DNA from: Thermoproteota archaeon
GTDB taxonomy: Archaea > Thermoproteota > Methanomethylicia > Methanomethylicales > Methanomethylicaceae
DNA: 64,000 bases
Assembly: GCA_029887795.1 (NCBI GenBank)
Contig: JARXPE010000003.1
Location: 28,600-92,599 of the forward strand
Direction: 5' to 3'
Numbering within the stretch: the stretch's first letter is position 1; the number at the start of each line of letters is the position of its first letter. Positions 1 through 64,000 of this stretch are shown one piece after another. The position numbers were made by a program, and so were the translations under genes. The notes beneath the pieces were generated by a model. The model saw nothing but the letters and a program-made list of their open reading frames with translations, did not search any database and was not told where the DNA came from.

Positions 1-1296
1 ACCGATATTGCGGGTATCCCCGCCAAGTTGATAGTAACGGTATCTATATCCGTCATATACATGGCGAGGGGATCTTCGACTTTTTCCCCCAGCTTAAATG
101 CAGTTGTTGGCACCGTCGGTCCGACGACCACATCAAACTCCTTAAAAAGCCTCTCAAAGTCCCTCCTTATCAGGGTCCTCACTTTGAGGGCCTTCAGATA
201 GTAGCCCTCATAATATCCGGCGGAGAGCGCGAAAGTTCCGAGGATAATTCTCCTCTTCACTTCCATACCGAAGAGGCTCCTGGTTCTGGAGTATGAGGCT
301 GACCAGTCCATCCCTTCGTCCTCCGCCCTAACTCCATACCTGATCCCGTCGTACCTAGCTAGATTCGAACTAGCCTCGGACATAGCAATCAGGTAATAGG
401 TGGGGAGCGCGTACCTAAGGGTCGGCAGTGTTGTCTCATTATACTCTCCTCCTAGGCTCTCAAGAATGTGTATACTCCTCCAAACCTCCTTCGCCACTCC
501 TTCCTCTGTCCCCTCTCCGAAAAATTCCTTTGGCACCCCGATCCTGATTCCTCTTATGTCCATATCCAGATATGATAGATAATCCTCGCGCGGCCTGTTG
601 ACGGAAGTCCCATCCATCTCATCATAACCCGCGATAATGTTCATCATCAAGGCGCAATCTCTAACATCGCGCGTCATTGGGCCTATCTGCTCTAGGCTGT
701 TTGCAAATGCCACAAGGCCGAACCTGCTCACCAGACCATACGTCGGCTTTAAGCCTACTATGCCGCAGAAACTCGCAGGGCACCTCACCGAACCTCCGGT
801 GTCTGAGCCGAGGGCTGCAGCCGCCTCCCTTGCCGCAACAGCTACAGCGCTCCCTCCGGAGGACCCTCCTGGGACTCTGGACCTATCCCATGGGTTTTTG
901 GAAGGAAAGAAGGCACTATTTTCCGTGGATGAACCCATGGCAAACTCGTCCATATTGGTCTTGCCAAGTATTACGGCCCCTGCCTCCTTTAACCTGCGGA
1001 CCACTGTAGCATCATAAGGGGGTATGTAGTCTTCGAGTAGCTTTGAACCACATGTCGTCCTCAGACCCTTTGTGCATATGTTGTCCTTGATGGCTATAGG
1101 CGCTCCGGAGAGCTTTTCCCCCACCGGTTTTCGTTCCACTCCGTTTACAGTGATATACGCATTCAGATCATCATCATACCTCTTAATCTGATCACAGTAA
1201 GCTTCAACCGCGTCCTCCCATGTGAGTTCACCTGACCTCAGAGACTCGCTTAGCTCAAATAGTGTGAGCTCTGTAATTCTCGTAAGTCTCCCCCCT
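1..1296 (-). CDS. gatA: Glu-tRNA(Gln)/Asp-tRNA(Asn) amidotransferase subunit A (GatA). Partial: runs off the window start; 5' end near 1290-1296 with no canonical in-frame start.
   Basis: Minus-strand translation from about 1290 downward reads ...[88 protein letters not shown]..., the amidase-signature N-terminus of GatA. It lies directly downstream of gatC. The frame stays open to position 1. Confidence 0.7.
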
Positions 1297-1591
1297 AAAC
1301 GATCTTCGGAGCCACAAAGAACCCATCCTTAGTCTTGGAAGCGGTGGAGAGCGCGTCCTTCTGCGAAAGAGAACCCTTCACATTATCCTCCCTAAAGACA
1401 TTAACCATCTCCACCACATGAAAGGTAGGTTCCACCTTGCTCAAATCCAACTCATCGAGCGTCTTGAACGCTTCCAATATTCTGTTCAACTGATGGGTGA
1501 TCTCTTCCTTCTCTTTTTCCTTTAGTTCTATTTTTGAGAGCCAAGCAAGCCTCTCAGTCCGCTCCATAGAGACTATCTTCAGGGTCTCCAT
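1295..1591 (-). CDS. gatC: Glu-tRNA(Gln)/Asp-tRNA(Asn) amidotransferase subunit C
   Basis: 98 aa; sequence [50 protein letters not shown]... is GatC-like in size and N-terminal helix; sits immediately upstream of gatA. Confidence 0.7.
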
Positions 1592-1705
1592 CTGACATCC
1601 CAGTCTATATCTTGCCCTTTGCTTAATAAAAATGCTGCAACACCCAGATATATTGCAGTAAAATATATATTTAAGAATAATAAGTAGGAAGGTGTGGTGT
1701 CAATT

Positions 1706-3862
1706 ATGACAAAAGAACCTATTATATTGAAGGTTGCAGAGGCAAAGTCACAAAGGGACGTTGGAAGGGGTTTGGCAAGGATAAGCCGCGATGTAATGTC
1801 GCGTCTAGGCTTAAGGCCTGGCGACTTCATATCCATCACAGGACAGCGCACCACGGTGGCGCGTATATGGCCTGCATATGAAGAGGATGAAGGTCAAGAC
1901 ATTATCAGGATCGATGGCATAATCCGCCACAACGCCGGTGCCTCAACAGGCGATGCGGTGAAGGTCTCTGAGGCAGAGATAAAGCCCGCAACAAAGGTGA
2001 TCTTGGCACCCGTAGACCGAATACAGTTCAGTTCCGACTTTAATGAGTACGTGAAACATATGCTTGAGGACAAGCCAGTTAGCAAATGTGATACCGTACC
2101 AATACCCGTACTGGGGGAAGCCTTGAAGCTCGTGGTATCTTCCGTCCAACCGTCTCCTTACGCATATGTGACGCAAGACACAGAGGTGATCATAAAGGAA
2201 GAACCAATTAAGGAGACTGAGATCACTGTTCCACAGGTGACATACGAGGACATCGGCGACCTTGAAGATGCCAAGACCAAGATCAGAGAAATGATAGAGC
2301 TTCCGATGAAACATCCCGAATTATTTAAGCACTTGGGAATAGAGCCCCCTAAGGGCGTAATGTTATATGGTCCTCCGGGCTGCGGAAAGACTCTCCTTGC
2401 AAAGGCTGTTGCCAACGAGTCTGGAGCAAACTTCCTATCAATCAACGGACCAGAGATCATGAGCAAGTTCTATGGAGAGTCAGAGAGTAGACTACGGGAG
2501 ATCTTTGAGGAGGCAGAGAAGTCCGCCCCAAGCATCATTTTCATAGACGAGATCGACTCGATCGCTCCCAAGAGAGAGGAGGTTACAGGGGAAGTAGAAC
2601 GGCGTGTTGTCGCTCAACTTCTCACACTCATGGACGGCTTGAAATCGAGGGGCCAAGTGGTGGTCATTGCGGCGACAAACAGACCCGACGCTGTCGACCC
2701 TGCCCTGAGGAGACCTGGAAGGTTCGACAGAGAGATCTCAATATCTATGCCAGACAAAAAGGCACGGCGCGAGATTCTTCAGGTTCATGTCAGGGGGATG
2801 CCCCTTGAGGAAGACGTAAACATCGACGAAATCGCAGAACTCACACATGGATTTAGCGGTGCTGACCTCGCAGCCCTCGCCAGAGAAGCGGCCATGCGCG
2901 CCCTCAGGCGCTTCTTGCCCAAGATCGACCTAGAGAAGAAAACAATACCTGCAAACATACTCAAGACGCTAAAGGTAAACAGGTCGGACTTCTACGAGGC
3001 ACTAAAGGAGATAACACCATCGGCACTGCGAGAGGTTTACATCGAAGTCCCAGAAGTCCACTGGGATGACGTCGGAGGTCTTGAGGACGTGAAGAAGCAA
3101 CTCAGGGAGATGGTGGAGCTTCCAATAAAGCACCCAGAGCTATTCGAGCAGATGGGCATAACTCCGCCTAAGGGGATACTCCTCTACGGTCCGCCAGGTA
3201 CAGGTAAGACTCTACTGGCAAAGGCTGTGGCCACCGAGAGTTCTGCGAACTTCATAAGCGTAAAGGGTCCTGAGGTCCTCAGCAAATGGGTGGGCGAATC
3301 AGAGAAGGCAATAAGGGAGATCTTCAAGAAGGCTAGACAGGCATCACCTTGCATTATATTCTTTGACGAGATAGATTCAATTGCACCCGTGAGGGGCGCC
3401 AGGTATGACTCTGGTGTGACTGAGCGCATCGTAAACCAGCTATTATCCGAGATGGATGGGCTCATGTCTCTGAAGGGTGTAGTCGTGATCGCCGCCACCA
3501 ACAGACCTGACATACTAGATCCTGCTCTATTGCGACCAGGTAGATTCGATAGAACTGTCTACATACCACTTCCAGATAAAAAAGCCAGAGAGGAGATCTT
3601 CAAGGTACACACCAAAAAGATGCCGCTGGCAGAGGATGTCAACCTCTCGGTACTTGCAGAGAAGACTGAGGGTTACACTGGTGCCGACATAGAAGCCGTA
3701 TGCAGGGAAGCCGCGCTTAATGCCCTCAGGGAGGAGATGAAACCTAAGAAAGTCGAGATGCGCCACTTCGAAGCTGCCATCAAGACAGTCCCAAAAACAA
3801 TTTCGACCGGCGACCTGAAAAGATACGAAGACATGAAGACCTTAAGTAAGATGTTCAGCTGA
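1706..3862 (+). CDS. cdc48: CDC48/VCP-like AAA+ ATPase (N-domain plus two AAA cassettes)
   Basis: Two Walker A motifs (GPPGCGKT and GPPGTGKT) and two DEID Walker B motifs; the 722-aa architecture is typical of archaeal CDC48. Start placed at the ATG at 1706 behind a GGAAGGTG ribosome-binding site; the track's GTG at 1694 is the alternative. Confidence 0.9.
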
Positions 3863-3946
3863 ATCGTAATAAATAAAAAGAAATTAAAATGATTTACCCT
3901 TCCTTTTTTATTCTTTATTCTTTATTTTATTCTTTATTCTTTTATC
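3863..3946. terminator. Convergent intergenic region with oligo-T/oligo-A tracts and imperfect ttattcttta tandem repeats
   Basis: Direct repeats of ttcttta / ttattcttta between the 3' ends of cdc48 (+) and the LeuA-family gene (-). T-runs resemble archaeal intrinsic terminators. Confidence 0.25.
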
Positions 3947-5488
3947 CTATGCCCTTCTTTTTCTGTAGATCCTGTTTAAGCTCTCCATCAGCGCATTTAC
4001 CGAAGCCATCACAATGTCTCCCCCGACTCCTATGCCCATTGCAGTCCTTCCCTCTCTATCCTCCACTGTGACCTCTACGGAGCATAAAGAGTCTGTCCCT
4101 CCTGAGATCGCTTCTAGCTTGTAGTTCAACAACCTTATCTCCTCCCCCAGTGCGCTTTGTATAGCCTTTGCAACAGCATCAACGGGTCCTGTCCCCACTC
4201 CGGCAGCGATCTTCTTCACGTTGTCTATGGTGATCTGAACTGAAGCGGTTGGTGTTATTTTGTTGCCTGTAATTATCAGTGCTTCCTCCAGCTTGGCTAC
4301 CCTCTCAGACTCGGGCACACTTCCGAGAACACCCTCGACTACAGCCACAACGTCGTCCTCGATTATCTTCTTTTTATGCACAGCCAGGCTCCTTACTCTC
4401 TCCACCACTTCCTTTATCTGATCTTCAGTAAGATTGAACTTCTCCTTAACGAATGATGCGACAGCATGCTTTCCTGTATGTTTGCCCATTACTATCCTCC
4501 TGCGCTGGCCGACCATCTCTGGGGTGAGGGGCTCATAACTCTCCGCCTTCGCCAGGACTCCATGAACATGGATTCCTGCCTCATGGGCAAAGGCATTGTC
4601 TCCCACAATTGGGAAATTTGGCATCAGCTTTATCATGCTATACTTCTCAACAAGCCTAGAAGTCTCCTTCAAGAGATTAAGCCTTATGCCCGTCTTCACG
4701 TGGTACATAGCGGTCAGCGCCGCTACGGTCTGCTCCACGCTCGCGTTGCCGCCTCTCTCCCCTAGTCCGTTGACCGTGGTGTGAACCTGCGCCGCCCCTG
4801 CCTTTACCCCTGCCAAAGTATTTGCCACTGCCATGCCAAAGTCATTATGACAGTGCACCGATATGGGCTTCTTTAATTCCTTTTTAAGTGTGGATATGAG
4901 GTGGTACATGGCCTCGGGCTCCATGACACCCACAGTATCGGGCACGTTATGTATATCGGCACCATGCTCTTCTACGCTCTTGTAAAATTTTATCAGCCTC
5001 TCCACCGGGGTTCTTGTGGCATCCTCGCAGGAAAACTCACACTCAAGCCCGTGAGCCTTCACGTATTCTGTCGCCGCTATGGCCTGTTCCAATGCCTTGC
5101 TCTCGTCCATTCTTAACTTGTATTTCAAATGTGTGTCTGAGGTTGCTATAAATATGTGAACCCTATCAACATTAGCCTTAATGCAAGCATCAATGTCTGC
5201 CGTAACACACCTTGCGAGTCCGCAGACTTTTGCCTTCAAACCACTCTCTTTTATCTTTTTTACCGTCTCGGTCTCCTCTTCTGAATTGACTGGGAATCCT
5301 CCCTCTATGACATCAACACCAAGCTCATCAAGTTTCTTGGCGATCTCCACTTTTTCATCTGGTGTGAAGCAAACTCCAGGAGTTTGCTCCCCGTCCCGGA
5401 GAGTTGTATCGAATACATAAACTCTTTCCGGAAATTTTGCCCTCTCCCTTATAGGTCTGATAAGGTCACTGACAAAGACCCCTTCCAT
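3947..5488 (-). CDS. 2-isopropylmalate / (R)-citramalate / homocitrate synthase family (LeuA/CimA) with C-terminal regulatory domain
   Basis: FDTTLRDGEQ motif and HxH(N)D metal ligands (HCHNDFGMAVANTLAGVKAGA); 513 aa with a LeuA-dimer-like C-terminus. Confidence 0.8.
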   Translation of the reverse strand: MEGVFVSDLIRPIRERAKFPERVYVFDTTLRDGEQTPGVCFTPDEKVEIAKKLDELGVDVIEGGFPVNSEEETETVKKIKESGLKAKVCGLARCVTADIDACIKANVDRVHIFIATSDTHLKYKLRMDESKALEQAIAATEYVKAHGLECEFSCEDATRTPVERLIKFYKSVEEHGADIHNVPDTVGVMEPEAMYHLISTLKKELKKPISVHCHNDFGMAVANTLAGVKAGAAQVHTTVNGLGERGGNASVEQTVAALTAMYHVKTGIRLNLLKETSRLVEKYSMIKLMPNFPIVGDNAFAHEAGIHVHGVLAKAESYEPLTPEMVGQRRRIVMGKHTGKHAVASFVKEKFNLTEDQIKEVVERVRSLAVHKKKIIEDDVVAVVEGVLGSVPESERVAKLEEALIITGNKITPTASVQITIDNVKKIAAGVGTGPVDAVAKAIQSALGEEIRLLNYKLEAISGGTDSLCSVEVTVEDREGRTAMGIGVGGDIVMASVNALMESLNRIYRKRRA

Positions 5489-5622
5489 AAACTAACACCG
5501 AGATCATAAGATAACTAGCACCCCACTTATAAAGATCGGTGCAAATTTGCGACGGTTCTTGGTATATAAAGATTTTAGATAAGGATTTTAACTCGATTAA
5601 CCATGATCGTAGTGGTGGTATT

Positions 5623-5988
5623 ATGAAGAAGGAATTGTCCGAAAAATTTAAGAAAAAAATGGGCTTCACGCCCACAATAATGGAAATTGCCACAGAGTTA
5701 GACCCGAAGCTCATCACATTTTATGACTTCTGCGACTCGACTATACAGGATGACAGTGCATTACCATCTAAGATAAAGATGCTTATTATAATGGCTATGG
5801 GCGCACAACGCCACTGCAAGGAGTGTGTAGTCTCTGCAATGCGCGGTGCATACAAAAAAGGAGCGACGGAGGCTGAGATTTTAGACACCATAAGATGCAT
5901 CGCAGTTGCTGGTGGCGCTCCAGCACTTTCTGCATGCAAAGAGGCCCTTCAACTTCTCAAAGATAAGAAATTGGCTGAAGGGTGCTGA
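5623..5988 (+). CDS. Carboxymuconolactone decarboxylase (AhpD-like) family protein
   Basis: About 120 aa; motif HCKECVVSAMRGAYKKGATEAEILDTIRCIAVAGGAPAL is typical of the CMD/AhpD fold. Start moved to the internal ATG at 5623. Confidence 0.55.
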   Translation: MKKELSEKFKKKMGFTPTIMEIATELDPKLITFYDFCDSTIQDDSALPSKIKMLIIMAMGAQRHCKECVVSAMRGAYKKGATEAEILDTIRCIAVAGGAPALSACKEALQLLKDKKLAEGC

Positions 5989-6121
5989 CCTACCCCCATC
6001 TAATATTAGAATAACACTCTAAATTCAAATCTTGAAGGGATGAAAATATCATCGATCAGGCTATCGAGATTAATTACACCACGGCTAATTTAAATGGAAG
6101 GTTTTTTGGAGGCTTTATGCC

Positions 6122-6682
6122 TCACTCCTCATAGAGCACTCCTATATCCTTTAATTTCTGGTGAATTTTTTCCACCGCTATTTTTACTTCATCTTCATGC
6201 TTTGCCCCAGTGCAAACCATCTTTCCAGAAGAGAATATCAAAAGCACTACCTTTGGCTCACTCATTCGGTAAATGAGCCCCGGAAACTGCTCCGGCTCAT
6301 ACATTACATTTTCCAGCAAGAATGCTGCCTTCTCCAAGTTGACTTCCGCATTCAGATTAGCAGAGGCCACAATATTCTGAATCTGGATCTCTGGCGTACC
6401 TATGATCACAATATTTCTATCCTTGAGGTTCTTGATGATCTTCTTGACCGCATTGTGGACCTCCTTCTCGGATTTTGCCCCGGTGCATACCATCTTGCCC
6501 GAGGAGAATATTAGTGTGGCAGTCCTCGGCTTTGATAGCCTATAGACAAGCCCAGGAAATTGCTCAGGATTATACTCCACACCGGGCACGTTCCCAGAGA
6601 TAGCGTCCAAGTCGATATTCTGGTTCATTGTTACGGATGCCACGACATTTTCTATTCGAACAGAAGGTTTTAACACAATCAT
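6122..6682 (-). CDS. tbp: TATA-box binding protein
   Basis: Two direct repeats, each with [10 protein letters not shown].....[16 protein letters not shown]; 186 aa. Confidence 0.9.
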
Positions 6683-6707
6683 TCGCTCCGAAAAATTAAT
6701 TTATATT

Positions 6708-7313
6708 TTAAAAAACTTTGCCGTCATTTATAAAGCTTTTTTGTTTCTGATCTAAAGAACCAAAAAGATAGAATCTGGAGGGCAATATTATCAATATAAT
6801 CAAGACTAGCAATATCCCCAAAACTACCAGGGGGTTCTTTATCCATATGAAAGGATACCCAAGGTATGGGACATACCAGACAACCTTCCCTATCACTCTG
6901 TCTTCTGGCACCCAGCTCCTCGGATTGTATGGGTTCTCATCAGGGTAGGCGTTCGCGTCCCCCTTCGTAAGTATGTAGTACTTTCCATTTATCTCCTCCT
7001 TATCTATTGCTCTATGTGACCAAGGAACTGGGTCATATACAGCAAATAAGAAATAATCAGTGATCTTCGTTTCTGGAAAGTAAAAGACTATAACGTCCCC
7101 AACAGGCCTATCACCTGCAACTATCTCCTCACCAGAGACCTTTTGTATGAACAAGAGCGAGCCGGTTGGTATGGTCGGCTCCATACTCCCGGACATAACA
7201 GCGGCGAACGGCATATTAGTTCCAGAGACTGCCCTTGCAACTCCACTGAATCCAAATATGAAAATTAGAAAAACAAAAAGTGCCTTAAGAAAGAACTTGC
7301 TGTCTTTTGACAT
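6708..7313 (-). CDS. Archaeal signal peptidase I (S26/Sec11-like)
   Basis: N-terminal transmembrane segment; SGSMEPT catalytic-Ser motif; TKGDAN box; C-terminal transmembrane segment. Confidence 0.7.
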   Translation of the reverse strand: MSKDSKFFLKALFVFLIFIFGFSGVARAVSGTNMPFAAVMSGSMEPTIPTGSLLFIQKVSGEEIVAGDRPVGDVIVFYFPETKITDYFLFAVYDPVPWSHRAIDKEEINGKYYILTKGDANAYPDENPYNPRSWVPEDRVIGKVVWYVPYLGYPFIWIKNPLVVLGILLVLIILIILPSRFYLFGSLDQKQKSFINDGKVF

Positions 7314-7320
7314 GTTCCAT

Positions 7321-8241
7321 CTACTGCCTCACAGGTCCCATCCCAAACTTTATTGCTAGCTTGTCCGCCCTTTCCTGAATCCTCCTAACCTCTTCCTCAG
7401 TGATGTGTTTGAATCTCCCCTGCATCTCCAAGTATTTTTTCACGGGCTCCCTCTTGGGAACTGGAACTGTCAGCCTCGTAACACCATTCTCCACCTCGTA
7501 GAGCGGCCAAAGACCTGTCAAAACAGCCATCTTTCCCAGCTCAATCCCCATGCTTATGTCGAACCTCCAGCCAGTAGGACAGGGAGTCAGAATATGGAGT
7601 AGCGCTGGTCCCTCAACTTCCAACCCCTTTTTAACCTTATTCATTAAATCGATCGGATAAGAGGGGCAAGCGGTGGCCGCGTAGGGAATATCATGCGCAA
7701 CCGCAATGCCAACCAGATCTTTTTTCTGCGTCCTCTGGCCTATGGATCTCTTGCCCGGCGGAGATGTTGTCGTCGCTGCACAGTAGGGGGTCGCCGAGCT
7801 CCTCTGTATTCCTGTATTCATATATGCCTCATTGTCATAACATATGTACAAAAAGTCGTGTCCTCTTTCCATCGCTCCACTTAGCGCCTGAATACCAATA
7901 TCGAACGTGCCACCGTCTCCCCCTATAGCTATGACGTGGGGGTTCTCATCTGACTTTTTCTTTCTTCTCAATGCCTTCATAGCACTCTCTATTCCGGATG
8001 CCAATGCCGCAGTGTTCTCAAAACCGAGATGAACCCAAGGCACTCTCCATGCTGTCTGCGGAAAATATGATGTTGCCACCTCGAGGCAGCCTGTCGCAGT
8101 AGTAACAATGATGTTTCTTCCGGCGGCCTTCAGCACTTGCCTTATTGCCGTTGCCGCCGTGCATCCTGCGCATAGCCTGTGACCTGGTGCCAAAAGCTCA
8201 TCTCTTGGAACTTCCTTAATAGATCTAAACATAGCACTCAT
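7321..8241 (-). CDS. porB: 2-oxoacid (pyruvate):ferredoxin oxidoreductase beta subunit (TPP-binding)
   Basis: CAGCTAATAIRQV and GGDGG..DIG TPP-binding motifs; adjacent to porA/D/G. Confidence 0.85.
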   Translation of the reverse strand: MSAMFRSIKEVPRDELLAPGHRLCAGCTAATAIRQVLKAAGRNIIVTTATGCLEVATSYFPQTAWRVPWVHLGFENTAALASGIESAMKALRRKKKSDENPHVIAIGGDGGTFDIGIQALSGAMERGHDFLYICYDNEAYMNTGIQRSSATPYCAATTTSPPGKRSIGQRTQKKDLVGIAVAHDIPYAATACPSYPIDLMNKVKKGLEVEGPALLHILTPCPTGWRFDISMGIELGKMAVLTGLWPLYEVENGVTRLTVPVPKREPVKKYLEMQGRFKHITEEEVRRIQERADKLAIKFGMGPVRQ

Positions 8242-8260
8242 AAAATCGCCCCTTTTTTGT

Positions 8261-9427
8261 TCACTCTCTTAAACCCACATACACACATGGTCTTGGTCTG
8301 CCCTCCTTCACGACATCTTTCACCAAACCGAACATCGCCTTAAAATCATCTGCCGTAACATCCCTCCCACCTAACCCAGCTACGAAGCTCTGAAGGAGTG
8401 GCCTTCTGGTAATATCGTACAATGCTGTTGCAATTTCTGCGAAGAGTGGATTGGAAGGACCTCCAGGGGTCAAGGCTCTGTCCATTACGCCCACCCCTTT
8501 CGCATCCTCAAGGATCGAAACTATGTCCTCCTTGGGGAAGGGTCTAAAGCACCTAATTGAGACAACGCCAACCCTCTCCCCCTCCTTCCTTAGCCCATTC
8601 GCTACGGCTCTAGCGGTCCCCGTGAGCGCGCCCATAGTCACTAAGGCGTACTCAGCATCTTCCATCATGTACGCATCCACAAACCTATACTCTCTTCCAA
8701 ACCGACTACAAAACTCTTTATTGACTTCTTTAATCTTCTTACGACTATTCTCTATAGCATCCACCACCTGGTATTTCATTTCGTAATATATCTCCGGTGG
8801 ACCTACAACCCCTATGCTATAGGCAAATTTTGGCGAGACTCTATTGACCATAGGCTTTGAAGGCACAAATTCCTTTACCAAACTCTCGTCTGGTAATATA
8901 ACTGGCTCGTATGTATGACTTAGTATAAATCCATCTAGATTTACCATGACTGGCAATAATACCTCTTCCGCAATCTTAAATGCCTCTAAAGTCGCATCAA
9001 AAGCCTCCTGTGCTGAGGTTGTCCACAATTGTATCCATCCCGCATCCCTCTCTGCCATGGCGTCAGAATGATCATTCCATATGTTAAGTGGAGCAGAGAG
9101 TGCCCTGTTGACATTAGCCATAACTATCGGCGTCCTCAGCCCAGAGGCCATAAATAAAACCTCATGCATGTATGCTAAGCCTTGTGAAGATGTTGCGGTG
9201 AAAACTCTGGCACCCGTTAGCGAAGCCCCAACACATGCGCTTAGGGCAGAATGCTCCGACTCAACGTTAATGTACTCAGCCTCCAACTCTCCATTAGCCA
9301 CAAATTCCGAGAGCTTCTCAACAATTGTCGTCTGTGGTGTTATGGGATAGGCTGCTATTACATCCACGTCCGCCATCTTAGCTGCATAAGCCACCGCGTA
9401 ATTTCCAGACAGTCCAACCCTCTTCAA
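8261..9427 (-). CDS. porA: 2-oxoacid (pyruvate):ferredoxin oxidoreductase alpha subunit
   Basis: GNYAVAYAA...AYPITPQT N-terminus typical of PorA. Start placed at the TTG (MKRVGLSG) just after the porD stop; the track's ATG at 9490 would overlap porD by 60 nt. Confidence 0.8.
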   Translation of the reverse strand: MKRVGLSGNYAVAYAAKMADVDVIAAYPITPQTTIVEKLSEFVANGELEAEYINVESEHSALSACVGASLTGARVFTATSSQGLAYMHEVLFMASGLRTPIVMANVNRALSAPLNIWNDHSDAMAERDAGWIQLWTTSAQEAFDATLEAFKIAEEVLLPVMVNLDGFILSHTYEPVILPDESLVKEFVPSKPMVNRVSPKFAYSIGVVGPPEIYYEMKYQVVDAIENSRKKIKEVNKEFCSRFGREYRFVDAYMMEDAEYALVTMGALTGTARAVANGLRKEGERVGVVSIRCFRPFPKEDIVSILEDAKGVGVMDRALTPGGPSNPLFAEIATALYDITRRPLLQSFVAGLGGRDVTADDFKAMFGLVKDVVKEGRPRPCVYVGLRE

Positions 9428-9429
9428 GC

Positions 9430-9711
9430 TTAACCCTCCTTGACCATAGTAATCGCCTTGACAGCACACGCTCTTTGGCAGATCCCACAACCCTTGCAGA
9501 AAGACAGGTCAACATCATAGGTTCCATCATCATTTATCTTTATCGCACCCTCTGGACAAAAGATCCAGCACATTCCGCACTTCGTACACTTCCTCTTATC
9601 AAAGACTGGTCTGAAAGTCCTCCAAGCGGTTACATCAAATTCTACCGAACTTCCTGGCTCCACAATGGTTCCACCAATGGGTATCTCTTTCCATCCCTTT
9701 GTTTTGCTCAC
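9430..9711 (-). CDS. porD: 2-oxoacid:ferredoxin oxidoreductase delta subunit (2x[4Fe-4S] ferredoxin)
   Basis: CTKCGMCWIFCPEGA and CKGCGICQRACAVKA motifs. Confidence 0.85.
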   Translation of the reverse strand: MSKTKGWKEIPIGGTIVEPGSSVEFDVTAWRTFRPVFDKRKCTKCGMCWIFCPEGAIKINDDGTYDVDLSFCKGCGICQRACAVKAITMVKEG

Positions 9712-10271
9712 CAGTGCCCCTCCCTATCAAATATTTTGGTCTGTGCAAATGCTGCTCTCACTGCTGCGACATTTCTTTCGGCATATGCCTTAAACCTCTC
9801 CCTTATGACCTCCTCAACGCTCTCCGGTTTGACGACCCCCGTTGCTCTGACCAACGCGCCCAAAATAGCCGTATTTGTGACCGGCGTGCCCAACTCTTTA
9901 ATGGCAATTCCTGTGGCGTCTACAGTTGCTACCCTCCGTGCATTGGGAAATTTTCCTGCGTATTTTTCTGGTCCATAAGCAGAATTCAGCACAATGATGC
10001 CTCCCTTCTTTAACCCTTCGCCTATGTCGTCTCCCTCCGATAAATGATGGTCTAGTACTACCACAACGTCGGGCTCGTATATTTGCGTCCTGATCAATAT
10101 CTCTTTATCATCTATGCGAGTAAACGCCAGTACAGGCGCTCCCCTCCTCTCAGGACCAAACGAGGCAAATGCTTGGGAGAATTTCCCTTCATTTATTGCC
10201 GCTGTGGCCAGGATCTCTGCAGCAGTTACCGAGCCTTGTCCTCCTCTACCGTGCCATCTTATCTCCAGCAT
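9708..10271 (-). CDS. porG: 2-oxoacid:ferredoxin oxidoreductase gamma subunit
   Basis: EIRWHGRGGQGSVTAAEILA N-terminus is typical of the POR gamma subunit; 4-nt overlap with porD. Confidence 0.85.
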   Translation of the reverse strand: MLEIRWHGRGGQGSVTAAEILATAAINEGKFSQAFASFGPERRGAPVLAFTRIDDKEILIRTQIYEPDVVVVLDHHLSEGDDIGEGLKKGGIIVLNSAYGPEKYAGKFPNARRVATVDATGIAIKELGTPVTNTAILGALVRATGVVKPESVEEVIRERFKAYAERNVAAVRAAFAQTKIFDREGHW

Positions 10272-10348
10272 CTACTTGCACCCGGATTGTACCAATTATT
10301 TTAAGCCACGTCCTTTAAAAATATACTCTCTGACTATAGGATGCGTTA

Positions 10349-10813
10349 ATGATAAATATTCTGCTCCCACATAGCCATTTTGGGGTTATCGCATTGCAAG
10401 ATGTACTAGCTATAATAAAGCAATACCTCGACGATGGTAAGGGCTTTGAGCTTGGGTTCGAGGGTGATACTCCGGTTCTCAGTGATGTAAAGGGGATCTC
10501 AAAACTCGAAATATCAAAAGGCGAGATGAGAGGTTTACCCATAAGAAAAGGCGGAAAGAAAAAAATCTTGGAAGATCAGAAATCTATAATCCTGAATGCA
10601 TCAAGGGTTCTAATTGACAATAAAGTGCCTTTCAAAGTGACAGTCGGATCCAAAGAAGCCACAATTCGCTTTGACCTTGATCACTATGTACATATGTATC
10701 CGGATCGATGTGTAGTTGTTGGTTTCAACAATCTCGATGAGCGCCCACTTTCCTTCATAAAAGAGTACCTTTCAAATTATCCAAATTTGAAACTTCTGAC
10801 ACCCAAGAGGTAA
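10349..10813 (+). CDS. Hypothetical protein
   Basis: 154-aa ORF with no recognisable motif. Confidence 0.35.
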   Translation: MINILLPHSHFGVIALQDVLAIIKQYLDDGKGFELGFEGDTPVLSDVKGISKLEISKGEMRGLPIRKGGKKKILEDQKSIILNASRVLIDNKVPFKVTVGSKEATIRFDLDHYVHMYPDRCVVVGFNNLDERPLSFIKEYLSNYPNLKLLTPKR

Positions 10814-10819
10814 AAATAA

Positions 10820-11011
10820 ATGAAAAAAATTTCAGCGATCCTATTCAGCATTTCACTTATATTGCTGTTCTCACCAACTTTCGTTTATTACCTGATGAGG
10901 GAGGCAATAAGTTCGACCCGATACCTGCTTCTCTTGAGCATTGCGCCATTTATATTAGGCATCATTATTTCACTAATCTCTAAGAAGTTGGACACTGGCG
11001 AGTCCACCTGA
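10820..11011 (+). CDS. Small predicted membrane protein (two transmembrane helices)
   Basis: Two hydrophobic segments; 7 nt downstream of the previous ORF. Confidence 0.3.
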   Translation: MKKISAILFSISLILLFSPTFVYYLMREAISSTRYLLLLSIAPFILGIIISLISKKLDTGEST

Positions 11012-11121
11012 AACCGTAACGGTGAGTGCATTCAAGGATCCCGCTGAACTAACAATTCTGCTCTACGAGATAAACTCGGACTATGGGACAACAGAATCTC
11101 AACATTCAGCTTTTTCCCCAA

Positions 11122-11634
11122 TTATGCTTGGCACTCATTGTAAAACTTCATCAAACCGATATACGCCTCTGAAGTTTTCCTTATCCTTTCCAAGTCTTTC
11201 TCCTCAACGGTTCTAACGATCTTCGCAGGCACGCCTATAGCCACACTTCCACTGGGGATCTCTTTGCCTTCTGGAACCAGTGCGCCAGCGCCCACTATGC
11301 ACCCCTCCCCGATCTTTGCCCCTGTTAGTATGACTGCCCCCATACCCACAAGAGTATTCCTTCCTACTTGGCAGCCATGCAGTATGCATCCGTGTCCCAC
11401 AGTACAACCATCATAGACTTTAGTCGGGAAACCCGGATCGGTATGAATTATTGATCCGTCTTGGATACTGACCCTTCTACCTATTGTTATCCTTTCAATA
11501 TCGCCTCTCAGGACTGCAAATGGCCAAATGTTGGTCTCCTCTCCGATCAAAACATCCCCTATAACAACCGCCATTTCATGAACAAAGGCGCTCGCATGTA
11601 TTACTGGTTCTTTGCCCTTCACCTTTTGGATCAA
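11122..11634 (-). CDS. Hexapeptide-repeat (left-handed beta-helix) protein, gamma-carbonic anhydrase/YrdA-like
   Basis: Repeated [LIV]G..xxxx hexapeptides with His ligands (IWPFAVLRGD...HGCILHGCQVG). Confidence 0.7.
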   Translation of the reverse strand: MIQKVKGKEPVIHASAFVHEMAVVIGDVLIGEETNIWPFAVLRGDIERITIGRRVSIQDGSIIHTDPGFPTKVYDGCTVGHGCILHGCQVGRNTLVGMGAVILTGAKIGEGCIVGAGALVPEGKEIPSGSVAIGVPAKIVRTVEEKDLERIRKTSEAYIGLMKFYNECQA

Positions 11635-11641
11635 TCTTCAA

Positions 11642-12151
11642 TCACCCAAGCTCAAATAGACTTACTTTGGACAAATCTGCATTTATAAAATATTTGAACT
11701 TAAAGGTCTCCTTCCATTCAGGTCTATCCATCACTCCTTGGAAGCAGACACCCACCACACTATCAAGTGTACTTACAACACTCAATTTTTGTTTTAAAGC
11801 ACTTGGGTTGATCTGTGATTTTGGCATTGCCAGCCCGCCCAACAACACAACGATCTGAAAATCTTTTTCAACGACGCACTCACCTGGAGAGTACCCGAGA
11901 CCTTTCCTGTCGACCAACTCAACGATTTTTTCCGTCTCACCATTTGGAGAGAAATAAGTTCTTATTGGCATATCTCTTATGCTGTAGGTCAAAAATTCAG
12001 CGAAAGGCAGGCAGGTGTAGGGTGTCCCTACAAAAAGTAGACTTCCACTTTTGTTTAATTTTACTATGGCACTCCTAAAGCATCTACTCAGGCCTACAAG
12101 ACCTTTTTCTACCATCGTCTCCGTCTCCAACGTTCCCCCTCCTTGTATCAT
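11642..12151 (-). CDS. Hypothetical protein
   Basis: 169-aa ORF; start uncertain (internal Met MVEKGL possible). Confidence 0.35.
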   Translation of the reverse strand: MIQGGGTLETETMVEKGLVGLSRCFRSAIVKLNKSGSLLFVGTPYTCLPFAEFLTYSIRDMPIRTYFSPNGETEKIVELVDRKGLGYSPGECVVEKDFQIVVLLGGLAMPKSQINPSALKQKLSVVSTLDSVVGVCFQGVMDRPEWKETFKFKYFINADLSKVSLFELG

Positions 12152-12307
12152 AATACTAGATTGCTTAGGTATTATTAGTTAAATCACTTATGATATTCAT
12201 TTCTACATCTCTACATACCATTATTTTTTGTTAACTTTTTTTACCAAAAATGCAAAGACAAATTCCTCTTACTAGTGGAAGTCTCAAGATTTTATTTTTA
12301 CCGCCTT

Positions 12308-12664
12308 CTATTCCACTCTTCTTTCAACAACTATTCTACAACGCGTTACCAAGGCGGCAATAACTCCCAGAGCTGCCAGCCATGGTGCGAGTATGGCCCC
12401 TACAATTCCTACTGTAGCAGGTATTTCTAGGAGCGTCTTTCCTCCCTCATCCTTAACAATTATCCTTGTGACGTTGCCCTCATGTATTAGCTCTTCTACT
12501 CTTTTTATCAGCTCGTTGGCCGCTATTGAGAACTCTTCGGTAATTCTTCTTTCCAGTTTAGTTCCGCAGGCTGGGCAATATTTTGCATCCTGGGCTACTG
12601 GGGTCCCACAATTTTGGCAGTACGGCATAACCCTCGCCTGATCAATAACTCTACAGCCTGACAC
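12308..12664 (-). CDS. Zinc-ribbon protein with C-terminal DUF4342-like hydrophobic domain
   Basis: CQNCG....CPACG zinc ribbon, followed by a ...RIIVKDEGGKTLLEIPATVGIVGAILAPWLAALGVIAAL segment. Confidence 0.5.
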   Translation of the reverse strand: MSGCRVIDQARVMPYCQNCGTPVAQDAKYCPACGTKLERRITEEFSIAANELIKRVEELIHEGNVTRIIVKDEGGKTLLEIPATVGIVGAILAPWLAALGVIAALVTRCRIVVERRVE

Positions 12665-12714
12665 TTAATCTTTACCAACCGAAAAAGACAATATCTTGGA
12701 GCATATAAAACAGA

Positions 12715-13359
12715 ATGGGGAACGAATTGACGAGACTGAAAACACTTCTAACAGAACTCTCACGATACGAAATTCCAAAGGGTCCGTCCCCTGCTTTTAC
12801 CCCCGTCCATATTGTTAAGGCACTCCTCTTATTGGAGAAAGGCAGTATGGGTCGCCAATCAATGTCAAAAATGCTTGGTCTTGGAGAAGGATCAGCCCGA
12901 ACGCTTGTTAAAAAACTCACAGAGCGTGCGCTGGTCTCCGTCGACCCCGTCGGGGGCTGCAATTTGACGAATGAAGGAAGGCTTATAGTAAATGAACTTC
13001 GCCAGACAATTTTATCCTCAAAAGAGTTTACTTTAGAAGATTTTGATATAAAACTCCCCTCTTTCGCAGTTCAGATCAGGGGTCCGTCCGCATTTACTAT
13101 TCCGATCACAAAGCTCAGGGATGTTGCAGTCAGGAACGGGGCAGAGGGCATGTTGGTGTTCACTGTCAAGGACTCGAAGATATCGCTTCCGATGATAGTG
13201 GACGACGTCTCAAAAGACTATCCCAAGCTTGTATCACTGATTAAAAACTCCTTCTTGCTGGAGGATGGAGATTTCATATTCATAGGGTTCGCAGAAGACA
13301 AAAATGCTGCGGAACTTGGAACGCTTGCGGCTGCTTTATTCTGCATCCTTGAATCTTGA
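12715..13359 (+). CDS. DUF4443-like archaeal protein (putative winged-helix regulator) linked to the ABC transporter
   Basis: 214 aa; N-terminal helical/wHTH-like region. Family assignment is from memory, not from a search. Confidence 0.4.
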   Translation: MGNELTRLKTLLTELSRYEIPKGPSPAFTPVHIVKALLLLEKGSMGRQSMSKMLGLGEGSARTLVKKLTERALVSVDPVGGCNLTNEGRLIVNELRQTILSSKEFTLEDFDIKLPSFAVQIRGPSAFTIPITKLRDVAVRNGAEGMLVFTVKDSKISLPMIVDDVSKDYPKLVSLIKNSFLLEDGDFIFIGFAEDKNAAELGTLAAALFCILES

Positions 13360-13444
13360 TTTTCTTCACTCAAATCCTCAAAGATTTTTGGCGAAAATTA
13401 TAAATTTATGACACATTAAGACATTTTTGAGGGAGGTTATTGTC

Positions 13445-14428
13445 ATGAAAAAAAGTATTATAGTACTATCAATTATCCTTATTGTAGCTTTTGGTACTGT
13501 GGCGGGACTGTACGGAACTGGGTTCCTCTCGCCCGCACCAAAAGTAAAGGTCCGTATAGGTTATCTTACAGGAGACTTACACCATCTGGCTCTTCATGTC
13601 GCAGTTGCGAGAAATTATTTTGCGCAGTACGGCCTTGAATATGAATTATATGAGTACATAAACGGACCAACCCTAATGCAGCATTTTGTGGTCGGGGAGC
13701 TTGATTTTGCATATGTTGGCACCCCTCCAGCATTGACGGCAAGGGCCAGCGGAATATCCTCCAATGCAACACACCTGCCCGTCGTAATAGGTTCTGGGAA
13801 TTTAGAGGGGTCTGCCTTGGTGGTGAACCCTGCCATTATTAAGAATGTAGGCGACCTAGAAAACAAAAAAATTGGGACGCCTGGCACAGGAACAATTCAA
13901 GACGTCCTAATCTCAACCTACGCAAAGAACAATAACCTAACAATCACAAAATATCCTGGGCGGATCTCCGATCTGCCGCTGCAGTATGGAAGGGGCGAGA
14001 TCGACGGATTTATTGGTTGGGAGCCCTACCCCTCGATTGCCGCTTATCAATACAACGCATCAATACTGCTCACCTCCCATGAAATCATGCCAAATCACCA
14101 ATGCTGTGTTCTTGTGGTCTCTGACAAGTTCCTCGCAGCACATCCCGAAATAGTGGATAAAATGGTCGCAATACACAAGGCTTCAATTGACTTTATCAAC
14201 ACCAACCCTGCCGAGGCTAAACAGCTCGCGATGAACATCACCAAACTACCAATGCCCGTGATAGAGCTTGCATTCTCACACATGTCCTTCTCAAAATCAG
14301 TAAACGTTGAGAGCATTAGAGCCTTCCTAGTCGACATGATAAGGCTCGGCATAATCAAAAATATAGATGTAAATCAGGTGGATAACTTCATAAACGGCTT
14401 TATAAATACCAAATACGTTGCTGGTTAA
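13445..14428 (+). CDS. ABC transporter substrate-binding protein, NitT/TauT (SsuA/NMT1-like) family
   Basis: Signal/anchor helix followed by an SsuA-like periplasmic-binding fold. ATG at 13445 sits behind a GAGGGAGG ribosome-binding site. Confidence 0.8.
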   Translation: MKKSIIVLSIILIVAFGTVAGLYGTGFLSPAPKVKVRIGYLTGDLHHLALHVAVARNYFAQYGLEYELYEYINGPTLMQHFVVGELDFAYVGTPPALTARASGISSNATHLPVVIGSGNLEGSALVVNPAIIKNVGDLENKKIGTPGTGTIQDVLISTYAKNNNLTITKYPGRISDLPLQYGRGEIDGFIGWEPYPSIAAYQYNASILLTSHEIMPNHQCCVLVVSDKFLAAHPEIVDKMVAIHKASIDFINTNPAEAKQLAMNITKLPMPVIELAFSHMSFSKSVNVESIRAFLVDMIRLGIIKNIDVNQVDNFINGFINTKYVAG

Positions 14429-14439
14429 ATGTGATCCCA

Positions 14440-15225
14440 ATGAAAAAACAATATCGGCGCCTGCGGTCTTTGCTCTATGCATTATCATCAGTTATCATAT
14501 TCTTTATTTTTTGGGAACTGATAGCCCTCTATTCTCCGTCTCCCTATCTTCCAGATCCTTACTCGGTTCTGAGGGCTTTCATCACAATCCTGACAGTTGG
14601 AGATGTTGACGGCTATACACTTACTTGGCATGCAGTTGTGAGTCTTGAGCGTGTCTTGCTAGGATTCGCTGTTGGCACTGCAACAGGCATTCCTATTGGA
14701 ATGCTACTGGGGATAAAACCCACACTAAAGGGCGCAGTAACGCCCATCATCGAGCCGCTCCGATTCATTCCACCAATAGCGTGGATCCCGCTTTCGATCG
14801 TTCTACTCATAGGCTTGTGGAGATATATCTTTTTAATATGGATCGGGGTTTTCTTTCCCGTACTATTGGATACCATAGCCGGTGTAAAAAGAACCTCAAT
14901 AACACTGATACAGATGGCGAGGACATTTGGAGCGGACAATAAAAAAATCATCACAAAGATCGTATTTCCGAGCTCCCTTCCTGAGATCATGAACGGGCTT
15001 AGGGTGGGTCTTGGGGTCGGCTGGATGTGCATAGTGGCTGCTGAGATGATAGGCGGCGAGCCTGTTGGTCTCGGAAGGCTGATCCTAAAATATGCAAACC
15101 TGCTCCAAATTGATGTGGTAATAGTGGGCATGATAACAATTGGTCTGATAGGTCTCGCGCTGAATTATCTCATTCTACTATTAGAGAAGAGGATGTTTAG
15201 GTGGAGGGTTGAGATTAGGGCGTAG
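14440..15225 (+). CDS. ABC transporter permease, NitT/TauT (SsuC-like) family
   Basis: Six transmembrane segments and an EAA-like loop; immediately follows the binding protein. Confidence 0.8.
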   Translation: MKKQYRRLRSLLYALSSVIIFFIFWELIALYSPSPYLPDPYSVLRAFITILTVGDVDGYTLTWHAVVSLERVLLGFAVGTATGIPIGMLLGIKPTLKGAVTPIIEPLRFIPPIAWIPLSIVLLIGLWRYIFLIWIGVFFPVLLDTIAGVKRTSITLIQMARTFGADNKKIITKIVFPSSLPEIMNGLRVGLGVGWMCIVAAEMIGGEPVGLGRLILKYANLLQIDVVIVGMITIGLIGLALNYLILLLEKRMFRWRVEIRA

Positions 15226-15996
15226 GTGTGCACATTGAAAAAAGCGATCTTGCTCGAATCGGTATCAAAAAAATACGAGGTCGGCTCCAGTTCCCTAGAA
15301 GTTATTAAAGACCTCACATTTGACGTAAACGAAAATGAATTTGTCTGCATCGTCGGACCATCGGGCTGTGGTAAGACCACGCTGCTCAGAATCGTCTCGG
15401 GGCTTGAACCTCCCTCTTCTGGCAGGGTTCTCGTTTTTGACACCCCTCCAGACCCCAGAAGGCAGAAGTTCGGTGTGATCTTCCAAGAAGACTCTTTGCT
15501 TCCATGGAGGACTGTTCTTGGGAACGTCAAATTTGGGCTAGAGCTTCAGGGCTATAAAGAGACTGAACATGAAAAGATCGCCAGAACTTATATCGAGTTG
15601 GTGGGTCTGCAGGGGTTTGAAAACTACTACCCGCACCAAATATCGGGTGGTATGAAGAAGAGGGTTGCAATAGCTAGGGCTCTAGCTATAAACCCTGATC
15701 TCATACTTATGGATGAGCCCTTTGCGGATCTAGATGCACAGACGAGGTCTCTCATGCAAAGGGAGCTACTGAATGTATGGTCAAAACTAAATAAGACTGT
15801 CCTGTTTATAACTCACAATGTCGAGGAAGCGGTCTTTCTTGCTCAAAGAGTCTTTGTTCTGACCAAGCGCCCCTCGAAGGTTAAGCAAATAATCAACATC
15901 GATCTTCCCTATCCAAGAGCTAGGCTTAGCCCTCCCTTCATATCATACCGTGAGCGCATATTGACCGCCTTCCATGAGGAATTGGAGGGTATCTGA
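15226..15996 (+). CDS. ABC transporter ATP-binding protein, NitT/TauT (SsuB-like) family
   Basis: Walker [10 protein letters not shown], signature LSGGMKKRVAIARAL, Walker B LILMDEPF; GTG start abuts the permease stop. Confidence 0.85.
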   Translation: MCTLKKAILLESVSKKYEVGSSSLEVIKDLTFDVNENEFVCIVGPSGCGKTTLLRIVSGLEPPSSGRVLVFDTPPDPRRQKFGVIFQEDSLLPWRTVLGNVKFGLELQGYKETEHEKIARTYIELVGLQGFENYYPHQISGGMKKRVAIARALAINPDLILMDEPFADLDAQTRSLMQRELLNVWSKLNKTVLFITHNVEEAVFLAQRVFVLTKRPSKVKQIINIDLPYPRARLSPPFISYRERILTAFHEELEGI

Positions 15997-15997
15997 A

Positions 15998-16546
15998 ATG
16001 GAAAAAGATAAAGATCTAACTATTCGTGACGAGCTGATAAATGCTGCTTTGACTTCCAACGAAGCGTTCTCGTCAACCCTTAAATCTATAATGCGGCGTA
16101 TGGATATCACTGCTAAGGATCTGAGTGAAGGCTCTGGCGTCCCCCTCAGCACCATAAATAAGATACTTTCTGAATGCAGAGACCTCCGCCTATCAACACT
16201 CAGAGATATTCTGAGATATCTCCATTCTCTTGAAACACCTCCTGCAGACATTATTATAGGAGTAATCGCTGCAAGGCCGTCTCTCGACGCGATTTCCAAG
16301 CATCAGCTATTGGCAAAAGGTAAACGCGTGATAATAAAAGAATACCCTGCCTTAACAATAGAAGATGCCATCATAAGCGCGATTAAGGCAGAGCGAGAGC
16401 ATGTGAACGGTCTAGTCTGCGCCTCTATAGTAGCCAGTATAATAGAAAAGTTTGTGCGAATCCCAATCGCCACAATAAAGGTCGAGGAATCAAACATTTT
16501 AGACTCCGTACACCTACTTGTGGAAAAAATAACCTCTACAAGCTAG
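15998..16546 (+). CDS. XRE-family helix-turn-helix transcriptional regulator with an uncharacterised C-terminal domain
   Basis: HTH segment ITAKDLSEGSGVPLSTINKILSECRDLRLSTLRDILRYL. ATG at 15998 behind GGAGGG; the track's ATG at 15974 lies inside the ABC ATPase gene. Confidence 0.55.
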   Translation: MEKDKDLTIRDELINAALTSNEAFSSTLKSIMRRMDITAKDLSEGSGVPLSTINKILSECRDLRLSTLRDILRYLHSLETPPADIIIGVIAARPSLDAISKHQLLAKGKRVIIKEYPALTIEDAIISAIKAEREHVNGLVCASIVASIIEKFVRIPIATIKVEESNILDSVHLLVEKITSTS

Positions 16547-16589
16547 TCTCTAGTCTATAAATCTTTTTTATTAATTATTAATAAAAAAT

Positions 16590-16660
16590 AAAAATATAAA
16601 GTCTCAAAATTACTTTAATATAATTTATTTTAATTTCAGGATTGAGGGCAAGATTTTTAA
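16590..16660 (+). promoter_or_regulatory. Candidate archaeal BRE/TATA promoter of the mcrBGA operon
   Basis: Very AT-rich 160-bp spacer with TATA-like boxes (aaaaatataaag, ctttaatataattta) 50-110 nt upstream of the mcrB ATG. GAGAGG ribosome-binding site at 16695-16700. Confidence 0.3.
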
Positions 16661-16707
16661 CCTCCAGTTATCTATTCTCACGTAAGAAATCTACAGAGAG
16701 GAGTTTT

Positions 16708-18042
16708 ATGCCAAAATATCCGGACAAAGTGAACTTGTACGACGACCGCGGAAAACTTTTTGAGACAAACGTTCCAGTTGAGGCTCTGAGCCCACTGAAA
16801 AACACTGCTATACAAAAAATCATCGCTTACGTAAAGCAATGCGTTGCGGTTAACTTGGAAGGTGTGGAAAAGGCGCTAGCTACAGGAGAAGTCGGCGGAA
16901 AATGGTGCATCATTAGAGGTAGATCTTTGAAACTCGATCTGGTAAAGAACGCAGGCAGCGTGGCGGACTCTTTGAAGAAGTGCTTGCAAGTAGATCCCGA
17001 TGACGACACAGAAGTAAAGGTTCTAAAGGGTGGAAAGCACCTCCTCGTAAAGGTTCCAGCAAAGAGGTTAAACGCTGGAGTTGAGTACACTACCGGAGCA
17101 ACAGCAGTGGCTGCTGCCCTCTGCTGCACAATAATTGAGAACTTTAATGTGAACATATGGGATGCAGACCTAGTACACGCTGCCGTCTGGGGAAGGTATC
17201 CGCAGACCATGGAGATGCTGGGTGGAAATGTGTCTTCACTATTGGCAGTGCCACAACAAAATGAGGGTATGGGCTACGCCCTTAGGAACATACCATGTGC
17301 ACACATCGCTCTCATCGCAAAGAAGAACGCTATGAATGCTGCCGCCCTCTCATCGATCTTGGAACAGACTGCGATGTTCGAGATGGGTGATGCCATTGGT
17401 AGCTTCGAGAGGTTCCACCTCTTGGGTCTAGCCTACCAGGGATTGAATGCTGACAACATAGTCTACGACCTTGTGAAAGAGAATGCAAAAACTGGAACAC
17501 TCGGAGATGTTGTCATTTCAACAGTGAAGAGAGCCCTATCGGATGGTGTCATCAAACCCTTAAAGAAGACACCGTCTGGATACACGCTCTACACCACAAG
17601 CGATCTCAATAAGTGGAATGCCTATGCTGCTGCAGGTCTATTGGCTGGAACAATGATCACTTGCGGTGCTGCCAGATCTATGCAACACGCTCCATCAGTC
17701 TTCATATACTTTAACGACCTTTTGGAGAGGGAGACTGGACTTCCAGGTGTGGACTTTGGTAGAGTCACAGGTACAGGCGTGGAAATGTCATTCTTCAGTC
17801 ACTCAATCTATGGTGGAGGAAATCCTGCCGTATTCCACGGAAACCACATAGTGACTCGACACAGCAAGGGCTTCACCATTCCATGCGTTGCTGCTGCCGT
17901 GGCGCTTGATGCTGGAACCACCATATACACCCCAGAGAGGATCAGCGGCGTAGTTGGTGAGGTCCTGAGCGAGGTACCTGAGCTTAGAGAATCTTTACGC
18001 TATGTGAATGAGGCCGCGGTCTCAATAAAAGGAGGAGTCTAA
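16708..18042 (+). CDS. mcrB: Methyl-coenzyme M reductase beta subunit
   Basis: [15 protein letters not shown]..., ...ALRNI..., [49 protein letters not shown] are hallmark McrB blocks. Start at the ATG at 16708 behind a ribosome-binding site; the track start at 16642 is an over-extension. Confidence 0.95.
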
Positions 18043-18044
18043 AA

Positions 18045-18821
18045 ATGGTAGAATATAAGCCCCAATATTACCCTGGAGGATCAAATGTAGCCGCCAATAG
18101 GCGGAAATACATCGATCCCAACTACAAGCTAAGAAAGCTAAGAACAATAAGCGACGATGACTTAGTTCGATTAATGGGTCATAGGGTCCCAGGCGAGGCT
18201 TACAAGAGCGTCCACCCGCCACTGGAAGAACTTGGCGAGCCTACATGCCCAATCAGGGAGATTGTAGAACCTACGCCCGGGGCAAAAGCCGGTGACAGGA
18301 TTCGTTACATACAATTCACAGACTCTGTATACTTTGCCCCATTGACTCCCTACATGAGAGCTTGGATGGGTCATATGCGATACCGTGGAGTGGACATTGG
18401 TGTTCTATCGGGGCGTGTCCCTCTTGAGGCCAGAGAGCGAGATCTTGAGAAGGTTGCTAAGGAACTCGTTGAGACCGAGATCTTCGATCCGGCGAGGGTC
18501 GGGATCAGGGGTGCCACAGTTCACGGTCATGCTTTGAGGCTCGACGAGAACGGTCTCATGTTCGATGCCCTGCGCAGGTTCCAGTATGATAAGAACAAGG
18601 GCGAGGTCGTCTATGTTAAGGACCAGGTTGGAGTTCCGCTCGACAGACCGATATACGTAGGAAAACCCACCCCTGAAGAGGAGCTGAGAAAAATAACCAG
18701 CCAGTTCAGAGTTGACGGAGAAGCCTTCAGGAATGACAAGGAACTGATTGAGTTCGTTCAGAGGATTCACATGCTCCGAACGGAAGCAGGTTTCGATCCT
18801 AACAAGGTGAAAGATCTATAG
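18045..18821 (+). CDS. mcrG: Methyl-coenzyme M reductase gamma subunit
   Basis: [55 protein letters not shown] are McrG blocks; starts 2 nt after the mcrB stop. Confidence 0.95.
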
Positions 18822-18832
18822 GAGGAATTGTA

Positions 18833-20503
18833 ATGAGCGAAGAGAAGAAGATGTTCCTAGAAGCGCTCAGGAGAAAGTTCAAGGAGTCTCCTGAAGAGAA
18901 ACAAACAAAATTCTACATATATGACGGATGGAAGCAGTCAAAGAGAAAGAGGGAGTTCGTAGAAGCTGCTCAGAAAATAGCCAAAGAGAGGACCGTCCCC
19001 TTCTACAACCCTGACCTCCACCTCGGCGGCATCCCATTAGGGCAGAGAGTCTTGATGCCTTACCGTCTATCGGGTACAGACATCTATTGCGAGGGTGATG
19101 ACCTTCACTTCATAAACAACGCCGCCATGCAGCAGATGTGGCATGACATAAGGCGGACTGTGATCGTCGGACTCGATGCTGCGCACACGGTCCTACAGAA
19201 GAGGCTCGGCAAAGAGGTCACCCCTGAAACCGTGAACCACTATCTAGAGGTACTTAATCACGCGCTGCCTGGTGCGGCTGTAGTTCAGGAGCACATGGTC
19301 GAGACACACCCTGGATTGGTCTCTGACAGCTATGTCAAGGTATTCACAGGAGACGACGAGCTCGCGGACGAGATCGACGATAGATTTCTTATCGACATAA
19401 ACAAGGAGTTCCCTGCAGAGCACGCGGCACAGCTAAAGGCTGCCATCGGAAAACGCATTTACCAGGTATGCCGCATGCCAACACTCGTGGCGATGACCTG
19501 CGACGGAGGTACAATGTCAAGATGGGCGGCTATGCAGATCTCAATGTCAATGATAAATGCATACAAACTTATGGCTGGAGAGGCTGCGGTGGGAGAATTC
19601 GCCTTCGCAGCAAAGCACGCAGAAGTCATAGAGATGGGCACTCTTATGCCTTGGAGGCGAGCAAGAGGTCCCAACGAGCCCGGAGGAATTCCATTGGGCT
19701 ATATGGCGGATATCTGCCAGGCCTCGAGGGTCAAGCCCGAGGATCCAGTCTGGGTCGCCTTGGAAGCCATTTCCATGGCAGCTGTCCTATACGACCAGTT
19801 CTGGTTCGGAAGCTACATGTCTGGTGGCGTCGGGTTCACGCAATATGCAACTTGCACCTACACTGACAACATCCTTGATGACTTCTGCTATTATGGCGCC
19901 GAGTACGTTAAAAAGAAGTACGGCGGTTTCGCAAAAGTCAAGCCGAGCTGGGATGTGATAAACGATGTTGCCACGGAGGTCACATTATACGGTCTGGAGC
20001 AATATGAAAGGTACCCTGCGCTGATGGAGACTCACTTCGGAGGATCCCAGAGGGCTGCCGTAGTAGCAGCTGGTGCTGGCGTCTCCGTGTCACTGGTGAC
20101 CGGTCATTCCACTGCAGGAATCAACGGTTGGTACCTCAGCCAGCTACTCCACAAGGAAGAGATGGGTCGACTTGGCTTCTACGGCTACGACTGCCAGGAC
20201 CAATGCGGATCAGCCAACAGCTTCTCATGGAGGAGCGACGAAGGTCTACCCTTCAACCTGAGGGGAGTGAACTACCCCAACTATGCTCTCAATGTCGGAC
20301 ACCAGTCAGCATACTGCGGTATAGTCTCCGCCGCTCACGGTGGGAGAGGCGACGCTTGGACAACAAACCCGTTGATAAAAGTTGCCTTTGCAGATAAGGA
20401 TCTGAAATTTGACTTCACGCACCCGAGGCTATGCTTCGGAAAAGGCGCTCTCAGGGAGTTCATGCCAGCTGGCGAGCGCGATCTAATAATCCCAAGCCAC
20501 TAA
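18833..20503 (+). CDS. mcrA: Methyl-coenzyme M reductase alpha subunit
   Basis: [73 protein letters not shown] are McrA blocks. GGAGG ribosome-binding site precedes the ATG. Confidence 0.95.
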
Positions 20504-20531
20504 ACCCCCTCTTTTTTATTGTGTTTTTAAA

Positions 20532-21119
20532 ATGACCGGATATTCATCGCTTAAGAGAATTTTTGAAATTATTGTCGACCTATCCAATTTAACGCCAGAG
20601 CTTGCCAAAGAAAAGTACTCTGAATTTCCATCACTTGCGAGTCATATTGCAATTTTATTTTCAAGAGACTATTTACACGATGTATTATCAAGGTTGGAAC
20701 TTCAACTGAGAATTGTGGAGAGCTATGATCCGCCCATCAGACCTGCGCTGGATCCTTACTCTTCTACACAACTTGGCATCTTCAGCAAGAACTTCTCTGA
20801 CTGGGAAATTGGACGCCTACTCAATTATCCAGCGTGCTGCATCGATTCGTTTTCCGAAGAACTCCGTTATGGATTAGACTCGAAACATTTAGAGGAACTG
20901 AACACTATAAAAGAAGAGGTTGTATTCGTCACAACTGCGGGATTTGTGCCCCACAGCATATTTTGTAAAGAAGCGTCAGAGAGCGCACTTATTGGCCTCC
21001 TGAAGTTAGACGCGTTGAAAGTATTAAATGATCTGGAGAAGGAGCTTGCACGCAGGCTCCCTCATGCTCACCCGGAATACCAAAAACACTATTATGACAT
21101 GCTAATCCCAGATGTCTAA
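20532..21119 (+). CDS. Conserved archaeal protein with a YPACCIDSF Cys-pair motif (DUF483-like, tentative); probable fourth gene of the mcr operon
   Basis: 195 aa, same strand, 28 nt after the mcrA stop. Family name is from memory only. Confidence 0.45.
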   Translation: MTGYSSLKRIFEIIVDLSNLTPELAKEKYSEFPSLASHIAILFSRDYLHDVLSRLELQLRIVESYDPPIRPALDPYSSTQLGIFSKNFSDWEIGRLLNYPACCIDSFSEELRYGLDSKHLEELNTIKEEVVFVTTAGFVPHSIFCKEASESALIGLLKLDALKVLNDLEKELARRLPHAHPEYQKHYYDMLIPDV

Positions 21120-21171
21120 ATAAAGGTCAGAAATTAAATTGAATGAACATACAAAAAAAGAATTTTAAAAC

Positions 21172-21945
21172 TCAAGATCGAGTAGCTTGCATTCTCCTAA
21201 TTTCCGATATTATTTTGGGTATATCTCTGAGAGAACTAACAATATAATCCACTTCAGGCATTAGATCTTCCGACGCGTCGCAAGACTCTCTTTTTACAAG
21301 CACAGAGAGGTCCGCTTCCCTCATAGCTAGGAGGTCGTTAACATCATTTCCCACCATTACCACAAGTCCATAAAATCTTCTGAGACTCTTTACAAAATTC
21401 ATCTTTTCTTTGGGTGACGCATCGGCAAGAACAAACCTCTTGTCTATCCCTAAAAACTTGGCGCACTTCAAGGTTGCCTCTCGACAGTTTCCTGTGGCAA
21501 GGAATACGTCATCGTCAGAATCTCTGAGCTTCTTAATGACTTCTTTAACATCATCGTAAAGTTTCCCTCCCAAACCCACAGCATGTGTTGGGGTCCCGTC
21601 TTTATTCAGTATTACCGCTGCACATGTACCAATCTCTGAACCACAGTGAGTTTTCGCCTCAAATATTACCCTGTTTAATGCTTCTAAAATGTCATTTTGC
21701 CTCAAGATCTCATCGCTGACCTTTGGGGAAGTCGGCAAGGGTGAACAAATTACCTTTCCGATCTTAATGTTTTTTTGTTTTTTTGCGTTCGGGTCGCCCT
21801 TCACATTCACGAGGTAGCCACCAATCTCTATAACAAATTTCAAAGTATTTACATGGAAAAGAAGTTCCTTTCTTTGAAGATCATATATTACTCTACAAGG
21901 CCTTAGTATAGTTCCCGATTTGTCAAATACTATTGCTGCCCTCAA
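21172..21945 (-). CDS. HAD-superfamily hydrolase resembling the catalytic domain of P-type ATPases (soluble P-type ATPase-like phosphatase)
   Basis: Motif I FDKSGT; motif VMVGNDVNDLLAMREADLSV equivalent to the P-type ATPase GDGxNDxP hinge. Confidence 0.65.
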   Translation of the reverse strand: MRAAIVFDKSGTILRPCRVIYDLQRKELLFHVNTLKFVIEIGGYLVNVKGDPNAKKQKNIKIGKVICSPLPTSPKVSDEILRQNDILEALNRVIFEAKTHCGSEIGTCAAVILNKDGTPTHAVGLGGKLYDDVKEVIKKLRDSDDDVFLATGNCREATLKCAKFLGIDKRFVLADASPKEKMNFVKSLRRFYGLVVMVGNDVNDLLAMREADLSVLVKRESCDASEDLMPEVDYIVSSLRDIPKIISEIRRMQATRS

Positions 21946-21958
21946 AAGTTAGCCCTCT

Positions 21959-22270
21959 TCATCCAGCACCGCACACGTTCCCACTGGTATCTATTTTGCC
22001 CTCGTCTCTGATTTCAGGTGTTTCGGATTTCTCTTTTTCAACCTCTTTTATTTTCTCTTGTTCCACTTCTTTTTCCATCTCTTGCCTAGGCTCTTTTACA
22101 AAATCCTCTTCAACCGTTTCTAGAAAGTCCTCATCGTAAAATAGTCCTGTTGAATCCAACTTAGCCCAGACTTTGCCATCCATTTCTCTCAATTCAACAA
22201 TTCTGCCGAGGGTACCAGTCCTTTTGTATATAACTGATGCCCCTTCCCTGAGCACACTTTGCCCCTCCAC
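21959..22270 (-). CDS. Small protein with an acidic EKE-rich tail (KOW-like N-terminus), hypothetical
   Basis: 103 aa; N-terminal beta-rich ...GTLGRIVELREMDGKVWAKLDSTGLFYDEDFLE, then a low-complexity acidic C-terminus. Confidence 0.35.
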   Translation of the reverse strand: MEGQSVLREGASVIYKRTGTLGRIVELREMDGKVWAKLDSTGLFYDEDFLETVEEDFVKEPRQEMEKEVEQEKIKEVEKEKSETPEIRDEGKIDTSGNVCGAG

Positions 22271-22325
22271 AAATATTTAATAAATTCTTATGCATTTTCT
22301 TTCCTATTAATCTGAGGGGTCCCAC

Positions 22326-23255
22326 TTGGAAGACCTTAAAGAGATTGTGAGCAAGACAAGATCGTACAAAGGGCTATCAAGAAAGGCCCAGATTGGGGAG
22401 ATTGTTAATATACTTGGCGAGGTTGACTATGACGACGCTGGAATATTGAATGTGGAAGGACTCAATATTGTGGTTTCTACAGACGGCATAGCAGAGGATC
22501 TAGTCAAGTCTGATCCTTGGTTTGCTGGGTATTATTCTGTCCTTGTTAATGTCAATGATGTGGTGATAAAGGGTGCTAGACCTCTTGGATATGTGAACGT
22601 TATATCTGGACCTAGAGAGATTAGGAACAAGATGGCAGAAGGCATAAAGGCTGGACTTGAAAAGTACAACGTCAAACTGCTCAAGGGTCATACACATCCG
22701 GACTCTTCATACGCGGCAATTGACGCCGCGGTGGTTGGAATAGCAAAAAAGGTCGTAAGGGGAACCGACGCCCGTCCTGGCGACGAAATTGTGATGGCCA
22801 TCGACCTTTCAGGATCGTTTGGTCTAAAGGGCTGGGTTAAATGCTTTGATAGTACAGTTAAAAAGTCATCTAAACAAGTTCAAGATATGATCTCTGCCAT
22901 AATCTCTGTCATAGAAACTGGAAAAGTGCATTGTTCTAGGGACATAAGTGCCCCTGGAATATTAGGAAGTCTGGCAATGTTATGTGAGGCTAGTGGTGTT
23001 GGAGCAGAAGTCTCTCTGGACAAGATCCCTGCCCCAAAAGGCTCTTCGCTTTCTGAGTGGTTGACTTCATACCCTGCAATGGGATTTATATTTGGCTCCT
23101 CTACTTCCAATGTCTTTGAGACCTTGAAGAATTCTGGTTTCTCTGTGGAATCTGTAGGTCGCTTCACAGCCGACAAAAAAATAATCGTGTCTATGGATCA
23201 TAAAAAAGAAATCTTCATGGATCTAGCGAGGGAGTCTGTCTTCGGATTGAGATAG
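22326..23255 (+). CDS. AIR-synthase-related (PurM/HypE/ThiL-like) protein; candidate methanogenesis marker protein 2
   Basis: VVSTDGIAEDL and downstream glycine-rich segments characteristic of the PurM-like N and C domains; TTG start; lies in the MCR island. Confidence 0.55.
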   Translation: MEDLKEIVSKTRSYKGLSRKAQIGEIVNILGEVDYDDAGILNVEGLNIVVSTDGIAEDLVKSDPWFAGYYSVLVNVNDVVIKGARPLGYVNVISGPREIRNKMAEGIKAGLEKYNVKLLKGHTHPDSSYAAIDAAVVGIAKKVVRGTDARPGDEIVMAIDLSGSFGLKGWVKCFDSTVKKSSKQVQDMISAIISVIETGKVHCSRDISAPGILGSLAMLCEASGVGAEVSLDKIPAPKGSSLSEWLTSYPAMGFIFGSSTSNVFETLKNSGFSVESVGRFTADKKIIVSMDHKKEIFMDLARESVFGLR

Positions 23256-24851
23256 TTCCGCGATCTCCTCTGGGGAGAAGGAGTTCACGACTTCACATAC
23301 GGGGCCCCTCATTGCTATCTTCCCGTCTCTGAGCAGTAGCGCTTCGTCACAGGTATTCATGACAAACCCCATATCGTGCGAGACTATTAAAAAAGTCTGC
23401 CGGAGCTCGTGCCTTGCATTCTTTATTGATTTGGAAACATCCTGCTGCGTTATTGGATCCATTGTGCCGGTAGGCTCGTCTAATATTACTAGGATCGGCT
23501 CTCTTATTAGGACTTGGGCAAGCGCGACCCTATGCCTCTCGCCCTCGCTCAACTCATCAGGGTACTTATTCAAAATAGGCTCTATCAGACTTTCTTGGAA
23601 ACCAGCCGCTCTCAAGACCATGGCTGCCTTGAATTTGGCAAATTCGTCTGGCAATTCAAGCCCGATGGCATCAGTAAGGTTCTCTTGCACAGTCCTGTGT
23701 GGATAAAGCGAGTACTCTTGGTGAAGCAAACCGATGTATGGCGTCGCTCTGCCGCGCCCCATAGGCCCTGGTTGTAACATGTCCACCCATTCATCACCTA
23801 TCCTCAGCCAGACCCTGCCAGATGTCGGTTCCGTAAGACCTGCAATGATCCTCGAAAGCGTCGTCTTCCCTGCCCCACTCATCCCTACAATGCCAAATAT
23901 CTGCCCCTCCCTAACCTCAAAGGAGACGTCATCTAGCGCTCTAACAACCCCTTTGTCTATGGAGAAGTAATGCTTCTTCAGCCCCTCTACCCTGAGTATT
24001 GTATCTCCCGCCTCTGCGGGCACCTCTTTTGATATGGTTTCTGCCTCTGATAGGAACTCCCTCACGATTTCCTTCGGGTCTCCTATGACCTTCACACTTC
24101 CGTTCTCTAACAGTATTGCCCTCTCACTCAAAGCTTCTACTGCCTCGGGCAGGTGTGATGTGACCAGCATGGTTATGTTTTTACCCTTGACCTCTTCGTT
24201 CAATATCCTGTATACCATCCTTGCACTCAGCGGATCGAGCGTCCCCGTGGGTTCGTCTGCCAGCAACAGTATGGGTCTTATTGCCAACTGCCTGCCTAGT
24301 ACGACCCTCTGCTTCTCACCACCACTGAGATCCCTCGCCGCATGGAGTAGCCTATGTTCCAGGCCCATCCTCTTGGCAAGCTCGAGCGCCTTGCGCCCAA
24401 CATCGGCATTCTCGAGTTCAGCTTTCTCTAACGCCTCAACAAAATTCTCGTACACGGTGAGGCTGCCGTAAAGAGCAAAGGTTCTTTGAAACATTATTGC
24501 TATCCTATTTTTAATGTCTTTGGCTGACTCCCTATCCTCCCAGAAGTCTACCTCAATAAGTTCCATCTTTCCACAACATCTAGGACAAACCTTCCCTGCC
24601 CTGCTAGGCCCCTCAACGAAGCCACATTCCTTGCATGATGCTACTCGGTATATCACTTTACCTGCCGTGGGAGCATATTCTCCAATCCCTTTAAGCATTG
24701 AGAGAAGCACACTCTTACCAGAACCGCTCTTCCCAAGAATCCCGACTCTTTCGCCTTCGCGAATTACTAGTGACACATCCTTGAGAACGTAATGCCCGTT
24801 AAACTTTTTGGAAACGCCATCTACGATGATCAATGCCTCCCTCATCGTCAT
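23223..24851 (-). CDS. atwA: MCR system component A2 (AtwA-like): soluble tandem ABC ATPase with a Zn-ribbon insert
   Basis: Two full ABC cassettes (GKSGSGKS/LSGGEKQRV/LLLADEPT and GMSGAGKTT/LSEGERHRVALAQVL/ILDEPTG) with no transmembrane domain. CKECG...CPRCCG insert in cassette 1. Next to ycaO-tfuA. Confidence 0.7.
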   Translation of the reverse strand: MTMREALIIVDGVSKKFNGHYVLKDVSLVIREGERVGILGKSGSGKSVLLSMLKGIGEYAPTAGKVIYRVASCKECGFVEGPSRAGKVCPRCCGKMELIEVDFWEDRESAKDIKNRIAIMFQRTFALYGSLTVYENFVEALEKAELENADVGRKALELAKRMGLEHRLLHAARDLSGGEKQRVVLGRQLAIRPILLLADEPTGTLDPLSARMVYRILNEEVKGKNITMLVTSHLPEAVEALSERAILLENGSVKVIGDPKEIVREFLSEAETISKEVPAEAGDTILRVEGLKKHYFSIDKGVVRALDDVSFEVREGQIFGIVGMSGAGKTTLSRIIAGLTEPTSGRVWLRIGDEWVDMLQPGPMGRGRATPYIGLLHQEYSLYPHRTVQENLTDAIGLELPDEFAKFKAAMVLRAAGFQESLIEPILNKYPDELSEGERHRVALAQVLIREPILVILDEPTGTMDPITQQDVSKSIKNARHELRQTFLIVSHDMGFVMNTCDEALLLRDGKIAMRGPVCEVVNSFSPEEIAELSQSEDRLPR

Positions 24852-24892
24852 GCACCAAAGAACACGATTATTAATGAGATGTGATATTTAAG

Positions 24893-25552
24893 TCATACAC
24901 TCCTATTGATTGTCGTCAGTTCTCTGATCTTCTTTAAAACTTCAATCGCATCAATCCGCTTTTGATCGACTCTCTCTCTTTTCAACAATTCTAGAATGAA
25001 CTTTGCCCTTTCTCTGCCTAATTTGTCTATGGCATTCTGAATTATCCTACTGTAATTTCTGAGGTGAAAGGGGGTCTCCTTAGCACTCTCTATTATGATC
25101 TCTCCGTCCGCCTTACTGATCATGCCTCTTGATATCAGTAGCTCCAAAGTAGCTCTTATATTGACCAAAGGCTCGGAGAGTGGTTGATATGTGTTTGGAT
25201 GGAATACAACCGCCACTTCGTCATCAGCGCTAATAACACCTTGTTTATACCATCTGTAAATCTTCCCGACTCCGATCATGCCGTAGAGATCCAACTCGCA
25301 AGCCCTCAGAGCTCCTATACTAGATCCGCCGACCACCTTTACTCCCTTTTTAAGGGCATAAAGTATCTCACGATGCGAAACTGCTGTTTTCTGGTAGAAG
25401 ACGCCATCCACAAGCCCTATTATCTCGAACCCCTCATCAACAGCTCCCGCCACATCTCCCCTCCCAGCAGGTGGCCTGTACTCAACATCGTCCAAAATTT
25501 TTTCCGCCTCTTCTACAGGCAGACTTGGTCCTAAAAACACAACAACTTTCAT
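24893..25552 (-). CDS. tfuA: TfuA-like protein (partner of YcaO for McrA thioglycine formation)
   Basis: MKVVVFLGPSLPVEEAE...PPAGRGDV...GSSIGALRA is the TfuA signature. Start moved to the ATG at 25552 (GAAGGT ribosome-binding site), 25 nt after the ycaO stop; the track start at 25618 overlaps ycaO. Confidence 0.8.
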   Translation of the reverse strand: MKVVVFLGPSLPVEEAEKILDDVEYRPPAGRGDVAGAVDEGFEIIGLVDGVFYQKTAVSHREILYALKKGVKVVGGSSIGALRACELDLYGMIGVGKIYRWYKQGVISADDEVAVVFHPNTYQPLSEPLVNIRATLELLISRGMISKADGEIIIESAKETPFHLRNYSRIIQNAIDKLGRERAKFILELLKRERVDQKRIDAIEVLKKIRELTTINRSV

Positions 25553-25577
25553 AACCTTCTTCACACTTTCGATTTTT

Positions 25578-26783
25578 TCAACATTGACTTTTCTTGATCT
25601 TTTGGAGCGCCCTAGCACCTATTCTGTCTTTGTCCAGTGCATAAACCTCTAAACCTGGGACTATGACCCGCACGGCGGGAATGTTGACTTCATTTCTCGT
25701 CAAATCCACAATTATGACCTCGTTCAACCCCGCCTTTTTAAGCTTATTTATGATGTGGTTTATGTCCTCCAAAACATCATCACTATCATAGCCTTCAAGT
25801 TCGCTTATGCTTACCCGATCACCGGAACCCTCAAACCACTTCTTATTCAACCTCTTCATGCGCTCATATCCTATCCTTCTCGCAAAAACTGCCTTGTAGG
25901 TGTCCTCCCTAGTCCCATGAATCGTTGTAAGCCTGCTCTGGGCAGCCTCAGTCAGCGCCCTAACCAGGGCGATCTCTGGCACAAGGTGCGTCCCAACTCC
26001 AAGCGAAAGAAGCGCTGGATCTTTAGTCATCTCATCATCTATCGCAACCGATATTGTGGGTATCCCTATGTCTGATGTTATGTCTTTTATATAGACTTGC
26101 ACCGAAGCCTCCCTGAATCTTCTTATAAGTTCCTCTGCCAAGTCACAACCCTCGACCAACAAATCTCTACCCTTAGTAACTCCCAACTCAAATAGAGACC
26201 AAGCATCCCTCTCTATGACCTCCAAGAGCCCATGCAGAATGGCTTCCTCTATCTCATTCCCTACTGCCAATCCATTGGTATTGGTTCTGAAGAGCTGGTT
26301 TTCCCCCCTGTAGGGATGGAATACTGCCTCTGCTGGAACTAGGACTGCTTTCCCATGAGTCAGCGAGTGCCCATGTACCCACTCAAGATTTTCACTATGA
26401 GAATAGCGCCTTAGTTTAGGAAGATTCAGGGCAAATGGATCGAGCACGCAGTATGACTCGGATAGTGATTCATAACTGCCTTTTATTATTCCAATTTCTC
26501 TTGGCTCTCCTGAGAACCTTTCTATTCCCTCCATTATCGCCGAGATCTTTGCCTCCTCGGGAACATGACCCTTACCGGTGTATACTGTTATCGCACCTTC
26601 TGCAGCAAGGGGTCGCATTGCCGTGAAAACTGGTATCCCTATCCTGTCCAGTCCTGTTATGTCCGCCACTCTAGTTATTCCCGCCTTACTGTAAACTTTT
26701 TCTAGCAGCTCTAAAGTTTCCATCAGAGGCTTAGCTCGATGGGTGCCCTCTTTGTGACGCTTTTTTATGGAACGAAGTATCAT
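25578..26783 (-). CDS. ycaO: YcaO-domain protein (methanogenesis marker 1; McrA glycine thioamidation)
   Basis: ITRVADITGLDRIGIPVF and downstream ATP-binding YcaO blocks; 401 aa; directly upstream of tfuA. Confidence 0.85.
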   Translation of the reverse strand: MILRSIKKRHKEGTHRAKPLMETLELLEKVYSKAGITRVADITGLDRIGIPVFTAMRPLAAEGAITVYTGKGHVPEEAKISAIMEGIERFSGEPREIGIIKGSYESLSESYCVLDPFALNLPKLRRYSHSENLEWVHGHSLTHGKAVLVPAEAVFHPYRGENQLFRTNTNGLAVGNEIEEAILHGLLEVIERDAWSLFELGVTKGRDLLVEGCDLAEELIRRFREASVQVYIKDITSDIGIPTISVAIDDEMTKDPALLSLGVGTHLVPEIALVRALTEAAQSRLTTIHGTREDTYKAVFARRIGYERMKRLNKKWFEGSGDRVSISELEGYDSDDVLEDINHIINKLKKAGLNEVIIVDLTRNEVNIPAVRVIVPGLEVYALDKDRIGARALQKIKKSQC

Positions 26784-26892
26784 GAAATCACGCCCATCGA
26801 CATTTTTGCCTCTAATTGTATTTTTATAGGATTACCATCCGTATCAATATTAGTCCCATGACTACAAAATCATTTGCGAATGATCAGCGGGA

Positions 26893-28149
26893 TCATCTTC
26901 CTTCTTCTTCAAGTTCCTTCATACCGGAGACCATAACTGCCACACCCACTGCACCTATTAGGTTCGGTCTTTCCGGAACGATCACATCGACACTCAAAAT
27001 CTCTGACATGGCCTTAACGAGCCCTTTTATGAGCGCTGTGGAGCCGACCTGCACAATCGGGTACCTGATGTCTATCTCCTGAAGCTGCTGTTCGAAGACC
27101 TGCTCCGCGACGCTGTGACACGCCGCCGCGGCAACATCCTCGACCTTAGCCCCGCTAGCAAGACCCGCGACCAGATCTTGTAGTCCAAATACTATGCAAT
27201 AGGCATTCATGGGGACTTTTCTGTAATCACCCTTCATTGCAAGATCTCCGAACTCTTCAAGAGATACTCCCAGTCTCTTTGCGCTCGTCTCTATAAATCT
27301 TCCGGACGCCCCTGCACAGACTCCTCCCACCGTAAAGCTATCCGGTATACTGTCATAGAGGGTGACTGCTTTGTTGTCCATCCCTCCTATGTCTATTACA
27401 GTAGCATCTCCCTTCTGCCTATCGCAGAGGTATAGTGCCCCCTTTGAGCAAGTGGAGACCTCCTCCATCGCAAGCTTGGCCTTATACGCCTCCTTTAGAA
27501 TCATTCTGCCATAACCTGTTACACCTATAGCCTCCAAACTTTCCAGGCTGACCTTTGCTTCTTTAAGTGCCATATTGAGTGCTAATTGCCCGCTCTCAAA
27601 TACACTCGTTGTCGGGATCCACCCTGAACCGATGATCTCGTCGTCCTTCATTATGACCGCCTTTGTTGTCGTAGACCCTGAGTCTATCCCGGCAGTCAGC
27701 CCCTCCTGTTTTGTCCTGGCGAATAGCGGTTTCTTTCCGATTATACTGACGAGGGCCTCCATCCTCAGCAGCAGAGCGCCCGCCTTGGTCCTCTCCGTGA
27801 ATGAGTAAGTCACAACAGGGATCTTTGTTTTGCTCTGAATGTATCTCCTGATAATACTTCGGGTAAGTGCGCCCTCCGCGCATTTGAAACATGTAGCTAT
27901 GAATACCCCGTCAGCCTCAACCCTTCCTTCCACGACCGCTTTTGCCCTTGCCATCATCACCTTTAGACCTGGACTTGCTACATGAAATCCAAGCTCATCC
28001 TCAATTGATCTTATCTCAGCTAGGTCGACCTCTGGGATAAAGATCTTGCCGCCAACTATTTCGGCAGCTTTCTCAATCTCATTTTGTATGCCACTATATT
28101 CCGTTCCACAGGATATCTGCGCTATCCTGATCTTTCTCGCCATCTTCAT
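26893..28149 (-). CDS. BadF/BadG/BcrA/BcrD-type ATPase (CoA-substrate-specific enzyme activase family) with an N-terminal roughly 140-aa extension; candidate methanogenesis marker 15
   Basis: [14 protein letters not shown] phosphate-1 motif and [10 protein letters not shown] phosphate-2 motif of the ASKHA/BcrAD family. Confidence 0.55.
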
Positions 28150-28368
28150 ACCCGATTAATGTGGTTTAAGCGCTCATTTATTTATTGCCTTCTATATGTT
28201 GAACCCAATATCCCCAATCACAAAAAAGCATCAACCTCACAAACTCTAGGAAATTTAGAGTAACGAGTACAATTTGTGTTTTTAGAGTTTATGATCTAGA
28301 GGAGGCTTTATATTGTTAAAGTAATTTTAAATGCGATCTGAACAATCGCCCGCACACCGACCTCAATT

Positions 28369-29517
28369 CTATTTGACGCGTATCTCTACAATGTCCTTAT
28401 CTGCGAGTTCATGTTCTCCGCCCACGCGTTCTCCATCATAATTAACTGATTCTCCCCAAACCCTTGCATATTTGAAGTTTTTATAGAGGTGAGAGTGCAC
28501 TATCTTCGCTATATCAATCACTTTTGTTCCTGCAGGCACAATAATTGGCTTCTCGGCTCTCTCCCCATTCGGCTCTTTTGTATAAATCCTCATTATTCCG
28601 AGTGTTCTGAAGAGGGCTTTTCCAAGATCTGCTACCCCCTCCCCAGTCAAAGCTGATATGCCAATGGCCTCTCTCCCCGTAGTTTTCTTGAACTCCTCCA
28701 CCGCAGCTGGATAAAGATCTACTTTATTTATCACGATAAGAGATGGCTTGTAAACTCTCGTCTGTTCCAGCGCCTCCTCAAAGTCCCTTAATGTAACGTC
28801 GCCCCACACCCTGACCACCGCATTTCTAACCCCGTTCTCCCTCAAAATTTTCTTAACATCTTCAATACCACAACTCATCCTACCCATACACATGATCTGA
28901 ATACCCCCGCCGTTGGTGACTTCTATCTCAACCCTGTTTGTCCTCCTATCAATGGTTATGCCTGCGTTTGTCAGTTCCTTCAGTATCTTCATAAACTGGT
29001 TTGGAGCGTCTCCACCGTCCAATACCAGTAGCAGCCCGTCAGCATTCCTTGCTAAACTCAAAACCTGTGCACCCCACGCTCCCTCTTCCATCTCCTCGTA
29101 TATGGCTGGGGTATCTACCAACTGAAACTGTATGTCTTCATACTTCATCATGCCCGGGACGGGCTCCCTAGTCGTAAACTGATGGTCTGATACCTCGGTC
29201 TTTGCATTTGTTACTCGCATTAACAACGAGCTCTTACCCGACCCAGTCATACCAAGCATAACTACCTGCGCCGCACCCTCCTTTTTAACTGCGAATCCGC
29301 CACCGCCGCCCCCCACCTTCCTCTTCTTCTGCTCCTCTAGCTCTGCCTTGAGCTGCGCTAGCCTCCTGCGAAGATACCCCCTCATCTTCTCGTTTCCTTT
29401 GTGTTCAGGTATGGATGAAATAAACTCTTGTAGGTACTTGATCTTCTCAGGTAGAGTCTTGGCCTCGATATACCTCCTCTCTGCAGCTTTTGCCTGGGGA
29501 GGGAGGTTAGCTGGCAT
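28369..29517 (-). CDS. Developmentally regulated GTP-binding protein (DRG/Obg family, C-terminal TGS domain)
   Basis: G1 GMTGSGKSSL, G3 DTPA, G4 NKVD, TGS-like C-terminus; the poly-Gly linker is typical of archaeal DRG. Confidence 0.8.
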   Translation of the reverse strand: MPANLPPQAKAAERRYIEAKTLPEKIKYLQEFISSIPEHKGNEKMRGYLRRRLAQLKAELEEQKKRKVGGGGGGFAVKKEGAAQVVMLGMTGSGKSSLLMRVTNAKTEVSDHQFTTREPVPGMMKYEDIQFQLVDTPAIYEEMEEGAWGAQVLSLARNADGLLLVLDGGDAPNQFMKILKELTNAGITIDRRTNRVEIEVTNGGGIQIMCMGRMSCGIEDVKKILRENGVRNAVVRVWGDVTLRDFEEALEQTRVYKPSLIVINKVDLYPAAVEEFKKTTGREAIGISALTGEGVADLGKALFRTLGIMRIYTKEPNGERAEKPIIVPAGTKVIDIAKIVHSHLYKNFKYARVWGESVNYDGERVGGEHELADKDIVEIRVK

Positions 29518-29566
29518 AACTATCCAAGAATAAGCTCAAAAAACCCAATATTAACTATTTGCTTTT

Positions 29567-30559
29567 TCATGTTAAAATATTCGCCTTCTTATGATTTCCC
29601 CCTTTTTTTAAAACACCAACCATTCTAGCAATCCTCACAACCCTATCAGCGAGCTTGCTAGCATTCTCCTCAAAGAGGTAAACGTTCGGTTCTATGCCGA
29701 ATCCTCCCTCATCCACGATCGCATCGAACCATCCCTCCCCCCTCTTTGCCAGCTCCTCTATGAACCTTATGAGCTCGTCCTCCCCTTCCTTATATGCAGG
29801 GTCTCTTTTGAGTGTGAAATACTTGAGATTCAATTTATTCAACACTGTCATAACGTCTGCATCATACTTTATGTTCATCGCCGACCTAATATTGGGATTG
29901 ACCCTCATGGCAGTAAGTAGGACTTTTCCAAGATGCCCCGAAACACCAAACTCAGGATCCATCAAAGATTTTGCCTTCCCTCTGAATCGAACAATTCTTC
30001 CGGGAACTCCAGCTACATCAGATATGGTCTTTGCCTCCTTTAGCGCCATCACAATGTTGGAAAAAACCTCCGGAAGCAACAATGTGAAATCTTGGCAGCT
30101 CTCTAAGGTATCTACTGCCAACCTAAGCTCGCTCAGGATCCTGCGCCTTAAATCCGATACATCCGCCAAACTCATATGGAGCTGCATGCAGATTGCACAT
30201 CTCTCTTCTTCAAGCTCATGAATCTTCATCTTGTGAGCGTGGCAGATCGTTCCACCTCTCCTAAGGCTCAGGCAGATCTTGCAAATGTGGTTTATCAGGT
30301 CGGTATAGGTCAACCTCTTCACGTTTATTTCTGAGGTTATGCTCTTTGCTAGGGCAGAGAGCTCTTCCACGCTGAATGGAGGCAAAATCACCTCTTTTTC
30401 ATCTTGTGCCAAGTATCCGCTCACTGCTGCCTGTGTGACCCCCAGTTTTCTTGCGATCCTTGTTTGCGTCCATCCATAGGTCTCTGACAACTCTTTTGCT
30501 ATTAAGACCCTTAGTGCTGGCAGGAGAACCCTAACTGTAATCTCGCAAGGCGGGTTCAA
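29567..30559 (-). CDS. thiR: ThiR-type regulator (N-terminal HTH fused to a ThiN thiamine-phosphate-synthase-like domain)
   Basis: HTH segment [20 protein letters not shown]; its C-terminal half is homologous to the ThiN part of the adjacent ThiDN (GVPGRI...FG.S.H...V). Confidence 0.6.
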
Positions 30560-30640
30560 AGCTCGCCCTCCATTATAAAGTAATTATTATAACCTTTATA
30601 TTGCATACTTATAAAAGTGATTAAAGATCTATTATAGTTT

Positions 30641-32008
30641 GTGGTGGAAATCTTGAGATCCAAAATACCAACGGTCCTAACGATAGCAGGCTCGGATTCT
30701 GGGGGAGGCGCTGGGATTGAGGCGGACCTGAAGACTTTTGCTTCCATTGGAGTTCATGGACTTGTTGCCCTAACGGCAGTCACGGCACAAAACACCACAG
30801 GAGTCATTGGCGTTCACGAACTCCCTCCCGAGATGGTGAGTCTTCAGATAGAAGCCGTGGTAAGGGATATTGGTGTTGATTTCGCAAAGACCGGAATGTT
30901 GTCATCCTCAACAATAATTAGAGAGGTTGCAAAAGCAATCAAAAAGTTTGGCTTGAAGGTTGTGGTAGATCCCGTGATGGTGGCAAAGTCTGGGGCTCCA
31001 TTGCTCCGAAGCGAGGCGGTTCTTTCACTCAAGGAGGAGCTTATTCCGTTGGCCGAGGTCGTCACTCCCAACTTGGATGAAGCCGAAGCACTCACTGGAA
31101 TGGAAATAAACTCAGTCGAAGACTCTATCAAAGCTGGAAAGTATCTTTTGAGTCTGGGTCCAAAAGCCGTGGTGGTGAAAGGTGGACATCTGAAAGGCGA
31201 TGCCGTGGACATCCTTTGCACGAGTGAGGGCTCTGTTAAGGAATACCGTTCCCCGAGAGTGGAGTCTTCTACAACCCACGGCACAGGATGCACATTCTCT
31301 TCTGCGATAGCTGCCTACCTGGCGCTCGGACTTTCTCTTGAAGACGCGGTTAAAGAGGCAAAGAACTTCGTTCTGAATGCAATTCTTTATGGACTTAAAA
31401 TAGGCAAAGGTGTGGGTCCCGTTGAACCGATGAGCAATCTGAGAATTGATGCCGAGCGCTACCGAGTGATCGCGAGAATGCAAGATGCTTTAAGCGTGCT
31501 AGAGTCAGCAGGGTCGATTGCACAGTTGGTGCCTGAGTGCCAGATAAACTTGGTTATGGCTTTGCCTCATCAATATGCAAAGAGTGTCGAGGCAGTTTGT
31601 GGCGTGCCTGGGAGGATCACAAATGTAGGGGGAAGGTTAAGAGCTTCCTCCTGTCCTACCTTTGGCGCCTCAAAACACGTCGCTAACGTGGTGCTCACAG
31701 TGATGGAATACGATCCAGCAATGAGATCGGCGATGAACATTCGGTACTCGAAAGAGATAATATCCAAATGCCAAAGCTTGGGATGGACTATAGGTTACTA
31801 TGACAGGACCAAAGAACCTCCAGAAGTGAAAGAAAAAGAGGGTGCCACAATACCATGGGGCGTCAGAGAGGCCATAAAATCAGCAGGTCGCGTGCCCGAT
31901 GTAATATACCATACGGGAGATCATGGAAAGGAGCCGATGGTTATAATATTGGGTAAGGATCCTGTGGAAGTGGTCATGCGCGCTTTAAAGTTGTCCAATT
32001 CGCTCTAG
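30641..32008 (+). CDS. thiDN: Bifunctional HMP/HMP-P kinase (ThiD) with C-terminal ThiN thiamine-phosphate synthase domain (ThiDN)
   Basis: N-terminal ThiD blocks ([43 protein letters not shown]) plus a roughly 180-aa ThiN domain. Confidence 0.8.
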
Positions 32009-32520
32009 CCCCTCCAAATCTCCAAGTTGAGGACTTGCCCTGAAATCTGGTCGAAGAGCCCGCTCCTCACACCCTCCAAGAAGGATACCACTTTGAATAA
32101 TGGTACGATCAGTACTTTTTCATATTCGACTATTCTCTCCTCATAAAGAGTCACAATAATGGGAATGATGATCACGGTCTTCCAGTTGCCAACGTTAAGA
32201 GGTTTAAACTCCTGTATTTTGCCCAAGAATTCTAGACTCCGGCTCAGTTGTCTCAAAGCAGAAATTTTAAGGGCTGAAGCTTTCCCTCGTCTCAGATTCC
32301 ATCGTTTGCAATCAGCCAAAATTATCCTTGGATTCTCCATGGCTATGACATCTATCTCGTATTTCTTTCTCTTGGAAGAAAATCTAAAATTTCTGAAGGT
32401 TAAAAACCCTGCCTCTGTCATTATTGCTGATGTGAGCTCCTCGAAATCTTTCCACCCTGCTTTTTTCAAGATCTCCTCAAATGGCTCGCCACGTCTCAGC
32501 TTGAACTCTATTTCTTTCAA
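32005..32520 (-). CDS. PD-(D/E)xK nuclease-fold protein (Hjc/Mrr-like), hypothetical
   Basis: YEIDVIA ...(11)... ILADCKRW matches the D...(D/E)xK core. Confidence 0.4.
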   Translation of the reverse strand: MKEIEFKLRRGEPFEEILKKAGWKDFEELTSAIMTEAGFLTFRNFRFSSKRKKYEIDVIAMENPRIILADCKRWNLRRGKASALKISALRQLSRSLEFLGKIQEFKPLNVGNWKTVIIIPIIVTLYEERIVEYEKVLIVPLFKVVSFLEGVRSGLFDQISGQVLNLEIWRG

Positions 32521-33356
32521 AGAGATCGTTTTACCGCACCTCTTCCGAAGAGTACGCTGGGGGGGAGTCTTGCTATTGGCGGGGTAGAAAGTTTATGTGC
32601 ATTCTCAATAACCCTTCTCAAAACCGTTTCAACTTTTTGCCTATTTTCTTCCCCAACAATTTCAACAATCTTGCTAAAACCATATCCAAGGTCCAAATGG
32701 TAATAAAGTACTGCATCTATCATATCGTAATCCATCCCCAACTCCTCCTTTATGGAGTGCCCCGGCCAGAGTCTTGGGCTGCTCTGTTTCTCTGCTATCT
32801 CGTCAGGCACGCCCAGATGCTTTGCTAGCAGCCTCACTTGAGTCTTATACAAGCCTCCAATGGGCAATATATCAACGCCGCCGTCGCCATACTTGGTAAA
32901 ATAACCGATCGCGAGTTCGCTTCTGTCGCCGCTTCCAACAACGATCCTCTTCTCGAGGTTCGCGAAGTAGTAAAGTATTGTCATTCTTATTCTAGCCTTA
33001 AGATTTCCCTCCGCTACTCTATCACCAAATCTGCCAACATGTTTTAGAAAACTCTCTACGATCTCTGTTATTTCAATAATCTTGTACCTTAAACCAAAGA
33101 TCTCTGCAACCTTCACAGCATCTTCAAGATCCACTTTGGGGGTTGAAGTTGCTTCTGGCATTATTAGGGCTAGTATCTTATCTCTTCTCAAAGCTCTTGC
33201 CAAAATCCCTGCGGTCGTCGAAGAGTCCAAACCGCCGCTAAGCCCAAAGACAACCTCCCGGTCTTTAACCACTTCTTTTATAAACTCTATTATTACCCTC
33301 TCAGCCCCTGCCACATCCAATCGTTGCAGTTCCTCAACCAACATGTTCTTTCCCAT
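32517..33356 (-). CDS. nadE: NH3-dependent NAD+ synthetase
   Basis: PP-loop SGGLDSS; YFTKYGDGG block; 279 aa. Confidence 0.85.
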   Translation of the reverse strand: MGKNMLVEELQRLDVAGAERVIIEFIKEVVKDREVVFGLSGGLDSSTTAGILARALRRDKILALIMPEATSTPKVDLEDAVKVAEIFGLRYKIIEITEIVESFLKHVGRFGDRVAEGNLKARIRMTILYYFANLEKRIVVGSGDRSELAIGYFTKYGDGGVDILPIGGLYKTQVRLLAKHLGVPDEIAEKQSSPRLWPGHSIKEELGMDYDMIDAVLYYHLDLGYGFSKIVEIVGEENRQKVETVLRRVIENAHKLSTPPIARLPPSVLFGRGAVKRSL

Positions 33357-33475
33357 TCCAGATCTATGTAAAATCGTATAAAAACGTAAACATCCCCAAT
33401 CCAGATGCTAGGCGACTTCTTGCCGATAGAGTTAAATTTCGCACGCCATTATTATGGTAACAGGTTGATGTATTT

Positions 33476-33754
33476 ATGGCCACAAAAGATCAGATGATGG
33501 GTGCCGGAATACTCGCAGTCTCATTGGTTCTAATAATTGTTTACATTTACTGGCTCTTCTTCTCTCCATATAGCTGGTGGGCAATAGTTATCCCTGTGTT
33601 CATCGGGGTTCTAGCGGTGCTTGGCATCGCTGGGTGGATCGGATATACTATGGCTACGACCCCGCCTCCCAAGCCACTTGACGAGTTGCCTGAGTTCAAA
33701 GAACCTGAGAAGAAAGAGCCTTCCGAAAGTAGCGAATCTCACAAGAAGAATTAA
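33476..33754 (+). CDS. Small membrane protein (two transmembrane helices, acidic/Lys-rich tail)
   Basis: Two hydrophobic helices followed by PPPKPLDELPEFKEPEKKEPSESSE. Confidence 0.35.
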   Translation: MATKDQMMGAGILAVSLVLIIVYIYWLFFSPYSWWAIVIPVFIGVLAVLGIAGWIGYTMATTPPPKPLDELPEFKEPEKKEPSESSESHKKN

Positions 33755-33886
33755 ACTGTGTAAGGTAAACTATAGACTGCAAGTTGTAAGCTGAAATTTG
33801 AAAATAGTAGTAAGGGTTAAGCTATTAACACTGAAAATCCACAGGCTAATATTGTCCTTCTCTCTAATAGATTGATGGTGAAATAA

Positions 33887-34567
33887 GTGAAGGTTTCATA
33901 TCCGCTTGTTCTGATAAACTATAAGACCTATCTGGAATCCCTTGGAAATAGGGGCGTTTTACTTGCGAAGACTGTTGAAAGAATCTCGAGAGAGTACGGA
34001 GTCTGCATGGCCGTAGCGCCACAATTTGTGGACATTACAAGGATATCAAAAGAAGTGTCGATTCCAGTCTTCTCCCAGCACTTAGACCCGGAACCACCTG
34101 GATCCCACACCGGTCACATCACCCCGGAATCTATCAAGGAAGCAGGCGCATGTGGCACCCTCTTAAACCACTCAGAACGCCGCCTAAGGGCTGATATTAT
34201 AGAGGACTCGATAAAAAGAAGTAGAGAGCTGGGCCTTCTAACATGTGTATGCGCCAATACATCTATAATAGGCAAAGCATTATCGACCCTAAACCCTGAC
34301 ATGGTTGCAATAGAGCCACCAGAGCTTATAGGGAGTGGAATCTCTGTATCCAAAGCCAAGCCCGAAGTCATAAGGTCTTCAGTTGAGATGATAAAGTCTG
34401 TGAGTCCTTCAGTGCGCGTTCTCTGTGGGGCCGGCATAACAGAAGGCATTGATGTCTCGAGGGCAATAGAGCTCGGCTCCGAAGGGGTACTAGTTGCATC
34501 AGGCGTCGTAAAGGCTAAGGATCCTGAGAAGATCTTGAAGGATTTTGCGAACTCCCTCTCCAGATAA
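33887..34567 (+). CDS. tpiA: Triosephosphate isomerase (archaeal short type)
   Basis: LINYKTY...NHSERR...IEPPELIGSG...CGAGI is the archaeal TIM signature. GTG start behind a GGTGA ribosome-binding site. Confidence 0.85.
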   Translation: MKVSYPLVLINYKTYLESLGNRGVLLAKTVERISREYGVCMAVAPQFVDITRISKEVSIPVFSQHLDPEPPGSHTGHITPESIKEAGACGTLLNHSERRLRADIIEDSIKRSRELGLLTCVCANTSIIGKALSTLNPDMVAIEPPELIGSGISVSKAKPEVIRSSVEMIKSVSPSVRVLCGAGITEGIDVSRAIELGSEGVLVASGVVKAKDPEKILKDFANSLSR

Positions 34568-34639
34568 TTTTTTGTATATTAATGTACAACAACGTTTAAA
34601 TATAGCTATTTATAACCTATTCAGTCCACTGGTGATCCC

Positions 34640-36004
34640 ATGTCTACTGATAAGACCAAAATACGTGTAGACCTCTCATTAGAAGAGATTCCTAAGTATT
34701 GGTACAACATCCTTCCAGATTTACCTGAACCGATGCCGCCCCCCCTAGACCCCTCGACCAAAAAACCCATCAGTCCTGAGGCACTCTTTGCGATTTTTCC
34801 CAAATCTTTAGTCATGCAGGAAGTTTCAACAGAGCGCTTTGTACAAATACCCGATGAGGTAAGGGAGATATATGCCCGATTGGGCAGACCGACCCCCCTC
34901 ATAAGGGCGAGAAGACTGGAAGAACACCTCCAAACCCCTGCCGAGATATACTACAAATACGAGGGTGTATCTCCCGCCGGCAGCCACAAGGGAAACACAG
35001 CGGTGGCTCAGGCCTACTACAACATGAAGGAGGGCGTGGAGCGGCTGGTCACAGAGACAGGAGCTGGTCAGTGGGGGACAGCGCTGGCGCTGGCAACATC
35101 CTTCTTCAACCTCAAATGCAGGGTCTTTATGACAAGGGCATCCTACAACCAGAAGCCCTACCGACGGATCGTTATGGAACTTTATGGGGCTGAGGTGTTT
35201 CCTTCCCCGAGCACGGTAACAGACTTTGGGCGAAAAGTTCTGAGGGAGCGACCAGACCACCCCGGAAGCCTAGGTGTGGCAATAAGCGAGGCAATAGAAA
35301 CCGTGATTAAAGATCCAAAATCCAAATACTCCTTGGGCTCTGTTTTGAACCACGTTCTTATGCACCAGACGGTCATCGGTCAAGAAGCAAAAATACAGAT
35401 GGCGATGATCGACCGGACTCCGGACTATGTAATTGGCTGCGTGGGAGGAGGCAGCAATTACGCTGGTTTAGCTTATCCCTTCATACAGGAAAAACTTAAT
35501 GGAAAACTCGAGGCAGACTTCATATCTGTGGAGCCCACCGCAGTCCCATCATTCACCAAGGGGGTATATGCTTACGACTTTGGCGATACTGCTGGACTTA
35601 CACCCCTGCTTCCAATGTACACGGTAGGGCATAATTTCGTGACCCCCCCAATACACGCTGGCGGGCTGAGATACCATGGCAAGGCACCGTCCATGAGCAT
35701 TCTCGTCAAAAACCGCGTCATTAAACCTGTGGCCGTCACCCAGAAGAATGTTTTTGAGGCCGGAAAGACGTTTTCACGATGCGAGGGTATTGTTCCAGCC
35801 CCGGAGAGCGCCCATGCAGTTTACATGGCTATGGAGATCGCAAGAATGTGCAAGGAAAAGAACGAGAAGAAGGTCATACTCTTCAACTTGAGCGGACACG
35901 GTCTTTTAGATCTGGGAGGTTATGGGGAATATCTTTCTGGCGCCTTACCCGAGAACTGCGAGCCGAAGGGCTTCGCTTTTGATGACTTGCCTCTTAAAAT
36001 CTAG
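34640..36004 (+). CDS. trpB2: Tryptophan synthase beta-like protein, TrpB2 type
   Basis: PLP Lys region [23 protein letters not shown]; GxGGGSN block [11 protein letters not shown]; 454 aa with the N-terminal extension typical of TrpB2; no trpA adjacent. Confidence 0.85.
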
Positions 36005-36083
36005 TCTGCTTTGATTCGATTCCAACTATTTCTTATTTTCCTTCTATTCCACATTGTGAATAACTGATGCTTACAAAGTAAGG

Positions 36084-36587
36084 TTAGCTAAGGCTCACTT
36101 TAGTCACAGTGGGTATTGTCAAGAGCTTTGAGACAACTTCTCCTGGTATTTTCCTCTCAGTTATTATCAGCAATTTAGGATCAGGATTCAGATCTGGATC
36201 CTCTGCCAAAATCTGTCTAATACTAACCCCTGCCTCGGCTATGTGGCTTGTTGCTTTTGCTATCACCCCAACTGCGTCTGGACGCGCCCTGATCTCAACA
36301 ACACTGTAGCCCAATTCCGGCGCCACATCTTTCAAAAAACTGCCTGCAGGCCTCAACCCAGAAAAAATCCTCTTCATCCTGGCGTCGCTCAAGATGTCCT
36401 TAACAGCCTCCCTGACAACTCTCCTGTCGACCTTGACCGCCTTGGCTATGCTGGTATCTGCTATCTCAACGTTGCCACAGACAACTTTACCTTTTTCATT
36501 AATGCTAAAACCTAGCTCAACCATCAGTCTAGCCACCTTGAGCTTCGCTGGTGCACCAGAGAAGAATTTCTCTATCTCTTTCCACAT
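36084..36587 (-). CDS. ACT-domain putative regulator (COG2150-like)
   Basis: N-terminal helical region plus C-terminal ACT-like beta-alpha-beta-beta-alpha-beta segment (VVEIRARPDAVGVIAKATSHIAEAGVSI). Start tentatively at internal M7 behind AGGGA; the track start is 36605. Confidence 0.45.
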   Translation of the reverse strand: MWKEIEKFFSGAPAKLKVARLMVELGFSINEKGKVVCGNVEIADTSIAKAVKVDRRVVREAVKDILSDARMKRIFSGLRPAGSFLKDVAPELGYSVVEIRARPDAVGVIAKATSHIAEAGVSIRQILAEDPDLNPDPKLLIITERKIPGEVVSKLLTIPTVTKVSLS

Positions 36588-36713
36588 ACTAATTTCCCTG
36601 TACAATTATATGCAAAAACGCTTATATATGGTTATTCTAAACAAATCATTCCCAAATGTCTCAACCTTCTAAACGGAATCAAGACTGGTATCCACAAATT
36701 ATTACTCTTGAAT

Positions 36714-37268
36714 TTACTCTTGATCTCCACCCACACCAACAACTATCGTCCCGATATTGGGATCGTCCTCAGAGACTCCAAACTTCTTCTTCAAATAAAG
36801 ATCTGCAGGGGGAGACGGGCTTCCTACAACTATTCCCAAACCTGCTAACTCAGGTATTTGAAGGGGGAGCATGATTAAGCTGATCTTGTCAATCTTCTCT
36901 TTTATCAGACGCATCTTGTCTTTGTAGAATACAAGGTTTCCCATAACAATATTGCCCTCATTTTTTAGCTTTTCCAACTCCCCCTCATCATAGACGTCCT
37001 CACCAATGGTTTCCTCATCGCAGACTATCTTTACGAGCGACGTCTTTGGCCATCTGAGACTTGCGTTGGTTATACAGGCATAAACGGCTTTCTTGCGAAG
37101 GGCCTCTCTGACACCCAAATTTATGCCTTTGCATAGTCCCATTAAGACCTTTCCCTCAGCCTCCCTCTCTAGCCTTTCGATCTCAGCCCGGTCCTCTTGG
37201 CTTAAGAGTGTAGCCTTTATGATTCCCTTCAGTCCCATCAATTTTTCCAGAACATTACCTTCTGACAT
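36714..37268 (-). CDS. Uncharacterised protein; last gene of the mmp/A2/RACo operon
   Basis: 184 aa; overlaps the 3' end of the RACo-like gene by 14 nt, which suggests cotranscription. Confidence 0.4.
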   Translation of the reverse strand: MSEGNVLEKLMGLKGIIKATLLSQEDRAEIERLEREAEGKVLMGLCKGINLGVREALRKKAVYACITNASLRWPKTSLVKIVCDEETIGEDVYDEGELEKLKNEGNIVMGNLVFYKDKMRLIKEKIDKISLIMLPLQIPELAGLGIVVGSPSPPADLYLKKKFGVSEDDPNIGTIVVGVGGDQE

Positions 37269-39156
37269 ATCTCCTCACGACCCTTGGTGCCTTAACATTG
37301 GCTACTACCTCAGGAAAATCTTCCAGTTTACTATTGGGCATGTACATGGCATTAACGTATTCCTCCTCAAAAATTGGTTCTGCTGCCAGCTCTACATACT
37401 TAACCGCCTTCGCGATAGCCCCTGCCTCACACCTCATCTCTACTGATTTGAGGCACATCCTCGCACCAGATCCAGCTGTATTCCCCAAAAATGAGATCTT
37501 GGATATTGGCAGCTCCGGTATCATCCCTATCGTTCTGGCATTCTCGGGATCTATGTAATTCCCAAAAGCGCCAGCTATTATTATCCCCGATAGGTCTTCT
37601 CTCCTGAAACCACTCTTTCTCATGAGCGTCATGTACCCTGCATACATCGCAGCTTTTGCCTTCTGAATCTCCCTAATGTCCTCCTGAGTTATTACAATGT
37701 CCTCTTTTCCGGATGCTGTATCCTCTTTAAACACCAAGACAAACTCCTTTCCGTCTGCCCCGTCCCTGATCCTCTTATGATCTTGAAGCACGATCTTTCC
37801 TGACATATCAATTACTCCTCTTTTGAGCATCTCCGCGACCGCGTCTATTATGCCCGAACCACAAATGCCTCTGGCTCTCTCTCCGTCTATAGTATTGTAC
37901 TCCACCTCAAAATCCTCTCCAATCTTGACTTTTTCTATGGCGCCGCTGGCGGCTCTCATTCCGCATTTGATGTGTGCCCCTTCAAATGCTGGACCTGACG
38001 CGGTCGAGCATGACCATAGCCCCTCCTTACATCCCAATACTACCTCGGTATTTGTTCCTACATCCATTAGCAGCGTCAACCTCTCCTTCTCATGTATTCT
38101 AGACGCTAAAATATCCGCTATCGCATCAGCCCCGACAAAACCCGCAACGTTTGGGAGCGTATGAATATTGCCCGCCGGGTTTATCCTAATGCCCAAATCC
38201 CTAGCTCTGACATTGTAAGCATTCCCCAAAACTGGGGGGTAAGGTGAAAATCCGAGTGACCTGACATTAAGCCCCAAGAAGAGGTGATGCATCGCTGTAT
38301 TTCCCACAGCCACAAGCTCGTAGAGGTCTTCTCTCCTGATACCTGTTTCCTCAAGCCCTCTATCTATGAGTGAATTTATGCCGTCGATTATTGCTTTTTG
38401 AATTTCTCTAAGGTTTTCATCAGACTGGGAGGCGTATCCTATCCTTGATATGACATCTTCTCCATACCTTATCTGCGGATTCATTATGCCATCTGCGAAT
38501 ATGATCCCTCCATCCAATAAGTCCACTATGAAGACGGCAAGCTTGGTTGTACCTATATCCACTGCTACCCCATAGAGTTCTTTGGTTCTGTCCCCCAGCT
38601 GAATATTCACAATCTCATGATTATTCAAGATTGTAAAAGTAACCTTCCAATCACCCTCCCTTAGTATCTTTGGCATCTTCTTAATGGTATCATAATCTAT
38701 TAGAACTGGATCAAACCCCATTCCTGCCAGGACCTGGGCGATCCTGACATCGTCTCCCTTAGGATCTTGAAGAGAGGGTGGCAAAACTTCCACATAGACT
38801 TTTTTGACGTTCGGCCTCAGAGTGATTGCAGGCTCCTTGCCCATTATCACGAGCCTCTGTCTCCCGACCCTGCTTTGGTCTGGTACTTGGACCACCATGT
38901 CCTCCTCAACAATTAACTGGCACGCCAGGCGGTAGCCTTTTCTTATTCTCTCATCACCGACCCTTTTCTTCTCTTGTTCAGTAGGGGGCGGGGCTCTTCC
39001 CTCAAGTATTTCAACTAGACATTTACCGCAGAAACCCTTTCCGCCGCAGATGTTTGCCAAATCGACTCCTGCCCTCAGTGCCGCAAACATGACAGTGGAT
39101 CCTGCGGGGACTGAAACCCTCTTCCCCTCAGGCAAGAACTTCACTTCAAACTCCAT
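37255..39156 (-). CDS. RACo/RamA-like ATP-dependent reductive activase (N-terminal 2Fe-2S ferredoxin domain plus ASKHA ATPase/DUF4445)
   Basis: N-terminal plant-type ferredoxin Cys pattern (CGGKGFCGKC...C). Central VAVDIGTTK and DVGTNTE ASKHA phosphate motifs. Start ATG overlaps the stop of the upstream A2-like gene (atggagtttga). Confidence 0.65.
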   Translation of the reverse strand: MEFEVKFLPEGKRVSVPAGSTVMFAALRAGVDLANICGGKGFCGKCLVEILEGRAPPPTEQEKKRVGDERIRKGYRLACQLIVEEDMVVQVPDQSRVGRQRLVIMGKEPAITLRPNVKKVYVEVLPPSLQDPKGDDVRIAQVLAGMGFDPVLIDYDTIKKMPKILREGDWKVTFTILNNHEIVNIQLGDRTKELYGVAVDIGTTKLAVFIVDLLDGGIIFADGIMNPQIRYGEDVISRIGYASQSDENLREIQKAIIDGINSLIDRGLEETGIRREDLYELVAVGNTAMHHLFLGLNVRSLGFSPYPPVLGNAYNVRARDLGIRINPAGNIHTLPNVAGFVGADAIADILASRIHEKERLTLLMDVGTNTEVVLGCKEGLWSCSTASGPAFEGAHIKCGMRAASGAIEKVKIGEDFEVEYNTIDGERARGICGSGIIDAVAEMLKRGVIDMSGKIVLQDHKRIRDGADGKEFVLVFKEDTASGKEDIVITQEDIREIQKAKAAMYAGYMTLMRKSGFRREDLSGIIIAGAFGNYIDPENARTIGMIPELPISKISFLGNTAGSGARMCLKSVEMRCEAGAIAKAVKYVELAAEPIFEEEYVNAMYMPNSKLEDFPEVVANVKAPRVVRRYVRR

Positions 39157-40828
39157 GCTTCGCCTCACCAAAATATCTGTTTATAACATCTTTTGGCTCG
39201 CCATCCATTATAACCTTCCCGTCCTTGATCAACACGCACCTATCAGCAACTTCCTCTACAAATTCTAATTGATGGCTGACCAGGATTATGGCTGGCTTGA
39301 ACCATATCTTTATCCTCTTGAGGAGGTTAGCTACCCTCCTAAGGGTCAAAGGGTCTAGATCCCCAAAGGGCTCGTCCAAAATCAAGACTTTGGGATTCGA
39401 TACCAAAGAGAGTGCCAAGGCGACCCTTATCTTCTCCCCACCAGACAATTGATAGGTTTTCTTTGTAAGTACCCCTTCGGTCATTCCGAACCATTCAAGG
39501 ATTTTTAAAGCCAACTCCTTTGCCTTCTCCGGATCTTTTTCTTTGAAGATCTCCTTTAAGAGGCTCCTGTCAAGCCCTGCCTCTTTGAGTTTTATCTCCA
39601 TCTCCCCTTCTGGCAGTTCTGCAAGCCTTCCCAGAACGTCAACCACCGCATCACTTATCCCCTTTCTCTCAGCCCTGCGAACCGCCTCCTCAAGCGACCT
39701 ATAGTCCTTTATTCCTATGAGCGCTGCAAAGAGTTCAAGTACGCTTGACCAGTAAGGGAGGTCGAACTCTTGGTGGAGAATTCCTATCCTCCGCCTCGCC
39801 CTGAGGCTCTTTCTCCCAAACTTCCCCAGAGGGACCCATTCTCCCCTGTAAAAGATCTTAACATCCCCTGCGTCTGGCAACTCTAAACCCGCCAACATCC
39901 TCATTATGACAGTCTTGCCAGCGCCAGAAGGTCCTACAATGCCCGTTATTTCCCCAGTTCTGAAATTTAGAGTGGTCTCCTTTAACTCAAAGACCTTACC
40001 ATACGGAACTAGTTTGTAAACCTTCCTCGTTTTTTCAATTTTGAGGACATCCTCCCCAAGGATCTTTACCTTACTAAGAGGCTCTTCAAGTCTGGAAAGA
40101 AAGCTCTCCACCACGGTTCTGGTTTCCCCCTCCATTGAAACCCTTCCCTTCTCAAGGAGTATGGCCCTGTCTGCCAAGGACATGTGAATTGAAGGATTAT
40201 GTGAGACGAAGAGGACGCTCATTCCGTACTCGTCCCTTGCTCTCTTCAAAGCATCAACCAATGCTGCCCTACTCTGGAAATCTGTCATAGTCCCAGGTTC
40301 GTCCAAGAGCAGGAGTCTTGGCCTTCTAGCGATCTGTCTAGCCACAATCAACCTTTGCTTTTCACCACCGCTGAGAACTCCTGACCAGAGATCTGCTCTA
40401 CTTTCCAGTCCCACAACCTTCAAGACTTCCATCGCCCTTGCCCTGTACTCCTCATACTCTCCTTCGTCTTGAGGAATTACCTCATCCCCGATATCATAAT
40501 ACACAAGCGCCCTCACCACGTTGTCCACAACGGAATCTGGCCACAGACCGAAGGTTCTCTGGAGCTGTATTGCAGTCCTTCTTTGTAGTTCCAGAAAAGA
40601 CTCTTTCGGGGAGTCCGGATTAACTTCGAGGTCTTCAAAGACTATTCTTCCGCCGTCGAAACCCTCAACACCCCTAAGAATTCTCAATAACGTTGTTTTG
40701 CCCGCCCCGCTCTCACCTAGGATTCCAACAATCTCGCCCCTGTCGAGTCGGAAAGAGACGGAGTCGAGCACCTTAAAGCCAGAAAAACTCTTGATAACAC
40801 CATCACACAAAAGCAACAATCGTATCAC
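39146..40828 (-). CDS. Second AtwA-like soluble tandem ABC ATPase (component A2 paralogue) with a long helical insert in cassette 2
   Basis: GESGAGKTT/LSGGEKQRLIVARQI/LLLDEPG and GPSGAGKT/LSGGEKIRVALALSL/ILDEPFG; no transmembrane domain. Roughly 80-aa insert (KDYRSLEEAVRRAERKG...KILEWFGM) between the Q-loop and the signature motif. Confidence 0.6.
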   Translation of the reverse strand: MIRLLLLCDGVIKSFSGFKVLDSVSFRLDRGEIVGILGESGAGKTTLLRILRGVEGFDGGRIVFEDLEVNPDSPKESFLELQRRTAIQLQRTFGLWPDSVVDNVVRALVYYDIGDEVIPQDEGEYEEYRARAMEVLKVVGLESRADLWSGVLSGGEKQRLIVARQIARRPRLLLLDEPGTMTDFQSRAALVDALKRARDEYGMSVLFVSHNPSIHMSLADRAILLEKGRVSMEGETRTVVESFLSRLEEPLSKVKILGEDVLKIEKTRKVYKLVPYGKVFELKETTLNFRTGEITGIVGPSGAGKTVIMRMLAGLELPDAGDVKIFYRGEWVPLGKFGRKSLRARRRIGILHQEFDLPYWSSVLELFAALIGIKDYRSLEEAVRRAERKGISDAVVDVLGRLAELPEGEMEIKLKEAGLDRSLLKEIFKEKDPEKAKELALKILEWFGMTEGVLTKKTYQLSGGEKIRVALALSLVSNPKVLILDEPFGDLDPLTLRRVANLLKRIKIWFKPAIILVSHQLEFVEEVADRCVLIKDGKVIMDGEPKDVINRYFGEAKHGV

Positions 40829-40900
40829 CGTAATGAGGATTTACTGAAACTACACTATCTCAAAACTATCTTCTCTATAAATTATTTCACCGTTTGCGCC

Positions 40901-41812
40901 TCACGAGAAATAGGACTCTGGCAAGATCCTAACAAGTATGTAATCCCTCATTTGAGATCTTGTTATACGAGATAGTTCATCGAGCCTTTTTCCCTCAACG
41001 ACCACAGAGGCAACTTTCTCCTTGTACTCGTCGTACGGCAACTTAATCCTGACGCCGTCGACCTTCAATGTTACTGGATTTGGTGAGAGGGCGTCCAAAA
41101 CTTCCGGAACCTGCCTCTCCACCTCGTTCTTTACAAGCGCTGGCTCTATTATTAATGGATCCAAATCCATTTCCCTCCGCCTTCCCTCGATCAGTTTTCC
41201 TGCTAGCTCTGAGACCCTTCTCAACTTCTCTATCATGTCTACAGTTCTTGCCCTCTCTGGATATCTCCCTATTCCTCCAACATAACCACTCGCTCCCTCC
41301 ACCTCCAGTTCGGGTGGTCCGCCAGTCACTATCACTGGTACGGATAACTCCTTGAACAACTTTGGCTTAAATCTCCTCAAACAGTGCTCAAAGTTCCCGA
41401 GCGTAAAAACTGCGAGATCATGTTCTTCAATAAGCTGCCTCTCCTGTACTGATGTATGCACTATCTTCTGACCTACTCCCCTAGCCAGTCCCATTATGTT
41501 TGTCTTTGCACCGTGCCTCCTCAAGTTCTCAGCTATATCACAGGCAGGGTGTGGAAGGTGGTGCCTGGATAATGTAGGGGCCACAACTACAACCTCGGTT
41601 CCTATGAGTGGGGCATCTCTGAGCTTGCCCTTTACCTCTTGGACTATTTCTTGCAACCTTCCAACTTCTTCCTCTGGGATCGCCAAATTCATTATTAGGT
41701 CCAGTCCGATCACAGTCTTTTGTATCACAAAGCCTCCAACATCTTCTACAAACTCCAGTAAAAGTTCATGCTTATACATGCCGCCCTCAAAGATGACATA
41801 TTTTAACATCAC
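40901..41812 (-). CDS. Candidate methanogenesis marker protein 7
   Basis: 303 aa; size, operon position (with marker 17-, marker 3- and A2-like genes) and composition fit Mmp7. Assignment by context and memory. Confidence 0.45.
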   Translation of the reverse strand: MMLKYVIFEGGMYKHELLLEFVEDVGGFVIQKTVIGLDLIMNLAIPEEEVGRLQEIVQEVKGKLRDAPLIGTEVVVVAPTLSRHHLPHPACDIAENLRRHGAKTNIMGLARGVGQKIVHTSVQERQLIEEHDLAVFTLGNFEHCLRRFKPKLFKELSVPVIVTGGPPELEVEGASGYVGGIGRYPERARTVDMIEKLRRVSELAGKLIEGRRREMDLDPLIIEPALVKNEVERQVPEVLDALSPNPVTLKVDGVRIKLPYDEYKEKVASVVVEGKRLDELSRITRSQMRDYILVRILPESYFS

Positions 41813-42360
41813 TCGTCCACCGCCAAATCAGCAGCCATTTTCTTCCAATCCTCTCTGATGGGGTCCTCCGCAGCCATAACAGTCAGAAGATCGCCTTCCT
41901 TAATCACGTGCCGAACCCTGAACCCTTCGGGTATCACTCTATTCACGAGTTCGTTCACCTTATCCGAAACACTTACCCTCTCCTTCTTTATTTTGAGCTC
42001 CTTCAAACTCTCTGGCTCTGCGCCTCTCACCACGATCTCTGTTCTTCCAGATTGCTCGACCTTGTCTCTTCCATAAGTGCTCCACAGACTTCTAAGCGCA
42101 TCTCCAAGGTCAATCTCATCCTCTAATATGACCCTCACGCTACCAGATCTTGCCTCTATCCTTGCTAGCTCCCCTATCTTATTCTTGATCTCGCGCTCCC
42201 TATATTTGACCTTCATTACAAAGAGCGGGAACTCGGGCTTTATCAGGACTGCAATCCCTGTTACACTATTCCCTAGCGCTAGATCCTCCACGTTTCTCTC
42301 AACAATATGTCTATACATCTCTCCCCCCGTGTTGTCTGAAGAGACCACGACTATCTTCAT
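41809..42360 (-). CDS. Candidate methanogenesis marker protein 17
   Basis: 183 aa; 4-nt overlap with the downstream gene; context-based assignment. Confidence 0.4.
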   Translation of the reverse strand: MKIVVVSSDNTGGEMYRHIVERNVEDLALGNSVTGIAVLIKPEFPLFVMKVKYREREIKNKIGELARIEARSGSVRVILEDEIDLGDALRSLWSTYGRDKVEQSGRTEIVVRGAEPESLKELKIKKERVSVSDKVNELVNRVIPEGFRVRHVIKEGDLLTVMAAEDPIREDWKKMAADLAVDE

Positions 42361-42361
42361 C

Positions 42362-42781
42362 TTAGCTCCCCCCTGCCTCCTCCACTATCTTCTTAAGCTT
42401 CGAGACGTCCAACCTCGTTTTCGGCTCTGTTTCCTTTATCTCCAATACACCCTCTGCCTCAAGCGCCTTTGATACATTCTTCAGCACATTCCTCTCGGCA
42501 CCCAGCATAAAATACCCTGGTCTTGGTCCTCCTCCCCTCTTCGCCCTACATATCCTCTCGTCCCCAATCCTGTAGCCCCTCACCTTGAAGAATATTCTGT
42601 TAGGGTCCATTTCCCTCAATGCTTTCATTACCTTCTCCAACTCCGCCTCTTCTCCCTCTATTAAAACTCCATAGCAGGTCTCCTTGTAATTAACTCCGCC
42701 CAGCGCTGCCACTTTTTCCATAAGCATAGAAGGTGTTAGATTCGAGTCTGGCGATAACATCACCACAAAAGTCTTTATCAT
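42362..42781 (-). CDS. Small conserved protein, candidate methanogenesis marker 5/6 family
   Basis: 139 aa; sits between the marker 3-like and marker 17-like genes; translationally coupled. Confidence 0.35.
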   Translation of the reverse strand: MIKTFVVMLSPDSNLTPSMLMEKVAALGGVNYKETCYGVLIEGEEAELEKVMKALREMDPNRIFFKVRGYRIGDERICRAKRGGGPRPGYFMLGAERNVLKNVSKALEAEGVLEIKETEPKTRLDVSKLKKIVEEAGGS

Positions 42782-44301
42782 GCCCCCTCCTCCATAATGT
42801 ATACCTTTCTCCCTTCCCTCAGACCATTCAATATGGCGAGATTTTCCAGAACTCTGCCGACAATGTTGGTTCCATCAAAGCTTTCTGCCGTCGGACCAAA
42901 CTTGTCACTCTCCATTAGTCTGATACCGACCATTCCGGCGAACTTCTTAACAGAGTTTGTGACCCCTATTATTCCGGAACCGACTTTACCCTTGGGAAGA
43001 TTCTCGGGCATAAGGCCTTTTCCCAAACTCTCATCACCTTTAAAGAGAACAACTTCCTTCGTTGAAAAGAATACCTCTAGACGCCCAACGCGTCTAAGAT
43101 CTAAGCCAGTGACTCTCCTGAAGTATTTCACAGAGATCGGAGCATATCTCTCATTTAACTGAATCTTCAAGATCTGATCACGAGGAAGTCCTGTACATCT
43201 GACAACCCCTTGCTTGTATATCTCTACCGTGGTAGCTGGTGAGTGGTCCACTACGATCCCATCATCCCCTAAATAGCCCTCCCTGACATGGATGATTCCT
43301 GCCCTCTCTAACGCCCCTTTTACCTCTCCTTGGGTTCTCCCAAGAAGATCTAACCTCTCTGGAATTAGAACCGTTTGTATCATATCTCCTTCCTTGGCAA
43401 CATCAGCAAGCTCAATTCCACTGACGACTCGCCCAGCTATCACGTGATCTTTTGAGATTGCCGACTTCTGAAGATATATGTAAACCAACCCTGCATTATT
43501 ACCGGAGCTTCTGACAGAAACGACCCCCCTTTCTCTACTCCCCACATCCTCGCTTTTTATGGAGAGTAGTCTGATTTTATCATGCGCAATAAAGCGGCTA
43601 GTCTTTCTGGCGACTGTAAAACCTTCGCTCAGCGCGTTATATACATGTTCCACACAAATAGGAGACTGAGGATTTAGTTGTATCTCCATTTTTGTAAATA
43701 TCATGTCGCCCTCGTTTAACTTGTAATCATTTTTGACCCGTACTAGCGATCCAGGATCAGACTTTTTCTCCCAGACTGGTAAAATCTTATTAATTTTATC
43801 TCCAATCCTGAAAGCCTCAAGCAAGTGCCTGCCATAAACTACGCGCCCCAGGACTCTGCAGCCCTTCGGTGGAAAGTAAAGCGCGCTATGGGTCCGCTTA
43901 CTGAATACAAGGTGCGAGCTCTCATTGCTGGAACCTGAGAGGCTCACAGTAATTTCATATCTTCGCAACTCGACCTCTTCTTTGGAAGGCAGGAATTCTG
44001 TTTTGGTGGGTCCAAATACCACAGCATCGATAGTTGCCCACCTGACACCACATCCTTCAAAGCTCTTGTAAGCCTGCTTCCACTTTTCTAACTCATCATC
44101 GCACTCCCACCTTAGTATCATCCTGCCTCGCGTTGTATGAACCTCATAAAGGTTTGTGGGGATGCGCTCTACATCTATTTTTCTTTTGACGGCAACTATG
44201 TAGCCTTCTTTGACTTTAATGCCCGATCTCTCCAAAAAATCCCCCAAGCTTTCATCTTTTCGCGCTTCCATTTCGACGCCATCAACTACTACTCTCAACA
44301 C
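42778..44301 (-). CDS. Candidate methanogenesis marker protein 3 (UPF0288-like), first gene of the activation operon
   Basis: 507 aa; size and position fit Mmp3; transcribed divergently from mcrDC. Confidence 0.5.
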   Translation of the reverse strand: MLRVVVDGVEMEARKDESLGDFLERSGIKVKEGYIVAVKRKIDVERIPTNLYEVHTTRGRMILRWECDDELEKWKQAYKSFEGCGVRWATIDAVVFGPTKTEFLPSKEEVELRRYEITVSLSGSSNESSHLVFSKRTHSALYFPPKGCRVLGRVVYGRHLLEAFRIGDKINKILPVWEKKSDPGSLVRVKNDYKLNEGDMIFTKMEIQLNPQSPICVEHVYNALSEGFTVARKTSRFIAHDKIRLLSIKSEDVGSRERGVVSVRSSGNNAGLVYIYLQKSAISKDHVIAGRVVSGIELADVAKEGDMIQTVLIPERLDLLGRTQGEVKGALERAGIIHVREGYLGDDGIVVDHSPATTVEIYKQGVVRCTGLPRDQILKIQLNERYAPISVKYFRRVTGLDLRRVGRLEVFFSTKEVVLFKGDESLGKGLMPENLPKGKVGSGIIGVTNSVKKFAGMVGIRLMESDKFGPTAESFDGTNIVGRVLENLAILNGLREGRKVYIMEEGA

Positions 44302-44580
44302 ATCATCCCTATCCTTCTCAAATGAAGTTCCATTAATTAACCTTTATAGAAATTCAACCTATTTTTGTGTATTTGCTTTTGCCTAGGGCTTTGCCAAAAT
44401 CAGCAAGAAAACCTCTGAGCATCAAAGATGGGCTTCTCAATTTTTCGCCAACGTCCTCATCCTGACTTAAATTTTTTTGTTTTACTATTCCGTATCAACT
44501 TTTAAAAGACTTGGATGATCTACCACCGCCTAAGCAACTATTTATTTATTCGATCCTATTAATAGCCTAGGGGTTATACT
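44302..44580. promoter_or_regulatory. Divergent promoter region between the mmp3 operon (-) and mcrDC (+)
   Basis: 279-bp AT-rich spacer with TATA-like boxes on both strands (ttatagaaatt, tttatttatt). Confidence 0.3.
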
Positions 44581-44898
44581 TTGGAAACAAAAGACAAGCC
44601 TGAAATTGAGATCCTGCCTAGGCGACTTATGCCAAGCAAAAAAGCCGAGGATTTTGCTGCACTGTTGAAGGACACTGGAATGGTCTCGGAGGTCCTATTC
44701 CAGAGGCACAACTACTCCGGAGGAGGGTATATGGTAGGAAGGTTCATTCTCTTAATATCCGAAAATTCGCCAGAAACTGTTATTGGTAAGATCAAACCAT
44801 TGTGCGAACAGGTTATGCCGTATGGCTATGACATCAGAGTAGGTCGCTTCACCAAACCTAGACCTACTGTAAAAGATTACTTGGCTGGAAGGGTGTAA
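44581..44898 (+). CDS. mcrD: McrD-like protein (short form, 105 aa)
   Basis: EIEILPRRLMPS...AEDFAALL and C-terminal MPYGYDIRVGRFTKPRPTVKDYLAGR match conserved McrD blocks; TTG start; lacks the usual C-terminal roughly 40 aa. Confidence 0.55.
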   Translation: METKDKPEIEILPRRLMPSKKAEDFAALLKDTGMVSEVLFQRHNYSGGGYMVGRFILLISENSPETVIGKIKPLCEQVMPYGYDIRVGRFTKPRPTVKDYLAGRV

Positions 44899-44917
44899 AG
44901 GTTTAGGGGCGATTTGC

Positions 44918-45559
44918 TTGGACGAAGCTATTGGAAGGAGCTCTCAGATCGTGGATTGTCGGGAAGCTCAGGGCATAGGGGAGGGTGGCGGACTCGCCCA
45001 ACGTGGGACGATTTCGGAATCGGAACGCTTCGACGTGGTCGCGGTTGCAATGTCTCCTTCTAAAAGACATATCACAAAACCCATCTGTGAAATAACTTAC
45101 GGTCTAAGGGAACAGGGCATCAGAACGAGCGTCTTAGTTCTCGAGTCTGGATCAGGGGTGCCTTCCGACTCGCCCTATGGAGGCGCACCAGGTGGAACAA
45201 TGGCTGGAATCAACGAAAAAGAGATACTCCAGATAAGAAGATACAAACTCGCCCTATTCCACTTGGGCGGCATTGGGGGACATGTTGTCTATAAAGCTAA
45301 AACCTTTCTGCGATATGTCGACATCCCCACCATTATAGTCTGTGAGGCACCTGTAGACTATGAGGATTTTGCCAAGGTTGGGATCATCACCCGACTTGTA
45401 CGCCCGCCTCCCGATAAGGTCGAATGCCTAGGAACGATTGTCGATATTGTGACTGGCGTTGTGAGGGGTGTCAGCGCACCGCGCGACAAACTCAACGAAA
45501 TAGTGACAAAAGTAAAATTTTGGCTTAGCAAATTTGATGAGGAACATAAAAAAAGGTGA
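44918..45559 (+). CDS. mcrC: Methyl-coenzyme M reductase operon protein C
   Basis: VDCREAQGIGEGGGLAQRGT, VAVAMSPSKRHITKPICEITYGLRE, LFHLGGIGGHVVYKAKTFLR, IIVCEAPVDYEDFAKVGI are canonical McrC blocks. Confidence 0.85.
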   Translation: MDEAIGRSSQIVDCREAQGIGEGGGLAQRGTISESERFDVVAVAMSPSKRHITKPICEITYGLREQGIRTSVLVLESGSGVPSDSPYGGAPGGTMAGINEKEILQIRRYKLALFHLGGIGGHVVYKAKTFLRYVDIPTIIVCEAPVDYEDFAKVGIITRLVRPPPDKVECLGTIVDIVTGVVRGVSAPRDKLNEIVTKVKFWLSKFDEEHKKR

Positions 45560-45566
45560 AATTAAA

Positions 45567-46043
45567 TTGGCAAAGATATTCATATTTCCGCCCAACAGCC
45601 TGATTCTCTTTGACTTAGTGAAAAGGGAGGGTCATACCCCCTTGGGGTTGGGGGAAGAGGTTGCAAAGAATGTAAACAGACCCGAGATCGATTCTCCACC
45701 AATGAACATAACTCCTGACTTCCCTAGGAGAGGTCTAAAATACGCTGCCATAGAGGTCCCTTCAGGCGTTAGGGGGAGGCTGGCGCTGATCGGTCCTCTT
45801 GTTGAGGAGGCAGATGCCGCCATTATTGTGGAAGAACCAGAGGCACTTTTCGGGTGTGCCAGTTGTGGAAGAACAAACGAATTTCTAATTTACCTAATAA
45901 AACAGCGCAACATACCTTTCATTAAAGTTCCATATCCTTCTACAGAAGAAGATGCGAGAATCATGGTTTCAAAAATAAGAAAATTTCTCTCATCACTCAA
46001 TGAAATCCAGAAGACAAATACAACGATGGCGACGAAGACATAG
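45567..46043 (+). CDS. Conserved small protein cotranscribed with mcrDC (uncharacterised)
   Basis: TTG start 8 nt after a GGTGA ribosome-binding site that lies inside the mcrC 3' end; 158 aa; CASCG motif. Confidence 0.4.
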   Translation: MAKIFIFPPNSLILFDLVKREGHTPLGLGEEVAKNVNRPEIDSPPMNITPDFPRRGLKYAAIEVPSGVRGRLALIGPLVEEADAAIIVEEPEALFGCASCGRTNEFLIYLIKQRNIPFIKVPYPSTEEDARIMVSKIRKFLSSLNEIQKTNTTMATKT

Positions 46044-46129
46044 CAAAAACTTAGCCCATGATTTGACGAGGAAATCATTCGCCATTTGCTCTTATTCAAT
46101 ACCGAAAGAAAAATAACTTTTATTTAGGC

Positions 46130-46339
46130 TTACAGGATTTCAACCACTTTTTTCCTTGACTTAAATCCTGAAACTATCCTAATCTGAGATGGTTGCACCT
46201 TGAAGTGTTTGGCTAGCTTATTAATCAACTCTATATTTGCCCTTCCTCCCTCTGGTCTCTCTTTCAATCCTACAAAAATTGTATCGCCTTCCACCTTCAC
46301 AAAATCTTCTCCCAATTTTACCTCTACATCGTACCTCAT
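46130..46339 (-). CDS. DUF167/YggU-like small protein
   Basis: 69 aa; ...VKVEGDTIFVGLKERPEGGRAN.ELI..LAK.FKV......IVSG..SR.K.V.I fits the DUF167 pattern. Confidence 0.55.
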   Translation of the reverse strand: MRYDVEVKLGEDFVKVEGDTIFVGLKERPEGGRANIELINKLAKHFKVQPSQIRIVSGFKSRKKVVEIL

Positions 46340-46747
46340 AAAACCATCCTCTACTGTTTTCCTCTGGCAGGTTAATTAAAACCTTCTAAATATGCTCTTT
46401 TAAGGTTATTATTGTAAAGGCCTGAAAAATTATAAAACTCGCAATAACAAAAAGACCGCTCATAAATTTCAATCATGTTATTAAAATTTGCATAATTTAA
46501 TTTAACAAATAATGCATATCAGTATTTGGATCGATTCTCATGAAAAATGAATGAGTGATTTTTATCCAAAGTTTCGAGTCGCATCAGTCCAAGCGATCCT
46601 ATACCCCCAAAAAGAGAGAAAACAATATAGAAGTTGGAAGAACAGGGGCTAATGCCAAGAAAATGAGTTCATCAAAGCAACAGAAAAGGAGTTCAAAAAA
46701 GCTAAAGTAATTCTTGCAGGCTTTTTTGATATTTCAGTACATGGCAT

Positions 46748-46996
46748 TCATTCATAATACTTTAATGTCTCCTTCAATTTTTCAAAAATAAACGCTTTTG
46801 CCTTTATCAACTCCTCCCTATCTCCTATAAGCACCCAAGCCATCGGAATGGCGTCCCCATCAACGGGTGATGGTGCTTGTATAGGCTTTTCTGCGAGTTC
46901 AACTTTAAATCTATGTGTTGCCTCGGCTATGATTGAGTAGGGAGTCCCTGGAGGTATGGGCATAAAAAAGCCCTTCTTTTTATCTTCATTTTCCAT
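46748..46996 (-). CDS. Hypothetical protein
   Basis: 82-aa ORF; no motif recognised. Confidence 0.3.
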   Translation of the reverse strand: MENEDKKKGFFMPIPPGTPYSIIAEATHRFKVELAEKPIQAPSPVDGDAIPMAWVLIGDREELIKAKAFIFEKLKETLKYYE

Positions 46997-47054
46997 AATA
47001 ATCCCTATCCAATGATTTTAATTGCTTATGTTTTTCGCAATATTTTATTACACT

Positions 47055-48059
47055 CTAATTTATGCTTATGTTAAATACGATCTCTGAAATTCCTATTCCG
47101 TACTCAGCTATTCTTTTTGTACTATCAAATATGACCGCCAAAGTTCCGAGAACCTCCTTTGAAGAACTATGACCGAATTTTTCTAAAACTTCCTCTATTG
47201 ACTTAACCGTAGATCTGGCGTCGTGTATAACCCTGTTTGCATCCAAAAGATTGTTGCTCTTAAGGCAATTTAATGACTTTACAAAAATAGTTCCAGTTTT
47301 TTCCAACAGTTCTTTTATGACCAAAGTAGAATTATTATCAATTTTATCAATCAAATCCAATAAAATTGTAGAGATCTTGCACACATGATCGGCAACCCTC
47401 TCTACATGTCTAAATATTATCCTATATTCCAAAACCTCTCTGCCCATTTTAATGTCATAATCGAGTGCCGAAAGCTTATCCTCTATGATGCTTGAAAGCC
47501 ATCTGCTTCCCATGAAGTACAGTTTATCTATGTCATCATCCCTCTCAACTACATCTAATAGAATATTTTTATTTTTTGAAGCAAGAGCCTTACAAACATC
47601 CAAAATCATATTGTGAACCATGGAGGTCATTCTCATCAAAATCTTGTTTATTGGGTACTCATAAGGTCTAAGGATTACTTGTATAGTCATGCTGTTAATA
47701 GATTCGTCTACTATCTCGCCACCAGCCATTTTGTTCTTTATAATTTTTCTCAACTTATCTCTGACTTCAAACTCTGGCCCCACTTCTAAAAGATCTAACT
47801 TTATAACATCATAACCTGCGATGTATGCTGCCATTATCTTTCTAATGAGAAATCCTGCATCGGTTTCTTTTTCCTTAATTAAAATCTCTCTTTCCTTTCT
47901 TTTTTCCGAATTGATTGTTGATATTCTAATATTTCCATCATCAAGTACTTGTACATCGACCTCTGACTTTGCTCCGAGACCTCTCGCCTTAACCCATTCC
48001 TTGGGGAGTGCGACAGTGAATGTGGAAGCTCCAACCCTTTGTAAACGCCTTACCACCAT
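47055..48059 (-). CDS. Phosphate uptake regulator, AbrB/SpoVT-like N-domain fused to two PhoU repeats (archaeal PhoU-type)
   Basis: N-terminal swapped-hairpin motif RLQRVGASTFTVALPKEWVKARGL; C-terminal PhoU-like helical repeats; divergent from pstS. Confidence 0.7.
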   Translation of the reverse strand: MVVRRLQRVGASTFTVALPKEWVKARGLGAKSEVDVQVLDDGNIRISTINSEKRKEREILIKEKETDAGFLIRKIMAAYIAGYDVIKLDLLEVGPEFEVRDKLRKIIKNKMAGGEIVDESINSMTIQVILRPYEYPINKILMRMTSMVHNMILDVCKALASKNKNILLDVVERDDDIDKLYFMGSRWLSSIIEDKLSALDYDIKMGREVLEYRIIFRHVERVADHVCKISTILLDLIDKIDNNSTLVIKELLEKTGTIFVKSLNCLKSNNLLDANRVIHDARSTVKSIEEVLEKFGHSSSKEVLGTLAVIFDSTKRIAEYGIGISEIVFNISIN

Positions 48060-48188
48060 TTTTCTCAGCTCTATATACGTTAAATACTCGCATATTTTCT
48101 TTATCTGTATATATATTAAATACTGGAATATATACTATTTAAAAATAGTATATATGCTTTCTCGCAATTCTTCGTTTTGGTGCAATCT

Positions 48189-49256
48189 ATGAGATATGGC
48201 ATATCTCGAATCTCGTTGGTTGCTATTGTTGCCGTCGTTTTAGTCTCTGCAGGCGTGGGATATTACATTATTAATTCTCAGCAAGTAACTCCTGTTTCTA
48301 TAACAGCTGGAGGCGCATCTTTTCCTTATCCATTGATTACTAAGTGGATTTCCGAGTATAACAAGTTATACCCACACATACAAATCTCTTATCAATCCGT
48401 AGGCAGCGGGGCTGGCATAAGCAATTTATTCTCCAAGACTTTTGATTTTGCAGGGTCAGATGCCACGCTTACTGACGCGCAGCTGGCAAACTATTCCGTA
48501 TTACACATACCGGAGACCATGGGGGGCGTAGTGGTATCCTACAATATACCTGGTGTTGGAAGTGGATTAAAGCTCACGGCCGACGTTATTGCAAAAATAT
48601 TTCAAGGTAACATTACAAAGTGGAATGACCCCGAGATAATATCCCTAAACCCCTCCCTAAACCTTCCGGATAAAAACATTGTTGTAGTAAGGAGATCCGA
48701 TTCCAGCGGAACAACATTTGTATTCACAAACTACCTTAAAAATGCCTCCTCATTTTGGAAATTGGGCAGTGGTACATCAGTTAACTGGCCCGTTGGGATT
48801 GGTGCACCACAGAATAGCGGAGTAGCGAGCACTCTGCTTCAGACTCCTTATTCAATTGGCTATCTGGAGTTTTTCTACGCTCACAACAATTCTATCCCAT
48901 ACGCTTCAATTCAAAATAAAGATGGACAATTCGTTCAACCGTCTTTACAAACCATATCGAACGCTGCCAAAGCTGGAGCTGCGCTCTTGACAAATGATGT
49001 GCGAACCCCTATAGTAAACCTTCCGGGCAAAGATGTTTATCCTATAGCCGCATTTACCTACATTTTAATTTACAAGGATCTTTCCTACATGGATTTCAAC
49101 AAAGCTAAAGCCATTGTGAACTTCATCTGGTGGATTATACACGATGGTCAGAACTATTCTGAGTCGCTGCTATATCCAAAATTACCAACTGAAGTCGTTA
49201 AAATTGGAGAATCCTTGCTAAAACAAGTTACTTGCCAAGGTAAACCTATACTTTAG
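48189..49256 (+). CDS. pstS: Phosphate ABC transporter substrate-binding protein
   Basis: Signal/anchor helix, then a PstS fold (GGASFPYPL...SVGSGAGI...RRSDSSGTT). Confidence 0.85.
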   Translation: MRYGISRISLVAIVAVVLVSAGVGYYIINSQQVTPVSITAGGASFPYPLITKWISEYNKLYPHIQISYQSVGSGAGISNLFSKTFDFAGSDATLTDAQLANYSVLHIPETMGGVVVSYNIPGVGSGLKLTADVIAKIFQGNITKWNDPEIISLNPSLNLPDKNIVVVRRSDSSGTTFVFTNYLKNASSFWKLGSGTSVNWPVGIGAPQNSGVASTLLQTPYSIGYLEFFYAHNNSIPYASIQNKDGQFVQPSLQTISNAAKAGAALLTNDVRTPIVNLPGKDVYPIAAFTYILIYKDLSYMDFNKAKAIVNFIWWIIHDGQNYSESLLYPKLPTEVVKIGESLLKQVTCQGKPIL

Positions 49257-49266
49257 ATGATGAACT

Positions 49267-50202
49267 ATGAACTACAAATCTAATTCTTTTTTTGAAAAGC
49301 TTTTTAAGTCTACACTAAAAATAGCCGCCTTGATAGTTATTGGAATATTTATCCTTTTATTCTACTCGTTAGTAGAGCGTTCCATTCCTTCTTTATCTCA
49401 AAATGGGCTCGAAATATTGTTGGGAACCTCATGGGATCCAAACTTTGAGATATTCGGGGGCGCTCCTGCGATTCTGGGCACACTCTTCTCGTCTGCAATC
49501 GCTTTAGTTTTTGCTCTGCCAATAAGCCTTTGCATAGCCATCTTCTATACCGAGTATGGTCCCGTTAGACTCCGTCCATTTATATCCGGAGTAATGGACC
49601 TTTTGGCAGCCATACCAAGTGTGATATATGGGATATGGGGTTTATGGACGCTCTCTCCAATACTAAAAATAAACTTCCAAGAACCAATTATTGCCTCTAT
49701 TGGTTTCATACCTTTATTCTCAGGACCTGCCTATGGGCTGAGCATATTCCTGGCATCCTTGATCCTGACAATCATGATAACTCCTATAATCTCTTCCATA
49801 AGTATTGACATTTTCTCAAAAACGCCCATGCCTCTAAGAGAAGGTATGTTTGCATTGGGTGCAACTAAATGGGAGGTCATCAAAAATGTAGTTTTTCCTT
49901 TTGCCAAAAGAGGCGTTTTTGCGGCTACAATACTTGGTTTAGGAAGAGCTCTTGGAGAGACTATGGCAGTAACAATGGTAATTGGAAATTCCTATATTTG
50001 GCCTTTTAAATCCATATCGCTTTTTTCCTCAGCAAGTACCATAACTAGCAAGATAGCTAGTGAGTTTCCTGAAAGCGTTGTAAATATAATTCATAACTCA
50101 TCATTAATCTCTTTAGCGTTGGTTTTGCTACTCATTTCAATCTCAATAAATTTTGTTGCTGAAATTATTTCTAAAAAATCCGCTGGAAGGTTAAATGTAT
50201 GA
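49267..50202 (+). CDS. pstC: Phosphate ABC transporter permease PstC
   Basis: Six transmembrane segments; EAA-like loop ...LGRALGETMAVTMV. Confidence 0.85.
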   Translation: MNYKSNSFFEKLFKSTLKIAALIVIGIFILLFYSLVERSIPSLSQNGLEILLGTSWDPNFEIFGGAPAILGTLFSSAIALVFALPISLCIAIFYTEYGPVRLRPFISGVMDLLAAIPSVIYGIWGLWTLSPILKINFQEPIIASIGFIPLFSGPAYGLSIFLASLILTIMITPIISSISIDIFSKTPMPLREGMFALGATKWEVIKNVVFPFAKRGVFAATILGLGRALGETMAVTMVIGNSYIWPFKSISLFSSASTITSKIASEFPESVVNIIHNSSLISLALVLLLISISINFVAEIISKKSAGRLNV

Positions 50203-51026
50203 AAGTTCGACGTGCGAAAGATTTTATCATTAAACTCATATCGACACTAGTAACTTTGTTAATTGCAGTTCCACTATTGTGGATAATTTTTGATGTAGTT
50301 ATAAAAGGGGCTTCTGCCTTAAGTTTAGAGTTTATCACTTCCCTTCCAGCACCATTTGGAGAGACCGGTGGTGGTATTGGGAATGCCATAATAGGAACCT
50401 TAATAATAAATACCATGGCCTGCATAATTGGGCTTCCATTAGGAATTGCTACTGGTATATACCTGTCAGAATACAGCAATGGCAGCAGAATTTCGGCACT
50501 GCTTAGAACCGCTATAGACACTCTTTCAGGAATACCTTCGATCATCCTCGGTCTTTTCGCATTCTCTATCATTGTTATCAGGGTGGGACATTACACCGCT
50601 CTTGCTGCGGCTTTTGCTCTTTCTATTATAATGATTCCTGTGGTTTCTAAAGCGACTGAAGAGGGGATGAAAACGGTTTCCATTGATATACGTGAGGGTG
50701 CGATAGCCCTAGGTTTACCTAAGTGGATAATTACTACAAAGATTGTTTTAGGTATAGCCAAGAGCAGCGTAATCACCAGCAGTCTATTAGCATTCGCCAG
50801 AATCAGCGGCGAAACAGCTCCGCTGCTTTTCACATCCCTATTCAGCTATTATTGGCCTAGGGGTATAAATGAGCCAATGGCCAGCCTCCAAGTTTTAATT
50901 TATAATTATGCGATGAGTGGCTTCGAATCCTGGGTAGTTAAAGCATGGGGTGCGTCTTTGCTTTTGCTGCTGCTTGTGCTTTCAATAAATATTCTAGTCA
51001 GAAGATTTTCAACAAAGGTGGTATGA
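50199..51026 (+). CDS. pstA: Phosphate ABC transporter permease PstA
   Basis: Transmembrane permease with ...ARISGETAPLLF loop; 4-nt overlap with pstC. Confidence 0.85.
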   Translation: MKVRRAKDFIIKLISTLVTLLIAVPLLWIIFDVVIKGASALSLEFITSLPAPFGETGGGIGNAIIGTLIINTMACIIGLPLGIATGIYLSEYSNGSRISALLRTAIDTLSGIPSIILGLFAFSIIVIRVGHYTALAAAFALSIIMIPVVSKATEEGMKTVSIDIREGAIALGLPKWIITTKIVLGIAKSSVITSSLLAFARISGETAPLLFTSLFSYYWPRGINEPMASLQVLIYNYAMSGFESWVVKAWGASLLLLLLVLSINILVRRFSTKVV

Positions 51027-51785
51027 ATGTCTGAGAATAAGCTTAAAGTCGAAAGTTTAAGTGCTTGGTTCTACGAAAAGCAAGTGCTTAATCAAGTATC
51101 TTTGGATTTTCCAGACAAGAAAGTTATCGCGATAATAGGGCCATCTGGTTGTGGGAAAACCACCTTTATTAGATGTTTAAATAGAATGCATGAGTTGACA
51201 CCAGGGGCTAAAGTAAAGGGTAGGGTAGTTTTGGACGGGAAGGACATATACACTGAAATGGATGCCATGGAGGTAAGGAGAAAAATTGGCATGGTCTTCC
51301 AAAAACCAAACCCCTTCCCCAATATGTCCATTTATGACAATGTTGTAGCTGGTTTAAAATTGATGGGCATTCGTGATAAGAATTTATTGGATAAGGTAGT
51401 TGAGAGTAAGCTCAGAGAAGTTGGTTTATGGGATGAAGTTTCCGACGACCTAAAAAGGTCTGGCGCTCAGTTATCGGGTGGACAACAGCAGCGACTCTGT
51501 ATAGCTAGGGCCCTCGCAACCGATCCAGAAGTTTTGCTAATGGATGAGCCAACTTCATCGCTTGATCCTTCCTCAACAGCAAAAATAGAGAGTCTTGTTA
51601 GGGTTCTAAAAAATCATGCTACAGTGATCATAATAACTCACAACGTACAGCAGGCGGCTAGAGTATCAGATTACACTGCTTTTCTCTATCTTGGAGATCT
51701 AATCGAATTTGGTGAGACTAAAAAAGTCTTTGAATCTCCAAAGAACCCCTTAACTGAGAAATATGTTACTGGGAGGTTTGGCTAA
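51027..51785 (+). CDS. pstB: Phosphate ABC transporter ATP-binding protein
   Basis: [35 protein letters not shown]. Confidence 0.9.
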
Positions 51786-52414
51786 TGGAACCAAATATGG
51801 AAATATATGTCAAAAAAATCAATTCCACACTACTCGAGATGACTGAACTTATTGAGAATATAGGTGACTACGTAAAAGCCGCATTAGAGGAAAAGAAAGG
51901 CGGGCTCCTGCCATTGACAACAGAGATGTGCAAGGCAGCTCAATTAAAAGAAGAAAAAGTATTAGAAATTTGCGTTGAAGCTCTTATAAGAATGCAACCT
52001 TTTGCCTCAGACCTGAGAACTCTCACAACATCCATGAAAGTAGCATATGACATTTCAAGGATTTGCAGGTATTTGAGAAATATTATCGAGGTTATGGAAG
52101 AGTTCAACATATCTGAATGTGATGTCGGGGATGTACTACCATTATTGAAAGATGCTAGGGCTATGGTGACTTCAAGCATTAGCTCCTACATAAATAGAGA
52201 TCTTAAAACAGCAAAGGATCTAATAAAGGCAGATGACTCGATCGATCAAAGATATAGGACAATTTTGAGAAAACTTGCTACTGGAGAGTTCAACGGAACA
52301 TGCATCCTTTTCAATGGATTAACTGCGAGGATAATCGAACGTATGGCAGATCATGCGTGCTACATCTCATATGAAACTATCTACTTGGTAACTGGAAACA
52401 GGGTCGAGTATTAA
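51785..52414 (+). CDS. phoU: Phosphate transport system regulator PhoU
   Basis: Two PhoU helical repeats (DLRTLTTSMKVAYDISRICRY / ERMADHACYIS); ATG overlaps the pstB stop by 1 nt. Confidence 0.8.
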   Translation: MEPNMEIYVKKINSTLLEMTELIENIGDYVKAALEEKKGGLLPLTTEMCKAAQLKEEKVLEICVEALIRMQPFASDLRTLTTSMKVAYDISRICRYLRNIIEVMEEFNISECDVGDVLPLLKDARAMVTSSISSYINRDLKTAKDLIKADDSIDQRYRTILRKLATGEFNGTCILFNGLTARIIERMADHACYISYETIYLVTGNRVEY

Positions 52415-52421
52415 ATGGGTT

Positions 52422-52826
52422 TCAGGCTTGCCTAGGTCTGGGTCTCATGACCCTGAACCTGACACTATTTATCTCTCCCTTTAGGAGCTTTTCGACGTCC
52501 TCTGAAAACGCTATAAGATTGATGTTGACCATCACAAATCTTCCGTCCCTCGATCTCCTTAACCTAATGGTGCCCTGCGTATTTTTCTGGGAATTATACC
52601 TGCTTTGGGTCGACGTCTGCCCCCCGGAAGGAGCGACGCCGCTCACTTGTCCTCCTTTCTGACCACGTGTCTCCAGAGTAACTCCGAGCTCCATTGCCTT
52701 ATACTTAACGTCTTCATAAGAATCTTCTGGAACGTCCCAAGCTTTGATCTCTGGGTTCCACCTTCCCCCGACCGATTTTATATATTCTGCGAGCTCTGGA
52801 TTATATTTCGAGGATACTAACACCAT
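52422..52826 (-). CDS. Small protein: DUF5710-like N-terminal domain, Gly/Ser/Gln-rich linker, basic beta-rich C-terminus
   Basis: AEYIKSVGGRWNPEIKAWDVPED resembles the ...LGARWD...K.W.VP motif found at the N-termini of plasmid/phage primases. Start at the internal ATG behind GAGGA; the track's longer ORF overlaps the neighbouring HD gene. Confidence 0.4.
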   Translation of the reverse strand: MVLVSSKYNPELAEYIKSVGGRWNPEIKAWDVPEDSYEDVKYKAMELGVTLETRGQKGGQVSGVAPSGGQTSTQSRYNSQKNTQGTIRLRRSRDGRFVMVNINLIAFSEDVEKLLKGEINSVRFRVMRPRPRQA

Positions 52827-52998
52827 AATTAGTCCTCGATTTTTCTTTATAATTTGGGATATATATACTACCCTCAAGAAATTTTGCATTTTATAACCTT
52901 TGTTAATCCCATCAATTTTCCTCGTATATGAAATCGATGTGTGCCCTTCTGCGATACAGTTAAAACTTTTTAAAAATATAAATAACGAGGTGAACTCG

Positions 52999-53550
52999 TT
53001 GGACACAAAAGTCGTGACCGAGACTGTCAGGATTCTCAAAAACATTCCTAGGACTGGTTGGCTCCAGCGGGGAATACCGCCCTCTATAGCAGAGACCGTT
53101 GCAGAACATTCTTTCGAGGTGAGCTCAATACTTGCGACCGTTGCTATGCATGCGGGAGATATTTTGGACAACAAAAAATTGCTACTAATGGGGATCATTC
53201 ATGACTGGGGAGAATCCGTGGCAGGTGATATTCCCCGTTCGCTCACTAGAAAAATAGGCAAGGAGACGAAAAAAGTTACAGAAAAGCGAATAATGCAGGA
53301 GCTATCATCGATTAGTGGTTTCCCTGAACTCTTCAAACTATTTGAGGAATACGATGAACAAAGAACCCAAGAATCCATCGTTACAAAAGCTGCTGATTTG
53401 ATTGCGACTCTAAGGCAGGCTTTAGAATACGCAAAGATGAACTACCGCGTAGATGACATAATAGATAGCTGTCAAAAAGAGTTAGACGAGATCATGAAAG
53501 GGATAAAAGATGAATCCATAATTAGCATACTCAGGAGTTTGACCCTTTGA
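52999..53550 (+). CDS. HD-domain phosphohydrolase (YfbR-like 5'-deoxynucleotidase family)
   Basis: H...HD...D motif (VAEHSFEVS...IIHDWGESVAGD). TTG start behind a GAGGTGA ribosome-binding site. Confidence 0.6.
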   Translation: MDTKVVTETVRILKNIPRTGWLQRGIPPSIAETVAEHSFEVSSILATVAMHAGDILDNKKLLLMGIIHDWGESVAGDIPRSLTRKIGKETKKVTEKRIMQELSSISGFPELFKLFEEYDEQRTQESIVTKAADLIATLRQALEYAKMNYRVDDIIDSCQKELDEIMKGIKDESIISILRSLTL

Positions 53551-53606
53551 TCCGTTTGGAAATTAAATCTAAATTTTATAATAATTGGTCTTTAAACACA
53601 AACTTG

Positions 53607-54575
53607 CTAATCCATCGATTTTAAAAATTCCACCACTGCGTTCAAGAATTCTTCTGGTCTTTCTTCATGGGGAATGTGCCCACATTCATCAATTCTCACA
53701 AGGTAAGCGCTTGGTATTTCTTTCGCGAGCCGCTCTGCATAAGAAGGGGGAATTATTTTATCCTCGGTTCCAGTAATTATCAAAACTGGCACTGAAATTT
53801 TGCTCAAGTTATCCGACAATCTAAGATCCCTAGAAGCTAATGTATACTGCCAGAGCGCATAGTCCCAGTTCTCAGCCATGAGGGGCCTGCGGTAACCCTC
53901 TATTATATCTGGGGTGATCTTGGAATCATTGTACCACGCCAAGTATATGGTGTTTATACCACTATCGCCAGCTATGCTCCTAACCAGAAGTGGTCCCAAT
54001 CTTTGGAATTGGGGCAGATATTGAAAAATTCCTACAAACCAAGGGGCTCCCCCTCCATAAACAGCAGCGTCTTCCAAAATCAGGGCAGAAACCCTGTCTG
54101 GATGCCTGTAATATGTCAGTAACGCTACAGCCCCTCCAGCAGAGTGTCCCAAAATTATTGCCTTATGAATGCCTAGCCCGTCCATCAAACCTACTGCCAA
54201 ATCTGCCGCAAATTCATTAGTGTAGGGGTTAATCCCTTCCCAATTCTCGAGCAAAGGTCTCTCGGTAAAGCCAAAAGCTGGTCTGTCAAAAGCTATGACA
54301 GTTCCATACTTTGAGAGGTCTTTAATTATTGGATCGAAGGAGAATAGATATGCGCCAAAACCGTGCATGAGGATTATTGCGGGCTCTCCAGAACCATAAA
54401 TTTTGTAATGCACATTCAAACCATTAACAATCATAAACTTACTGTCTTCCTTTCCTAGTCTATCTGATGGAAACGTTCCTGGGATTTCTGGGATCGGAAT
54501 CAAGTAGGGAACAACAAAAAATATAAACAAAAATGAAGTCAGCCCGATGATTATTATTTTCCTCTTCTTATTCAT
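53607..54575 (-). CDS. Alpha/beta-hydrolase fold protein with N-terminal membrane anchor
   Basis: Nucleophile elbow GHSAGG; HGFGAY oxyanion region; N-terminal transmembrane helix. Confidence 0.7.
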   Translation of the reverse strand: MNKKRKIIIIGLTSFLFIFFVVPYLIPIPEIPGTFPSDRLGKEDSKFMIVNGLNVHYKIYGSGEPAIILMHGFGAYLFSFDPIIKDLSKYGTVIAFDRPAFGFTERPLLENWEGINPYTNEFAADLAVGLMDGLGIHKAIILGHSAGGAVALLTYYRHPDRVSALILEDAAVYGGGAPWFVGIFQYLPQFQRLGPLLVRSIAGDSGINTIYLAWYNDSKITPDIIEGYRRPLMAENWDYALWQYTLASRDLRLSDNLSKISVPVLIITGTEDKIIPPSYAERLAKEIPSAYLVRIDECGHIPHEERPEEFLNAVVEFLKSMD

Positions 54576-54578
54576 ACT

Positions 54579-55844
54579 TCAACCCGTCTTTCCTTGCGTG
54601 GACTCCAACAACTCCTTCGCCCTAGAAATTCTAATAGTTCTCTCTTTTACCATTTGCTCCGCGATCTTATCCACAAGATCGCCTGCAGCCCCTGCCATTA
54701 TGGCTATGTTTCTAGCATGAAGCTCCATATGCCCTCTCTGTATCCCCTCTGTGGCGAGAGCCCTCAGAGCTGCAAAGTTCTGAGCCAATCCAACAGCACA
54801 GGCAACCTCTGCTAATTCGTTGGCAGTTCTTACCCCAAGTATTTTTAGGCTAAGCTGAGCAACAGGGTGCGTCTTCGTTGCTCCTCCCACTATGCCCAGC
54901 GCTATAGGGACTTCAAGTTCTCCCACAAGGTCACCGCTAGAATTTTTGTACCACCTCGATAGTGGCAAATACCTTCCCGTGAGAGATGCATATGCATGAG
55001 CGCCCGCCTCTATTGCCCTAGTGTCATTTGTGGTTGCCAAAGTAACCGCCGTTATACCATTCATTATTCCTTTGTTATGAGTGGTCGCCCTATAGGGGTC
55101 ATAATACGCGAATTTATAGGCTTTCACAATATTGTCAACAACTTCTTCTCCGCCAATGTTCTCCTTTTTGTACAACACTGTGGCTTTGACCATCCTCTCC
55201 GTGGCAAGGTTGGACAAGATCCTCAATAGAACTCTTCCCTGTACTATCTGCTCGACCTCTGGAGCTATTCCTTCTAAAATCGTATTAACGGTGTTTGCAC
55301 CCATCGCATCCCTACAGTCCACGAAGAACTCTACCACCATCATACTATCCTCTGGCGGTCCAACAATTCTAACTCCTAGGTCCTTAACTCCGCCCCCTAT
55401 TTTGGGTAGTATGTCAGCAAATCGGTTTGCTTTTTTGACAAGCTCACCTTTGAATTTTAAAATTCTATTCTTTGCCTCCTCCAGATCCTTGACCTGCAAA
55501 ATTTGTAATTGCCCTCTCATCACCGGCGGGGTACTTTTCGCCGTGAACCCCTCTGGAAGCGCGAGCTTTGCCGCGTGACTCGCCGCGGCAACCACCGAAG
55601 GTTCTTCAGTTGCCATTGGTATCAGATAGTCCTTCCCATTGATTCTGAAGTTAGTTGCAATCCCTAGCGGGATCTGTATCGTTCCTATTACATTCTCGAT
55701 CATTTTGTCTGCCAGTGAGATTTCAAGTCCGCAATCCAAGACCTTCAATTCCTCCTCAGAGAGTCCTGTTCGCTCGACGAGTACCTTCCTTCTCTCCTCT
55801 ATGGACATCTTGTAAAATCCTGGTATTCTGGAATCTGTTACCAT
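54579..55844 (-). CDS. hmgA: HMG-CoA reductase, class II (bacterial/Archaeoglobus type)
   Basis: IENVIGT, EEPSVVAAASHAAKLA, DAMGANTVNT, ATHNKGIMNGI, ATEGIQRGHMELHARNIA match class-II HMGR blocks nearly throughout. Confidence 0.85.
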   Translation of the reverse strand: MVTDSRIPGFYKMSIEERRKVLVERTGLSEEELKVLDCGLEISLADKMIENVIGTIQIPLGIATNFRINGKDYLIPMATEEPSVVAAASHAAKLALPEGFTAKSTPPVMRGQLQILQVKDLEEAKNRILKFKGELVKKANRFADILPKIGGGVKDLGVRIVGPPEDSMMVVEFFVDCRDAMGANTVNTILEGIAPEVEQIVQGRVLLRILSNLATERMVKATVLYKKENIGGEEVVDNIVKAYKFAYYDPYRATTHNKGIMNGITAVTLATTNDTRAIEAGAHAYASLTGRYLPLSRWYKNSSGDLVGELEVPIALGIVGGATKTHPVAQLSLKILGVRTANELAEVACAVGLAQNFAALRALATEGIQRGHMELHARNIAIMAGAAGDLVDKIAEQMVKERTIRISRAKELLESTQGKTG

Positions 55845-56531
55845 TTAGTTAACCCCCAGGTTTTTTAGCACCTCTATGACACCTTTCCCGTTATCTTCCT
55901 GGCATATAATGTCTGCCATCTTCTTCAGTTCTGGCACAGCGTTACCTACTGCTACCCTAATGTCTGCGATCTCAAATAATGGCATATCGTTAATCTCGTC
56001 TCCAATAGCCATCAACCTGCCTCCGCCAAGATTAATCGCGGCAATTTTTGCCCCCCTTCCTTTGTTCCAACCAGCTGGCAAAATCATGTACCCATCCTTA
56101 TTGAAGTCAATAAAAATTTCATTTTGAAGTCCACGGTCTATAATTATACTCTCCAACAAAGCAGCGTCTCTCCTATCCCCAAATATTATGACCGTCCCCT
56201 CTTTGAACTTAATACCCTCCTCCTGAAGCGTTTTTACCAAATCTTTCTTTGTATCTAGCCATTCGCTACCAACCAAAACTTCCTTTCTATTACCCCTTTC
56301 TGTAATGAGAATTGTACCATTTTCAACAACTAGCGAATCGAAGATCTTCACAACGTCCTTGTCAGGTATATCTTCAAACAACCTCCCTGTGGCGAGTATC
56401 TTCTTTTGAGTGATTTTGATTAAAAATTCCTTAACCTCATCAGATATTTTAAAGCCTAAATCCTCACTCGCAATAGTTCTATCGTAGTCCATCACTATCA
56501 AATCTAAATTGATCTTCAAATTTTTGCACAA
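55845..56531 (-). CDS. HAD-superfamily hydrolase (Cof/SPP-like subfamily IIB)
   Basis: Motif I IVMDYDRTI; C-terminal GDEINDMPLF motif IV. Confidence 0.65.
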   Translation of the reverse strand: MCKNLKINLDLIVMDYDRTIASEDLGFKISDEVKEFLIKITQKKILATGRLFEDIPDKDVVKIFDSLVVENGTILITERGNRKEVLVGSEWLDTKKDLVKTLQEEGIKFKEGTVIIFGDRRDAALLESIIIDRGLQNEIFIDFNKDGYMILPAGWNKGRGAKIAAINLGGGRLMAIGDEINDMPLFEIADIRVAVGNAVPELKKMADIICQEDNGKGVIEVLKNLGVN

Positions 56532-56548
56532 GCCTCAAACACCTTAAC

Positions 56549-57805
56549 CTAAACGCCATCACCAAGTAGCCTCTTGTAGAGGGCTAAATGATCTCTTGCT
56601 CCTCTCTCAGCAGAGAAGAGCTCATCATAAATCTTTTTGCTCTCCTTGCCCATCATCCTTGCTCTCTTTTCATCCGATAACACATATTCTAAAGCCTCTG
56701 CTAAACTATTCGCGTCCTCGGGAGGTACCAAAAATCCATTTACTCCTGGCCATATCTGCGCAGGGATACCTCCCACACTCGTCCCTATTACGGGTTTTCC
56801 AAATGCCATTCCCTCCGTTATAGCAAGCCCGAATCCCTCCTGAAGTGATGGAAGAACAACAACATCACACGCCTTTAGTGCCGCCATCAAGAGCTCCCTT
56901 TTTATAGCACCCGTAAATATCACTTTGTCTTTCAAGTCTTTACATGAGACCATCATCTGCAATTCGTTGTAATAATCTTCCTTATCTTTGATCTTCAAAA
57001 CTTCTTTGCTCAGAGATCCGTTTCCCACAAAGACGAGTTTGTACTTTAACTTCAGTTTAGAAACCGCCTCTATCAGGATGTTCTGCCCTTTCAGCCTGTC
57101 TATTCTCGCAACGCAGAGTATTAACTTCTCATCTTCTGAGATGTCGTAGGCCTTTCTGAAGTCTATGTTCGAGTCCTCGACCTCTATGAATGGGGGGATG
57201 CATGTAACCTTGCTCCACGATAATCCAGACTTCAGCGCCGAATTTACATAAGCCTTCGTCGAAAAAATGGAATTTGCATACTCTTTTAAATATTCAACCA
57301 CAAATCTTCTCCATCCCGACTCGACCTCATCGATAAAAGGTATGTGCCATGTAAATAGTATGGGGACTCTCAAATCTCTCAACAACCATCCTAAAGGCAT
57401 TAACTGAAAGTCGTGCACATGAATAATGTCTGGGCGCTCCTTCTGATAAACCTCCCTAACCCTATCCTGAAAGTACAAATTTACGCCCATATAACCATTA
57501 AAACCATAAACATGTTTGTTGTAGAGGCGATCAATTGGAACATTCTTACCATGAAATACCTTGAGGATCAACTCCTTGAATTCTGTGTATTCCTTCACCA
57601 TCCCCTCTGGAAAGCCTCTGGTACGGGGGACTCGATAAATATTAAAACCCTCGATTTGTTCTTCAGGGGGCAATTTAGGTGTTCGAAGATTAACAAAAAC
57701 TGCATCATGTCCTTTTTCCCTCAACTTTCGCGACAGCCAAATGAGGTAATAGGATACCCCTCCTGTGCTCGGAAAAAAAGACTGGCTAACATAAAGGATC
57801 TTCAC
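56549..57805 (-). CDS. Glycosyltransferase family 4 (GT-B fold)
   Basis: N-terminal GT4 domain plus C-terminal EX7E-like ...PSLQEGFGLAITEGMAFGKPVI. Confidence 0.8.
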   Translation of the reverse strand: MKILYVSQSFFPSTGGVSYYLIWLSRKLREKGHDAVFVNLRTPKLPPEEQIEGFNIYRVPRTRGFPEGMVKEYTEFKELILKVFHGKNVPIDRLYNKHVYGFNGYMGVNLYFQDRVREVYQKERPDIIHVHDFQLMPLGWLLRDLRVPILFTWHIPFIDEVESGWRRFVVEYLKEYANSIFSTKAYVNSALKSGLSWSKVTCIPPFIEVEDSNIDFRKAYDISEDEKLILCVARIDRLKGQNILIEAVSKLKLKYKLVFVGNGSLSKEVLKIKDKEDYYNELQMMVSCKDLKDKVIFTGAIKRELLMAALKACDVVVLPSLQEGFGLAITEGMAFGKPVIGTSVGGIPAQIWPGVNGFLVPPEDANSLAEALEYVLSDEKRARMMGKESKKIYDELFSAERGARDHLALYKRLLGDGV

Positions 57806-57848
57806 TCATATCACCCTGAAGTTCAAAAATCCTATCATGTTCCCAATA

Positions 57849-59477
57849 TTATGCGATTTGCTTCAATAATATTGCTTCTTGCAAACTGTTAATTCCTCCC
57901 ACCTCTTTTAAAATACTTATTCCTTCTAGAATTCTATTCCTGTTTCTCTTACTCAATATATCAAAAACCTCCCTTGCCTCAAAAAGTATTACGGATAAAA
58001 CCTCCCAACTTCCAAAAACTGCCTCCGTAATCTCTCTGTTGAGACCAACATCTTTAAACTCTTCAGCTTTTTTGAAACCTTTCAAAACGATTGGCGGCTC
58101 AATGAGATAGAGTTTATCATTTTTAAAAGTTACAAAATAAGGGATGTATAGAAGTTCTACGTCATTACCCAATTCTACGCCTTTCCAAATATAGTTTTTT
58201 AATACTTTCAACTCTGATTCCAACGATTTTATGGTGCTTTCTGAAAGGTCTTTGAATTTTTTGTACTCGAATTTCAACCTGTCCTCTCTTGCACGCAAAT
58301 TACAAAGAGCTTTTTCACGCTCAGCCAACAGGGAATTCAATTCATTGATCATCACTCCTCTTTTTATCACAAGCTCCCTCCTTACCTTTCTCAGTTCAAG
58401 ATCTTCTTTGGATGGTACGATTCTTTCCTCCTCCTTGAGCCTCGATATTTTATTTTGCACCTCCTCAACTCTCTTGAGGATTCTCTCCCTCTGTTCCTGA
58501 AGTTGTAAAAGAGTTTCCTTGTATGTACTTTCATTTTTTTTGTTTACTTCAATCGATCTCTCACAATCTTCAAGATCTTTAATGATGCTTCTAATTTTGT
58601 CAAATTTCTCGCTACCCTCTTCGACCCTCTTCTTTTCAATGGAAAGTTTTTCTTTTTTAGCCTCGATCCTTGCAATTTTTTCTCTTATTTCATTAACCTC
58701 TTTCTTTATTTTTTCCATTTTGCTGTCTACTTCATTGAGTTCGTCCATTAAATTTTTAACCAAATTTTCAAGACTCTTTCGTTCGTTCTTTAGCGAATCC
58801 TTATGTTTATGGAATTCCTCCCTGATCTTTTTCAGTTCCTCGTTCTCACTTGCAGTCAGTAGACCCTCGATCTGAATATTTTTATCCGTAATTTTTTTCT
58901 CGTATTCCTTGTTTATTCTCATACACTCTTCTTGAATTTTTTTAAGGTCTTCCTTTAACTTCAACCCTTGGCTCTCTAACGATGACCTTACATTATCTAA
59001 ATACTCCTCCAAAGATTCATAAATTCTCACGACTTCTTTTGCAATAGAAATTGCCTCCTCTCTGGTCAGGATATGTGGCGCAGCGTATCCATCTTGAATC
59101 TTTTCTTCGACCGTGCTTCCCATCCACCTTAAAAGTTTTTCATTTCCGATCAAGGGTAAATTGTAGATTTTTGAAGAGAGAACTCCATACTCCTCGTGAA
59201 GTTCTATAACCTCTCCGATCCTCACACCATGAACTCCCATACCATCGATGGGAATGACATATTTCCCCTCGCGAACAAGGTAAATTGGATAATAGACCTT
59301 ATACAGGGAATCAACTCTTTCCAACCTATCCTCGCTTATAAATCCCACTAGGCTCCTCCATCTTTTCCCTAGGATTCCCATGGCTTCTAGTAGCGCTAGT
59401 ACGTCCCCAGCTTGGGGGGGAAGTGCCCTCAAATTTCCGTCTTTTTCAACACTGAATCCAAAATTCATGAGCCTCAA
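57849..59477 (-). CDS. Large coiled-coil protein, uncharacterised
   Basis: 542 aa; a central stretch of about 330 aa is heptad-rich Glu/Lys/Leu coiled coil, flanked by globular ends. Confidence 0.45.
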   Translation of the reverse strand: MRLMNFGFSVEKDGNLRALPPQAGDVLALLEAMGILGKRWRSLVGFISEDRLERVDSLYKVYYPIYLVREGKYVIPIDGMGVHGVRIGEVIELHEEYGVLSSKIYNLPLIGNEKLLRWMGSTVEEKIQDGYAAPHILTREEAISIAKEVVRIYESLEEYLDNVRSSLESQGLKLKEDLKKIQEECMRINKEYEKKITDKNIQIEGLLTASENEELKKIREEFHKHKDSLKNERKSLENLVKNLMDELNEVDSKMEKIKKEVNEIREKIARIEAKKEKLSIEKKRVEEGSEKFDKIRSIIKDLEDCERSIEVNKKNESTYKETLLQLQEQRERILKRVEEVQNKISRLKEEERIVPSKEDLELRKVRRELVIKRGVMINELNSLLAEREKALCNLRAREDRLKFEYKKFKDLSESTIKSLESELKVLKNYIWKGVELGNDVELLYIPYFVTFKNDKLYLIEPPIVLKGFKKAEEFKDVGLNREITEAVFGSWEVLSVILFEAREVFDILSKRNRNRILEGISILKEVGGINSLQEAILLKQIA

Positions 59478-59758
59478 TTTTTTATCCCTGCGGCATAACC
59501 TTGATCTTCCGCGATTATTAACCTTTTACTTTAGTATTATTAATCATCATTTCACACTAGCTTTCGATATATGATTATAAATTTATTTAGACAGAGCCTT
59601 ATGAAATCCAGAAAATTGATCGCTAGAAGTTTAAAATTTGGATCGAAATTTTTTTAAGTCCCAATATATACAAAAATCATGTCACTTCTAGGATTCTCTC
59701 TTTTTTTATGAGATTTTCCTGGGAGTTATAGAAATCTGCTATTGGTTGTTGGTTTCAG

Positions 59759-62700
59759 ATGCCTAAAATAGCCTTTTATAAAAAAATTACATCTTTGATT
59801 TTAATCTCAGTAATTCTTATGAGCAATCTTCAAGTCGCTCTAGCCTACTCATTCTCAGAGAATGAGCTTCCCCATAGGCCTATTTATCCTTTATATAAAG
59901 AAGTAGATACGGAAAATATTGTAACGCCCAGTTATATTGCCCAGACTGGCTTCTCCCCAGAGGATCTCTCCCCCATTACTGTGGGTGGTCATTACGATCC
60001 AAAATCTATTCTTAATGAAATAACACCCACTCCACTTAACATATACCTTTATGTGAGGAATAACTTTAACTTTGAACCATACTACGGGTTTTTAAAGGGA
60101 CCATCTTTAACAAATCTTGACAAATCAGGAAATGATTTAGATCTTGCTGTCCTTTTGGTTTATCTTTTAAGATCTGCATCATATCCTGCAAAATACGTCT
60201 ACGGGACGATCACTCTTCCATCAGACAAAGTCATTAATTGGCTTGGAGTAAATACCACGGATGCTGCACTCTCATTATTAAAGGCTGCAGGGATCCCTTC
60301 TAGATTGACTGTTACTAATGAAGGTATCGCATCGATAGAACTTGAGCATTTTTGGGTGGAGGTCTATTACGAAGGTAAATGGTACGCGTTGGATCCAAGC
60401 TTCAAGGAGTATGTTTATTACCAGCCCGAGTCTATCGTGGAAGATTGGCTAAACGGGTCTAAAATAGTAAAAGACCTAATTGATAACACAAACTTCGATG
60501 GTTATTACATAAAAATGGCTCAGCCCAGCATCTTTACCTCCCCTGATCTAAACTCTTCAAACATAATTTCAGCCGTAAATGGCACCACAGGCTTCATAAT
60601 ATCGAAGGGAGCGAACGAGATCTCGCTCGGGGATGTCGAGACTTTTAATAAAGTCTACTCCGGTATAAAGTTGGATGCTTTAGGAGGTAAGGAGATAGTT
60701 CCTGAGATAACTGACAAACTGCCCGCTTCGCTACCATTCACGGTTGTGGCACACCTCAAAGAATACTCCGAAGTCCCTTCAGAGATGGTTTTTAACATCA
60801 CAATTGAGTCTGGGTCTCTAAAATACACACGCAGTATTTCTGAGCTTGGAGGAAGAAGGGTAACATTGACTTTCCTGCCCACTACGGCTGCCGATCTAGC
60901 TCTACGTAATAAAACTGATCTCTCAGTTGGTCCAATCTCCAATATTAACGTTACACCGGCTCTCCTTATAGATGGTGAGTTGGTAGCCAATGGATCTTCT
61001 ATGCTTCTCGGCACCGATACCTCATTAAATGTAACTATAGTCGGTCCAACCACCTCGTACTCAAAGTCAGTAACCGTAGTCTCGGGCGGCATATATGTGG
61101 TTGTGCTTGATCATAATAGAATATTCGAGTCACTGCTCCGCCTCAGGCAGGACCGCCTCTCTTTGACTAACAAACTCATGGAGTACGGCATCAGGGAGTT
61201 ATCGTTAGACGAAGTAACTGGGGAATCGTTTTACATCACTGGTCTGTCTTTCTGGAAGCATTGGATGGACTATGTGGATCACCTTGGCTCAAAAATCAAA
61301 GTTGCGTATGTTAGGTATCCTTCTGTACTCCTCGTGGGTAGTGGTATAGAGGTCGTCAAATCGGGGGACACGCCAATCAGTCTTAAGACTGTAGGTGTAT
61401 ACTTCAATATACTGTTTAATCTCATCACCCCGGTCTCTCACACTAATGATAGAAATGCCGAGCTGGACTTTCTTGCAAGAACAGCGGTCAGATCTTCCAA
61501 GCTCGAGGCATCAGTGATCGAGGAATTTCTTGAGCTGCCCTCCTTCTCTACCCAGACCATATTCGAGCATGCAGCTGCCGAAGGGATCAGGATCGTGATG
61601 ATAAATTCTTCAAATGTTGAAGTCTTGGACTCGCTTGCAATAAACGCGTCTGATAAGGTCTTTATAAGGGAAGCTGTCAACTCAGGTTTAACTGTTCTCG
61701 TTCCTGAGAGAAATATTCTCATCGGTGACTGGAATGGTACTGGCTACTACATAACAAATACGACTAGCGGCGCATGTTCTTACATGTTAACTGGTGGAAT
61801 ACAAGGCGGTTGGGGAAGGGGTTGGTCTGCGTGGATACAGGACGCGCTTGGAACGATAGTATCTGGAATGCTGAAGACGTTCGACAAGGCCAGTAATTGG
61901 GCCAGAGTTACACCAATTGTTGGAAGGATATTAAGTGCAGCTGATACTATTATTGGAAGCACAATAGATCTATATTACTCCTCCCCTTGCGACTTTTGGA
62001 CAAAGATGACTGCCGCACTTGCCAAGACCGCTACAACAATAGTGACGAATGGTCTCTTGGCATATGTCGAGGTTCAAACAGGCGGAACAACAACAGGAAT
62101 AATCGAAGCAGCCGCCGCTGAAGGTGCCGTGGGCTTCACTGTGAACGAGATAGTTAATGCCATTCAAGACTATATGATCTCGGAGCTTGGGCTCGACAAG
62201 CCTAATACCTGTGCAGATCCGGAGCTAGAGGTTTATCCTGTGTATATAGATCTGGGCAAGGTAAAGTATGGTGATGTGGTGACGGGAAAACTTATGGTCA
62301 GAAATAAGAACTACCGTGATATGAATTACGAAGTTCAGAATCTGATCCCCTTGGTATTCGAAATTAAAACGGTAGACCCTGCCCTCAGGTTCTCACCATC
62401 TCGTGGATCCGCCACTAGCTCTCAAATCATTGATATAACCTTAGATACTAAAAAAATCCCTCTGTCTGAGGTTCCAGAAAAAGGCGAAAAAACATTTTTC
62501 AGTGAGGTTGAGATCACAAGCAACAGCAAGTATGTGAAAACTTGGCGAGCTAAAATAGCTTATAAACTGACCACAGAAGAGGGAGCTTTGGTAGTTGTTA
62601 ATCCTTCTTCCTTAACTAAAACCTATATACAGGGCAAGGTCTTCTTTGATACTCTGAAATTTAGAATAAACTCTCTCGGCAAAGCGACTGTATACATCTC

Positions 62701-64000
62701 TCCAGGGAAAATTCCAATTGGTAGCGGTTATCTTCAAGTGGATCTAACCAAAGTAACTTTTGATGACAAAGGTTCTAAAGATATTCAAGTCTTGGTTTCA
62801 GTACCCTCAGGGACTGGAACGTATACAGGAACTTTTAACATCCTGGCAGAGTATACCCAAGGAAATGAAGTTAAAAAAACTACGATTCCGCTTTTAATCA
62901 CTATCGTTGTTGAGGCACAGCCAAAAGACAAAGATCCTAGGCCGCCCAACCCTCCAGATCAGAGTAATGACAAGCCACAACCACCTGGAGGGGATCATCC
63001 TGATGATACTTTCGATGTTTCTACCTCTTTCTTGGAACAGAAAACAATGGGCTACTCCCTTATAGCTATGGCTGTGAAGAAAAGTATGCCTTACGCAGAA
63101 TCGCTTCAGACAATATCCAGGACCGCTAAGCTCCTGTCAACTTTAGCCATAGCAGAGAACATGAGTCTATATGTTACGTCGAGCAGAGAGTATGCAACCG
63201 CCTATGCTTTGGCATCGGTAAATAGCAACGAAGTACTTAAGACCCTTTCTGATGCCCCGAATGTTGTTATCATGGATAGGGGTTTCTCTGATGGTGCTAA
63301 AGTTTTGCTTTCTGATTTAGGTATACCATTCTCTGTAATTCCTTCAGCACAGGTTGTGGTGGGCTCTTGGGTGCCCGAAGACCTAGCAAGGATCCATCCA
63401 ATTATGATACTGCCATCTGGATCTCTCTTTGGAATATCCTCGCAAATATTCAAGGCGAAGCTAGAGAAATATGTTGAAGCTGGGGGCACAATAATTGTCT
63501 TCTCACAGCAATACGGCTCGGACTTCAATGTACTCCCTGGTAGCCCCAATGGCTTCGGTTGGAGTGAGGACCAGATGTGCTATGGAGATGCTGCCTATAT
63601 AGACACATTAATGCCGATTGTCTCGAGCCAATATTATGTCACCATCTCCGAGCCAATCGATGGATATTTCACCTCTTACCCGTCCGAAACTACGGTTATT
63701 CTAAGGAGGACGAAGAATGACTTCCCAGCTATGATTCTCTATCCCTTCGGAAAAGGGTACGTTATAGCCACCACGATGTACACTGACTGGTCTCACACTA
63801 AGGGAGGTGCTATGACATCCGGGATGCACCTCGTGCGGGATGCTATAGCTTGGGCTCTATCAAATAAGCAGAAGCTTCAGGAGTTACCAATCTATAGATC
63901 GTCAAGTGTCGAAGTGACTGTGAAAAACACATCGCCGGAGATCTCCTCTAGCGTTGCACTCTCATTAATAAGTCCAAGCGGTGATATTGTTAAGCGCCAA
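59759..64000 (+). CDS. Very large secreted or cell-surface protein (>1,400 aa, partial at the 3' end) with a transglutaminase-like domain whose catalytic Cys is replaced by Asp
   Basis: Open frame from the ATG at 59759 to the window end; all minus-strand ORFs inside look antisense. Signal peptide MPKIAFYKKITSLILISVILMSNLQVALA. TGase-like core GNDLDLAVLLVYLLRSASYPAKYVYG ... EHFWVEVYYEGKWYALDPS. Pro-rich linker PKDKDPRPPNPPDQSNDKPQPPGG near 62.9 kb. Confidence 0.6.
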   Translation, partial: MPKIAFYKKITSLILISVILMSNLQVALAYSFSENELPHRPIYPLYKEVDTENIVTPSYIAQTGFSPEDLSPITVGGHYDPKSILNEITPTPLNIYLYVRNNFNFEPYYGFLKGPSLTNLDKSGNDLDLAVLLVYLLRSASYPAKYVYGTITLPSDKVINWLGVNTTDAALSLLKAAGIPSRLTVTNEGIASIELEHFWVEVYYEGKWYALDPSFKEYVYYQPESIVEDWLNGSKIVKDLIDNTNFDGYYIKMAQPSIFTSPDLNSSNIISAVNGTTGFIISKGANEISLGDVETFNKVYSGIKLDALGGKEIVPEITDKLPASLPFTVVAHLKEYSEVPSEMVFNITIESGSLKYTRSISELGGRRVTLTFLPTTAADLALRNKTDLSVGPISNINVTPALLIDGELVANGSSMLLGTDTSLNVTIVGPTTSYSKSVTVVSGGIYVVVLDHNRIFESLLRLRQDRLSLTNKLMEYGIRELSLDEVTGESFYITGLSFWKHWMDYVDHLGSKIKVAYVRYPSVLLVGSGIEVVKSGDTPISLKTVGVYFNILFNLITPVSHTNDRNAELDFLARTAVRSSKLEASVIEEFLELPSFSTQTIFEHAAAEGIRIVMINSSNVEVLDSLAINASDKVFIREAVNSGLTVLVPERNILIGDWNGTGYYITNTTSGACSYMLTGGIQGGWGRGWSAWIQDALGTIVSGMLKTFDKASNWARVTPIVGRILSAADTIIGSTIDLYYSSPCDFWTKMTAALAKTATTIVTNGLLAYVEVQTGGTTTGIIEAAAAEGAVGFTVNEIVNAIQDYMISELGLDKPNTCADPELEVYPVYIDLGKVKYGDVVTGKLMVRNKNYRDMNYEVQNLIPLVFEIKTVDPALRFSPSRGSATSSQIIDITLDTKKIPLSEVPEKGEKTFFSEVEITSNSKYVKTWRAKIAYKLTTEEGALVVVNPSSLTKTYIQGKVFFDTLKFRINSLGKATVYISPGKIPIGSGYLQVDLTKVTFDDKGSKDIQVLVSVPSGTGTYTGTFNILAEYTQGNEVKKTTIPLLITIVVEAQPKDKDPRPPNPPDQSNDKPQPPGGDHPDDTFDVSTSFLEQKTMGYSLIAMAVKKSMPYAESLQTISRTAKLLSTLAIAENMSLYVTSSREYATAYALASVNSNEVLKTLSDAPNVVIMDRGFSDGAKVLLSDLGIPFSVIPSAQVVVGSWVPEDLARIHPIMILPSGSLFGISSQIFKAKLEKYVEAGGTIIVFSQQYGSDFNVLPGSPNGFGWSEDQMCYGDAAYIDTLMPIVSSQYYVTISEPIDGYFTSYPSETTVILRRTKNDFPAMILYPFGKGYVIATTMYTDWSHTKGGAMTSGMHLVRDAIAWALSNKQKLQELPIYRSSSVEVTVKNTSPEISSSVALSLISPSGDIVKRQ

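Follow-up and report, generated by a model that had tools for sequence, protein, structure and literature searches.

The reduction of the MCR nickel cofactor to Ni(I) in vivo is only partly understood, both as to the ATPases that act in it and as to the source of low-potential electrons. Structural and biochemical work from 2025-2026 has dealt with canonical component A2 only, and the widespread Zn-less sister of this protein has served merely as an outgroup. The stretch of DNA analysed here (the window, 64,000 nt, from a methane-making Methanomethylicia (Verstraetearchaeota) archaeon) encodes two ATPases of the A2 type at separate loci, each among genes connected with MCR. This raises the question of how the two proteins are related, and what the second one does. 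The ORFs and the regions in which they differ are as follows:

23223-24851, reverse strand: paralogue 1, assigned as canonical MCR component A2 (AtwA), tandem ABC ATPase, 542 aa (TIGR03269)
24573-24635, reverse strand: A2 zinc-binding motif, residues C73-C93 (CKEC-x12-CPRCC), read from the sequence
39146-40828, reverse strand: paralogue 2, A2L, a Zn-motif-less A2 homologue, tandem ABC ATPase, 560 aa, all catalytic motifs present
39485-39709, reverse strand: A2L helical insertion, in the helical subdomain of NBD2, at about residues 374-448, placed by gaps in pairwise and HMM alignments

Component A2 and its zinc loop

A first-pass annotation of the window described both proteins as soluble tandem ABC ATPases and divergent paralogues of the A2 type. 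This description holds: each has two ABC_tran domains, and they align over their full length with 32% identity (BLASTP E 7e-77). Both cassettes of both proteins have an intact Walker A, Q-loop, LSGGE-type signature, Walker B with its catalytic Glu, and H-loop.

In an NCBIfam search, paralogue 1 matches TIGR03269 with 766.5 bits over profile positions 2-527 of 530, where the curated equivalog cut-off is 517.1 bits. It matches the A2 chain of the MCR activation complex (PDB 8s7v_K/9h1l) end to end with 591 bits, and the comparison with M. thermautotrophicus AtwA that had been proposed gives 55% identity. In its length, its two NBDs and its Zn motif it agrees with component A2 as represented by TIGR03269, chain K of 8S7V/9H1L and MA_3998 of M. 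acetivorans. It is concluded from these alignments that paralogue 1 is canonical component A2 (AtwA), and a full member of the family.

Its orthologues are the A2 proteins that cryo-EM shows as part of the MCR activation complex (PMC12176620). They have an MCR-dependent, oxygen-sensitive ATPase activity and bind McrG (PMC12176620; bioRxiv 10.64898/2026.03.18.712670), and ATP is hydrolysed by them solely in the MCR-bound state (bioRxiv 10.64898/2026.03.18.712670). By orthology, paralogue 1 would bind ATP and hydrolyse it only at its docking site, McrG on the back of MCR. In the activation mechanism taken from the same two papers, hydrolysis by A2 would lead to a conformational change, upon which the McrC-Mmp7-Mmp17-Mmp3 cluster chain would reduce F430 Ni(II) to Ni(I).

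The cysteine motif lies in NBD1 and reads C73-K-E-C76-x12-C89-P-R-C92(C93). In the alignment with 8s7v_K, the A2 structure from M. maripaludis, these residues stand opposite the cysteines of the Zn loop (CPHC...C-EC), and they match the published A2 zinc-binding motif (ZBM), CXXCX12CXXC (bioRxiv 10.64898/2026.03.18.712670). The motif is found in 117/117 full-length A2 homologues and in 0/118 A2L homologues; in the pairwise alignment, paralogue 2 lacks it, and 28 residues at the Zn loop of A2 have no counterpart. The four cysteines had been taken for an insert particular to paralogue 1. Their presence there and absence from paralogue 2 are borne out. The idea that they are private to this protein is rejected by the alignment with the A2 structure, by the homologues and by the literature, and the Cys4 loop is the Zn site common to the A2 family.

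The A2L family and the age of the split

TIGR03269 is also the best NCBIfam match of paralogue 2, at 333.1 bits, which is below the cut-off, and in three stretches. Its best PDB sequence match is again 8s7v_K, with 245 bits in three pieces (the next match has 150), and the same chain is the top hit in a fold search of the PDB (E 7e-39, 31% identity). The fused NBDs of mycobacterial DppD/OppD (21-22% identity in the fold search), the ABC-F proteins EttA and Uup (~20%) and ABCE1 share the generic two-NBD fold with paralogue 2, but at 18-22% identity and with weaker fold scores than A2; EttA and Uup rank below both A2 and DppD/OppD. When 1.84 billion representatives were searched exhaustively by HMM, the clusters of A2L had 508-816 bits. 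Full-length matches of the next rank (~283-365 bits) show the three-piece pattern of A2, and those that can be named are annotated as A2, while generic ABC proteins reach at most 255 bits. ABC-F models are not among the top NCBIfam matches, and the linker between the two NBDs is about 15 residues long in the model, where an ABC-F protein would have a PtIM linker. An ABC-F or other non-A2 tandem ABC identity, which had been raised as the finding that would count against an A2 relationship, is thus rejected by the NCBIfam, PDB sequence, fold and exhaustive HMM searches alike, and A2 is the nearest family of A2L as judged by sequence and modelled fold.

A2L has the tandem-NBD architecture, linker and fold of A2, with 31-32% identity. 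It differs from A2 in having no Zn motif and in its helical subdomains, of which that of NBD2 contains an insertion and that of NBD1 is longer by about 10 residues. The distance from Q-loop to signature in NBD2 is 109 aa in paralogue 2 and 57 aa in the A2 of the window, a net gain of 52 aa; across the families it is 107-109 aa in 115 A2L members and 57-59 aa in A2. In the AlphaFold model of paralogue 2 (pLDDT 88, pTM 0.81) the insertion is all-helical, with helices at residues 375-387, 392-402, 406-415, 420-426 and 432-445. It had been described as a helical insertion of about 80 aa in cassette 2, which is right as to its place and its helical nature; its size comes down to a net 52 aa, and it is family-wide. 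On these alignments the Cys4 motif and the 52-aa insertion are hallmarks of their families rather than lineage-specific additions.

In a tree made from the split NBDs, the four groups are each monophyletic with 99-100% bootstrap, and the N1 halves of both families group together at 100%. A2 and A2L are reciprocally monophyletic, at the same support of 99-100%, across Methanomethylicia, Nezhaarchaeota, Bathyarchaeia, Archaeoglobi and Methanobacteria, and the split between them is therefore ancient. A recent lineage-specific duplication is rejected by this tree together with the occurrence of A2L orthologues in many phyla, and with it goes the suggestion that the two genes arose by local duplication followed by subfunctionalisation. 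The A2L orthologues have 40-88% identity, and the best 80 of 440 genome loci all belong to MCR/ACR archaea (80/80). The named cluster representatives are from Methanothrix, Hadarchaeales, Methanococcus voltae, Helarchaeota and Methanoliparum. [quoted passage not shown]

The split is already present in the literature, as AtwA1/AtwA2 with second copies in Methanothermobacter (PMC3087415), and as an 'A2 homolog lacking the ZBM', which in M. acetivorans is MA_3967 (bioRxiv 10.64898/2026.03.18.712670). The published Zn-less homologue has both NBDs and no ZBM and is found in many MCR archaea (bioRxiv 10.64898/2026.03.18.712670; PMC3087415), a description that fits paralogue 2. Orthologues with 40-45% identity occur in Methanosarcinaceae (Methanolobus, locus L084), Methanothrix and Methanobacteriaceae, and through its Methanosarcinales members (Methanolobus and Methanothrix as stand-ins) paralogue 2 is probably orthologous to MA_3967. 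In the searchable literature we found no statement on the function of the Zn-less homologue, which is counted or used as an outgroup; here, by contrast, it is encoded inside an mmp3-6-17-7 operon and coupled to RACo.

Gene context of A2 and A2L

The A2 locus and the mcr genes near it contain:

16642-20503, forward strand: mcrB-mcrG-mcrA (TIGR03257, TIGR03259 and TIGR03256, all above cut-offs)
20532-21119, forward strand: DUF483 gene, directly 3' of mcrA (PF04467, 109 bits)
22326-23255, forward strand: AIR-synthase-like gene (marker-2-like), convergent with A2 (AIRS, AIRS_C; TIGR03267 251 bits, below the cut-off of 365)
24893-25618, reverse strand: tfuA, McrA glycine thioamidation (NF033432, 272 bits, cut-off 235)
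25578-26783, reverse strand: ycaO / methanogenesis marker 1, McrA glycine thioamidation (TIGR03266, 464 bits, cut-off 365)
26893-28149, reverse strand: mmp15 (BcrAD/BadFG-type activase), first gene of mmp15-ycaO-tfuA-A2 (TIGR03286, 649 bits)

The order mmp15-ycaO-tfuA-A2, with the first three genes upstream of A2, is kept in other Methanomethylicia, and the position of the AIR-synthase-like gene beside A2 is also conserved. Rfam and tandem-repeat scans of the whole 64,000-nt window gave no matches. The genes around A2L are:

36714-37268, reverse strand: unk184, last gene of the operon, no NCBIfam or Pfam match
37255-39171, reverse strand: RACo-family protein (Pfam Fer2, RACo_linker, Raco_middle and RACo_C_ter, all above cut-offs)
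40901-41812, reverse strand: mmp7 (TIGR03274, 389 bits)
41809-42360, reverse strand: mmp17 (TIGR03291, 123 bits)
42362-42781, reverse strand: mmp6 (TIGR03272, 136 bits)
42778-44301, reverse strand: mmp3, first gene of the operon (TIGR03268, 485 bits)
44581-46043, forward strand: mcrD-mcrC-mmp5, divergent from the mmp3 operon (MCR_D, TIGR03264, TIGR03271)

The neighbours that had been named at the two loci are confirmed (ycaO-tfuA beside A2; mmp7, mmp17, mmp3 and a RACo-family gene beside A2L), and mmp15 and mmp6 respectively are to be added to them. Mmp7, mmp17, mmp6 and mmp3 lie upstream of A2L, and the RACo gene overlaps the 3' end and stop codon of A2L by 26 nt. The overlaps within the operon (-4, +1, -4, -26 and -14 nt) suggest a single transcript. 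Mmp7 precedes A2L in 15/15 Methanomethylicia loci with upstream sequence, and RACo is directly 3' of A2L in all 16 that extend far enough; unk184 follows RACo in 14 loci (49-78% identity by tblastn), and the divergent mcrD-mcrC-mmp5 is found in 12 Methanomethylicia loci also. It is concluded that the mmp3-mmp6-mmp17-mmp7-A2L-RACo-unk184 operon is conserved in Methanomethylicia and is not there by chance. This upholds, across the class, the proposed connection between paralogue 2 and the Mmp3/6/17/7 activation genes.

The M. acetivorans 'MCR activation operon' contains Mmp5, Mmp6, Mmp17, Mmp7, Mmp3 and Mmp15 together with component A2; in the window, too, these marker genes lie close to an ATPase of the A2 type. 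In Methanomethylicia this set is split three ways, into mcrD-mcrC-mmp5, mmp3-...-A2L-RACo-unk184 and mmp15-ycaO-tfuA-A2. The ATPase of the core mmp operon is here the Zn-less A2L, whereas in M. acetivorans it is canonical A2 and not the homologue MA_3967, and the Methanomethylicia operon has two genes added. The combination of the second and third of these clusters is undescribed in the searchable literature.

The RACo-family protein has a [2Fe-2S] ferredoxin domain, a linker, a middle domain and a C-terminal ASKHA ATPase domain. It shares all four with RACo of Carboxydothermus hydrogenoformans (PDB 3ZYY/4C1N), and matches 3ZYY over its full length (residues 7-622) with 440 bits. The gene in the window is part of an MCR-activation operon and does not stand among genes for the acetyl-CoA pathway or for methyltransferases, and its score against the NCBIfam AcsV 'exception' model (533) is below the cut-off of 800. 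The nearest homologues outside the group are stand-alone genes in non-methanogens of the Bathyarchaeia and Asgard groups, by which RACo as an MCR-specific family is rejected. The gene had been read as a pointer to reductive activation. It belongs to a general corrinoid-activase family, and its presence alone therefore does not point to Ni(II) reduction.

Beyond Methanomethylicia, mmp6-mmp7-A2L is found in two lineages (loci L028 and L036). In Nezhaarchaeota (L004, L023, L071) A2L is divergent from an adjacent mcrD (mcrD< A2L> <mcrAGB), a Bathyarchaeote (L022) has mcrD< A2L> A2> ycaO>, and in Archaeoglobi mmp8-A2L is beside mmp14. There are independent mcr/mmp linkages of A2L in at least five lineages. 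The Methanomethylicia operon, together with the mcrD, mcr and mmp linkages in Nezhaarchaeota, Bathyarchaeia and Archaeoglobi, is the first contextual evidence we found for A2L in the MCR system. In Methanosarcinales, ANME-1, ANME-2 and Methanopyri A2L stands among housekeeping genes. Many Methanobacteriaceae loci have A2L-FlavinReduct-Usp followed by rubredoxins, a flavodiiron-type protein, ferritin, peroxiredoxin and SOD, and in M. voltae A2L adjoins energy-converting-hydrogenase genes. Given these contexts, the synteny with MCR genes is lineage-restricted.

Possible roles of A2L

We consider it probable that the window contains one member each of two ancient ATPase families tied to MCR/ACR, namely canonical A2, and A2L as a second remodelling ATPase of the MCR system. 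Both ATP sites of A2L are catalytically complete, so it should act as an ATP-closed clamp like A2. A2L has lost the Zn loop of NBD1, and its helical subdomains have gained the 52-aa helical bundle and, in NBD1, about 10 aa. The helical subdomains of ABC NBDs are the usual surfaces for contact with partners. A2L would therefore dock on a different surface or partner from A2; most likely it is a second ATPase of the MCR system whose docking surface has been remodelled. In Methanomethylicia it would be co-expressed, and probably act, with the Mmp3/6/17/7 module, and it appears to be translationally coupled to a RACo-type ATP-dependent reductase. What the analysis establishes is the family membership of both proteins, their intact motifs, the insertion, the phylogeny, the taxonomic range and the synteny; any physical partner of A2L, and the step that it powers, are inferences. 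The McrC pull-down from M. maripaludis reported canonical A2 only (PMC12176620), yet Methanococcus voltae has A2L, and A2L is thus no obvious stable subunit of the complex.

The Methanomethylicia operon places A2L directly behind Mmp7 and before an ATP-dependent reductive activase, and this position, inside an activation-gene operon and beside a corrinoid-activase-type gene, is a testable lead to its role. A2L and RACo could together be the physiological module through which electrons enter the MCR activation complex at the cost of ATP, with RACo feeding low-potential electrons to the Mmp/McrC cluster chain, as it does to Co(II) corrinoids, and A2L docking RACo or remodelling the Mmp module. 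We regard this as unlikely; if true, the missing in vivo electron donor for the step from Ni(II) to Ni(I) would be identified for at least one lineage, and the A2-homologue family would have a first function. The 26-nt overlap, the invariant place of RACo downstream of A2L and its full-length relationship to 3ZYY would also fit a partnership away from MCR, in reactivation of corrinoid methyltransferases or in general low-potential electron input. That A2L is widespread where no RACo gene is adjacent, that RACo has an ASKHA ATPase domain of its own, and that its closest outside homologues stand alone in non-methanogens make such a partnership quite improbable. A2L might also work with McrD while MCR is assembled or loaded with F430, and not in the reduction of Ni, as the divergent adjacency in Nezhaarchaeota and the Bathyarchaeote and the divergence of the Methanomethylicia operon from mcrD-mcrC-mmp5 might suggest. 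We doubt this: the adjacency is confined to few lineages, and the immediate neighbours in Methanomethylicia are Mmp7 and RACo, not McrD.

The oxidative-stress string in Methanobacteriaceae and the housekeeping neighbours in Methanosarcinales, ANME and Methanopyri would be expected if A2L acted in oxidative stress, redox homeostasis or on some other target, with its mmp/mcr synteny incidental, and the present finding would then reduce to the correct annotation of two known families. A stress context is, however, also compatible with re-activation of oxidised MCR, and the restriction to MCR/ACR archaea (in the best 80 of 440 loci and the named clusters), A2 as the closest family and the repeated mcr/mmp linkages leave a role unrelated to MCR with rather little probability. 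Least probable of all, and very unlikely, is the division of labour in the first-pass annotation, in which the Zn-motif paralogue serves modification and maturation with YcaO-TfuA and the Zn-less one is the reductive-activation ATPase. The neighbourhoods of both genes in the window fit it, and both are kept across Methanomethylicia. YcaO is, however, itself the ATP-using enzyme of thioamidation, and we know of no ABC partner for it. The operon of paralogue 1 starts with mmp15, a member of the M. acetivorans activation operon, and it is canonical A2 that the latter contains. Moreover, a modification role for paralogue 1 conflicts with experiment, as its orthologue A2 is a physical part of the activation complex and has an ATPase that depends on MCR (PMC12176620; bioRxiv 10.64898/2026.03.18.712670).

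Two smaller observations concern genes that recur in these clusters. DUF169 genes lie near A2L in Archaeoglobi, in M. voltae and at locus L028, at only 25-28% identity, and the radical-SAM genes are not detectably homologous; a conserved DUF169/radical-SAM link to A2L is rejected for these reasons. The DUF483 gene that follows mcrA in the window turns up again in mcr/mmp clusters from Nezhaarchaeota and Bathyarchaeia.

Canonical component A2 and its operon

The two ATPase genes annotated on first pass were confirmed on the reverse strand at 23223-24851 (paralogue 1, 542 aa) and 39146-40828 (paralogue 2, 560 aa). Pfam finds two ABC_tran domains in each protein, and a membrane domain in neither. 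In a motif scan, both cassettes of each protein show Walker A, the Q-loop, an LSGGE-type signature, Walker B including its catalytic Glu, and the H-loop, and the ATP sites of both are complete. Full-length identity between the two proteins is 32% (E 7e-77). The GC content of the window is 45%, and its proteins are 88-99% identical to proteins from Methanomethylicales/Methanomethylicaceae MAGs, which places its source among the Methanomethylicia (Verstraetearchaeota). The genes around paralogue 1 are as follows.

Features around paralogue 1 (window coordinates, strand, description)
16642-20503, +, mcrB-mcrG-mcrA
20532-21119, +, DUF483 gene, directly behind mcrA
22326-23255, +, AIR-synthase-like, marker-2-like gene
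23223-24851, -, paralogue 1 (A2)
24893-25618, -, tfuA, upstream of paralogue 1
25578-26783, -, ycaO, upstream of tfuA
26893-28149, -, mmp15, upstream of ycaO (order mmp15, ycaO, tfuA, paralogue 1)
near paralogue 1, -, HAD hydrolase gene and DUF2098 gene

Paralogue 1 is the canonical component A2 of methyl-coenzyme M reductase (MCR). On the equivalog model TIGR03269 (cut-off 517) its score is 766.5 bits. With AtwA of Methanothermobacter thermautotrophicus, which is defined biochemically, it shares 55% identity, and with chain K of PDB 8S7V/9H1L, the A2 subunit in the MCR activation complex of Methanococcus maripaludis, it aligns end to end (591 bits). Its Zn-ribbon-like insert had been taken as a special feature. 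In the alignment, C73KEC-x12-CPRC92 matches the cysteines of M. maripaludis A2, and the spacing is exactly that of the zinc-binding motif (ZBM), CXXC-X12-CXXC. This region has been described as a flexible Zn-coordinating loop (Ramirez-Amador et al.), and the motif as near-universal in A2 and required for maximal ATPase activity (Adler and Nayak, bioRxiv 10.64898/2026.03.18.712670). It was present in 117/117 full-length A2 homologues in our own sample, and is therefore a hallmark of the family rather than a peculiarity of this protein. The proposal that paralogue 1 serves modification and maturation is unsupported: it is the orthologue of the structurally and biochemically studied A2, and thus the activation ATPase, and its operon holds mmp15, a gene of the MCR activation operon of M. 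acetivorans.

The arrangement mmp15-ycaO-tfuA-A2, the convergent AIR-synthase-like gene, the DUF2098-HAD pair and the DUF483 gene behind mcrA are found class-wide in Methanomethylicia. Homologues of DUF483 also occur in mcr and marker (mmp) gene clusters of Nezhaarchaeota, adjoining mmp5, and of one Bathyarchaeote, after ycaO. The gene may be an unrecognised MCR-associated marker.

The Zn-motif-less family A2L and its age

Paralogue 2 belongs to A2L, a distinct and old sister family of A2. It reaches only 333 bits on TIGR03269 and 245 bits against 8s7v_K, in three pieces each time, and the alignment breaks correspond to the absent Zn loop and to additional sequence in the second cassette (NBD2). 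The ZBM was found in 0/118 full-length A2L proteins. The second cassette had been credited with a helical insertion of about 80 aa. It is indeed helical, but the distance from Q-loop to signature in NBD2 (107-109 residues in A2L, 57-59 in A2) gives 52 aa, fixed across A2L. A confident AlphaFold2 model (pLDDT 88.3, pTM 0.81), for which 63 family members were used, places the insertion within the NBD2 helical subdomain as a bundle of short helices (375-387, 392-402, 406-415, 420-426 and 432-445). The first-pass description of two divergent A2-type paralogues with differing sequence features is thus borne out, with the size and meaning of the insertions corrected, and the functional reading attached to it is supported in part.

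Neither paralogue clusters with ABC-F proteins or another tandem ABC family. For paralogue 2 such an identity is rejected: the top Foldseek match in the PDB is 8s7v_K (E 7e-39, 31% identity), with fused DppD/OppD ATPases (21-22%) and ABC-F proteins (about 20%) ranked below it. The D-loop of A2L NBD1 reads TMSC, with Cys replacing the usual Asp in at least 90% of the 63 members; unlike most, paralogue 2 keeps the Asp at residue 182 (TMTD).

A neighbour-joining tree was made of 29 proteins, each cut into its two cassettes, with 100 bootstraps. The four groups (first and second cassettes of A2 and of A2L) are each monophyletic in 99-100/100 bootstraps, the first cassettes of A2 and A2L pair in 100/100, and the outside domain, PstB from the window, is farther away than any A2 or A2L cassette. 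The split-cassette tree implies that A2 and A2L share one tandem ancestor. It rules out a duplication specific to Methanomethylicia, and the suggested subfunctionalisation, if taken to follow a local duplication, does not fit two ancient sisters. The separation would predate the divergence of the lineages that carry both, or both may have spread together later.

The paralogue pair is already known. AtwA1 and AtwA2 have been recorded, M. marburgensis having two copies and M. thermautotrophicus three (Kaster et al., PMC3087415), and atwA paralogues are mentioned by Borrel et al. An A2 homologue with both NBDs and without the ZBM (MA_3967), found in many archaea, has been used as an outgroup (Adler and Nayak). 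No functional statement on it was found in the literature searched.

Orthologues within Methanomethylicia are 59-88% identical to paralogue 2. Those at 40-50% come from Nezhaarchaeota, Bathyarchaeia, MCR-bearing Archaeoglobi, Methanobacteriaceae, Methanopyri, Methanosarcinales, GoM-Arc1/Ethanoperedens, ANME-1 and ANME-2. When 1.84 billion cluster representatives were searched exhaustively by HMM, the matches fell into three score tiers. The highest comprises about a dozen clusters of full-length A2L (508-816 bits). After a gap come full-length matches at about 283-365 bits with the three-piece pattern of A2, which carry a component A2 annotation where they could be named, and finally generic ABC proteins, which score no more than 255 bits. 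Among the named A2L representatives are Methanothrix, Hadarchaeales, Methanococcus voltae, Helarchaeota and Methanoliparum. In the samples examined, A2L is confined to archaea with MCR or alkyl-coenzyme M reductase (ACR).

Genomic neighbourhoods of A2L

In the window, A2L lies in a string of seven genes.

Features around A2L (window coordinates, strand, description)
44581-46043, +, mcrD-mcrC-mmp5, divergent from the mmp3 operon
42778-44301, -, mmp3, first of the seven-gene string
42362-42781, -, mmp6
41809-42360, -, mmp17
40901-41812, -, mmp7, directly upstream of A2L
39146-40828, -, paralogue 2 (A2L)
37255-39171, -, RACo-family gene, after A2L
36714-37268, -, unk184, 184 aa, after the RACo gene

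The gaps from mmp3 to unk184 are -4, +1, -4, +72, -26 and -14 nt, and the string is likely to form one transcript. unk184, which has no Pfam or NCBIfam match, is the conserved last gene of the operon in Methanomethylicia (49-78% identity, 14 loci) and overlaps the RACo stop by 14 nt. Immediately downstream of the operon are genes for a TrpY-family regulator (36084-36605, -) and a TrpB-like PLP enzyme (34640-36004, +); a PALP gene of similar kind follows in M. mesodigestus.

Synteny was analysed by tblastn of the window's marker proteins against 86 A2L loci (numbered with L).

Arrangement of genes at A2L loci, by lineage
Methanomethylicia: mmp3-mmp6-mmp17-mmp7-A2L-RACo-unk184
L028 (Nitrososphaeria-labelled MAG) and L036: mmp6-mmp7-A2L, without RACo
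Nezhaarchaeota: A2L flanked by mcrD and the 3' end of mcrA; a few kb off, canonical A2 adjoins mmp7
Bathyarchaeote L022: mcrD (reverse), then A2L, A2 and ycaO (all forward)
Archaeoglobi: A2L after DUF2099 (marker 8), abutting DUF2114 (marker 14)
Methanobacteriaceae: A2L, flavin-reductase-like gene, Usp, then rubredoxins, flavodiiron-type protein, ferritin, peroxiredoxin, SOD
Methanosarcinales, ANME, Methanopyri: A2L among housekeeping genes
M. voltae: A2L adjoins energy-converting-hydrogenase genes

At least five lineages have A2L next to mcr or marker genes. Within Methanomethylicia, mmp7 is directly upstream of it at 15/15 loci having upstream sequence, and RACo directly downstream at 16/16 loci reaching far enough, with mcrD-mcrC-mmp5 divergent. 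In Methanobacteriaceae, the flavin-reductase-like and Usp genes follow A2L at most loci (L001, L005, L026-L078), and the rubredoxin to SOD stretch is taken from L001, L002 and L005; this context suggests a link to recovery from oxidative stress.

Genes for a DUF169 protein (25-28% identity) lie no more than a few kb from A2L in three distant lineages: L003, L024 and L025 (Archaeoglobi), L089 (M. voltae) and L028. In two of these three, a radical-SAM gene (about 288 aa) is also close to A2L, with no detectable homology between the two radical-SAM genes. Further tandem-ABC genes of greater divergence (22-30% identity to A2 or A2L) occur within mmp clusters, or close to them, in GoM-Arc1/Ethanoperedens and the Nitrososphaeria-labelled MAG (L028 899-6000; L049 5537-8700; L050 18128; L058 13158; L073 5743), and may be the ACR-type A2 variants of the literature.

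The RACo-type gene and possible roles of A2L

The RACo-type protein has a [2Fe-2S] Fer2 domain followed by linker, middle and ASKHA domains, and aligns over its full length (440 bits) with Carboxydothermus hydrogenoformans RACo (PDB 3ZYY). Its nearest homologues outside Methanomethylicia, at about 50% identity, are in non-methanogenic Bathyarchaeia and Asgard archaea, and the one examined is a stand-alone gene amid housekeeping genes. Such homologues in non-methanogens imply that the family is a general reductive activase of the corrinoid type. Methanomethylicia are methyl-reducing methanogens that rely on corrinoid methyltransferases. On a plain reading, the gene is the corrinoid activase of Methanomethylicia, sharing an operon with MCR activation genes. 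A direct supply of electrons from its product to the MCR activation complex is conceivable but lacks support.

A2L itself would be a second ATPase of the MCR system, closing on ATP as A2 does, and may dock through its remodelled helical-subdomain surface onto a partner or site other than that of A2. Candidates are the Mmp3/6/7/17-McrC module, McrD, or another face of MCR. An McrC pull-down from a Methanococcus species reported only canonical A2 (PMC12176620), yet A2L is encoded in a Methanococcus genome, which counts against a stable association of A2L with the complex.

In M. acetivorans, canonical A2 shares the MCR activation operon with Mmp5, 6, 17, 7, 3 and 15, the Zn-less homologue being encoded elsewhere, whereas in Methanomethylicia the Zn-less homologue and the RACo-type activase occupy the place of A2. 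No description of this class-wide operon was found in the literature searched. It represents a variation on a known system and offers a useful and testable lead more than a surprise.

At the end of the window, 57849-64000, there is no Rfam match and no tandem repeat. An ORF at 57849-59477 (-, 542 aa) is without a Pfam match, the 4.5 kb beyond it holds only ORFs of 50-145 aa, and GC drops to 0.36 at 58-60.5 kb.

Follow-up and report, generated by a model that had tools for sequence, protein, structure and literature searches.

The closest described counterparts of the gene analyzed here are RACo of Carboxydothermus hydrogenoformans, the activator of CoFeSP (PDB 3ZYY; complex, 4C1N), and RamA of Methanosarcina. 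The surroundings of the gene are best compared with the machinery that activates MCR, namely the activation complex of M. maripaludis (PDB 9H1L/8S7V) and the “MCR activation operon” of M. acetivorans. The purified M. maripaludis complex consists of McrC, Mmp7, Mmp17, Mmp3 and A2, and is active in vitro without a RACo-type protein (PMC12176620); such a protein is found neither in this characterized complex nor in the M. acetivorans operon. The source of the very low-potential electron for MCR activation is unresolved, despite the 2025 structure of the activation complex.

Within the 64-kb window (the whole stretch of DNA that was analyzed, from a methanogenic archaeon of the class Methanomethylicia), a gene for a RACo-type reductive activase lies at 37255..39156 on the (-) strand and encodes 633 aa from an ATG at 39156; the ORF call for this gene is 37255-39171 (-), giving 638 aa from a TTG at 39171. 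The protein has the RACo/COG3894 domain architecture over its full length: an N-terminal [2Fe-2S] ferredoxin domain (Fer2, residues 14-88, E 1.9e-12), a linker (RACo_linker, 9.2e-20), a middle domain (Raco_middle, 1.3e-55) and an ASKHA ATPase domain (RACo_C_ter, 2.1e-96), in that order and with all four Pfam domains far above their gathering scores. It aligns end to end with Carboxydothermus RACo (3ZYY; 440 bits, residues 2-617 against 3-630). The two proteins agree in their four-domain architecture throughout, in the four Cys that ligate the [2Fe-2S] cluster and in the phosphate and adenosine motifs of ASKHA, among them the GPAFEG loop; the Ser beside this loop is shifted by one position relative to Ser398 of RACo. 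These results confirm the first-pass annotation of this DNA, which had read the 633-aa ORF as a 2Fe-2S ferredoxin combined with an ASKHA ATPase. Among 38 aligned sequences, the ligands C37, C43, C46 and C79 are conserved in 38/38, and the motifs DIGTT, DxGTNxE, GPAFEG and GNT show little or no variation (alignment of relatives, n=38), with the catalytic motifs invariant in the mmp operon and in methyltransferase clusters alike. RamA has the Raco_middle and ASKHA core in common with the operon protein, and there is a parallel in that the host is a methyl-reducing methanogen needing corrinoid proteins in the Co(I) state; unlike the operon protein, however, RamA has no 2Fe-2S domain at its N-terminus and bears 4Fe-4S motifs at its C-terminus.

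Profile-HMM searches thus confirmed membership of the RACo family through Pfam, while the two curated subfamily models scored below their cut-offs: 533 bits for NF040756 (AcsV; cut-off 800) and 160 bits for TIGR04270 (RamA; cut-off 500), the latter covering profile positions 1-414 of 534 only. Because it falls below both cut-offs, we place the operon RACo outside both characterized subfamilies. Identity as the AcsV/RACo of the acetyl-CoA pathway was rejected on its score and on the lack of acs or CoFeSP genes in the window and operon loci; in contrast to Carboxydothermus RACo, no CODH/ACS or CoFeSP genes are found near it. Identity as RamA was likewise rejected on its score, and no corrinoid methyltransferase gene adjoins it in the window or in 22 further Methanomethylicia operon loci. 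Judged from its sequence, the operon gene is a predicted corrinoid-type reductive activase of RACo/RamA-family architecture.

The gene is part of an operon with the order mmp3-mmp6-mmp17-mmp7-A2-like-RACo-184-aa gene, all on the (-) strand and divergent from mcrD-mcrC-mmp5. The first operon gene is mmp3 (42778..44301; TIGR03268, 485 bits against a cut-off of 234), followed by mmp6 (42362..42781; TIGR03272, 136 against 126), mmp17 (41809..42360; TIGR03291, 123 against 67) and mmp7, encoding the McrC-like methanogenesis marker 7 (40901..41812; TIGR03274, 389 against 349), each of which scores above its own NCBIfam cut-off. The divergent unit (44581..46043 (+)) comprises a short mcrD-like gene (44581-44898; TIGR03260, 44 bits, below cut-off), mcrC (44918-45559; TIGR03264, 288 bits) and mmp5 (45534-46043; TIGR03271, 209 bits). 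The NCBIfam models therefore uphold the annotated operon with markers 3, 17 and 7 beside divergent mcrDC, from which mmp6 and the 184-aa gene had been missed. The operon shares Mmp3, Mmp17 and Mmp7 with the M. maripaludis complex, with McrC encoded divergently, and its A2-family ATPase takes the position that A2 has in the M. acetivorans operon; compared with both systems, however, this ATPase is a paralogue without the zinc motif. Another difference from Carboxydothermus RACo is that the operon RACo is preceded by this A2 paralogue and followed by a conserved 184-aa partner. A TrpY-family regulator (36084..36605 (-); NF053754, 198.5 bits), which has a TATA-like element, CATATATAAG, in the 108-nt spacer upstream of it, is probably a syntenic neighbor outside the operon. 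The window also contains mcrB, mcrG and mcrA (ORFs within 16642..20503 (+); mcrA, TIGR03256, 1005 bits) and as a whole forms an MCR-maturation island (ycaO, tfuA, mmp15, atwA). Within it, mmp15 (26893..28149 (-); TIGR03286, 649 bits against 456; TIGR00241 CoA_E_activ, 295 bits) encodes an activase ATPase of the BadF/BcrA/HgdC type, a universal candidate for injecting electrons at the cost of ATP. No corrinoid protein or methyltransferase genes were found in the 64-kb window or in the Methanomethylicia operon loci of ~20 kb.

Directly upstream of RACo, an ABC ATPase gene (39146..40828 (-)) encodes two PF00005 stretches, making its product a double-NBD protein. Its best family is component A2, yet its score is under the TIGR03269 cut-off (333 bits against 517); in the PDB it matches M. 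maripaludis A2 best (8S7V/9H1L; 245 bits over three segments). The Walker A, Walker B and LSGGE motifs are intact, the CxxC...CxxC zinc insert is missing (alignment A1), and NBD2 carries an insertion of about 55 aa. We therefore rejected it as true component A2, on its score and the missing N-terminal zinc-binding motif; canonical A2 (atwA, 23223..24851 (-); TIGR03269, 766 bits), with the zinc motif CKEC...CPRCC, is encoded 14 kb from the operon. The paralogue has homologues in Nezhaarchaeota, Archaeoglobi, Methanobacteriaceae and Methanomicrobiales, and its two NBDs without a zinc motif match the MA_3967-type A2 homologue, which is widespread in MCR-encoding archaea (bioRxiv 10.64898/2026.03.18.712670). 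Among the lineages examined, a homologue of this type is joined to a RACo gene only in Methanomethylicia. The A2-like frame ends in H-G-V-TGA, with the ATG of RACo 11 nt within it, so that the junction reads ...aagcATGGAGTTTGAagtg; the overlap of the RACo start with the A2-like stop, also reported in the first-pass annotation, is confirmed from the sequence as the 11 nt ATGGAGTTTGA (39146..39156 (-)).

This arrangement is kept across the class. All 22 of the further Methanomethylicia loci that were examined have the same gene order and strand, and 17 of the 21 that were scored also have the 11-nt overlap (one of the 17 with an uncertain start call), the other four having -8, +1, +1 and +50 nt between A2-like and RACo. 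At locus L003, the overlaps are replaced by spacers of 50 and 38 nt. The RACo-A2-like adjacency spans several genera, with RACo identities down to ~56%. Chance can be excluded from the domain E-values and from the recurrence of the arrangement in each of the further Methanomethylicia loci examined; the class-wide adjacency and the 11-nt overlap imply selection for co-expression with MCR-activation genes, and the conserved order agrees with the predicted co-transcription of RACo with the mmp genes. An absence of conserved A2 adjacency in relatives, which would have counted against a link to MCR activation, was thus not seen within the class; adjacency to A2 and mmp genes did not extend to the other MCR lineages examined.

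The last operon gene, which we call small184 (36714..37268 (-)), encodes an uncharacterized protein of 184 aa; it shares 14 nt with the end of RACo, its ATG preceding the RACo stop. Its modeled structure suggests a fold that is remotely nitroreductase-like, while no sequence-level similarity links it to the nitroreductase/FMN-oxidoreductase superfamily, including the B12-linked BluB and CblC/MMACHC. A Foldseek search with the predicted structure gave no match below E 0.01.

Relatives of the operon RACo occur in other genomic contexts. The RACo of L004 is 81.5% identical to the operon-borne RACo of L003, from a deep Methanomethylicia lineage, and the two are sisters with 100% bootstrap; together with a small184 homologue, it is encoded directly upstream of an MtmB-family gene, near a URO-D (MtaA/MtbA-like) gene, pylSBCD and a corrinoid protein. 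In a Bathyarchaeia locus (L026) and a Hadarchaeota locus (L027), the RACo gene comes immediately after genes for B12-binding proteins and methyltransferases. Locus L028 has the order RACo-small184-TrpY-TIM-orf92-NadE-Mrr-ThiN, which equals the downstream side of the window; no mmp or A2-like genes were found upstream of RACo at this locus, and Guaymas Basin MAGs of the same label have no mcrA. Culexarchaeia, the sister class, lack all methanogenesis markers, yet have 1-3 ramA genes. At L006, L007 and L008 (Nezhaarchaeota, Methanobacteriaceae and Archaeoglobales), no RACo gene was found beside the A2 paralogue or mmp genes. With this absence and its retention in L028, RACo does not appear to come and go with MCR, and we rejected it as a component of the MCR machinery in that sense. 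A canonical RamA (TIGR04270, 669 bits; L030) adjoins mtmCB and pyl genes in MAGs labeled Methanosuratincola and is only ~27% identical to the operon RACo. Because this RamA is already present beside mtmCB in the lineage, the operon RACo is a second family member, and for that corrinoid protein, at least, it is dispensable. On Methanomassiliicoccales-like contigs, a RamA-mtmC-mtmB block abuts atwA-mcrC-mmp3; in other words, a corrinoid activase and MCR-activation genes cluster independently in another methyl-reducing lineage.

From the contexts of its relatives, the operon RACo most likely services B12 proteins rather than the methane-forming enzyme. [quoted passage not shown] In such a role, the RACo-type protein would serve, by itself or together with the A2 paralogue and small184, as a lineage-specific ATP-coupled electron input for the activation complex. 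Its [2Fe-2S] domain, which is mobile, would hand electrons on to the McrC/Mmp7/Mmp3 cluster chain, and a corrinoid role might exist in parallel. The class-wide operon position, the overlapping frames on both sides of RACo and the separate canonical RamA for mtmCB speak for this role, no physiological donor is known for the activation complex (PMC12176620), and the literature searched assigns no role to the operon gene. Nonetheless, we consider it improbable: the 81.5%-identical protein of L004 sits in a methyltransferase cluster, L028 keeps RACo with neither mmp nor A2-like genes as its neighbors, and the Nezhaarchaeota, Methanobacteriaceae and Archaeoglobales loci have no RACo next to the A2 paralogue or the mmp genes. 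Mmp15, an HgdC-type activase, is moreover at hand as a universal candidate. In addition, substrate recognition by RACo depends on touching an exposed corrinoid directly, and the F430 of MCR is buried. The activity of the M. maripaludis complex without RACo (PMC12176620) argues in the same direction. We equally doubt that A2-like, RACo and small184 form a lineage-specific ATP-driven electron-input module, in which a corrinoid-activase scaffold would have been recruited for the McrC/Mmp7/Mmp3 chain.

A corrinoid substrate with an MCR-maturation purpose, which would account for the operon position, is conceivable if the enzymes whose cobalamin RACo reactivates are the B12-dependent radical SAM modifiers of McrA (Mmp10- or MgmA-type). 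While the chemistry fits the RACo family, the window is an MCR-maturation island, and the mcr neighborhood of the Nezhaarchaeota locus L006 includes a gene for a B12-binding radical SAM protein, this seems very improbable: the window and operon loci contain no B12-dependent radical SAM gene, no need of such enzymes for a RACo is known, and it is opposed both by L028, where RACo is retained, and by the methyltransferase surroundings of L004. The adjacency might also be a historical accident, in which the mmp block landed beside a resident RACo-small184 pair and the overlap arose by drift, with no functional meaning. Indeed, L028 has the pair at the same position without the mmp block, and no overlaps occur in L003, whose spacers measure 50 and 38 nt. 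Against this stand the order kept in all 22 further loci and the overlap in 17 of 21 scored, across several genera; unselected adjacency seldom survives at such depth of divergence in archaea, and we regard an accident as unlikely.

We therefore favor, as the probable reading, that the operon gene encodes a corrinoid-protein activase that is co-expressed with the MCR-activation genes. The simpler alternative raised in the first-pass annotation, a RamA for a corrinoid methyltransferase encoded elsewhere, thus holds in part: a corrinoid activase fits better than an MCR donor, while RamA itself is excluded by the score of 160 against 500. The lack of a nearby corrinoid gene, that separate RamA, the conserved A2-like adjacency and the sub-cut-off family scores weigh against a corrinoid role. 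As a corrinoid-protein activase, RACo would have its N-terminal [2Fe-2S] cluster loaded by reduced ferredoxin or another donor. Its ASKHA domain would bind a corrinoid protein of methyl reduction in the inactive Co(II) state; the likeliest substrate is MtaC or some other protein that partners a methyltransferase lacking pyrrolysine. The uphill electron transfer that yields Co(I) would then be enabled by the binding and hydrolysis of ATP. RACo and small184 would act as a two-gene module, with small184 possibly an electron-input or cofactor-handling partner, and in Methanomethylicia this module would have become attached to the MCR-activation operon at its 3' end, following the A2 paralogue. A single transcript would thereby supply both ATP-driven repair systems, the Co(II)-to-Co(I) system serving the methyltransferases and the Ni(II)-to-Ni(I) system serving MCR, which may be the reason for co-transcription.

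The class-wide joining of an ATP-driven reductive activase to MCR-activation genes provides a concrete, testable donor candidate, and with Methanosuratincola petrocarbonis now in pure culture, such a test is feasible. If RACo does belong to the MCR module, it would be the first physiological donor to be identified for the activation of Ni(II) to Ni(I). The zinc-less A2 paralogue is also tied to MCR genes in TACK lineages. If the corrinoid-activase reading holds, a RACo-type subfamily with a conserved 184-aa partner would be defined, and methyl-reducing Thermoproteota would co-express the repair of their two super-reduced cofactors, Co(I) and Ni(I).

The 633-aa RACo-type gene (37255-39156, minus strand) lies near the end of a tight string of minus-strand genes that runs from 44301 down to 36714. 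The string opens with mmp3 (42778-44301), mmp6 (42362-42781), mmp17 (41809-42360) and mmp7 (40901-41812), all above their NCBIfam curated cut-offs, continues with an ABC ATPase gene (39146-40828) and the RACo-type gene, and closes with a gene of 184 aa (36714-37268); a short mcrD-like gene, mcrC and mmp5 are divergent from it. The first-pass annotation had correctly described marker 3-, 17- and 7-like genes and a divergent mcrDC, but overlooked mmp6 and the 184-aa gene. Its assignment of a RACo/ATPase architecture is borne out, as the protein matches Fer2, RACo_linker, Raco_middle and RACo_C_ter (Pfam, E-values 1.9e-12 to 2.1e-96) and aligns end to end with the crystal structure of Carboxydothermus RACo (3ZYY, 440 bits). 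The reported overlap also holds: RACo starts within the ABC ATPase gene, with 11 nt shared at its ATG (junction ATGGAGTTTGA), and shares a further 14 nt at its stop with the 184-aa gene. The protein scores below the curated NCBIfam cut-offs of both characterised subfamilies, AcsV and RamA, and is a new member of the RACo/COG3894 family. On the divergent side, the mcrD-like gene (44581-44898, plus strand) encodes 105 aa, compared with 109-120 aa in relatives, and its similarity to the McrD models is confined to their C-terminal third (44 bits vs the NCBIfam cut-off of 100). Between mmp7 and the ABC ATPase gene lies a spacer of 72 nt (40829-40900, minus strand) that includes AAATAATTTATAGA, a sequence similar to an archaeal TATA box and perhaps an internal promoter for the ATPase, RACo and 184-aa genes; only the window's genus has 72-75 nt here, other genera having 0-30 nt.

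The ABC ATPase, which we call A2like, is not MCR component A2 itself. It scores 333 bits against TIGR03269 (cut-off 517), while the window's canonical A2 (atwA, 23223-24851, minus strand) scores 766 bits. In an alignment of the two, A2like lacks the CKEC...CPRCC insert of true A2 and has about 55 additional residues in its second nucleotide-binding domain, with Walker A, Walker B and LSGGE intact in both domains of both proteins. According to a 2026 preprint, this insert is a zinc-binding motif that sets A2 apart from related ABC ATPases, and a homologue with both nucleotide-binding domains and without the motif, such as MA_3967, occurs in many archaea (bioRxiv 10.64898/2026.03.18.712670). The genome thus carries two A2-family ATPases, one with the zinc motif near mcrBGA/ycaO/tfuA and one without it in the mmp operon; in the M. 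acetivorans operon, canonical A2 occupies the position that the motif-less paralogue takes here. Homologues of A2like (42-50% identity) were found in Nezhaarchaeota, Bathyarchaeota, Archaeoglobi, Methanobacteriaceae and Methanomicrobiales. A Methanomethylicia-specific duplicate was ruled out, given how widely the family is distributed among MCR archaea and its mention in the literature. The paralogue gene lies between mcrD and mcrBGA in a Nezhaarchaeota genome, between DUF2099 and DUF2114 genes on an Archaeoglobales contig, and amid unrelated genes on a Methanobacteriaceae contig. The first-pass annotation had proposed looking for the A2/mmp adjacency in other MCR genomes; in these three loci, no RACo gene was found beside the A2 paralogue.

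Elsewhere the window carries an MCR gene island. Besides mcrBGA (16642-20503), it holds an MCR-maturation cluster beside atwA (22326-28149) with an mmp2-like gene (AIR-synthase-related, 251 bits vs a cut-off of 365), tfuA, ycaO/mmp1 and mmp15 (26893-28149; TIGR03286, 649 bits), which encodes an HgdC/BcrA-type activase ATPase. The window ORFs that were scanned yielded no gene for a corrinoid protein or a methyltransferase, and tRNA genes and Rfam elements gave no matches in the window. A segment of about 1 kb on the 3' side of mmp5 (46044-47055) holds no ORF of at least 120 aa; it borders the part of the window with the lowest GC content (0.353, 46001-48000), which precedes a PhoU-like gene and a pst operon.

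The nearest RACo homologues (65-99% identity) are labelled Methanomethylicia or Verstraetearchaeota and include those of Ca. Methanosuratincola verstraetei (closed 1.52-Mb record) and Ca. Methanomethylicus mesodigestus. We compared 22 further Methanomethylicia loci, five obtained by context look-up and 17 from species representatives in a scan of GTDB genomes. The order mmp3-mmp6-mmp17-mmp7-A2like-RACo was present in all 22, as far as the contigs extend, with the 184-aa gene and a TrpY-family regulator following RACo in most loci and mcrD-mcrC-mmp5 divergent. Junctions were scored at 21 loci: 17 have the 11-nt A2like/RACo overlap (the other four junctions being -8, +1, +1 and +50 nt) and 13 the 14-nt RACo/184-aa overlap. 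The first-pass annotation would have given up its proposal had the adjacency to the A2 paralogue been absent from relatives; because this adjacency is kept class-wide, the proposal does not fall on that count. The 184-aa gene is missing after RACo in three species (L014, L015 and L017), so this small partner is either dispensable at the RACo-adjacent position or encoded elsewhere. At the same three loci (approximately 11896-12640), TrpY and a TrpB-like gene are missing too, and a convergent TIM-barrel gene directly follows RACo. A profile of the 184-aa family had no matches among PDB sequences or in Pfam; its structure, a remotely nitroreductase-like predicted fold, was modelled from an alignment of family representatives, a single sequence having given a pLDDT of 36.

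Loci with a canonical RamA were found by searching with the corrinoid protein of locus L004 (described below) and inspecting the contexts of the hits. Two of them, L030 and L031, share the order URO-D, pylDCBS, mtmC and Pyl-split mtmB. Next comes a 542-aa protein (L030 12620-14248 and L031 11671-13299, both minus strand) that combines Raco_middle and RACo_C_ter with a Fer4 region at its C terminus and is a RamA by TIGR04270 (669 bits vs 500). The L030 protein shares only about 27% identity with the window protein; its exact sequence occurs in four NCBI MAGs, annotated as [quoted passage not shown]. Cluster mates of this RamA are labelled Ca. Methanosuratincola, on contigs of up to 1.49 Mb, and a cluster mate of the neighbouring corrinoid protein is labelled Ca. 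Methanosuratincola petrocarbonis. By tetranucleotide composition, L030 and L034 are closest to window-type loci (r 0.88-0.89), and the GC-rich RamA locus L038 is closest to Methanosuratincola-type loci. The GC content of L030/L031 is about 46%, compared with about 54% at the Methanosuratincola operon locus L001, a difference that may reflect an acquired island or a different genus. Judging from labels, contig sizes and composition, and because every examined Methanomethylicia species has the operon copy, RamA and the operon RACo very likely co-occur in one genome, which means that the lineage has a corrinoid activase besides the operon RACo. Methanosarcina has several COG3894 paralogues per genome. 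Such multiplicity is usual in methylotrophic archaea (Culexarchaeia preprint supplement). RamA-type and RACo-type genes can also be direct neighbours, as on a short metagenome contig (L048, 23-3155) where a RamA-type gene immediately precedes one of RACo type, whose product is 43% identical to the window protein.

We placed 38 RACo-type proteins in a distance-based (neighbour-joining) tree, which recovers the main Methanomethylicia clade with a bootstrap value of 100%. L003 represents a deep lineage whose RACo lies in the mmp operon; it pairs with L004 (bootstrap 100%, 81.5% protein identity), L028 joins this pair (78%), and together with the main clade they form one clade (70%). Contexts were read over about 20 kb around each gene, and L004, L028 and L030 were placed taxonomically from submitter labels, synteny and composition. 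No mmp genes are visible at L004 within this span; its RACo and a 184-aa homologue (41% identity, E 2e-41) precede an MtmB-family gene that has no in-frame stop, with a URO-D (MtaA/MtbA-like) gene, pylSBCD and a corrinoid protein nearby. The source of L028 is a MAG with the label Verstraetearchaeota (GCA_003649085.1); the locus has the order RACo-184aa-TrpY-TIM-orf92-NadE-Mrr-ThiN, the same as downstream of RACo in the window; upstream of its RACo there is no A2-like or mmp gene, but a zinc-ribbon gene, an acetyltransferase, Lon_C and PAPS reductase. Going by its accession range, this MAG appears to be part of the Guaymas Basin set. In that set, mcrA was reported only in Syntrophoarchaea, Methanomicrobia and one Thermoproteales group. 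The sister class Culexarchaeia has 0 of 38 methanogenesis markers, yet one to three ramA genes per MAG (Culexarchaeia preprint). Among more distant relatives, the RACo gene of a bathyarchaeial locus (47% identity) sits immediately behind a pair of MtmB-like genes and a B12-binding gene, and that of a hadarchaeal locus (44%) comes after a pair of URO-D genes and a B12-binding gene. Across the 38 sequences, neither the four [2Fe-2S] cysteines nor the ASKHA motifs vary, irrespective of genomic context.

The best-supported reading, which we consider probable, is that the protein serves the corrinoid proteins of methyl-reducing methanogenesis as an activase of RACo type, driving their reduction from Co(II) to Co(I) with ATP. 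An independent parallel, with a corrinoid activase gene near MCR-activation genes, is seen on three metagenome contigs with a GC content of about 60% and a Methanomassiliicoccales-like character (L047, 6001-13566; L054 and L055, both 6001-13570): their pylSBCD-RamA-mtmC-mtmB genes are succeeded, in the same orientation, by atwA (true A2), mcrC and mmp3. The first-pass annotation had mentioned a corrinoid activase as the simpler alternative, and that function is favoured here. That the protein is simply the RamA, the lineage's sole corrinoid activase, was considered as well and is excluded by the TIGR04270-positive gene in L030. The second family member removes that version without pointing to MCR. 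The annotation's own preference was a direct role in MCR activation, with RACo as the electron donor. RACo does lie adjacent to MCR-activation genes, and no physiological donor is known for the M. maripaludis activation complex (McrC-Mmp7-Mmp17-Mmp3-A2; PMC12176620), but that complex is active in vitro without such a protein (PMC12176620), and Mmp15 is a universal candidate for ATP-coupled electron injection. The copy in the L004 methyltransferase cluster with its 81.5% identity to an operon-borne RACo, the retention of RACo and its small partner in L028 without mmp genes beside them, and the missing RACo/A2-paralogue pairing in the other MCR lineages examined also weigh against a direct role, which we regard as unlikely.

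Two further explanations concern the same neighbourhood. That the adjacency of RACo and the MCR-activation genes is unselected seems rather unlikely, and that RACo activates B12-dependent radical SAM enzymes modifying MCR is very improbable.

In the literature searched, we found neither the gene in Methanomethylicia nor a link between RACo/RamA and MCR activation; the supplements of PMC6783470 and the Culexarchaeia preprint hold COG3894/ramA entries only. An MCR-activation operon that ends in an overlapping zinc-less A2 paralogue, a RACo-type protein and a nitroreductase-fold partner is an arrangement with no report in that literature. Under the corrinoid activase reading, the substrates of RACo would be corrinoid proteins, probably partners other than MtmC, and the gene would be co-transcribed with the MCR-activation genes, letting the cell produce the two reductive repair systems jointly.

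Follow-up and report, generated by a model that had tools for sequence, protein, structure and literature searches.

Is the 105-aa reading frame annotated as mcrD at this locus a genuine McrD, and what kind of gene cluster does it form with mcrC and a third gene, apart from the structural genes of MCR? Almost all methane of biological origin comes from MCR, and the steps by which this enzyme is assembled and activated are limiting both for heterologous expression and for the design of inhibitors. We analyzed the locus within a window of 64 kb, that is, the whole stretch of 64,000 nucleotides from the archaeal contig JARXPE010000003.1. The frame is a genuine but minimal McrD. With a probability of about 85%, the locus as a whole is the usual MCR maturation gene cluster of the class Methanomethylicia (Verstraetearchaeota), with a minimal McrD that lacks the wedge. 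The features of the window are listed in Table 1.

Table 1. Features of the MCR maturation locus and other MCR-related genes in the 64-kb window.
Feature	Position	Strand	Details
mcrB-mcrG-mcrA, structural MCR genes	16642..20503	+	TIGR03257, TIGR03259, TIGR03256 far above cutoffs
DUF2098 protein	21959..22270	-	PF09871 76.8 bits
Component A2 (AtwA), bona fide	23223..24851	-	TIGR03269 766.5 bits, cutoff 517
RACo/AcsV-like [2Fe-2S] ATP-dependent reductive activase	37255..39171	-	NF040756 533 bits, cutoff 800
A2-like double ABC ATPase (component A2 paralog)	39146..40828	-	TIGR03269 333 bits, below cutoff 517
mmp7 (McrC paralog)	40901..41812	-	TIGR03274 388.8 bits, cutoff 349.15; PF04609, full 271 positions
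mmp17 (DUF2113)	41809..42360	-	TIGR03291 122.9 bits, cutoff 67.1; PF09886
mmp6 (DUF2102)	42362..42781	-	TIGR03272 136.4 bits, cutoff 125.95; PF09875
mmp3	42778..44301	-	TIGR03268 484.7 bits, cutoff 234.45, full length
Divergent intergenic region	44302..44580	.	279 bp, between mmp3 and mcrD
Box TTAATTAACCTTTATAGA (+ strand letters), putative TATA element	44333..44350	-	about 40 nt upstream of mmp3 start
A/T-rich box AACTATTTATTTAT, putative archaeal TATA/BRE element	44536..44549	+	about 38 nt upstream of mcrD start
mcrD, minimal form (wedge-less, tail-less)	44581..44898	+	105 aa, TTG start
mcrC, full length	44918..45559	+	213 aa, TTG start
mmp5 (methanogenesis marker protein 5, DUF2112)	45567..46043	+	158 aa, TTG start

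The detachment of mcrD and mcrC from the structural genes, described in the initial annotation, was confirmed: the mcrBGA operon contains neither gene and lies 24 kb from mcrD-mcrC-mmp5. The trio was also found to share its upstream spacer with the divergent marker 3 operon, as had been proposed, and Mmp3, Mmp6, Mmp17, and Mmp7 all scored above their NCBIfam cutoffs. Further along this operon, the A2-like ATPase occupied the same position in 20 of 20 Methanomethylicia loci with complete flanks. The RACo-like gene shares 26 nt with the ABC gene and is conserved in position among relatives; its ortholog in locus L001 has Fer2 plus RACo domains. The true A2 gene and mmp15 are found at a distance of 15–20 kb, alongside ycaO and tfuA. 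In the activation complex of M. maripaludis, the small subunit to which McrC binds belongs to the DUF2098 family (PMC12176620), a member of which is also encoded in the window.

Among relatives, the spacer between the two operons ranges from 67 to 829 nt; in close relatives, its ends are conserved and its middle is variable. Both boxes in this spacer are unique in the window and recur in four relatives (L002, L003, L004, and L006), AACTATTTATTTAT with at most a few substitutions and TTAATTAACCTTTATAGA with a few. We infer that AACTATTTATTTAT may serve as the TATA/BRE element of the mcrD operon and TTAATTAACCTTTATAGA as the TATA element of the divergent operon. An Rfam scan of the entire 64-kb window yielded no matches.

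The third gene had been described as unknown, with a length of 158 aa and a GGTGA motif in the 3' end of mcrC. Length and motif were borne out (the mcrC stop falls within GGTGA at 45555–45559), and so was the tight coupling, as the family-consistent TTG start at 45567 lies 7 nt past the mcrC TGA. The function is assigned: the comparison with Mmp5 and Mmp6 models suggested in the initial annotation itself identified the product as Mmp5, with 208.9 bits against TIGR03271 (cutoff 140.25, profile positions 1–142 of 142) and 203 bits over the full profile of PF09885. Homologs of Mmp5 numbered 884, and the identity to Methanocaldococcus Mmp5 was 60–64%. Across 25 diverse members, 42 columns are invariant, including a CxxC pair (C97 and C100). 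A broad literature search on Mmp5 retrieved nothing relevant.

The mcrC gene follows the mcrD stop after 19 nt, as originally noted, and the description of mcrC as shortened was wrong. Its product scored 288.2 bits against TIGR03264 (cutoff 213.5) over profile positions 1–192 of 194 and aligned over residues 5–201 to McrC in the structure of the M. maripaludis activation complex (8s7v_I, E 2.8e-73). The match to Pfam MCR_C is partial because that model has 271 positions and is matched end to end by the longer Mmp7 paralog. The IVDCR and KP(I/V)CEITYG motifs align exactly with those of 8s7v_I, placing their cysteines at C14 and C57; the corresponding C12 and C55 of M. maripaludis McrC are ligands of an [8Fe-9S-C]-type cluster (PMC12176620). 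Judged from its sequence, McrC is thus intact, with both cluster-ligand cysteines included.

The 105-aa frame of mcrD was confirmed at 44581–44898. It is preceded by a Shine-Dalgarno-like GGGG at 44570–44573 and, 18 nt upstream, by an in-frame TAG at 44563–44565, so that the upstream extension to a full-length McrD considered in the initial annotation is impossible. With only 19 nt between its stop and mcrC, a longer McrD arising through upstream extension or a frameshift is excluded. The proposed comparison with Pfam MCR_D (PF02505) gave a match of 40.8 bits (gathering score 25) to profile positions 72–119 of 142. Against the equivalog model TIGR03260, whose cutoff of 100 is stricter than the Pfam threshold, the score of 43.7 bits fell short. 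Significant profile alignment was confined to the C-terminal half of the protein (residues 51–101 for MCR_D). The closest PDB sequences were the McrDs 8w33 and 8gf5, and the name McrD has already been given to orthologs or near-identical proteins by NCBI and JGI. Fourteen homologs of 105–113 aa were found; where the source was named, all came from Methanomethylicaceae or Verstraetearchaeota. In a tblastn search of the 64-kb window with nine canonical or intermediate McrDs, no second, canonical McrD was detected, and all matches lay at 44599–44958. Two other reading frames were rejected as McrD candidates: orf195, located after mcrA and considered as a divergent McrD, is a DUF483 protein, and orf82, considered as a split-off McrD tail or DUF2098, resembled neither and belongs to the MJ0093 family (PF27275).

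The AF2 model of the mini-McrD (pLDDT 80.4) was a compact βαββαβ ferredoxin-like fold with elements in the order β8–13, α19–31, β35–45, β49–59, α64–78, and β83–88. The N-terminal strand PEIEILPRRL is kept, as is the C-terminal motif GRFTKPRPTVKDY; the strand motif and the C-terminal GRFxKxxPTVxDY motif both align to 20 diverse McrDs. The initial annotation reported the C-terminal third to be missing. This held for the tail, as only 5 residues follow the DY motif compared with 28–45 in most McrDs, and the C-terminal domain or tail of about 30–45 aa is absent. What had been overlooked was an internal deletion of exactly 28 residues (loop 5 plus β4/β5), replaced by a GGG turn: the gap from V38 to G53 holds 14 residues compared with 42 in every canonical McrD aligned.

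The internal deletion of the wedge is the functionally more telling part of the shortening. The C-terminal domain is not universal in the family, since McrD of the Methanomassiliicoccales type also lacks it (PMC11301259). The insertion of loop 5 and β4/β5 forms the MCR-binding wedge between γ and α' in the McrD–MCR complex of M. acetivorans (PMC10288656). Because both MCR-contacting elements of the sole McrD–MCR structure (8gf5/8gf6) are absent from the mini-McrD, attributing the same function to it is an extrapolation.

The layout, which the initial annotation implied to be odd, is less unusual than suggested, being the class-wide norm for Methanomethylicia. mcrD was directly followed by mcrC in 23 of 23 Methanomethylicia loci (22 distinct, as L001 and L010 are one contig), and the order RACo-ABC-Mmp7-Mmp17-Mmp6-Mmp3 diverging from McrD-McrC-Mmp5 was found in all 20 loci with complete flanks. 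Among these 20 are the original MAGs V1 and V3 and, as complete genomes, CP130488.1 and CP186953.1; the complete genomes covered include those of Ca. Methanosuratincola petrocarbonis LWZ-6 and Ca. M. verstraetei LCB70. In 12 of the 13 loci compared, mcrD and mcrC were no more than 41 nt apart (in L007 the two apparently overlap), and the mcrC-mmp5 junction ranged from +7 to −32 nt; most of these junctions have a TTG start codon. Short McrDs were also found elsewhere, in Methanophagales (103–114 aa) and a Thermoprotei MAG (113 aa), and Korarchaeia have an intermediate form of 130 aa. A literature search on McrD in Methanomethylicia and McrC in Methanosuratincola found nothing.

The three genes would form a tricistronic, tightly coupled mcrD-mcrC-mmp5 operon, and the divergent operon would comprise mmp3-mmp6-mmp17-mmp7 followed by the A2-like ATPase and the RACo-like activase. 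By analogy with Methanococcus and Methanosarcina, F430 Ni(II) would be reduced to Ni(I) by an ATP-dependent complex of McrC, Mmp7, Mmp17, Mmp3, A2, and DUF2098, in which the electrons travel via three [8Fe-9S-C]-type clusters. Mmp5 and Mmp6 would be accessory, apparently essential members of the activation operon; to our knowledge, neither has a known biochemical role. McrD would be an assembly chaperone that acts in trans and keeps apo-MCR open for F430 insertion. In M. acetivorans, F430 occupancy in a ΔmcrD strain is about 36% of that in the wild type. The inclusion of Mmp5 in the activation operon has been reported (bioRxiv 10.64898/2026.03.18.712670), as has the action of McrC and McrD in trans (PMC9584954), while apo-MCR binding and F430 insertion have been demonstrated for the McrDs of Methanosarcina and Methanococcus only (PMC10288656, PMC9584954). 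The mini-McrD itself would be a bare ferredoxin-like βαββαβ core in which the GGG turn stands in place of loop 5 and β4/β5. As it has only this core, the N-terminal strand, and the C-terminal motif, it would most likely recognize the unfolded McrA N-terminus via its β-sheet and the C-terminal motif alone, with no wedging between γ and α'.

A bolder proposal, which we regard as doubtful, is that the ferredoxin-like core and the GRFxKPxPTVxDY motif form the functional center of McrD, to which the wedge and C-terminal domain are dispensable additions, and that F430 insertion and Ni(I) activation are physically coupled. The minimal McrD would then be made stoichiometrically with McrC and Mmp5, and both steps would take place on the same McrA N-terminal latch.

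It is likewise conceivable but unlikely that the mini-McrD has changed its job and, instead of being a free F430-insertion chaperone, works within the reductive activation complex as a subunit or adaptor; for example, it may hold the N-terminal latch of McrA, with which McrC, Mmp3, and A2 engage as well. The absence of the wedge and C-terminal domain would fit such a role, as would the sharing of one operon with mcrC and mmp5 at near-zero spacing in every Methanomethylicia genome, and the activation complex and McrD recognize the same N-terminal region of McrA (PMC12176620). However, no McrD was found in the activation complex purified from M. maripaludis (PMC12176620), and the canonical mcrBDCGA operon likewise has mcrD next to mcrC, so their adjacency is ancestral and not new. 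Moreover, in a locus from another lineage (L024), the short McrD adjoins neither mcrC nor mmp5 but lies beside an MJ0093-like gene and mtrEDC, and McrDs without the wedge are present in ANME-1c too, with mcrD grouped with mcrABG there.

That the ORF encodes an unrelated small ferredoxin-like protein of the CutA/PII type, misnamed McrD through a short shared motif, is highly improbable. The restriction of the MCR_D match to residues 51–101 would allow this, and CutA and PII proteins were among the lower Foldseek matches of the model. The top four matches, however, were McrD structures (8w33_A/B and 8gf5/8gf6_X; E 3.5e-6 to 7.7e-5), with TMq of 0.65–0.68 compared with a TM of 0.44–0.50 for CutA. 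The N-terminal PEIEILPRRL block, outside the matched region, aligns to both MlMcrD and MaMcrD, short, intermediate, and canonical McrDs form a continuous length series, and the gene is always beside mcrC.

A decaying, truncated mcrD pseudogene without function, as might be suspected from a length 30–40% below that of typical McrDs, the TIGR03260 score under the cutoff, and an evolution faster than that of its neighbors (46–90% identity vs. 81–97% for McrC), is effectively refuted by conservation and dN/dS, the gene being under purifying selection (dN/dS of 0.03–0.11, including pairs with unsaturated dS), with an intact 105–114-aa frame in 19 of 19 loci examined, 17 invariant columns across orthologs down to 41% identity, a confident and compact predicted fold, and a start, Shine-Dalgarno-like motif, and coupling to mcrC that are all conserved among relatives.

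The MCR maturation gene cluster with a minimal McrD is thus an ordinary, well-explained locus that adds no new component; its sole unusual feature, the naturally minimal McrD, is mildly interesting. In Methanomethylicia, all the maturation genes are consolidated around mcrC and not around mcrBGA. The strongly conserved McrD, stripped of both proposed MCR-contacting elements, is a clean natural case from a lineage of which representatives are now in culture, and it therefore lends itself to testing which part of McrD is truly required.

Compared with the McrDs of Methanomassiliicoccus luminyensis (8W33) and Methanosarcina acetivorans (8GF5/8GF6), the mini-McrD has the same ferredoxin-like βαββαβ core, the same N-terminal (E/D)(I/V)xI(F/L)PxRL strand, and the same C-terminal GR(F/Y)xKxxPTVxDY motif, and its gene likewise adjoins mcrC. 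Like MlMcrD, it lacks a C-terminal domain of about 30 aa. It differs in lacking the 28-aa insertion between the two βαβ halves, in its length (105 aa vs. 139 aa for native M. luminyensis McrD and about 140–185 aa for the canonical McrDs aligned), in falling under the TIGR03260 cutoff, and in the location of its gene outside the mcrBGA operon. McrDs that have lost the wedge, including that of ANME-1c, have already been reported (Chadwick et al. 2023, PNAS, SI Fig. S17); all or part of the inter-βαβ insertion is lost in those variants, and their C-terminal domain is variable or absent. In ANME-1c, mcrD is located with mcrABG, whereas here it belongs to an mcrD-mcrC-mmp5 operon.

The activation complex of M. 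acetivorans and M. maripaludis contains McrC, Mmp7, Mmp17, Mmp3, A2, and DUF2098, and the activation operon of these organisms also holds Mmp5, Mmp6, and Mmp15; the same protein families are all encoded in the window. As in this Methanosarcina/Methanococcus system, the cluster-ligand cysteines of McrC are conserved, and Mmp5 is 60–64% identical to its euryarchaeal counterpart. Unlike in the Methanosarcina/Methanococcus operon, mmp5 has moved beside mcrC, mcrC and mcrD lie outside mcrBGA, and the mmp3-mmp7 operon is extended by an additional A2-like ATPase and a RACo-like activase.

Three ORFs occupy 44581-46043 on one strand of the window and diverge from a gene starting at 44301 on the opposite strand, leaving a spacer of 279 bp. 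The first two are separated by 19 nt, and the TGA stop codon of the second (45557-45559) lies within a GGTGA motif, 7 nt upstream of the start codon of the third, for which an alternative start at 45534 is possible (169 aa). The ORF coordinates, gap, GGTGA motif, and spacer had all been described correctly in the initial annotation. An in-frame TAG (44563-44565) precludes any N-terminal extension of the 105-aa ORF, so that a longer McrD restored from upstream was ruled out. Of 13 loci examined, 12 have at most 41 nt between mcrD and mcrC, and in L007, one of the related loci, the two genes apparently overlap; the mcrC–mmp5 junction ranged from +7 to −32 nt. Tight or overlapping junctions are conserved among these Methanomethylicia loci. 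TTG, a weak start codon, initiates all three window genes and most mcrC and mmp5 genes of 13 loci from distant Methanomethylicia (L002-L023), the exceptions being one mmp5 with ATG, one with GTG, and one mcrC whose match begins inside the gene. Such use was unusually consistent within a coupled operon.

Features of the MCR maturation genes in the window
Feature	Position	Strand	Remarks
mcrBGA, without mcrD or mcrC	16642-20503		
DUF483 gene	20532-21119	+	28 nt after mcrA
Second maturation block	21172-28149		HAD/P-type-ATPase-like, Mmp2-like, true A2, TfuA, YcaO, Mmp15
DUF2098 gene	21959-22270	-	PF09871, 76.8 bits
184-aa ORF	36714-37268	-	directly downstream of RACo-like gene
A2-like ATPase and RACo/AcsV-like activase	37255-40828	-	genes overlap by 26 nt
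A/T-rich box, mmp3 side	44333-44350		conserved; about 38-40 nt upstream of start codon
A/T-rich box, mcrD side	44536-44549		conserved; about 38-40 nt upstream of start codon
mcrD	44581-44898	+	105 aa; TTG start 7 nt after GGGG motif
mcrC	44918-45559	+	213 aa; TTG start
mmp5	45567 (start)	+	158 aa; TTG start, where the family profile begins
orf82	46748-46996	-	82 aa; MJ0093 family (PF27275); just downstream of mmp5

McrC matched TIGR03264 with 288 bits (cutoff 213.5) over positions 1-192 of 194, and its residues 5-201 aligned to the McrC chain of 8s7v, the activation complex from M. maripaludis (E 2.8e-73). Both cysteines ligating the [8Fe-9S-C]-type cluster (PMC12176620) are conserved. The earlier description of a shortened mcrC is incorrect, because the 271-position Pfam MCR_C model, matched only at positions 72-184, is spanned end to end by the longer Mmp7 paralog; a truncation was rejected, and the partial match was regarded as a model artefact. 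The third gene, previously called unknown, encodes methanogenesis marker protein 5: of the Mmp5/Mmp6 profiles proposed for comparison, Mmp5 was matched at full length (TIGR03271, 208.9 bits; PF09885, 203 bits), and the protein is 60-64% identical to Methanocaldococcus Mmp5. Its CxxC pair is invariant among 25 diverse family members. The AF2 model (pLDDT 78.7) showed a generic flavodoxin-like fold, and none of its structural neighbours was informative.

The divergent operon encodes Mmp3, Mmp6, Mmp17, and Mmp7, each above its own cutoff. Downstream of mmp7 lie an A2-like double ABC ATPase (333 bits, under the component A2 cutoff of 517) and then a RACo/AcsV-like [2Fe-2S] ATP-dependent reductive activase, in a position kept in 20 of 20 Methanomethylicia loci with complete flanks. 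This pair could supply ATP-driven low-potential electrons to the activation complex, or it could simply be the corrinoid activase of these methylotrophs. The adjoining 184-aa ORF had no Pfam or NCBIfam match. The two A/T-rich boxes are likely the TATA elements of the divergent genes, judging from their conservation. Conservation does not extend to the middle of the spacer, which in relatives carries insertions reaching 829 nt. Insertions have enlarged the mmp3–mcrD spacer of two close relatives, L002 (7172-8000, 829 nt) and L004 (7282-8000, 719 nt); the promoter-like boxes were retained at both ends, and the L004 insert encodes a remnant resembling a TnpB zinc-ribbon C-terminus.

Operons of mcrBGA only, with accessory genes acting in trans, are documented (PMC9584954; PMC9081873). 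The DUF483 gene probably belongs to the mcrBGA operon as its fourth member; L024, the "Bathyarchaeota" locus, has a DUF483 homolog in the vicinity of short mcrD, ycaO, and the A2-like genes. The DUF2098 gene sits between the mcrBGA block and the Mmp2-like gene, beyond which lies the true A2; to this family belongs the 10.6-kDa subunit that a McrC loop binds in the activation complex of M. maripaludis (PMC12176620). In the second block, the HAD/P-type-ATPase-like protein is soluble, and the Mmp2-like protein is AIR-synthase-related and below cutoff. YcaO is responsible for thioglycine formation. With this block, nearly all known MCR maturation genes lie within 30 kb. In most Methanomethylicia loci, orf82 also follows mmp5; in three close relatives it had no match, and a DUF167 gene occupies the same position. 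As its homolog in L024 (8315-8650) overlaps the stop codon of a short mcrD on the same strand, a functional link between this family and the mini-McrD (the 105-aa protein) is suggested.

When one genome per GTDB species was scanned, 22 loci were retrieved from Methanomethylicia, one from "Bathyarchaeota", and one from Methanopyri. In the tblastn synteny map of 23 Methanomethylicia loci (22 distinct, L001 and L010 being one contig), mcrD was directly followed by mcrC in all 23, and the complete order, RACo-ABC-Mmp7-Mmp17-Mmp6-Mmp3 diverging from McrD-McrC-Mmp5, was found in 20 of 20 loci with complete flanks (L005, L011, and L018 are cut upstream, and L022 ends before mmp5). Among the genomes mapped, those of Ca. 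Methanosuratincola petrocarbonis LWZ-6 and Ca. M. verstraetei LCB70 are complete; the original Methanomethylicus MAGs, V1 and V3, are also represented. The conserved order and tight junctions thus make this layout a class-wide norm rather than a peculiarity of the window. As an MCR maturation locus of Methanomethylicia it is ordinary and had already been annotated, and its sole feature of interest is a minimal McrD without wedge or tail.

With gene identity, intactness, conservation, and coupling observed directly, roles may be proposed by analogy with model organisms. McrC, Mmp7, Mmp17, and Mmp3 would form, with A2 and DUF2098, an ATP-dependent complex reducing F430 to Ni(I); Mmp5 and Mmp6 would be accessory factors; and McrD would keep apo-MCR open for F430 insertion. 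In M. acetivorans, the apparently essential "MCR activation operon" comprises Mmp5, Mmp6, Mmp17, Mmp7, Mmp3, Mmp15, and A2 (bioRxiv 10.64898/2026.03.18.712670). The mini-McrD could have shifted to the activation complex, but support for this is lacking: the purified complex lacks McrD (PMC12176620), the mcrD–mcrC adjacency is ancestral, and short McrDs are located elsewhere in other lineages.

The 105-aa ORF does hit Pfam MCR_D (40.8 bits, gathering score 25), through residues 51-101 only, and scored 43.7 bits against TIGR03260, below the stricter cutoff of 100. All its homologs are 105-113 aa, the closest being 99% identical; where a source is named, it is Ca. Methanomethylicaceae or Verstraetearchaeota, and the name McrD is already in use in several sources. 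The frame was intact in 19 of 19 loci examined (105-114 aa from the conserved start), and 17 columns were invariant among orthologs down to 41% identity. The rate of evolution of mcrD exceeds that of the neighbouring genes (46-90% identity versus 81-97% for McrC). Pairwise dN/dS among close relatives was 0.03-0.11; pairs with unsaturated dS gave dN 0.07 and dS 0.76 (window versus L003) and dN 0.021 and dS 0.55 (L002 versus L005). Modelled with AF2 (pLDDT 80.4), the protein adopts a simple βαββαβ fold in which a GGG turn joins the two central strands, and the best four PDB fold matches of the model are McrD structures. The dN/dS values, conservation, and fold matches contradict both a pseudogene and an ORF misannotated as McrD, and the sequence evidence indicates a functional gene.

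A minimal McrD without wedge and tail is a known variant type. Searching 1.84 billion representatives with a profile retrieved 41 proteins, one of 532 aa and the others forming an unbroken series of lengths from 86 to 184 aa; among named members, wedge-less short forms occur in Methanophagales/ANME-1c (discussed in bioRxiv 10.1101/2022.07.04.498658) and one Thermoprotei MAG, and intermediate forms in Korarchaeia (Methanodesulfokora) and one "Lokiarchaeota" MAG. By phmmer against PDB, residues 6-38 and 51-104 of the mini-McrD aligned to opposite ends of M. luminyensis McrD (8w33), an internal stretch of which has no counterpart, and the C-termini coincide. Published structures (PMC10288656; PMC11301259) identify the missing piece as loop 5 together with β4/β5. 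Loop 5 acts as a wedge between MCR γ and α', and β4 is the strand next to which the displaced McrA N-terminus pairs; the McrD C-terminal domain, also missing here, is predicted to seal a tunnel enclosing the McrA N-terminal strand. The mini-McrD would bind through its β-sheet and conserved C-terminal motif only.

The initial annotation, largely correct in observation, thus erred in part in interpretation: besides the assignments of mcrC and mmp5, it placed the McrD deletion in the C-terminal third, and although the tail is indeed absent, the internal deletion, functionally the more striking loss, was overlooked. Aligned with 20 McrDs of diverse origin, the mini-McrD shares a short tail after the DY motif with the Methanomassiliicoccales type (5 versus 4-6 residues; 28-45 in most McrDs), whereas it differs from canonical McrD in lacking the internal insertion, the V38-G53 interval having 14 residues compared with 42 in every canonical McrD and 25-31 in the intermediate class.

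What the first reader, a model, noticed from the sequence alone, without database searches (positions are those of the whole stretch)
59759..64000. Giant secreted protein with a transglutaminase-like domain carrying Asp in place of the nucleophile Cys
The open frame runs from 59759 past the window end (>1,400 aa) and begins with a clear signal peptide. Residues around 100-200 align point-for-point with the transglutaminase-like papain-fold core (G-x-C-x-x-F-A...L-R-x-x-G-I-P-A-R...G...H-x-W-x-E-V-Y...D-P-T). The Cys position reads Asp (GNDLDLAVLL...YPAKYVYG), while the His (EHFWVEVY) and Asp (ALDPS) are retained. This predicts a non-catalytic or chemically altered domain, such as a binding or adhesin module or an Asp-based hydrolase. 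Downstream are a Pro-rich PxxP linker and further beta-rich domains, which fits a surface or S-layer-associated protein.
Basis: seen in the sequence. Interest (0 to 1): 0.55.

Follow-up and report, generated by a model that had tools for sequence, protein, structure and literature searches.

The report
Giant archaeal surface protein, cysteine-less transglutaminase head
This is the start of a gene for a giant secreted surface protein of a methanogenic archaeon; its first domain has the transglutaminase fold but lacks the catalytic cysteine, a domain type already described in bacterial toxin proteins and seen here in a different, archaeal setting.

Summary

The substitution is a family trait. 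Among 214 relatives that column is D/A/S/P/G/T and never Cys. Asp128, His197 and Asp212 are about 96-100% conserved. The core is the first part of a ~620-aa module (aa 66-685). In bacteria this module sits upstream of NlpC/P60, M23, HINT, Ntox16 or RHS-toxin domains, which matches the "inactive transglutaminase" module of polymorphic toxins (Zhang et al. 2012).

The gene comes from a Methanomethylicaceae archaeon. Collinear orthologues in Thermococcus and Thermoplasmata are 4,140-4,565 aa. They carry Ig/MG/CARDB/PKD arrays and a GATase1-like domain, some have a C-terminal TM anchor, and none has a toxin or an immunity gene.

Best reading: a giant adhesin-like surface protein whose Cys-less module is a binding head, not a thiol enzyme. 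An Asp126 nucleophile is unlikely because that column varies. A non-thiol or metal site built on the conserved Asp/His/Asp is not excluded. Verdict: new variant of a known kind, moderate interest.

The parts
59759..64000 (+). 5' part (1,414 codons) of a giant gene; the reading frame runs off the window
   Evidence: No stop codon. Copies 99.6-99.9% identical in MAG contigs L001 and L002 extend the protein to at least 1,662 aa. Collinear orthologues are 4,140-4,565 aa.
59759..59845 (+). Signal peptide, aa 1-29, predicted cleavage after A-L-A
   Evidence: Read from the sequence. Orthologues have the same layout: signal peptide followed by an 'LPH' motif. No signal-peptide predictor was available.
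59954..61813 (+). Conserved ~620-aa family module (aa 66-685): Cys-less TGase-like core plus ~400 aa of beta-sandwich, helical-hairpin and alpha/beta subdomains
   Evidence: Homologue coverage ends at aa ~685. The AF2 model is one compact unit with pTM 0.84. Only the TGase core has PDB matches. The remainder has no Pfam hit.
60011..60433 (+). Transglutaminase-like (papain-fold) core, aa 85-225
60134..60136 (+). Asp126, in the column of the canonical nucleophile Cys
   Evidence: The profile-to-3ISR alignment gives GndfDqA against GVCRDFA. The codon was checked. It lies at the N-terminus of the helix at aa 126-139 in the model. The family column reads D135/A60/S8/P7/G1/T1 with no Cys.
60140..60142 (+). 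Asp128, invariant in the family
   Evidence: 212 of 212. It aligns with the Asp of the C-R-D motif in 3ISR.
60347..60349 (+). His197 (EHFWVE motif), the retained triad His
   Evidence: 203 of 212 conserved. The codon was checked. It lies on the beta-strand at aa 189-204 of the model.
60392..60394 (+). Asp212 (LDPS motif), the retained triad Asp
   Evidence: 210 of 211 conserved. The Pfam match ends at profile position 108 of 108 at residue 213. It lies at the end of the hairpin partner strand.
61814..62212 (+). Gly/Ala/Thr-rich amphipathic helical segment (aa 686-818) containing Cys744 and Cys818
   Evidence: Maximum Kyte-Doolittle value (19-residue window) is 1.19, so it is not TM-like here. 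Cys818 is conserved in 5 of 6 giants. The equivalent position in 38 of 91 bacterial members holds TM-like segments.
62216..62914 (+). Two Ig-like beta-sandwich domains (aa 820-1052)
   Evidence: Weak Pfam hits only: HYDIN/VesB-like Ig E=0.0058 and NCBIfam choice-of-anchor T E=0.011. Collinear with the orthologues.
62915..63010 (+). Pro-rich linker ending in the conserved motif PGGDHPDD (aa 1053-1084)
   Evidence: Translation. The motif is present in all six giants examined and in the consensus of alignment A3.
63011..63913 (+). Four-helix bundle plus a class-I glutamine-amidotransferase-like (ThuA/IFT52-like) alpha/beta domain (aa 1085-1385)
63914..64000 (+). Start of the array of CARDB/MG/Ig-like domains that continues beyond the window
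   Evidence: The extension from L001 gives a weak DUF11/Ig hit. Orthologues carry MG2, A2M_BRD, CARDB and PKD domains downstream.

Best explanation
The window ends inside a gene for a giant, secreted, probably N-glycosylated cell-surface protein of a Methanomethylicaceae (Verstraetearchaeota) methanogen. At least 1,662 aa are known, and complete orthologues are 4,100-4,600 aa. After the signal peptide comes a ~620-aa module whose first ~140 residues have the transglutaminase/papain fold without the nucleophile Cys. This column is Asp126 here and is never Cys in 214 relatives. The same module heads bacterial polymorphic toxins and cell-wall hydrolase effectors, where it was named 'inactive transglutaminase'.

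Shown: the domain cannot carry out thiol-based transamidation or proteolysis.

Inferred: the former active-site pocket (invariant Asp128, His197, Asp212) is kept as a ligand-binding site, probably for a peptide or an envelope component. The module would then act as a binding or docking head at the N-terminal end of a long stalk of Ig/MG/CARDB/PKD-like domains, which also includes a GATase1/GIFT-like domain. The other end is tethered to the cell, by a C-terminal TM helix in the Thermoplasmata orthologues. On this reading the protein is an adhesin-like surface-interaction protein, not an enzyme or a toxin.
For: The ORF, signal peptide and TGase-like core are confirmed. D126 lies in the Cys column. 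No Cys occurs in that column in 214 members, and the column varies D/A/S/P/G/T in all architecture classes, so it cannot be an essential nucleophile. D128, H197 and D212 are about 96-100% conserved, so the pocket is under selection. The module always lies N-terminal to variable extracellular parts: NlpC/P60, M23, PT-HINT, Ntox16 or DUF6531+RHS in bacteria. Zhang et al. 2012 describe such inactive TGase domains directly after a signal peptide and propose peptide binding or surface anchoring. The archaeal orthologues are collinear over 1,640-4,000 aa. They are built of MG2, A2M_BRD, CARDB, CarboxypepD_reg, PPC and PKD domains. P0140 and P0150 have a C-terminal TM helix plus a cytoplasmic tail. 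Sequon density is 3.8 times that of the other ORFs in the window and similar to the two secreted solute-binding proteins. No toxin or immunity genes lie nearby, and there is no conserved neighbourhood. The organism was identified.
Against: No ligand is known and no binding was tested. The near-absolute retention of His197, Asp212 and Asp128 after the loss of Cys is unusual for a merely 'dead' domain and would also fit residual catalysis or metal binding. The C-terminus of this organism's own gene is unknown, so its tethering is inferred from orthologues, and the Thermococcus orthologues lack a C-terminal TM helix. In bacterial toxins the module is thought to sit next to the producer's surface, not at a distal tip, so 'head' versus 'foot' is unresolved.
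Confidence: 0.6

Rival explanations
1. The core is a chemically altered but active enzyme. The conserved Asp128/His197/Asp212, helped by Asp126 in the archaeal giants, would form a non-thiol catalytic site. This could be acid-base or metal-dependent hydrolysis or transfer, acting on envelope proteins or glycans of the producer or of a partner cell.
Against: The nucleophile column is Ala, Pro, Gly, Ser or Thr in 36% of members, with no compensating residue identified. To my knowledge no papain-fold or TGase-fold enzyme with a carboxylate nucleophile has been described. The published assessment of such domains is 'inactive'. The His and Asp motifs also contribute to the fold core.
Confidence: 0.17
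2. The module is a self-anchor (a foot, not a head). It would bind the producer's own envelope, such as the S-layer, membrane surface or a secretion partner, and hold the N-terminal end of the giant protein at the cell. This is what was proposed for the bacterial polymorphic toxins.
For: Zhang et al. 2012 propose surface anchoring by peptide binding. In 38 of 91 bacterial members, TM-like segments follow the module directly, which places it at the membrane surface. Thermococcus orthologues have hydrophobic segments at aa ~700-790 and no C-terminal TM helix.
Against: In the query the equivalent segment is not TM-like, with a maximum KD of 1.19. Thermoplasmata orthologues already have a C-terminal TM anchor, which makes a second anchor unnecessary. 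RHS-type members have no hydrophobic segment after the module.
Confidence: 0.15
3. The gene encodes an archaeal polymorphic toxin, with an unseen C-terminal toxin domain delivered to competitors, as in the bacterial relatives.
For: The N-terminal module is homologous to that of bacterial RHS, HINT and Ntox16 toxins. The C-terminus of this organism's gene is unknown, and every assembly breaks inside the gene.
Against: Complete orthologues end in a PKD domain plus a helical tail (Thermococcus) or a TM helix plus a cytoplasmic tail (Thermoplasmata and P0150), with no toxin domain. No RHS or HINT domain was found. Neighbouring genes are housekeeping genes with no immunity cassettes. Thermococci copies are collinear end to end at 41% identity, not C-terminally polymorphic.
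Confidence: 0.05

Closest known systems
'Inactive transglutaminase' N-terminal domains of bacterial polymorphic toxins (Zhang, de Souza, Anantharaman, Iyer & Aravind 2012, Biol Direct 7:18; PMC3482391)
   Same: A TGase-like domain directly after a signal peptide, with triad residues lost (here the Cys), heading a long secreted multidomain protein. The query module is demonstrably homologous to modules in RHS, DUF6531, PT-HINT and Ntox16 proteins. The proposed role is binding or anchoring.
   Different: The archaeal giants have no RHS repeats, no HINT domain, no C-terminal toxin and no immunity gene. Instead they have >3,000 aa of Ig/MG/CARDB/PKD domains, a GATase1-like domain and, in some, a C-terminal TM anchor. 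The passages of the paper that I read do not mention the ~400-aa extension conserved with the core, or the strict retention of D128, H197 and D212. That their alignment (Fig. 5D, not held) covers exactly this clade is an inference from the description.
Active microbial transglutaminase-like cysteine enzymes (Pfam PF01841: 3ISR putative protease, TgpA, LapG, CPR-C4, pseudomurein endoisopeptidases PeiW/PeiP)
   Different: The nucleophile Cys is absent in the query and in all 214 family members. The core is embedded in a larger 620-aa module.
Non-catalytic TGase-fold proteins of eukaryotes (erythrocyte band 4.2, Rad4/XPC, Cyk3)
   Different: These are unrelated lineages and intracellular proteins. 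From general knowledge, not tested here, those proteins have usually lost more than one triad residue, whereas this family keeps His and Asp almost perfectly.
TG-type adhesin-like proteins of Methanobacteriales (Group III ALPs; PMC11532034)
   Same: Archaeal (methanogen) surface proteins that combine a TGase-like domain with Ig-like 'archaeal big domains' and are thought to mediate adhesion.
   Different: In those proteins the TGase-like domain is C-terminal and next to pseudomurein-binding repeats. The proteins are short and anchored by an N-terminal TM helix. Here the domain is N-terminal, there are no pseudomurein-binding repeats, and the protein is giant.

Membership tests
Transglutaminase-like superfamily (Pfam PF01841, papain-like fold) | Significant match to the family profile | tested here: met
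   E=8.2e-14, 52.2 bits against a gathering cut-off of 23, aa 93-213.
Transglutaminase-like superfamily (Pfam PF01841, papain-like fold) | TGase/papain-like three-dimensional fold | tested here: met
Transglutaminase-like superfamily, catalytically competent members | Nucleophile Cys in the G-x-C-x-x-F/x-A motif at the helix N-terminus | tested here: not met
   The column holds Asp126: GNDLDLA against GVCRDFA of 3ISR. No Cys in 214 relatives.
Transglutaminase-like superfamily, catalytically competent members | Triad His and Asp | tested here: met
   EH197FWVE and LD212PS are present. The Pfam match runs to the last profile position. They lie on hairpin strands in the model. Conservation is 96% and 99.5%. 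No residue-level superposition on a solved enzyme was possible.
Inactive-transglutaminase N-terminal module of polymorphic toxins (Zhang et al. 2012) | TGase-like domain directly after a signal peptide or TM helix, with at least one triad residue lost | tested here: met
   Signal peptide at aa 1-29, module from aa ~66, Cys lost. Description from the paper.
Inactive-transglutaminase N-terminal module of polymorphic toxins (Zhang et al. 2012) | Sequence homology to modules of RHS/toxin-bearing proteins | tested here: met
   Hits to PF05593, PF20148, PF07591 and PF15523 proteins over aa ~66-685, with E down to 1e-53 for RHS members.
Polymorphic toxin systems | RHS or other filamentous repeats followed by a variable C-terminal toxin domain and an adjacent immunity gene | tested here: not met
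   None in the 1,662 aa available. None in the complete orthologues or their neighbourhoods. The C-terminus of this organism's own gene could not be tested.
TG-type adhesin-like proteins of Methanobacteriales | C-terminal TGase-like domain adjacent to pseudomurein-binding repeats, with an N-terminal TM anchor | tested here: not met
   The domain is N-terminal and there is no pseudomurein-binding repeat hit. Family description from the paper.
Class I glutamine amidotransferase-like fold (downstream domain, aa 1085-1385) | GATase1/ThuA-like alpha/beta fold | tested here: met
Class I glutamine amidotransferase-like fold (downstream domain, aa 1085-1385) | Catalytic Cys at the nucleophile elbow after strand 4 | tested here: inconclusive
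   The segment after strand 4 reads F-S-Q-Q-Y-G, with Gln1250 invariant and no Cys. A near-invariant Cys1274 lies 24 residues downstream in 'EDQxC'. No superposition was possible.

The most novel reading that the evidence does not exclude
The Cys-less core may not be dead. The invariant Asp128-His197-Asp212 set, plus Asp126 in the archaeal giants, would form a non-thiol active site, either metal-dependent or carboxylate/His acid-base. As far as I know this would be the first transglutaminase/papain-fold enzyme working without a cysteine. In the archaeal giants it would remodel or cross-link envelope proteins of the producer or of a partner cell, and in bacteria it would prime the delivery of polymorphic toxins.
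Probability: 0.12. Interest if true: 0.75.

Novelty: new variant of a known kind. Interest (0 to 1): 0.36.

Why it matters
Three points make this worth recording:

1. It links a module known only from bacterial polymorphic toxins to a family of 4,000-aa archaeal surface proteins. The family occurs in Methanomethylicia, Thermococcus (including the cultured T. atlanticus) and Thermoplasmata, and databases list its members only as 'hypothetical', 'PKD domain' or 'transglutaminase domain' proteins.

2. The module is a conserved 620-aa unit with an almost invariant Asp/His/Asp pocket despite the loss of Cys. This raises the question of whether 'inactive' is the right label, and it gives defined residues to mutate.

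3. Giant surface proteins are candidates for cell-cell contact in uncultured methanogens, whose syntrophic or attachment biology is poorly known.

The Cys-to-Asp substitution itself is not a new discovery. Cys-less TGase domains heading secreted proteins were reported in 2012.

Tried and rejected
- **Recovering the rest of the gene.** Exact look-ups of the adjacent 542-aa ORF with two alternative starts found nothing. Look-ups through HMG-CoA reductase and the glycosyltransferase found five contigs, but all end inside the gene, the longest at 1,643 called residues. An exact-match scan and a protein scan of metagenome contigs with the distal end of L001 found nothing (one search was a frame error). 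The genome-contig scan missed the source genome because the query reads WYALDPSFK and so fails the scan pattern.
- **Whole-protein searches.** PDB sequence search gave only a spurious chitinase hit with E=0.63. NCBIfam gave nothing meaningful.
- **Other regions against Pfam.** The second half of the module, the hydrophobic segment and the alpha/beta domain gave nothing above noise.
- **Sequence-level alignment of the His and Asp motifs to a solved enzyme.** The profile aligned only the Cys half to 3ISR, even at E up to 10.
- **Conserved gene neighbourhood.** None was found.
- **Neighbour-joining tree of the TGase domain (211 sequences, 146 columns).** The archaeal giants did not resolve as a clade, so I draw no conclusion on the direction of transfer.
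- **A TM hairpin after the module in the query.** Rejected, because the maximum hydropathy is 1.19.
- **Asp126 as an essential nucleophile.** Rejected at the family level, because the column varies.
- **Identity with the Thermococcales hypervariable Ig-protein module (PMC8416519).** Considered and set aside. That paper never mentions a transglutaminase domain, and I did not read it further.
Full report
**1. Checking the observation**

Translation of window 59759-64000 (+) gives 1,414 codons with no stop, starting at an ATG. The ORF tool does not list the frame only because it runs off the window. The N-terminus (MPKIAFYKK-ITSLILISVILMSNLQV-ALA|YS) has the three parts of a signal peptide. The orthologues found later begin in the same way and share the following 'LPH' motif.

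Pfam finds Transglut_core (PF01841) at aa 93-213, with E=8.2e-14 and 52.2 bits against a cut-off of 23. The match reaches the last profile position. NCBIfam and a PDB sequence search of the whole fragment add nothing.

**2. Is Asp really in the Cys column?**

A search of 5.8 billion proteins returned 127 homologues, none above ~31% identity. All cover the N-terminal ~600-700 aa. A MAFFT column analysis showed G124, N125, D128, R138, H197, W199 and D212 to be nearly invariant, and the residue at position 126 was never Cys.

A 21-sequence profile of the domain (A2) matches the solved TGase-like protein 3ISR with E=1.2e-7. The alignment is '...ekaGndfDqasLliaLlRaagiparyvyG' against '...[29 protein letters not shown]'. 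D126 therefore sits in the G-x-C column, and the invariant D128 matches the Asp of C-R-D. The codons were checked.

The His and Asp assignment rests on the Pfam end-to-end match, the motifs, the model topology and conservation. A residue-level sequence alignment of that half to a solved enzyme could not be obtained.

**3. The substitution is a family trait**

The 214 members were pooled from three sources: the homologues, six-frame translations of 78 loci from species-representative genomes, and the giant orthologues.

| Column (query residue) | Residues observed |
|---|---|
| Cys column (D126) | D 135, A 60, S 8, P 7, G 1, T 1; no Cys |
| D128 | 212 of 212 |
| H197 | 203 of 212 |
| D212 | 210 of 211 |

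D and A alternate at the Cys column in every architecture class. The archaeal giants keep Asp. A few members (~14) have a Cys two positions earlier, in the G124 column.

An Asp126 nucleophile is therefore not a family requirement. The rest of the pocket is under strong purifying selection.

**4. The core is part of a 620-aa module**

Homology extends from aa ~66 to ~685. AlphaFold models this stretch as one compact unit, apart from a low-confidence insertion at aa 226-285. Beyond the core, neither Pfam nor the PDB fold searches recognise anything.

In bacteria the module lies 160-400 aa from the N-terminus. It is followed by NlpC/P60 (P0013), M23 (P0028), PT-HINT (P0016), Ntox16 (P0052) or DUF6531+RHS (P0034). 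In 38 of 91 members, all of them non-RHS, TM-like segments follow the module directly.

This is the architecture of polymorphic effectors. Zhang et al. [quoted passage not shown] These sit directly after a signal peptide or TM helix, have lost triad residues, are followed by RHS repeats, and are proposed to anchor the toxin by binding peptides. The family is large, with 504 confirmed loci among GTDB species representatives.

**5. What this particular gene is**

The neighbouring genes are HMG-CoA reductase, the pst operon, mcrC and mcrD. The exact HMG-CoA reductase sequence identifies a Methanomethylicaceae/Verstraetearchaeota MAG. Five public contigs carry the locus and all end inside this gene. 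L001 extends the protein to 1,662 aa counted from M1. The public gene calls start at M21 and so lose the signal peptide.

The closest relatives of the module are archaeal: Thermococci at 35%, plus Methanophagales and Geoglobus. The Thermococci frames stay open for >4,000 aa and align collinearly with the query over aa 1-1,640 at ~31% identity.

An exhaustive search with aa 701-1414 found these full-length orthologues:

| Protein | Length | Source and annotation |
|---|---|---|
| P0128 | 4,140 aa | Thermococcus; its cluster includes the T. atlanticus JCM16138_05750 'hypothetical protein' |
| P0140 | 4,313 aa | Thermoplasmata; 'transglutaminase domain-containing protein' |

All have the same order of parts:
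1. a signal peptide or TM helix;
2. the GND(L/M)D module;
3. a hydrophobic or amphipathic segment;
4. Ig-like domains;
5. a linker ending in PGGDHPDD;
6. an alpha/beta domain;
7. long arrays of MG2, A2M_BRD, CARDB, CarboxypepD_reg, PPC and PKD domains.

P0140 and P0150 end in a TM helix plus a cytoplasmic tail. The Thermococcus proteins end in a helical tail after a PKD domain. There is no RHS, HINT or toxin domain, no immunity-like neighbour and no conserved neighbourhood.

Sequon density in the query is 1.14 per 100 aa against 0.30 for the other ORFs in the window. This fits an extracellular N-glycosylated protein.

**6. The downstream alpha/beta domain (aa 1085-1385)**

**7. Mechanism**

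- **Shown:** the protein is secreted and giant, and it is headed by a TGase-fold module that lacks the thiol nucleophile. Thiol-based transamidation or proteolysis is therefore excluded.
- **Inferred (confidence ~0.6):** the conserved former active-site pocket serves ligand binding. The module would be a docking head on a long Ig-like stalk tethered at the other end, making the protein an adhesin-like surface protein.
- **Rivals:**
  - a non-thiol or metal-dependent enzyme built on D128, H197 and D212 (~0.17);
  - a self-anchor at the producer's own envelope, as proposed for the bacterial toxins (~0.15);
  - an archaeal polymorphic toxin with an unseen toxin tip (~0.05).

The geometry of the pocket could not be measured because model coordinates are not exposed by the tools.

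**8. Comparison with what is known, and novelty**

The fold and motif skeleton are those of PF01841. Membership of the catalytically competent group fails on the Cys. The module belongs to the 'inactive transglutaminase' class of Zhang et al. 2012, but the archaeal proteins fail the defining features of polymorphic toxins (RHS or toxin plus immunity).

The TG-type adhesin-like proteins of Methanobacteriales are an archaeal precedent for TGase-like domains in surface proteins, but with the opposite architecture. I found no paper that describes these archaeal giants.

I rate the finding a new variant of a known kind. The Cys-to-Asp observation is correct, but it re-discovers a known family trait. 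What is new is the archaeal giant context, the 620-aa extent of the module, the strict Asp/His/Asp retention, and the widespread unannotated GATase1-like domain.

Interest is moderate (0.36).

Noticed in passing
window 63011-63913 (aa 1085-1385), with the motif at 62984-63007: A four-helix bundle plus a GATase1/ThuA/IFT52-like alpha/beta domain with no Pfam model. It has 776 relatives (329 at E<=1e-30), mostly inside proteins of 2,000-4,600 aa. It is always preceded by the conserved motif PGGDHPDD. The strand-4 elbow has an invariant Gln instead of Cys, and a near-invariant Cys1274 lies in 'EDQxC'. Its function is unknown.
   Followed up: partly
window 59759-59821; L001 and L002 gene calls: Public MAG annotations start this gene at Met21 (MSNLQVALA...), which removes the signal peptide. 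The upstream ATG at 59759 restores a signal peptide like that of the Thermococcus orthologues.
   Followed up: yes
L001-L005 (public contigs carrying this locus): All five public contigs that carry the locus terminate inside this gene, at between 347 and 1,643 called residues. This suggests a systematic assembly break, from internal repeats or strain variation downstream.
   Followed up: partly
bacterial homologues P0002, P0003, P0016, P0036, P0052 and others, directly after the module: In 38 of 91 bacterial family members the module is followed directly by TM-like hydrophobic segments (Kyte-Doolittle up to 3.0) before the effector domain. None of the RHS-size members has them. The query's equivalent segment (window 61814-62212) is only amphipathic.
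   Followed up: partly
family alignment, column of query Gly124 (window 60128-60130): About 14 of 214 members read C-N-D/A-x-D, so they have a Cys two positions before the canonical nucleophile column. Whether this shifted Cys could act as a nucleophile in those members was not examined.
   Followed up: no
window 16708-20503 (+) and ~44900-45560 (+): Three consecutive ORFs of 444, 258 and 556 aa look like mcrB, mcrG and mcrA, judged from their N-terminal sequences only. mcrC and mcrD lie near 44.9 kb (Pfam MCR_C and MCR_D on the identical public contigs). This fits a methyl-reducing methanogen of the Methanomethylicia.
   Followed up: partly
window 57849-59477 (-): A 542-aa Lys/Glu-rich, probably coiled-coil ORF lies divergently upstream of the giant gene and has no Pfam hit. 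It is not found next to the orthologous giants in Thermococcus or Thermoplasmata, so it is probably not functionally linked.
   Followed up: partly
P0140 (aa ~4157-4313) and P0150 (aa ~4339-4565): The Thermoplasmata-type orthologues end in a TM helix followed by a cytoplasmic tail. In P0140 the tail holds a Cys-rich zinc-ribbon-like motif (CIICGK...CGKC...CPNCG), and in P0150 it is long and acidic. This hints at a link from the giant ectodomain to the cell interior.
   Followed up: no
L006 / P0129 aa ~2550-3100: The Thermococcus orthologues contain a ~550-aa W/Y/G-rich, beta-propeller-like region between the Ig arrays. The Thermoplasmata orthologues have CarboxypepD_reg and PPC-like repeats there instead. 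The stalk composition therefore differs between lineages.
   Followed up: no
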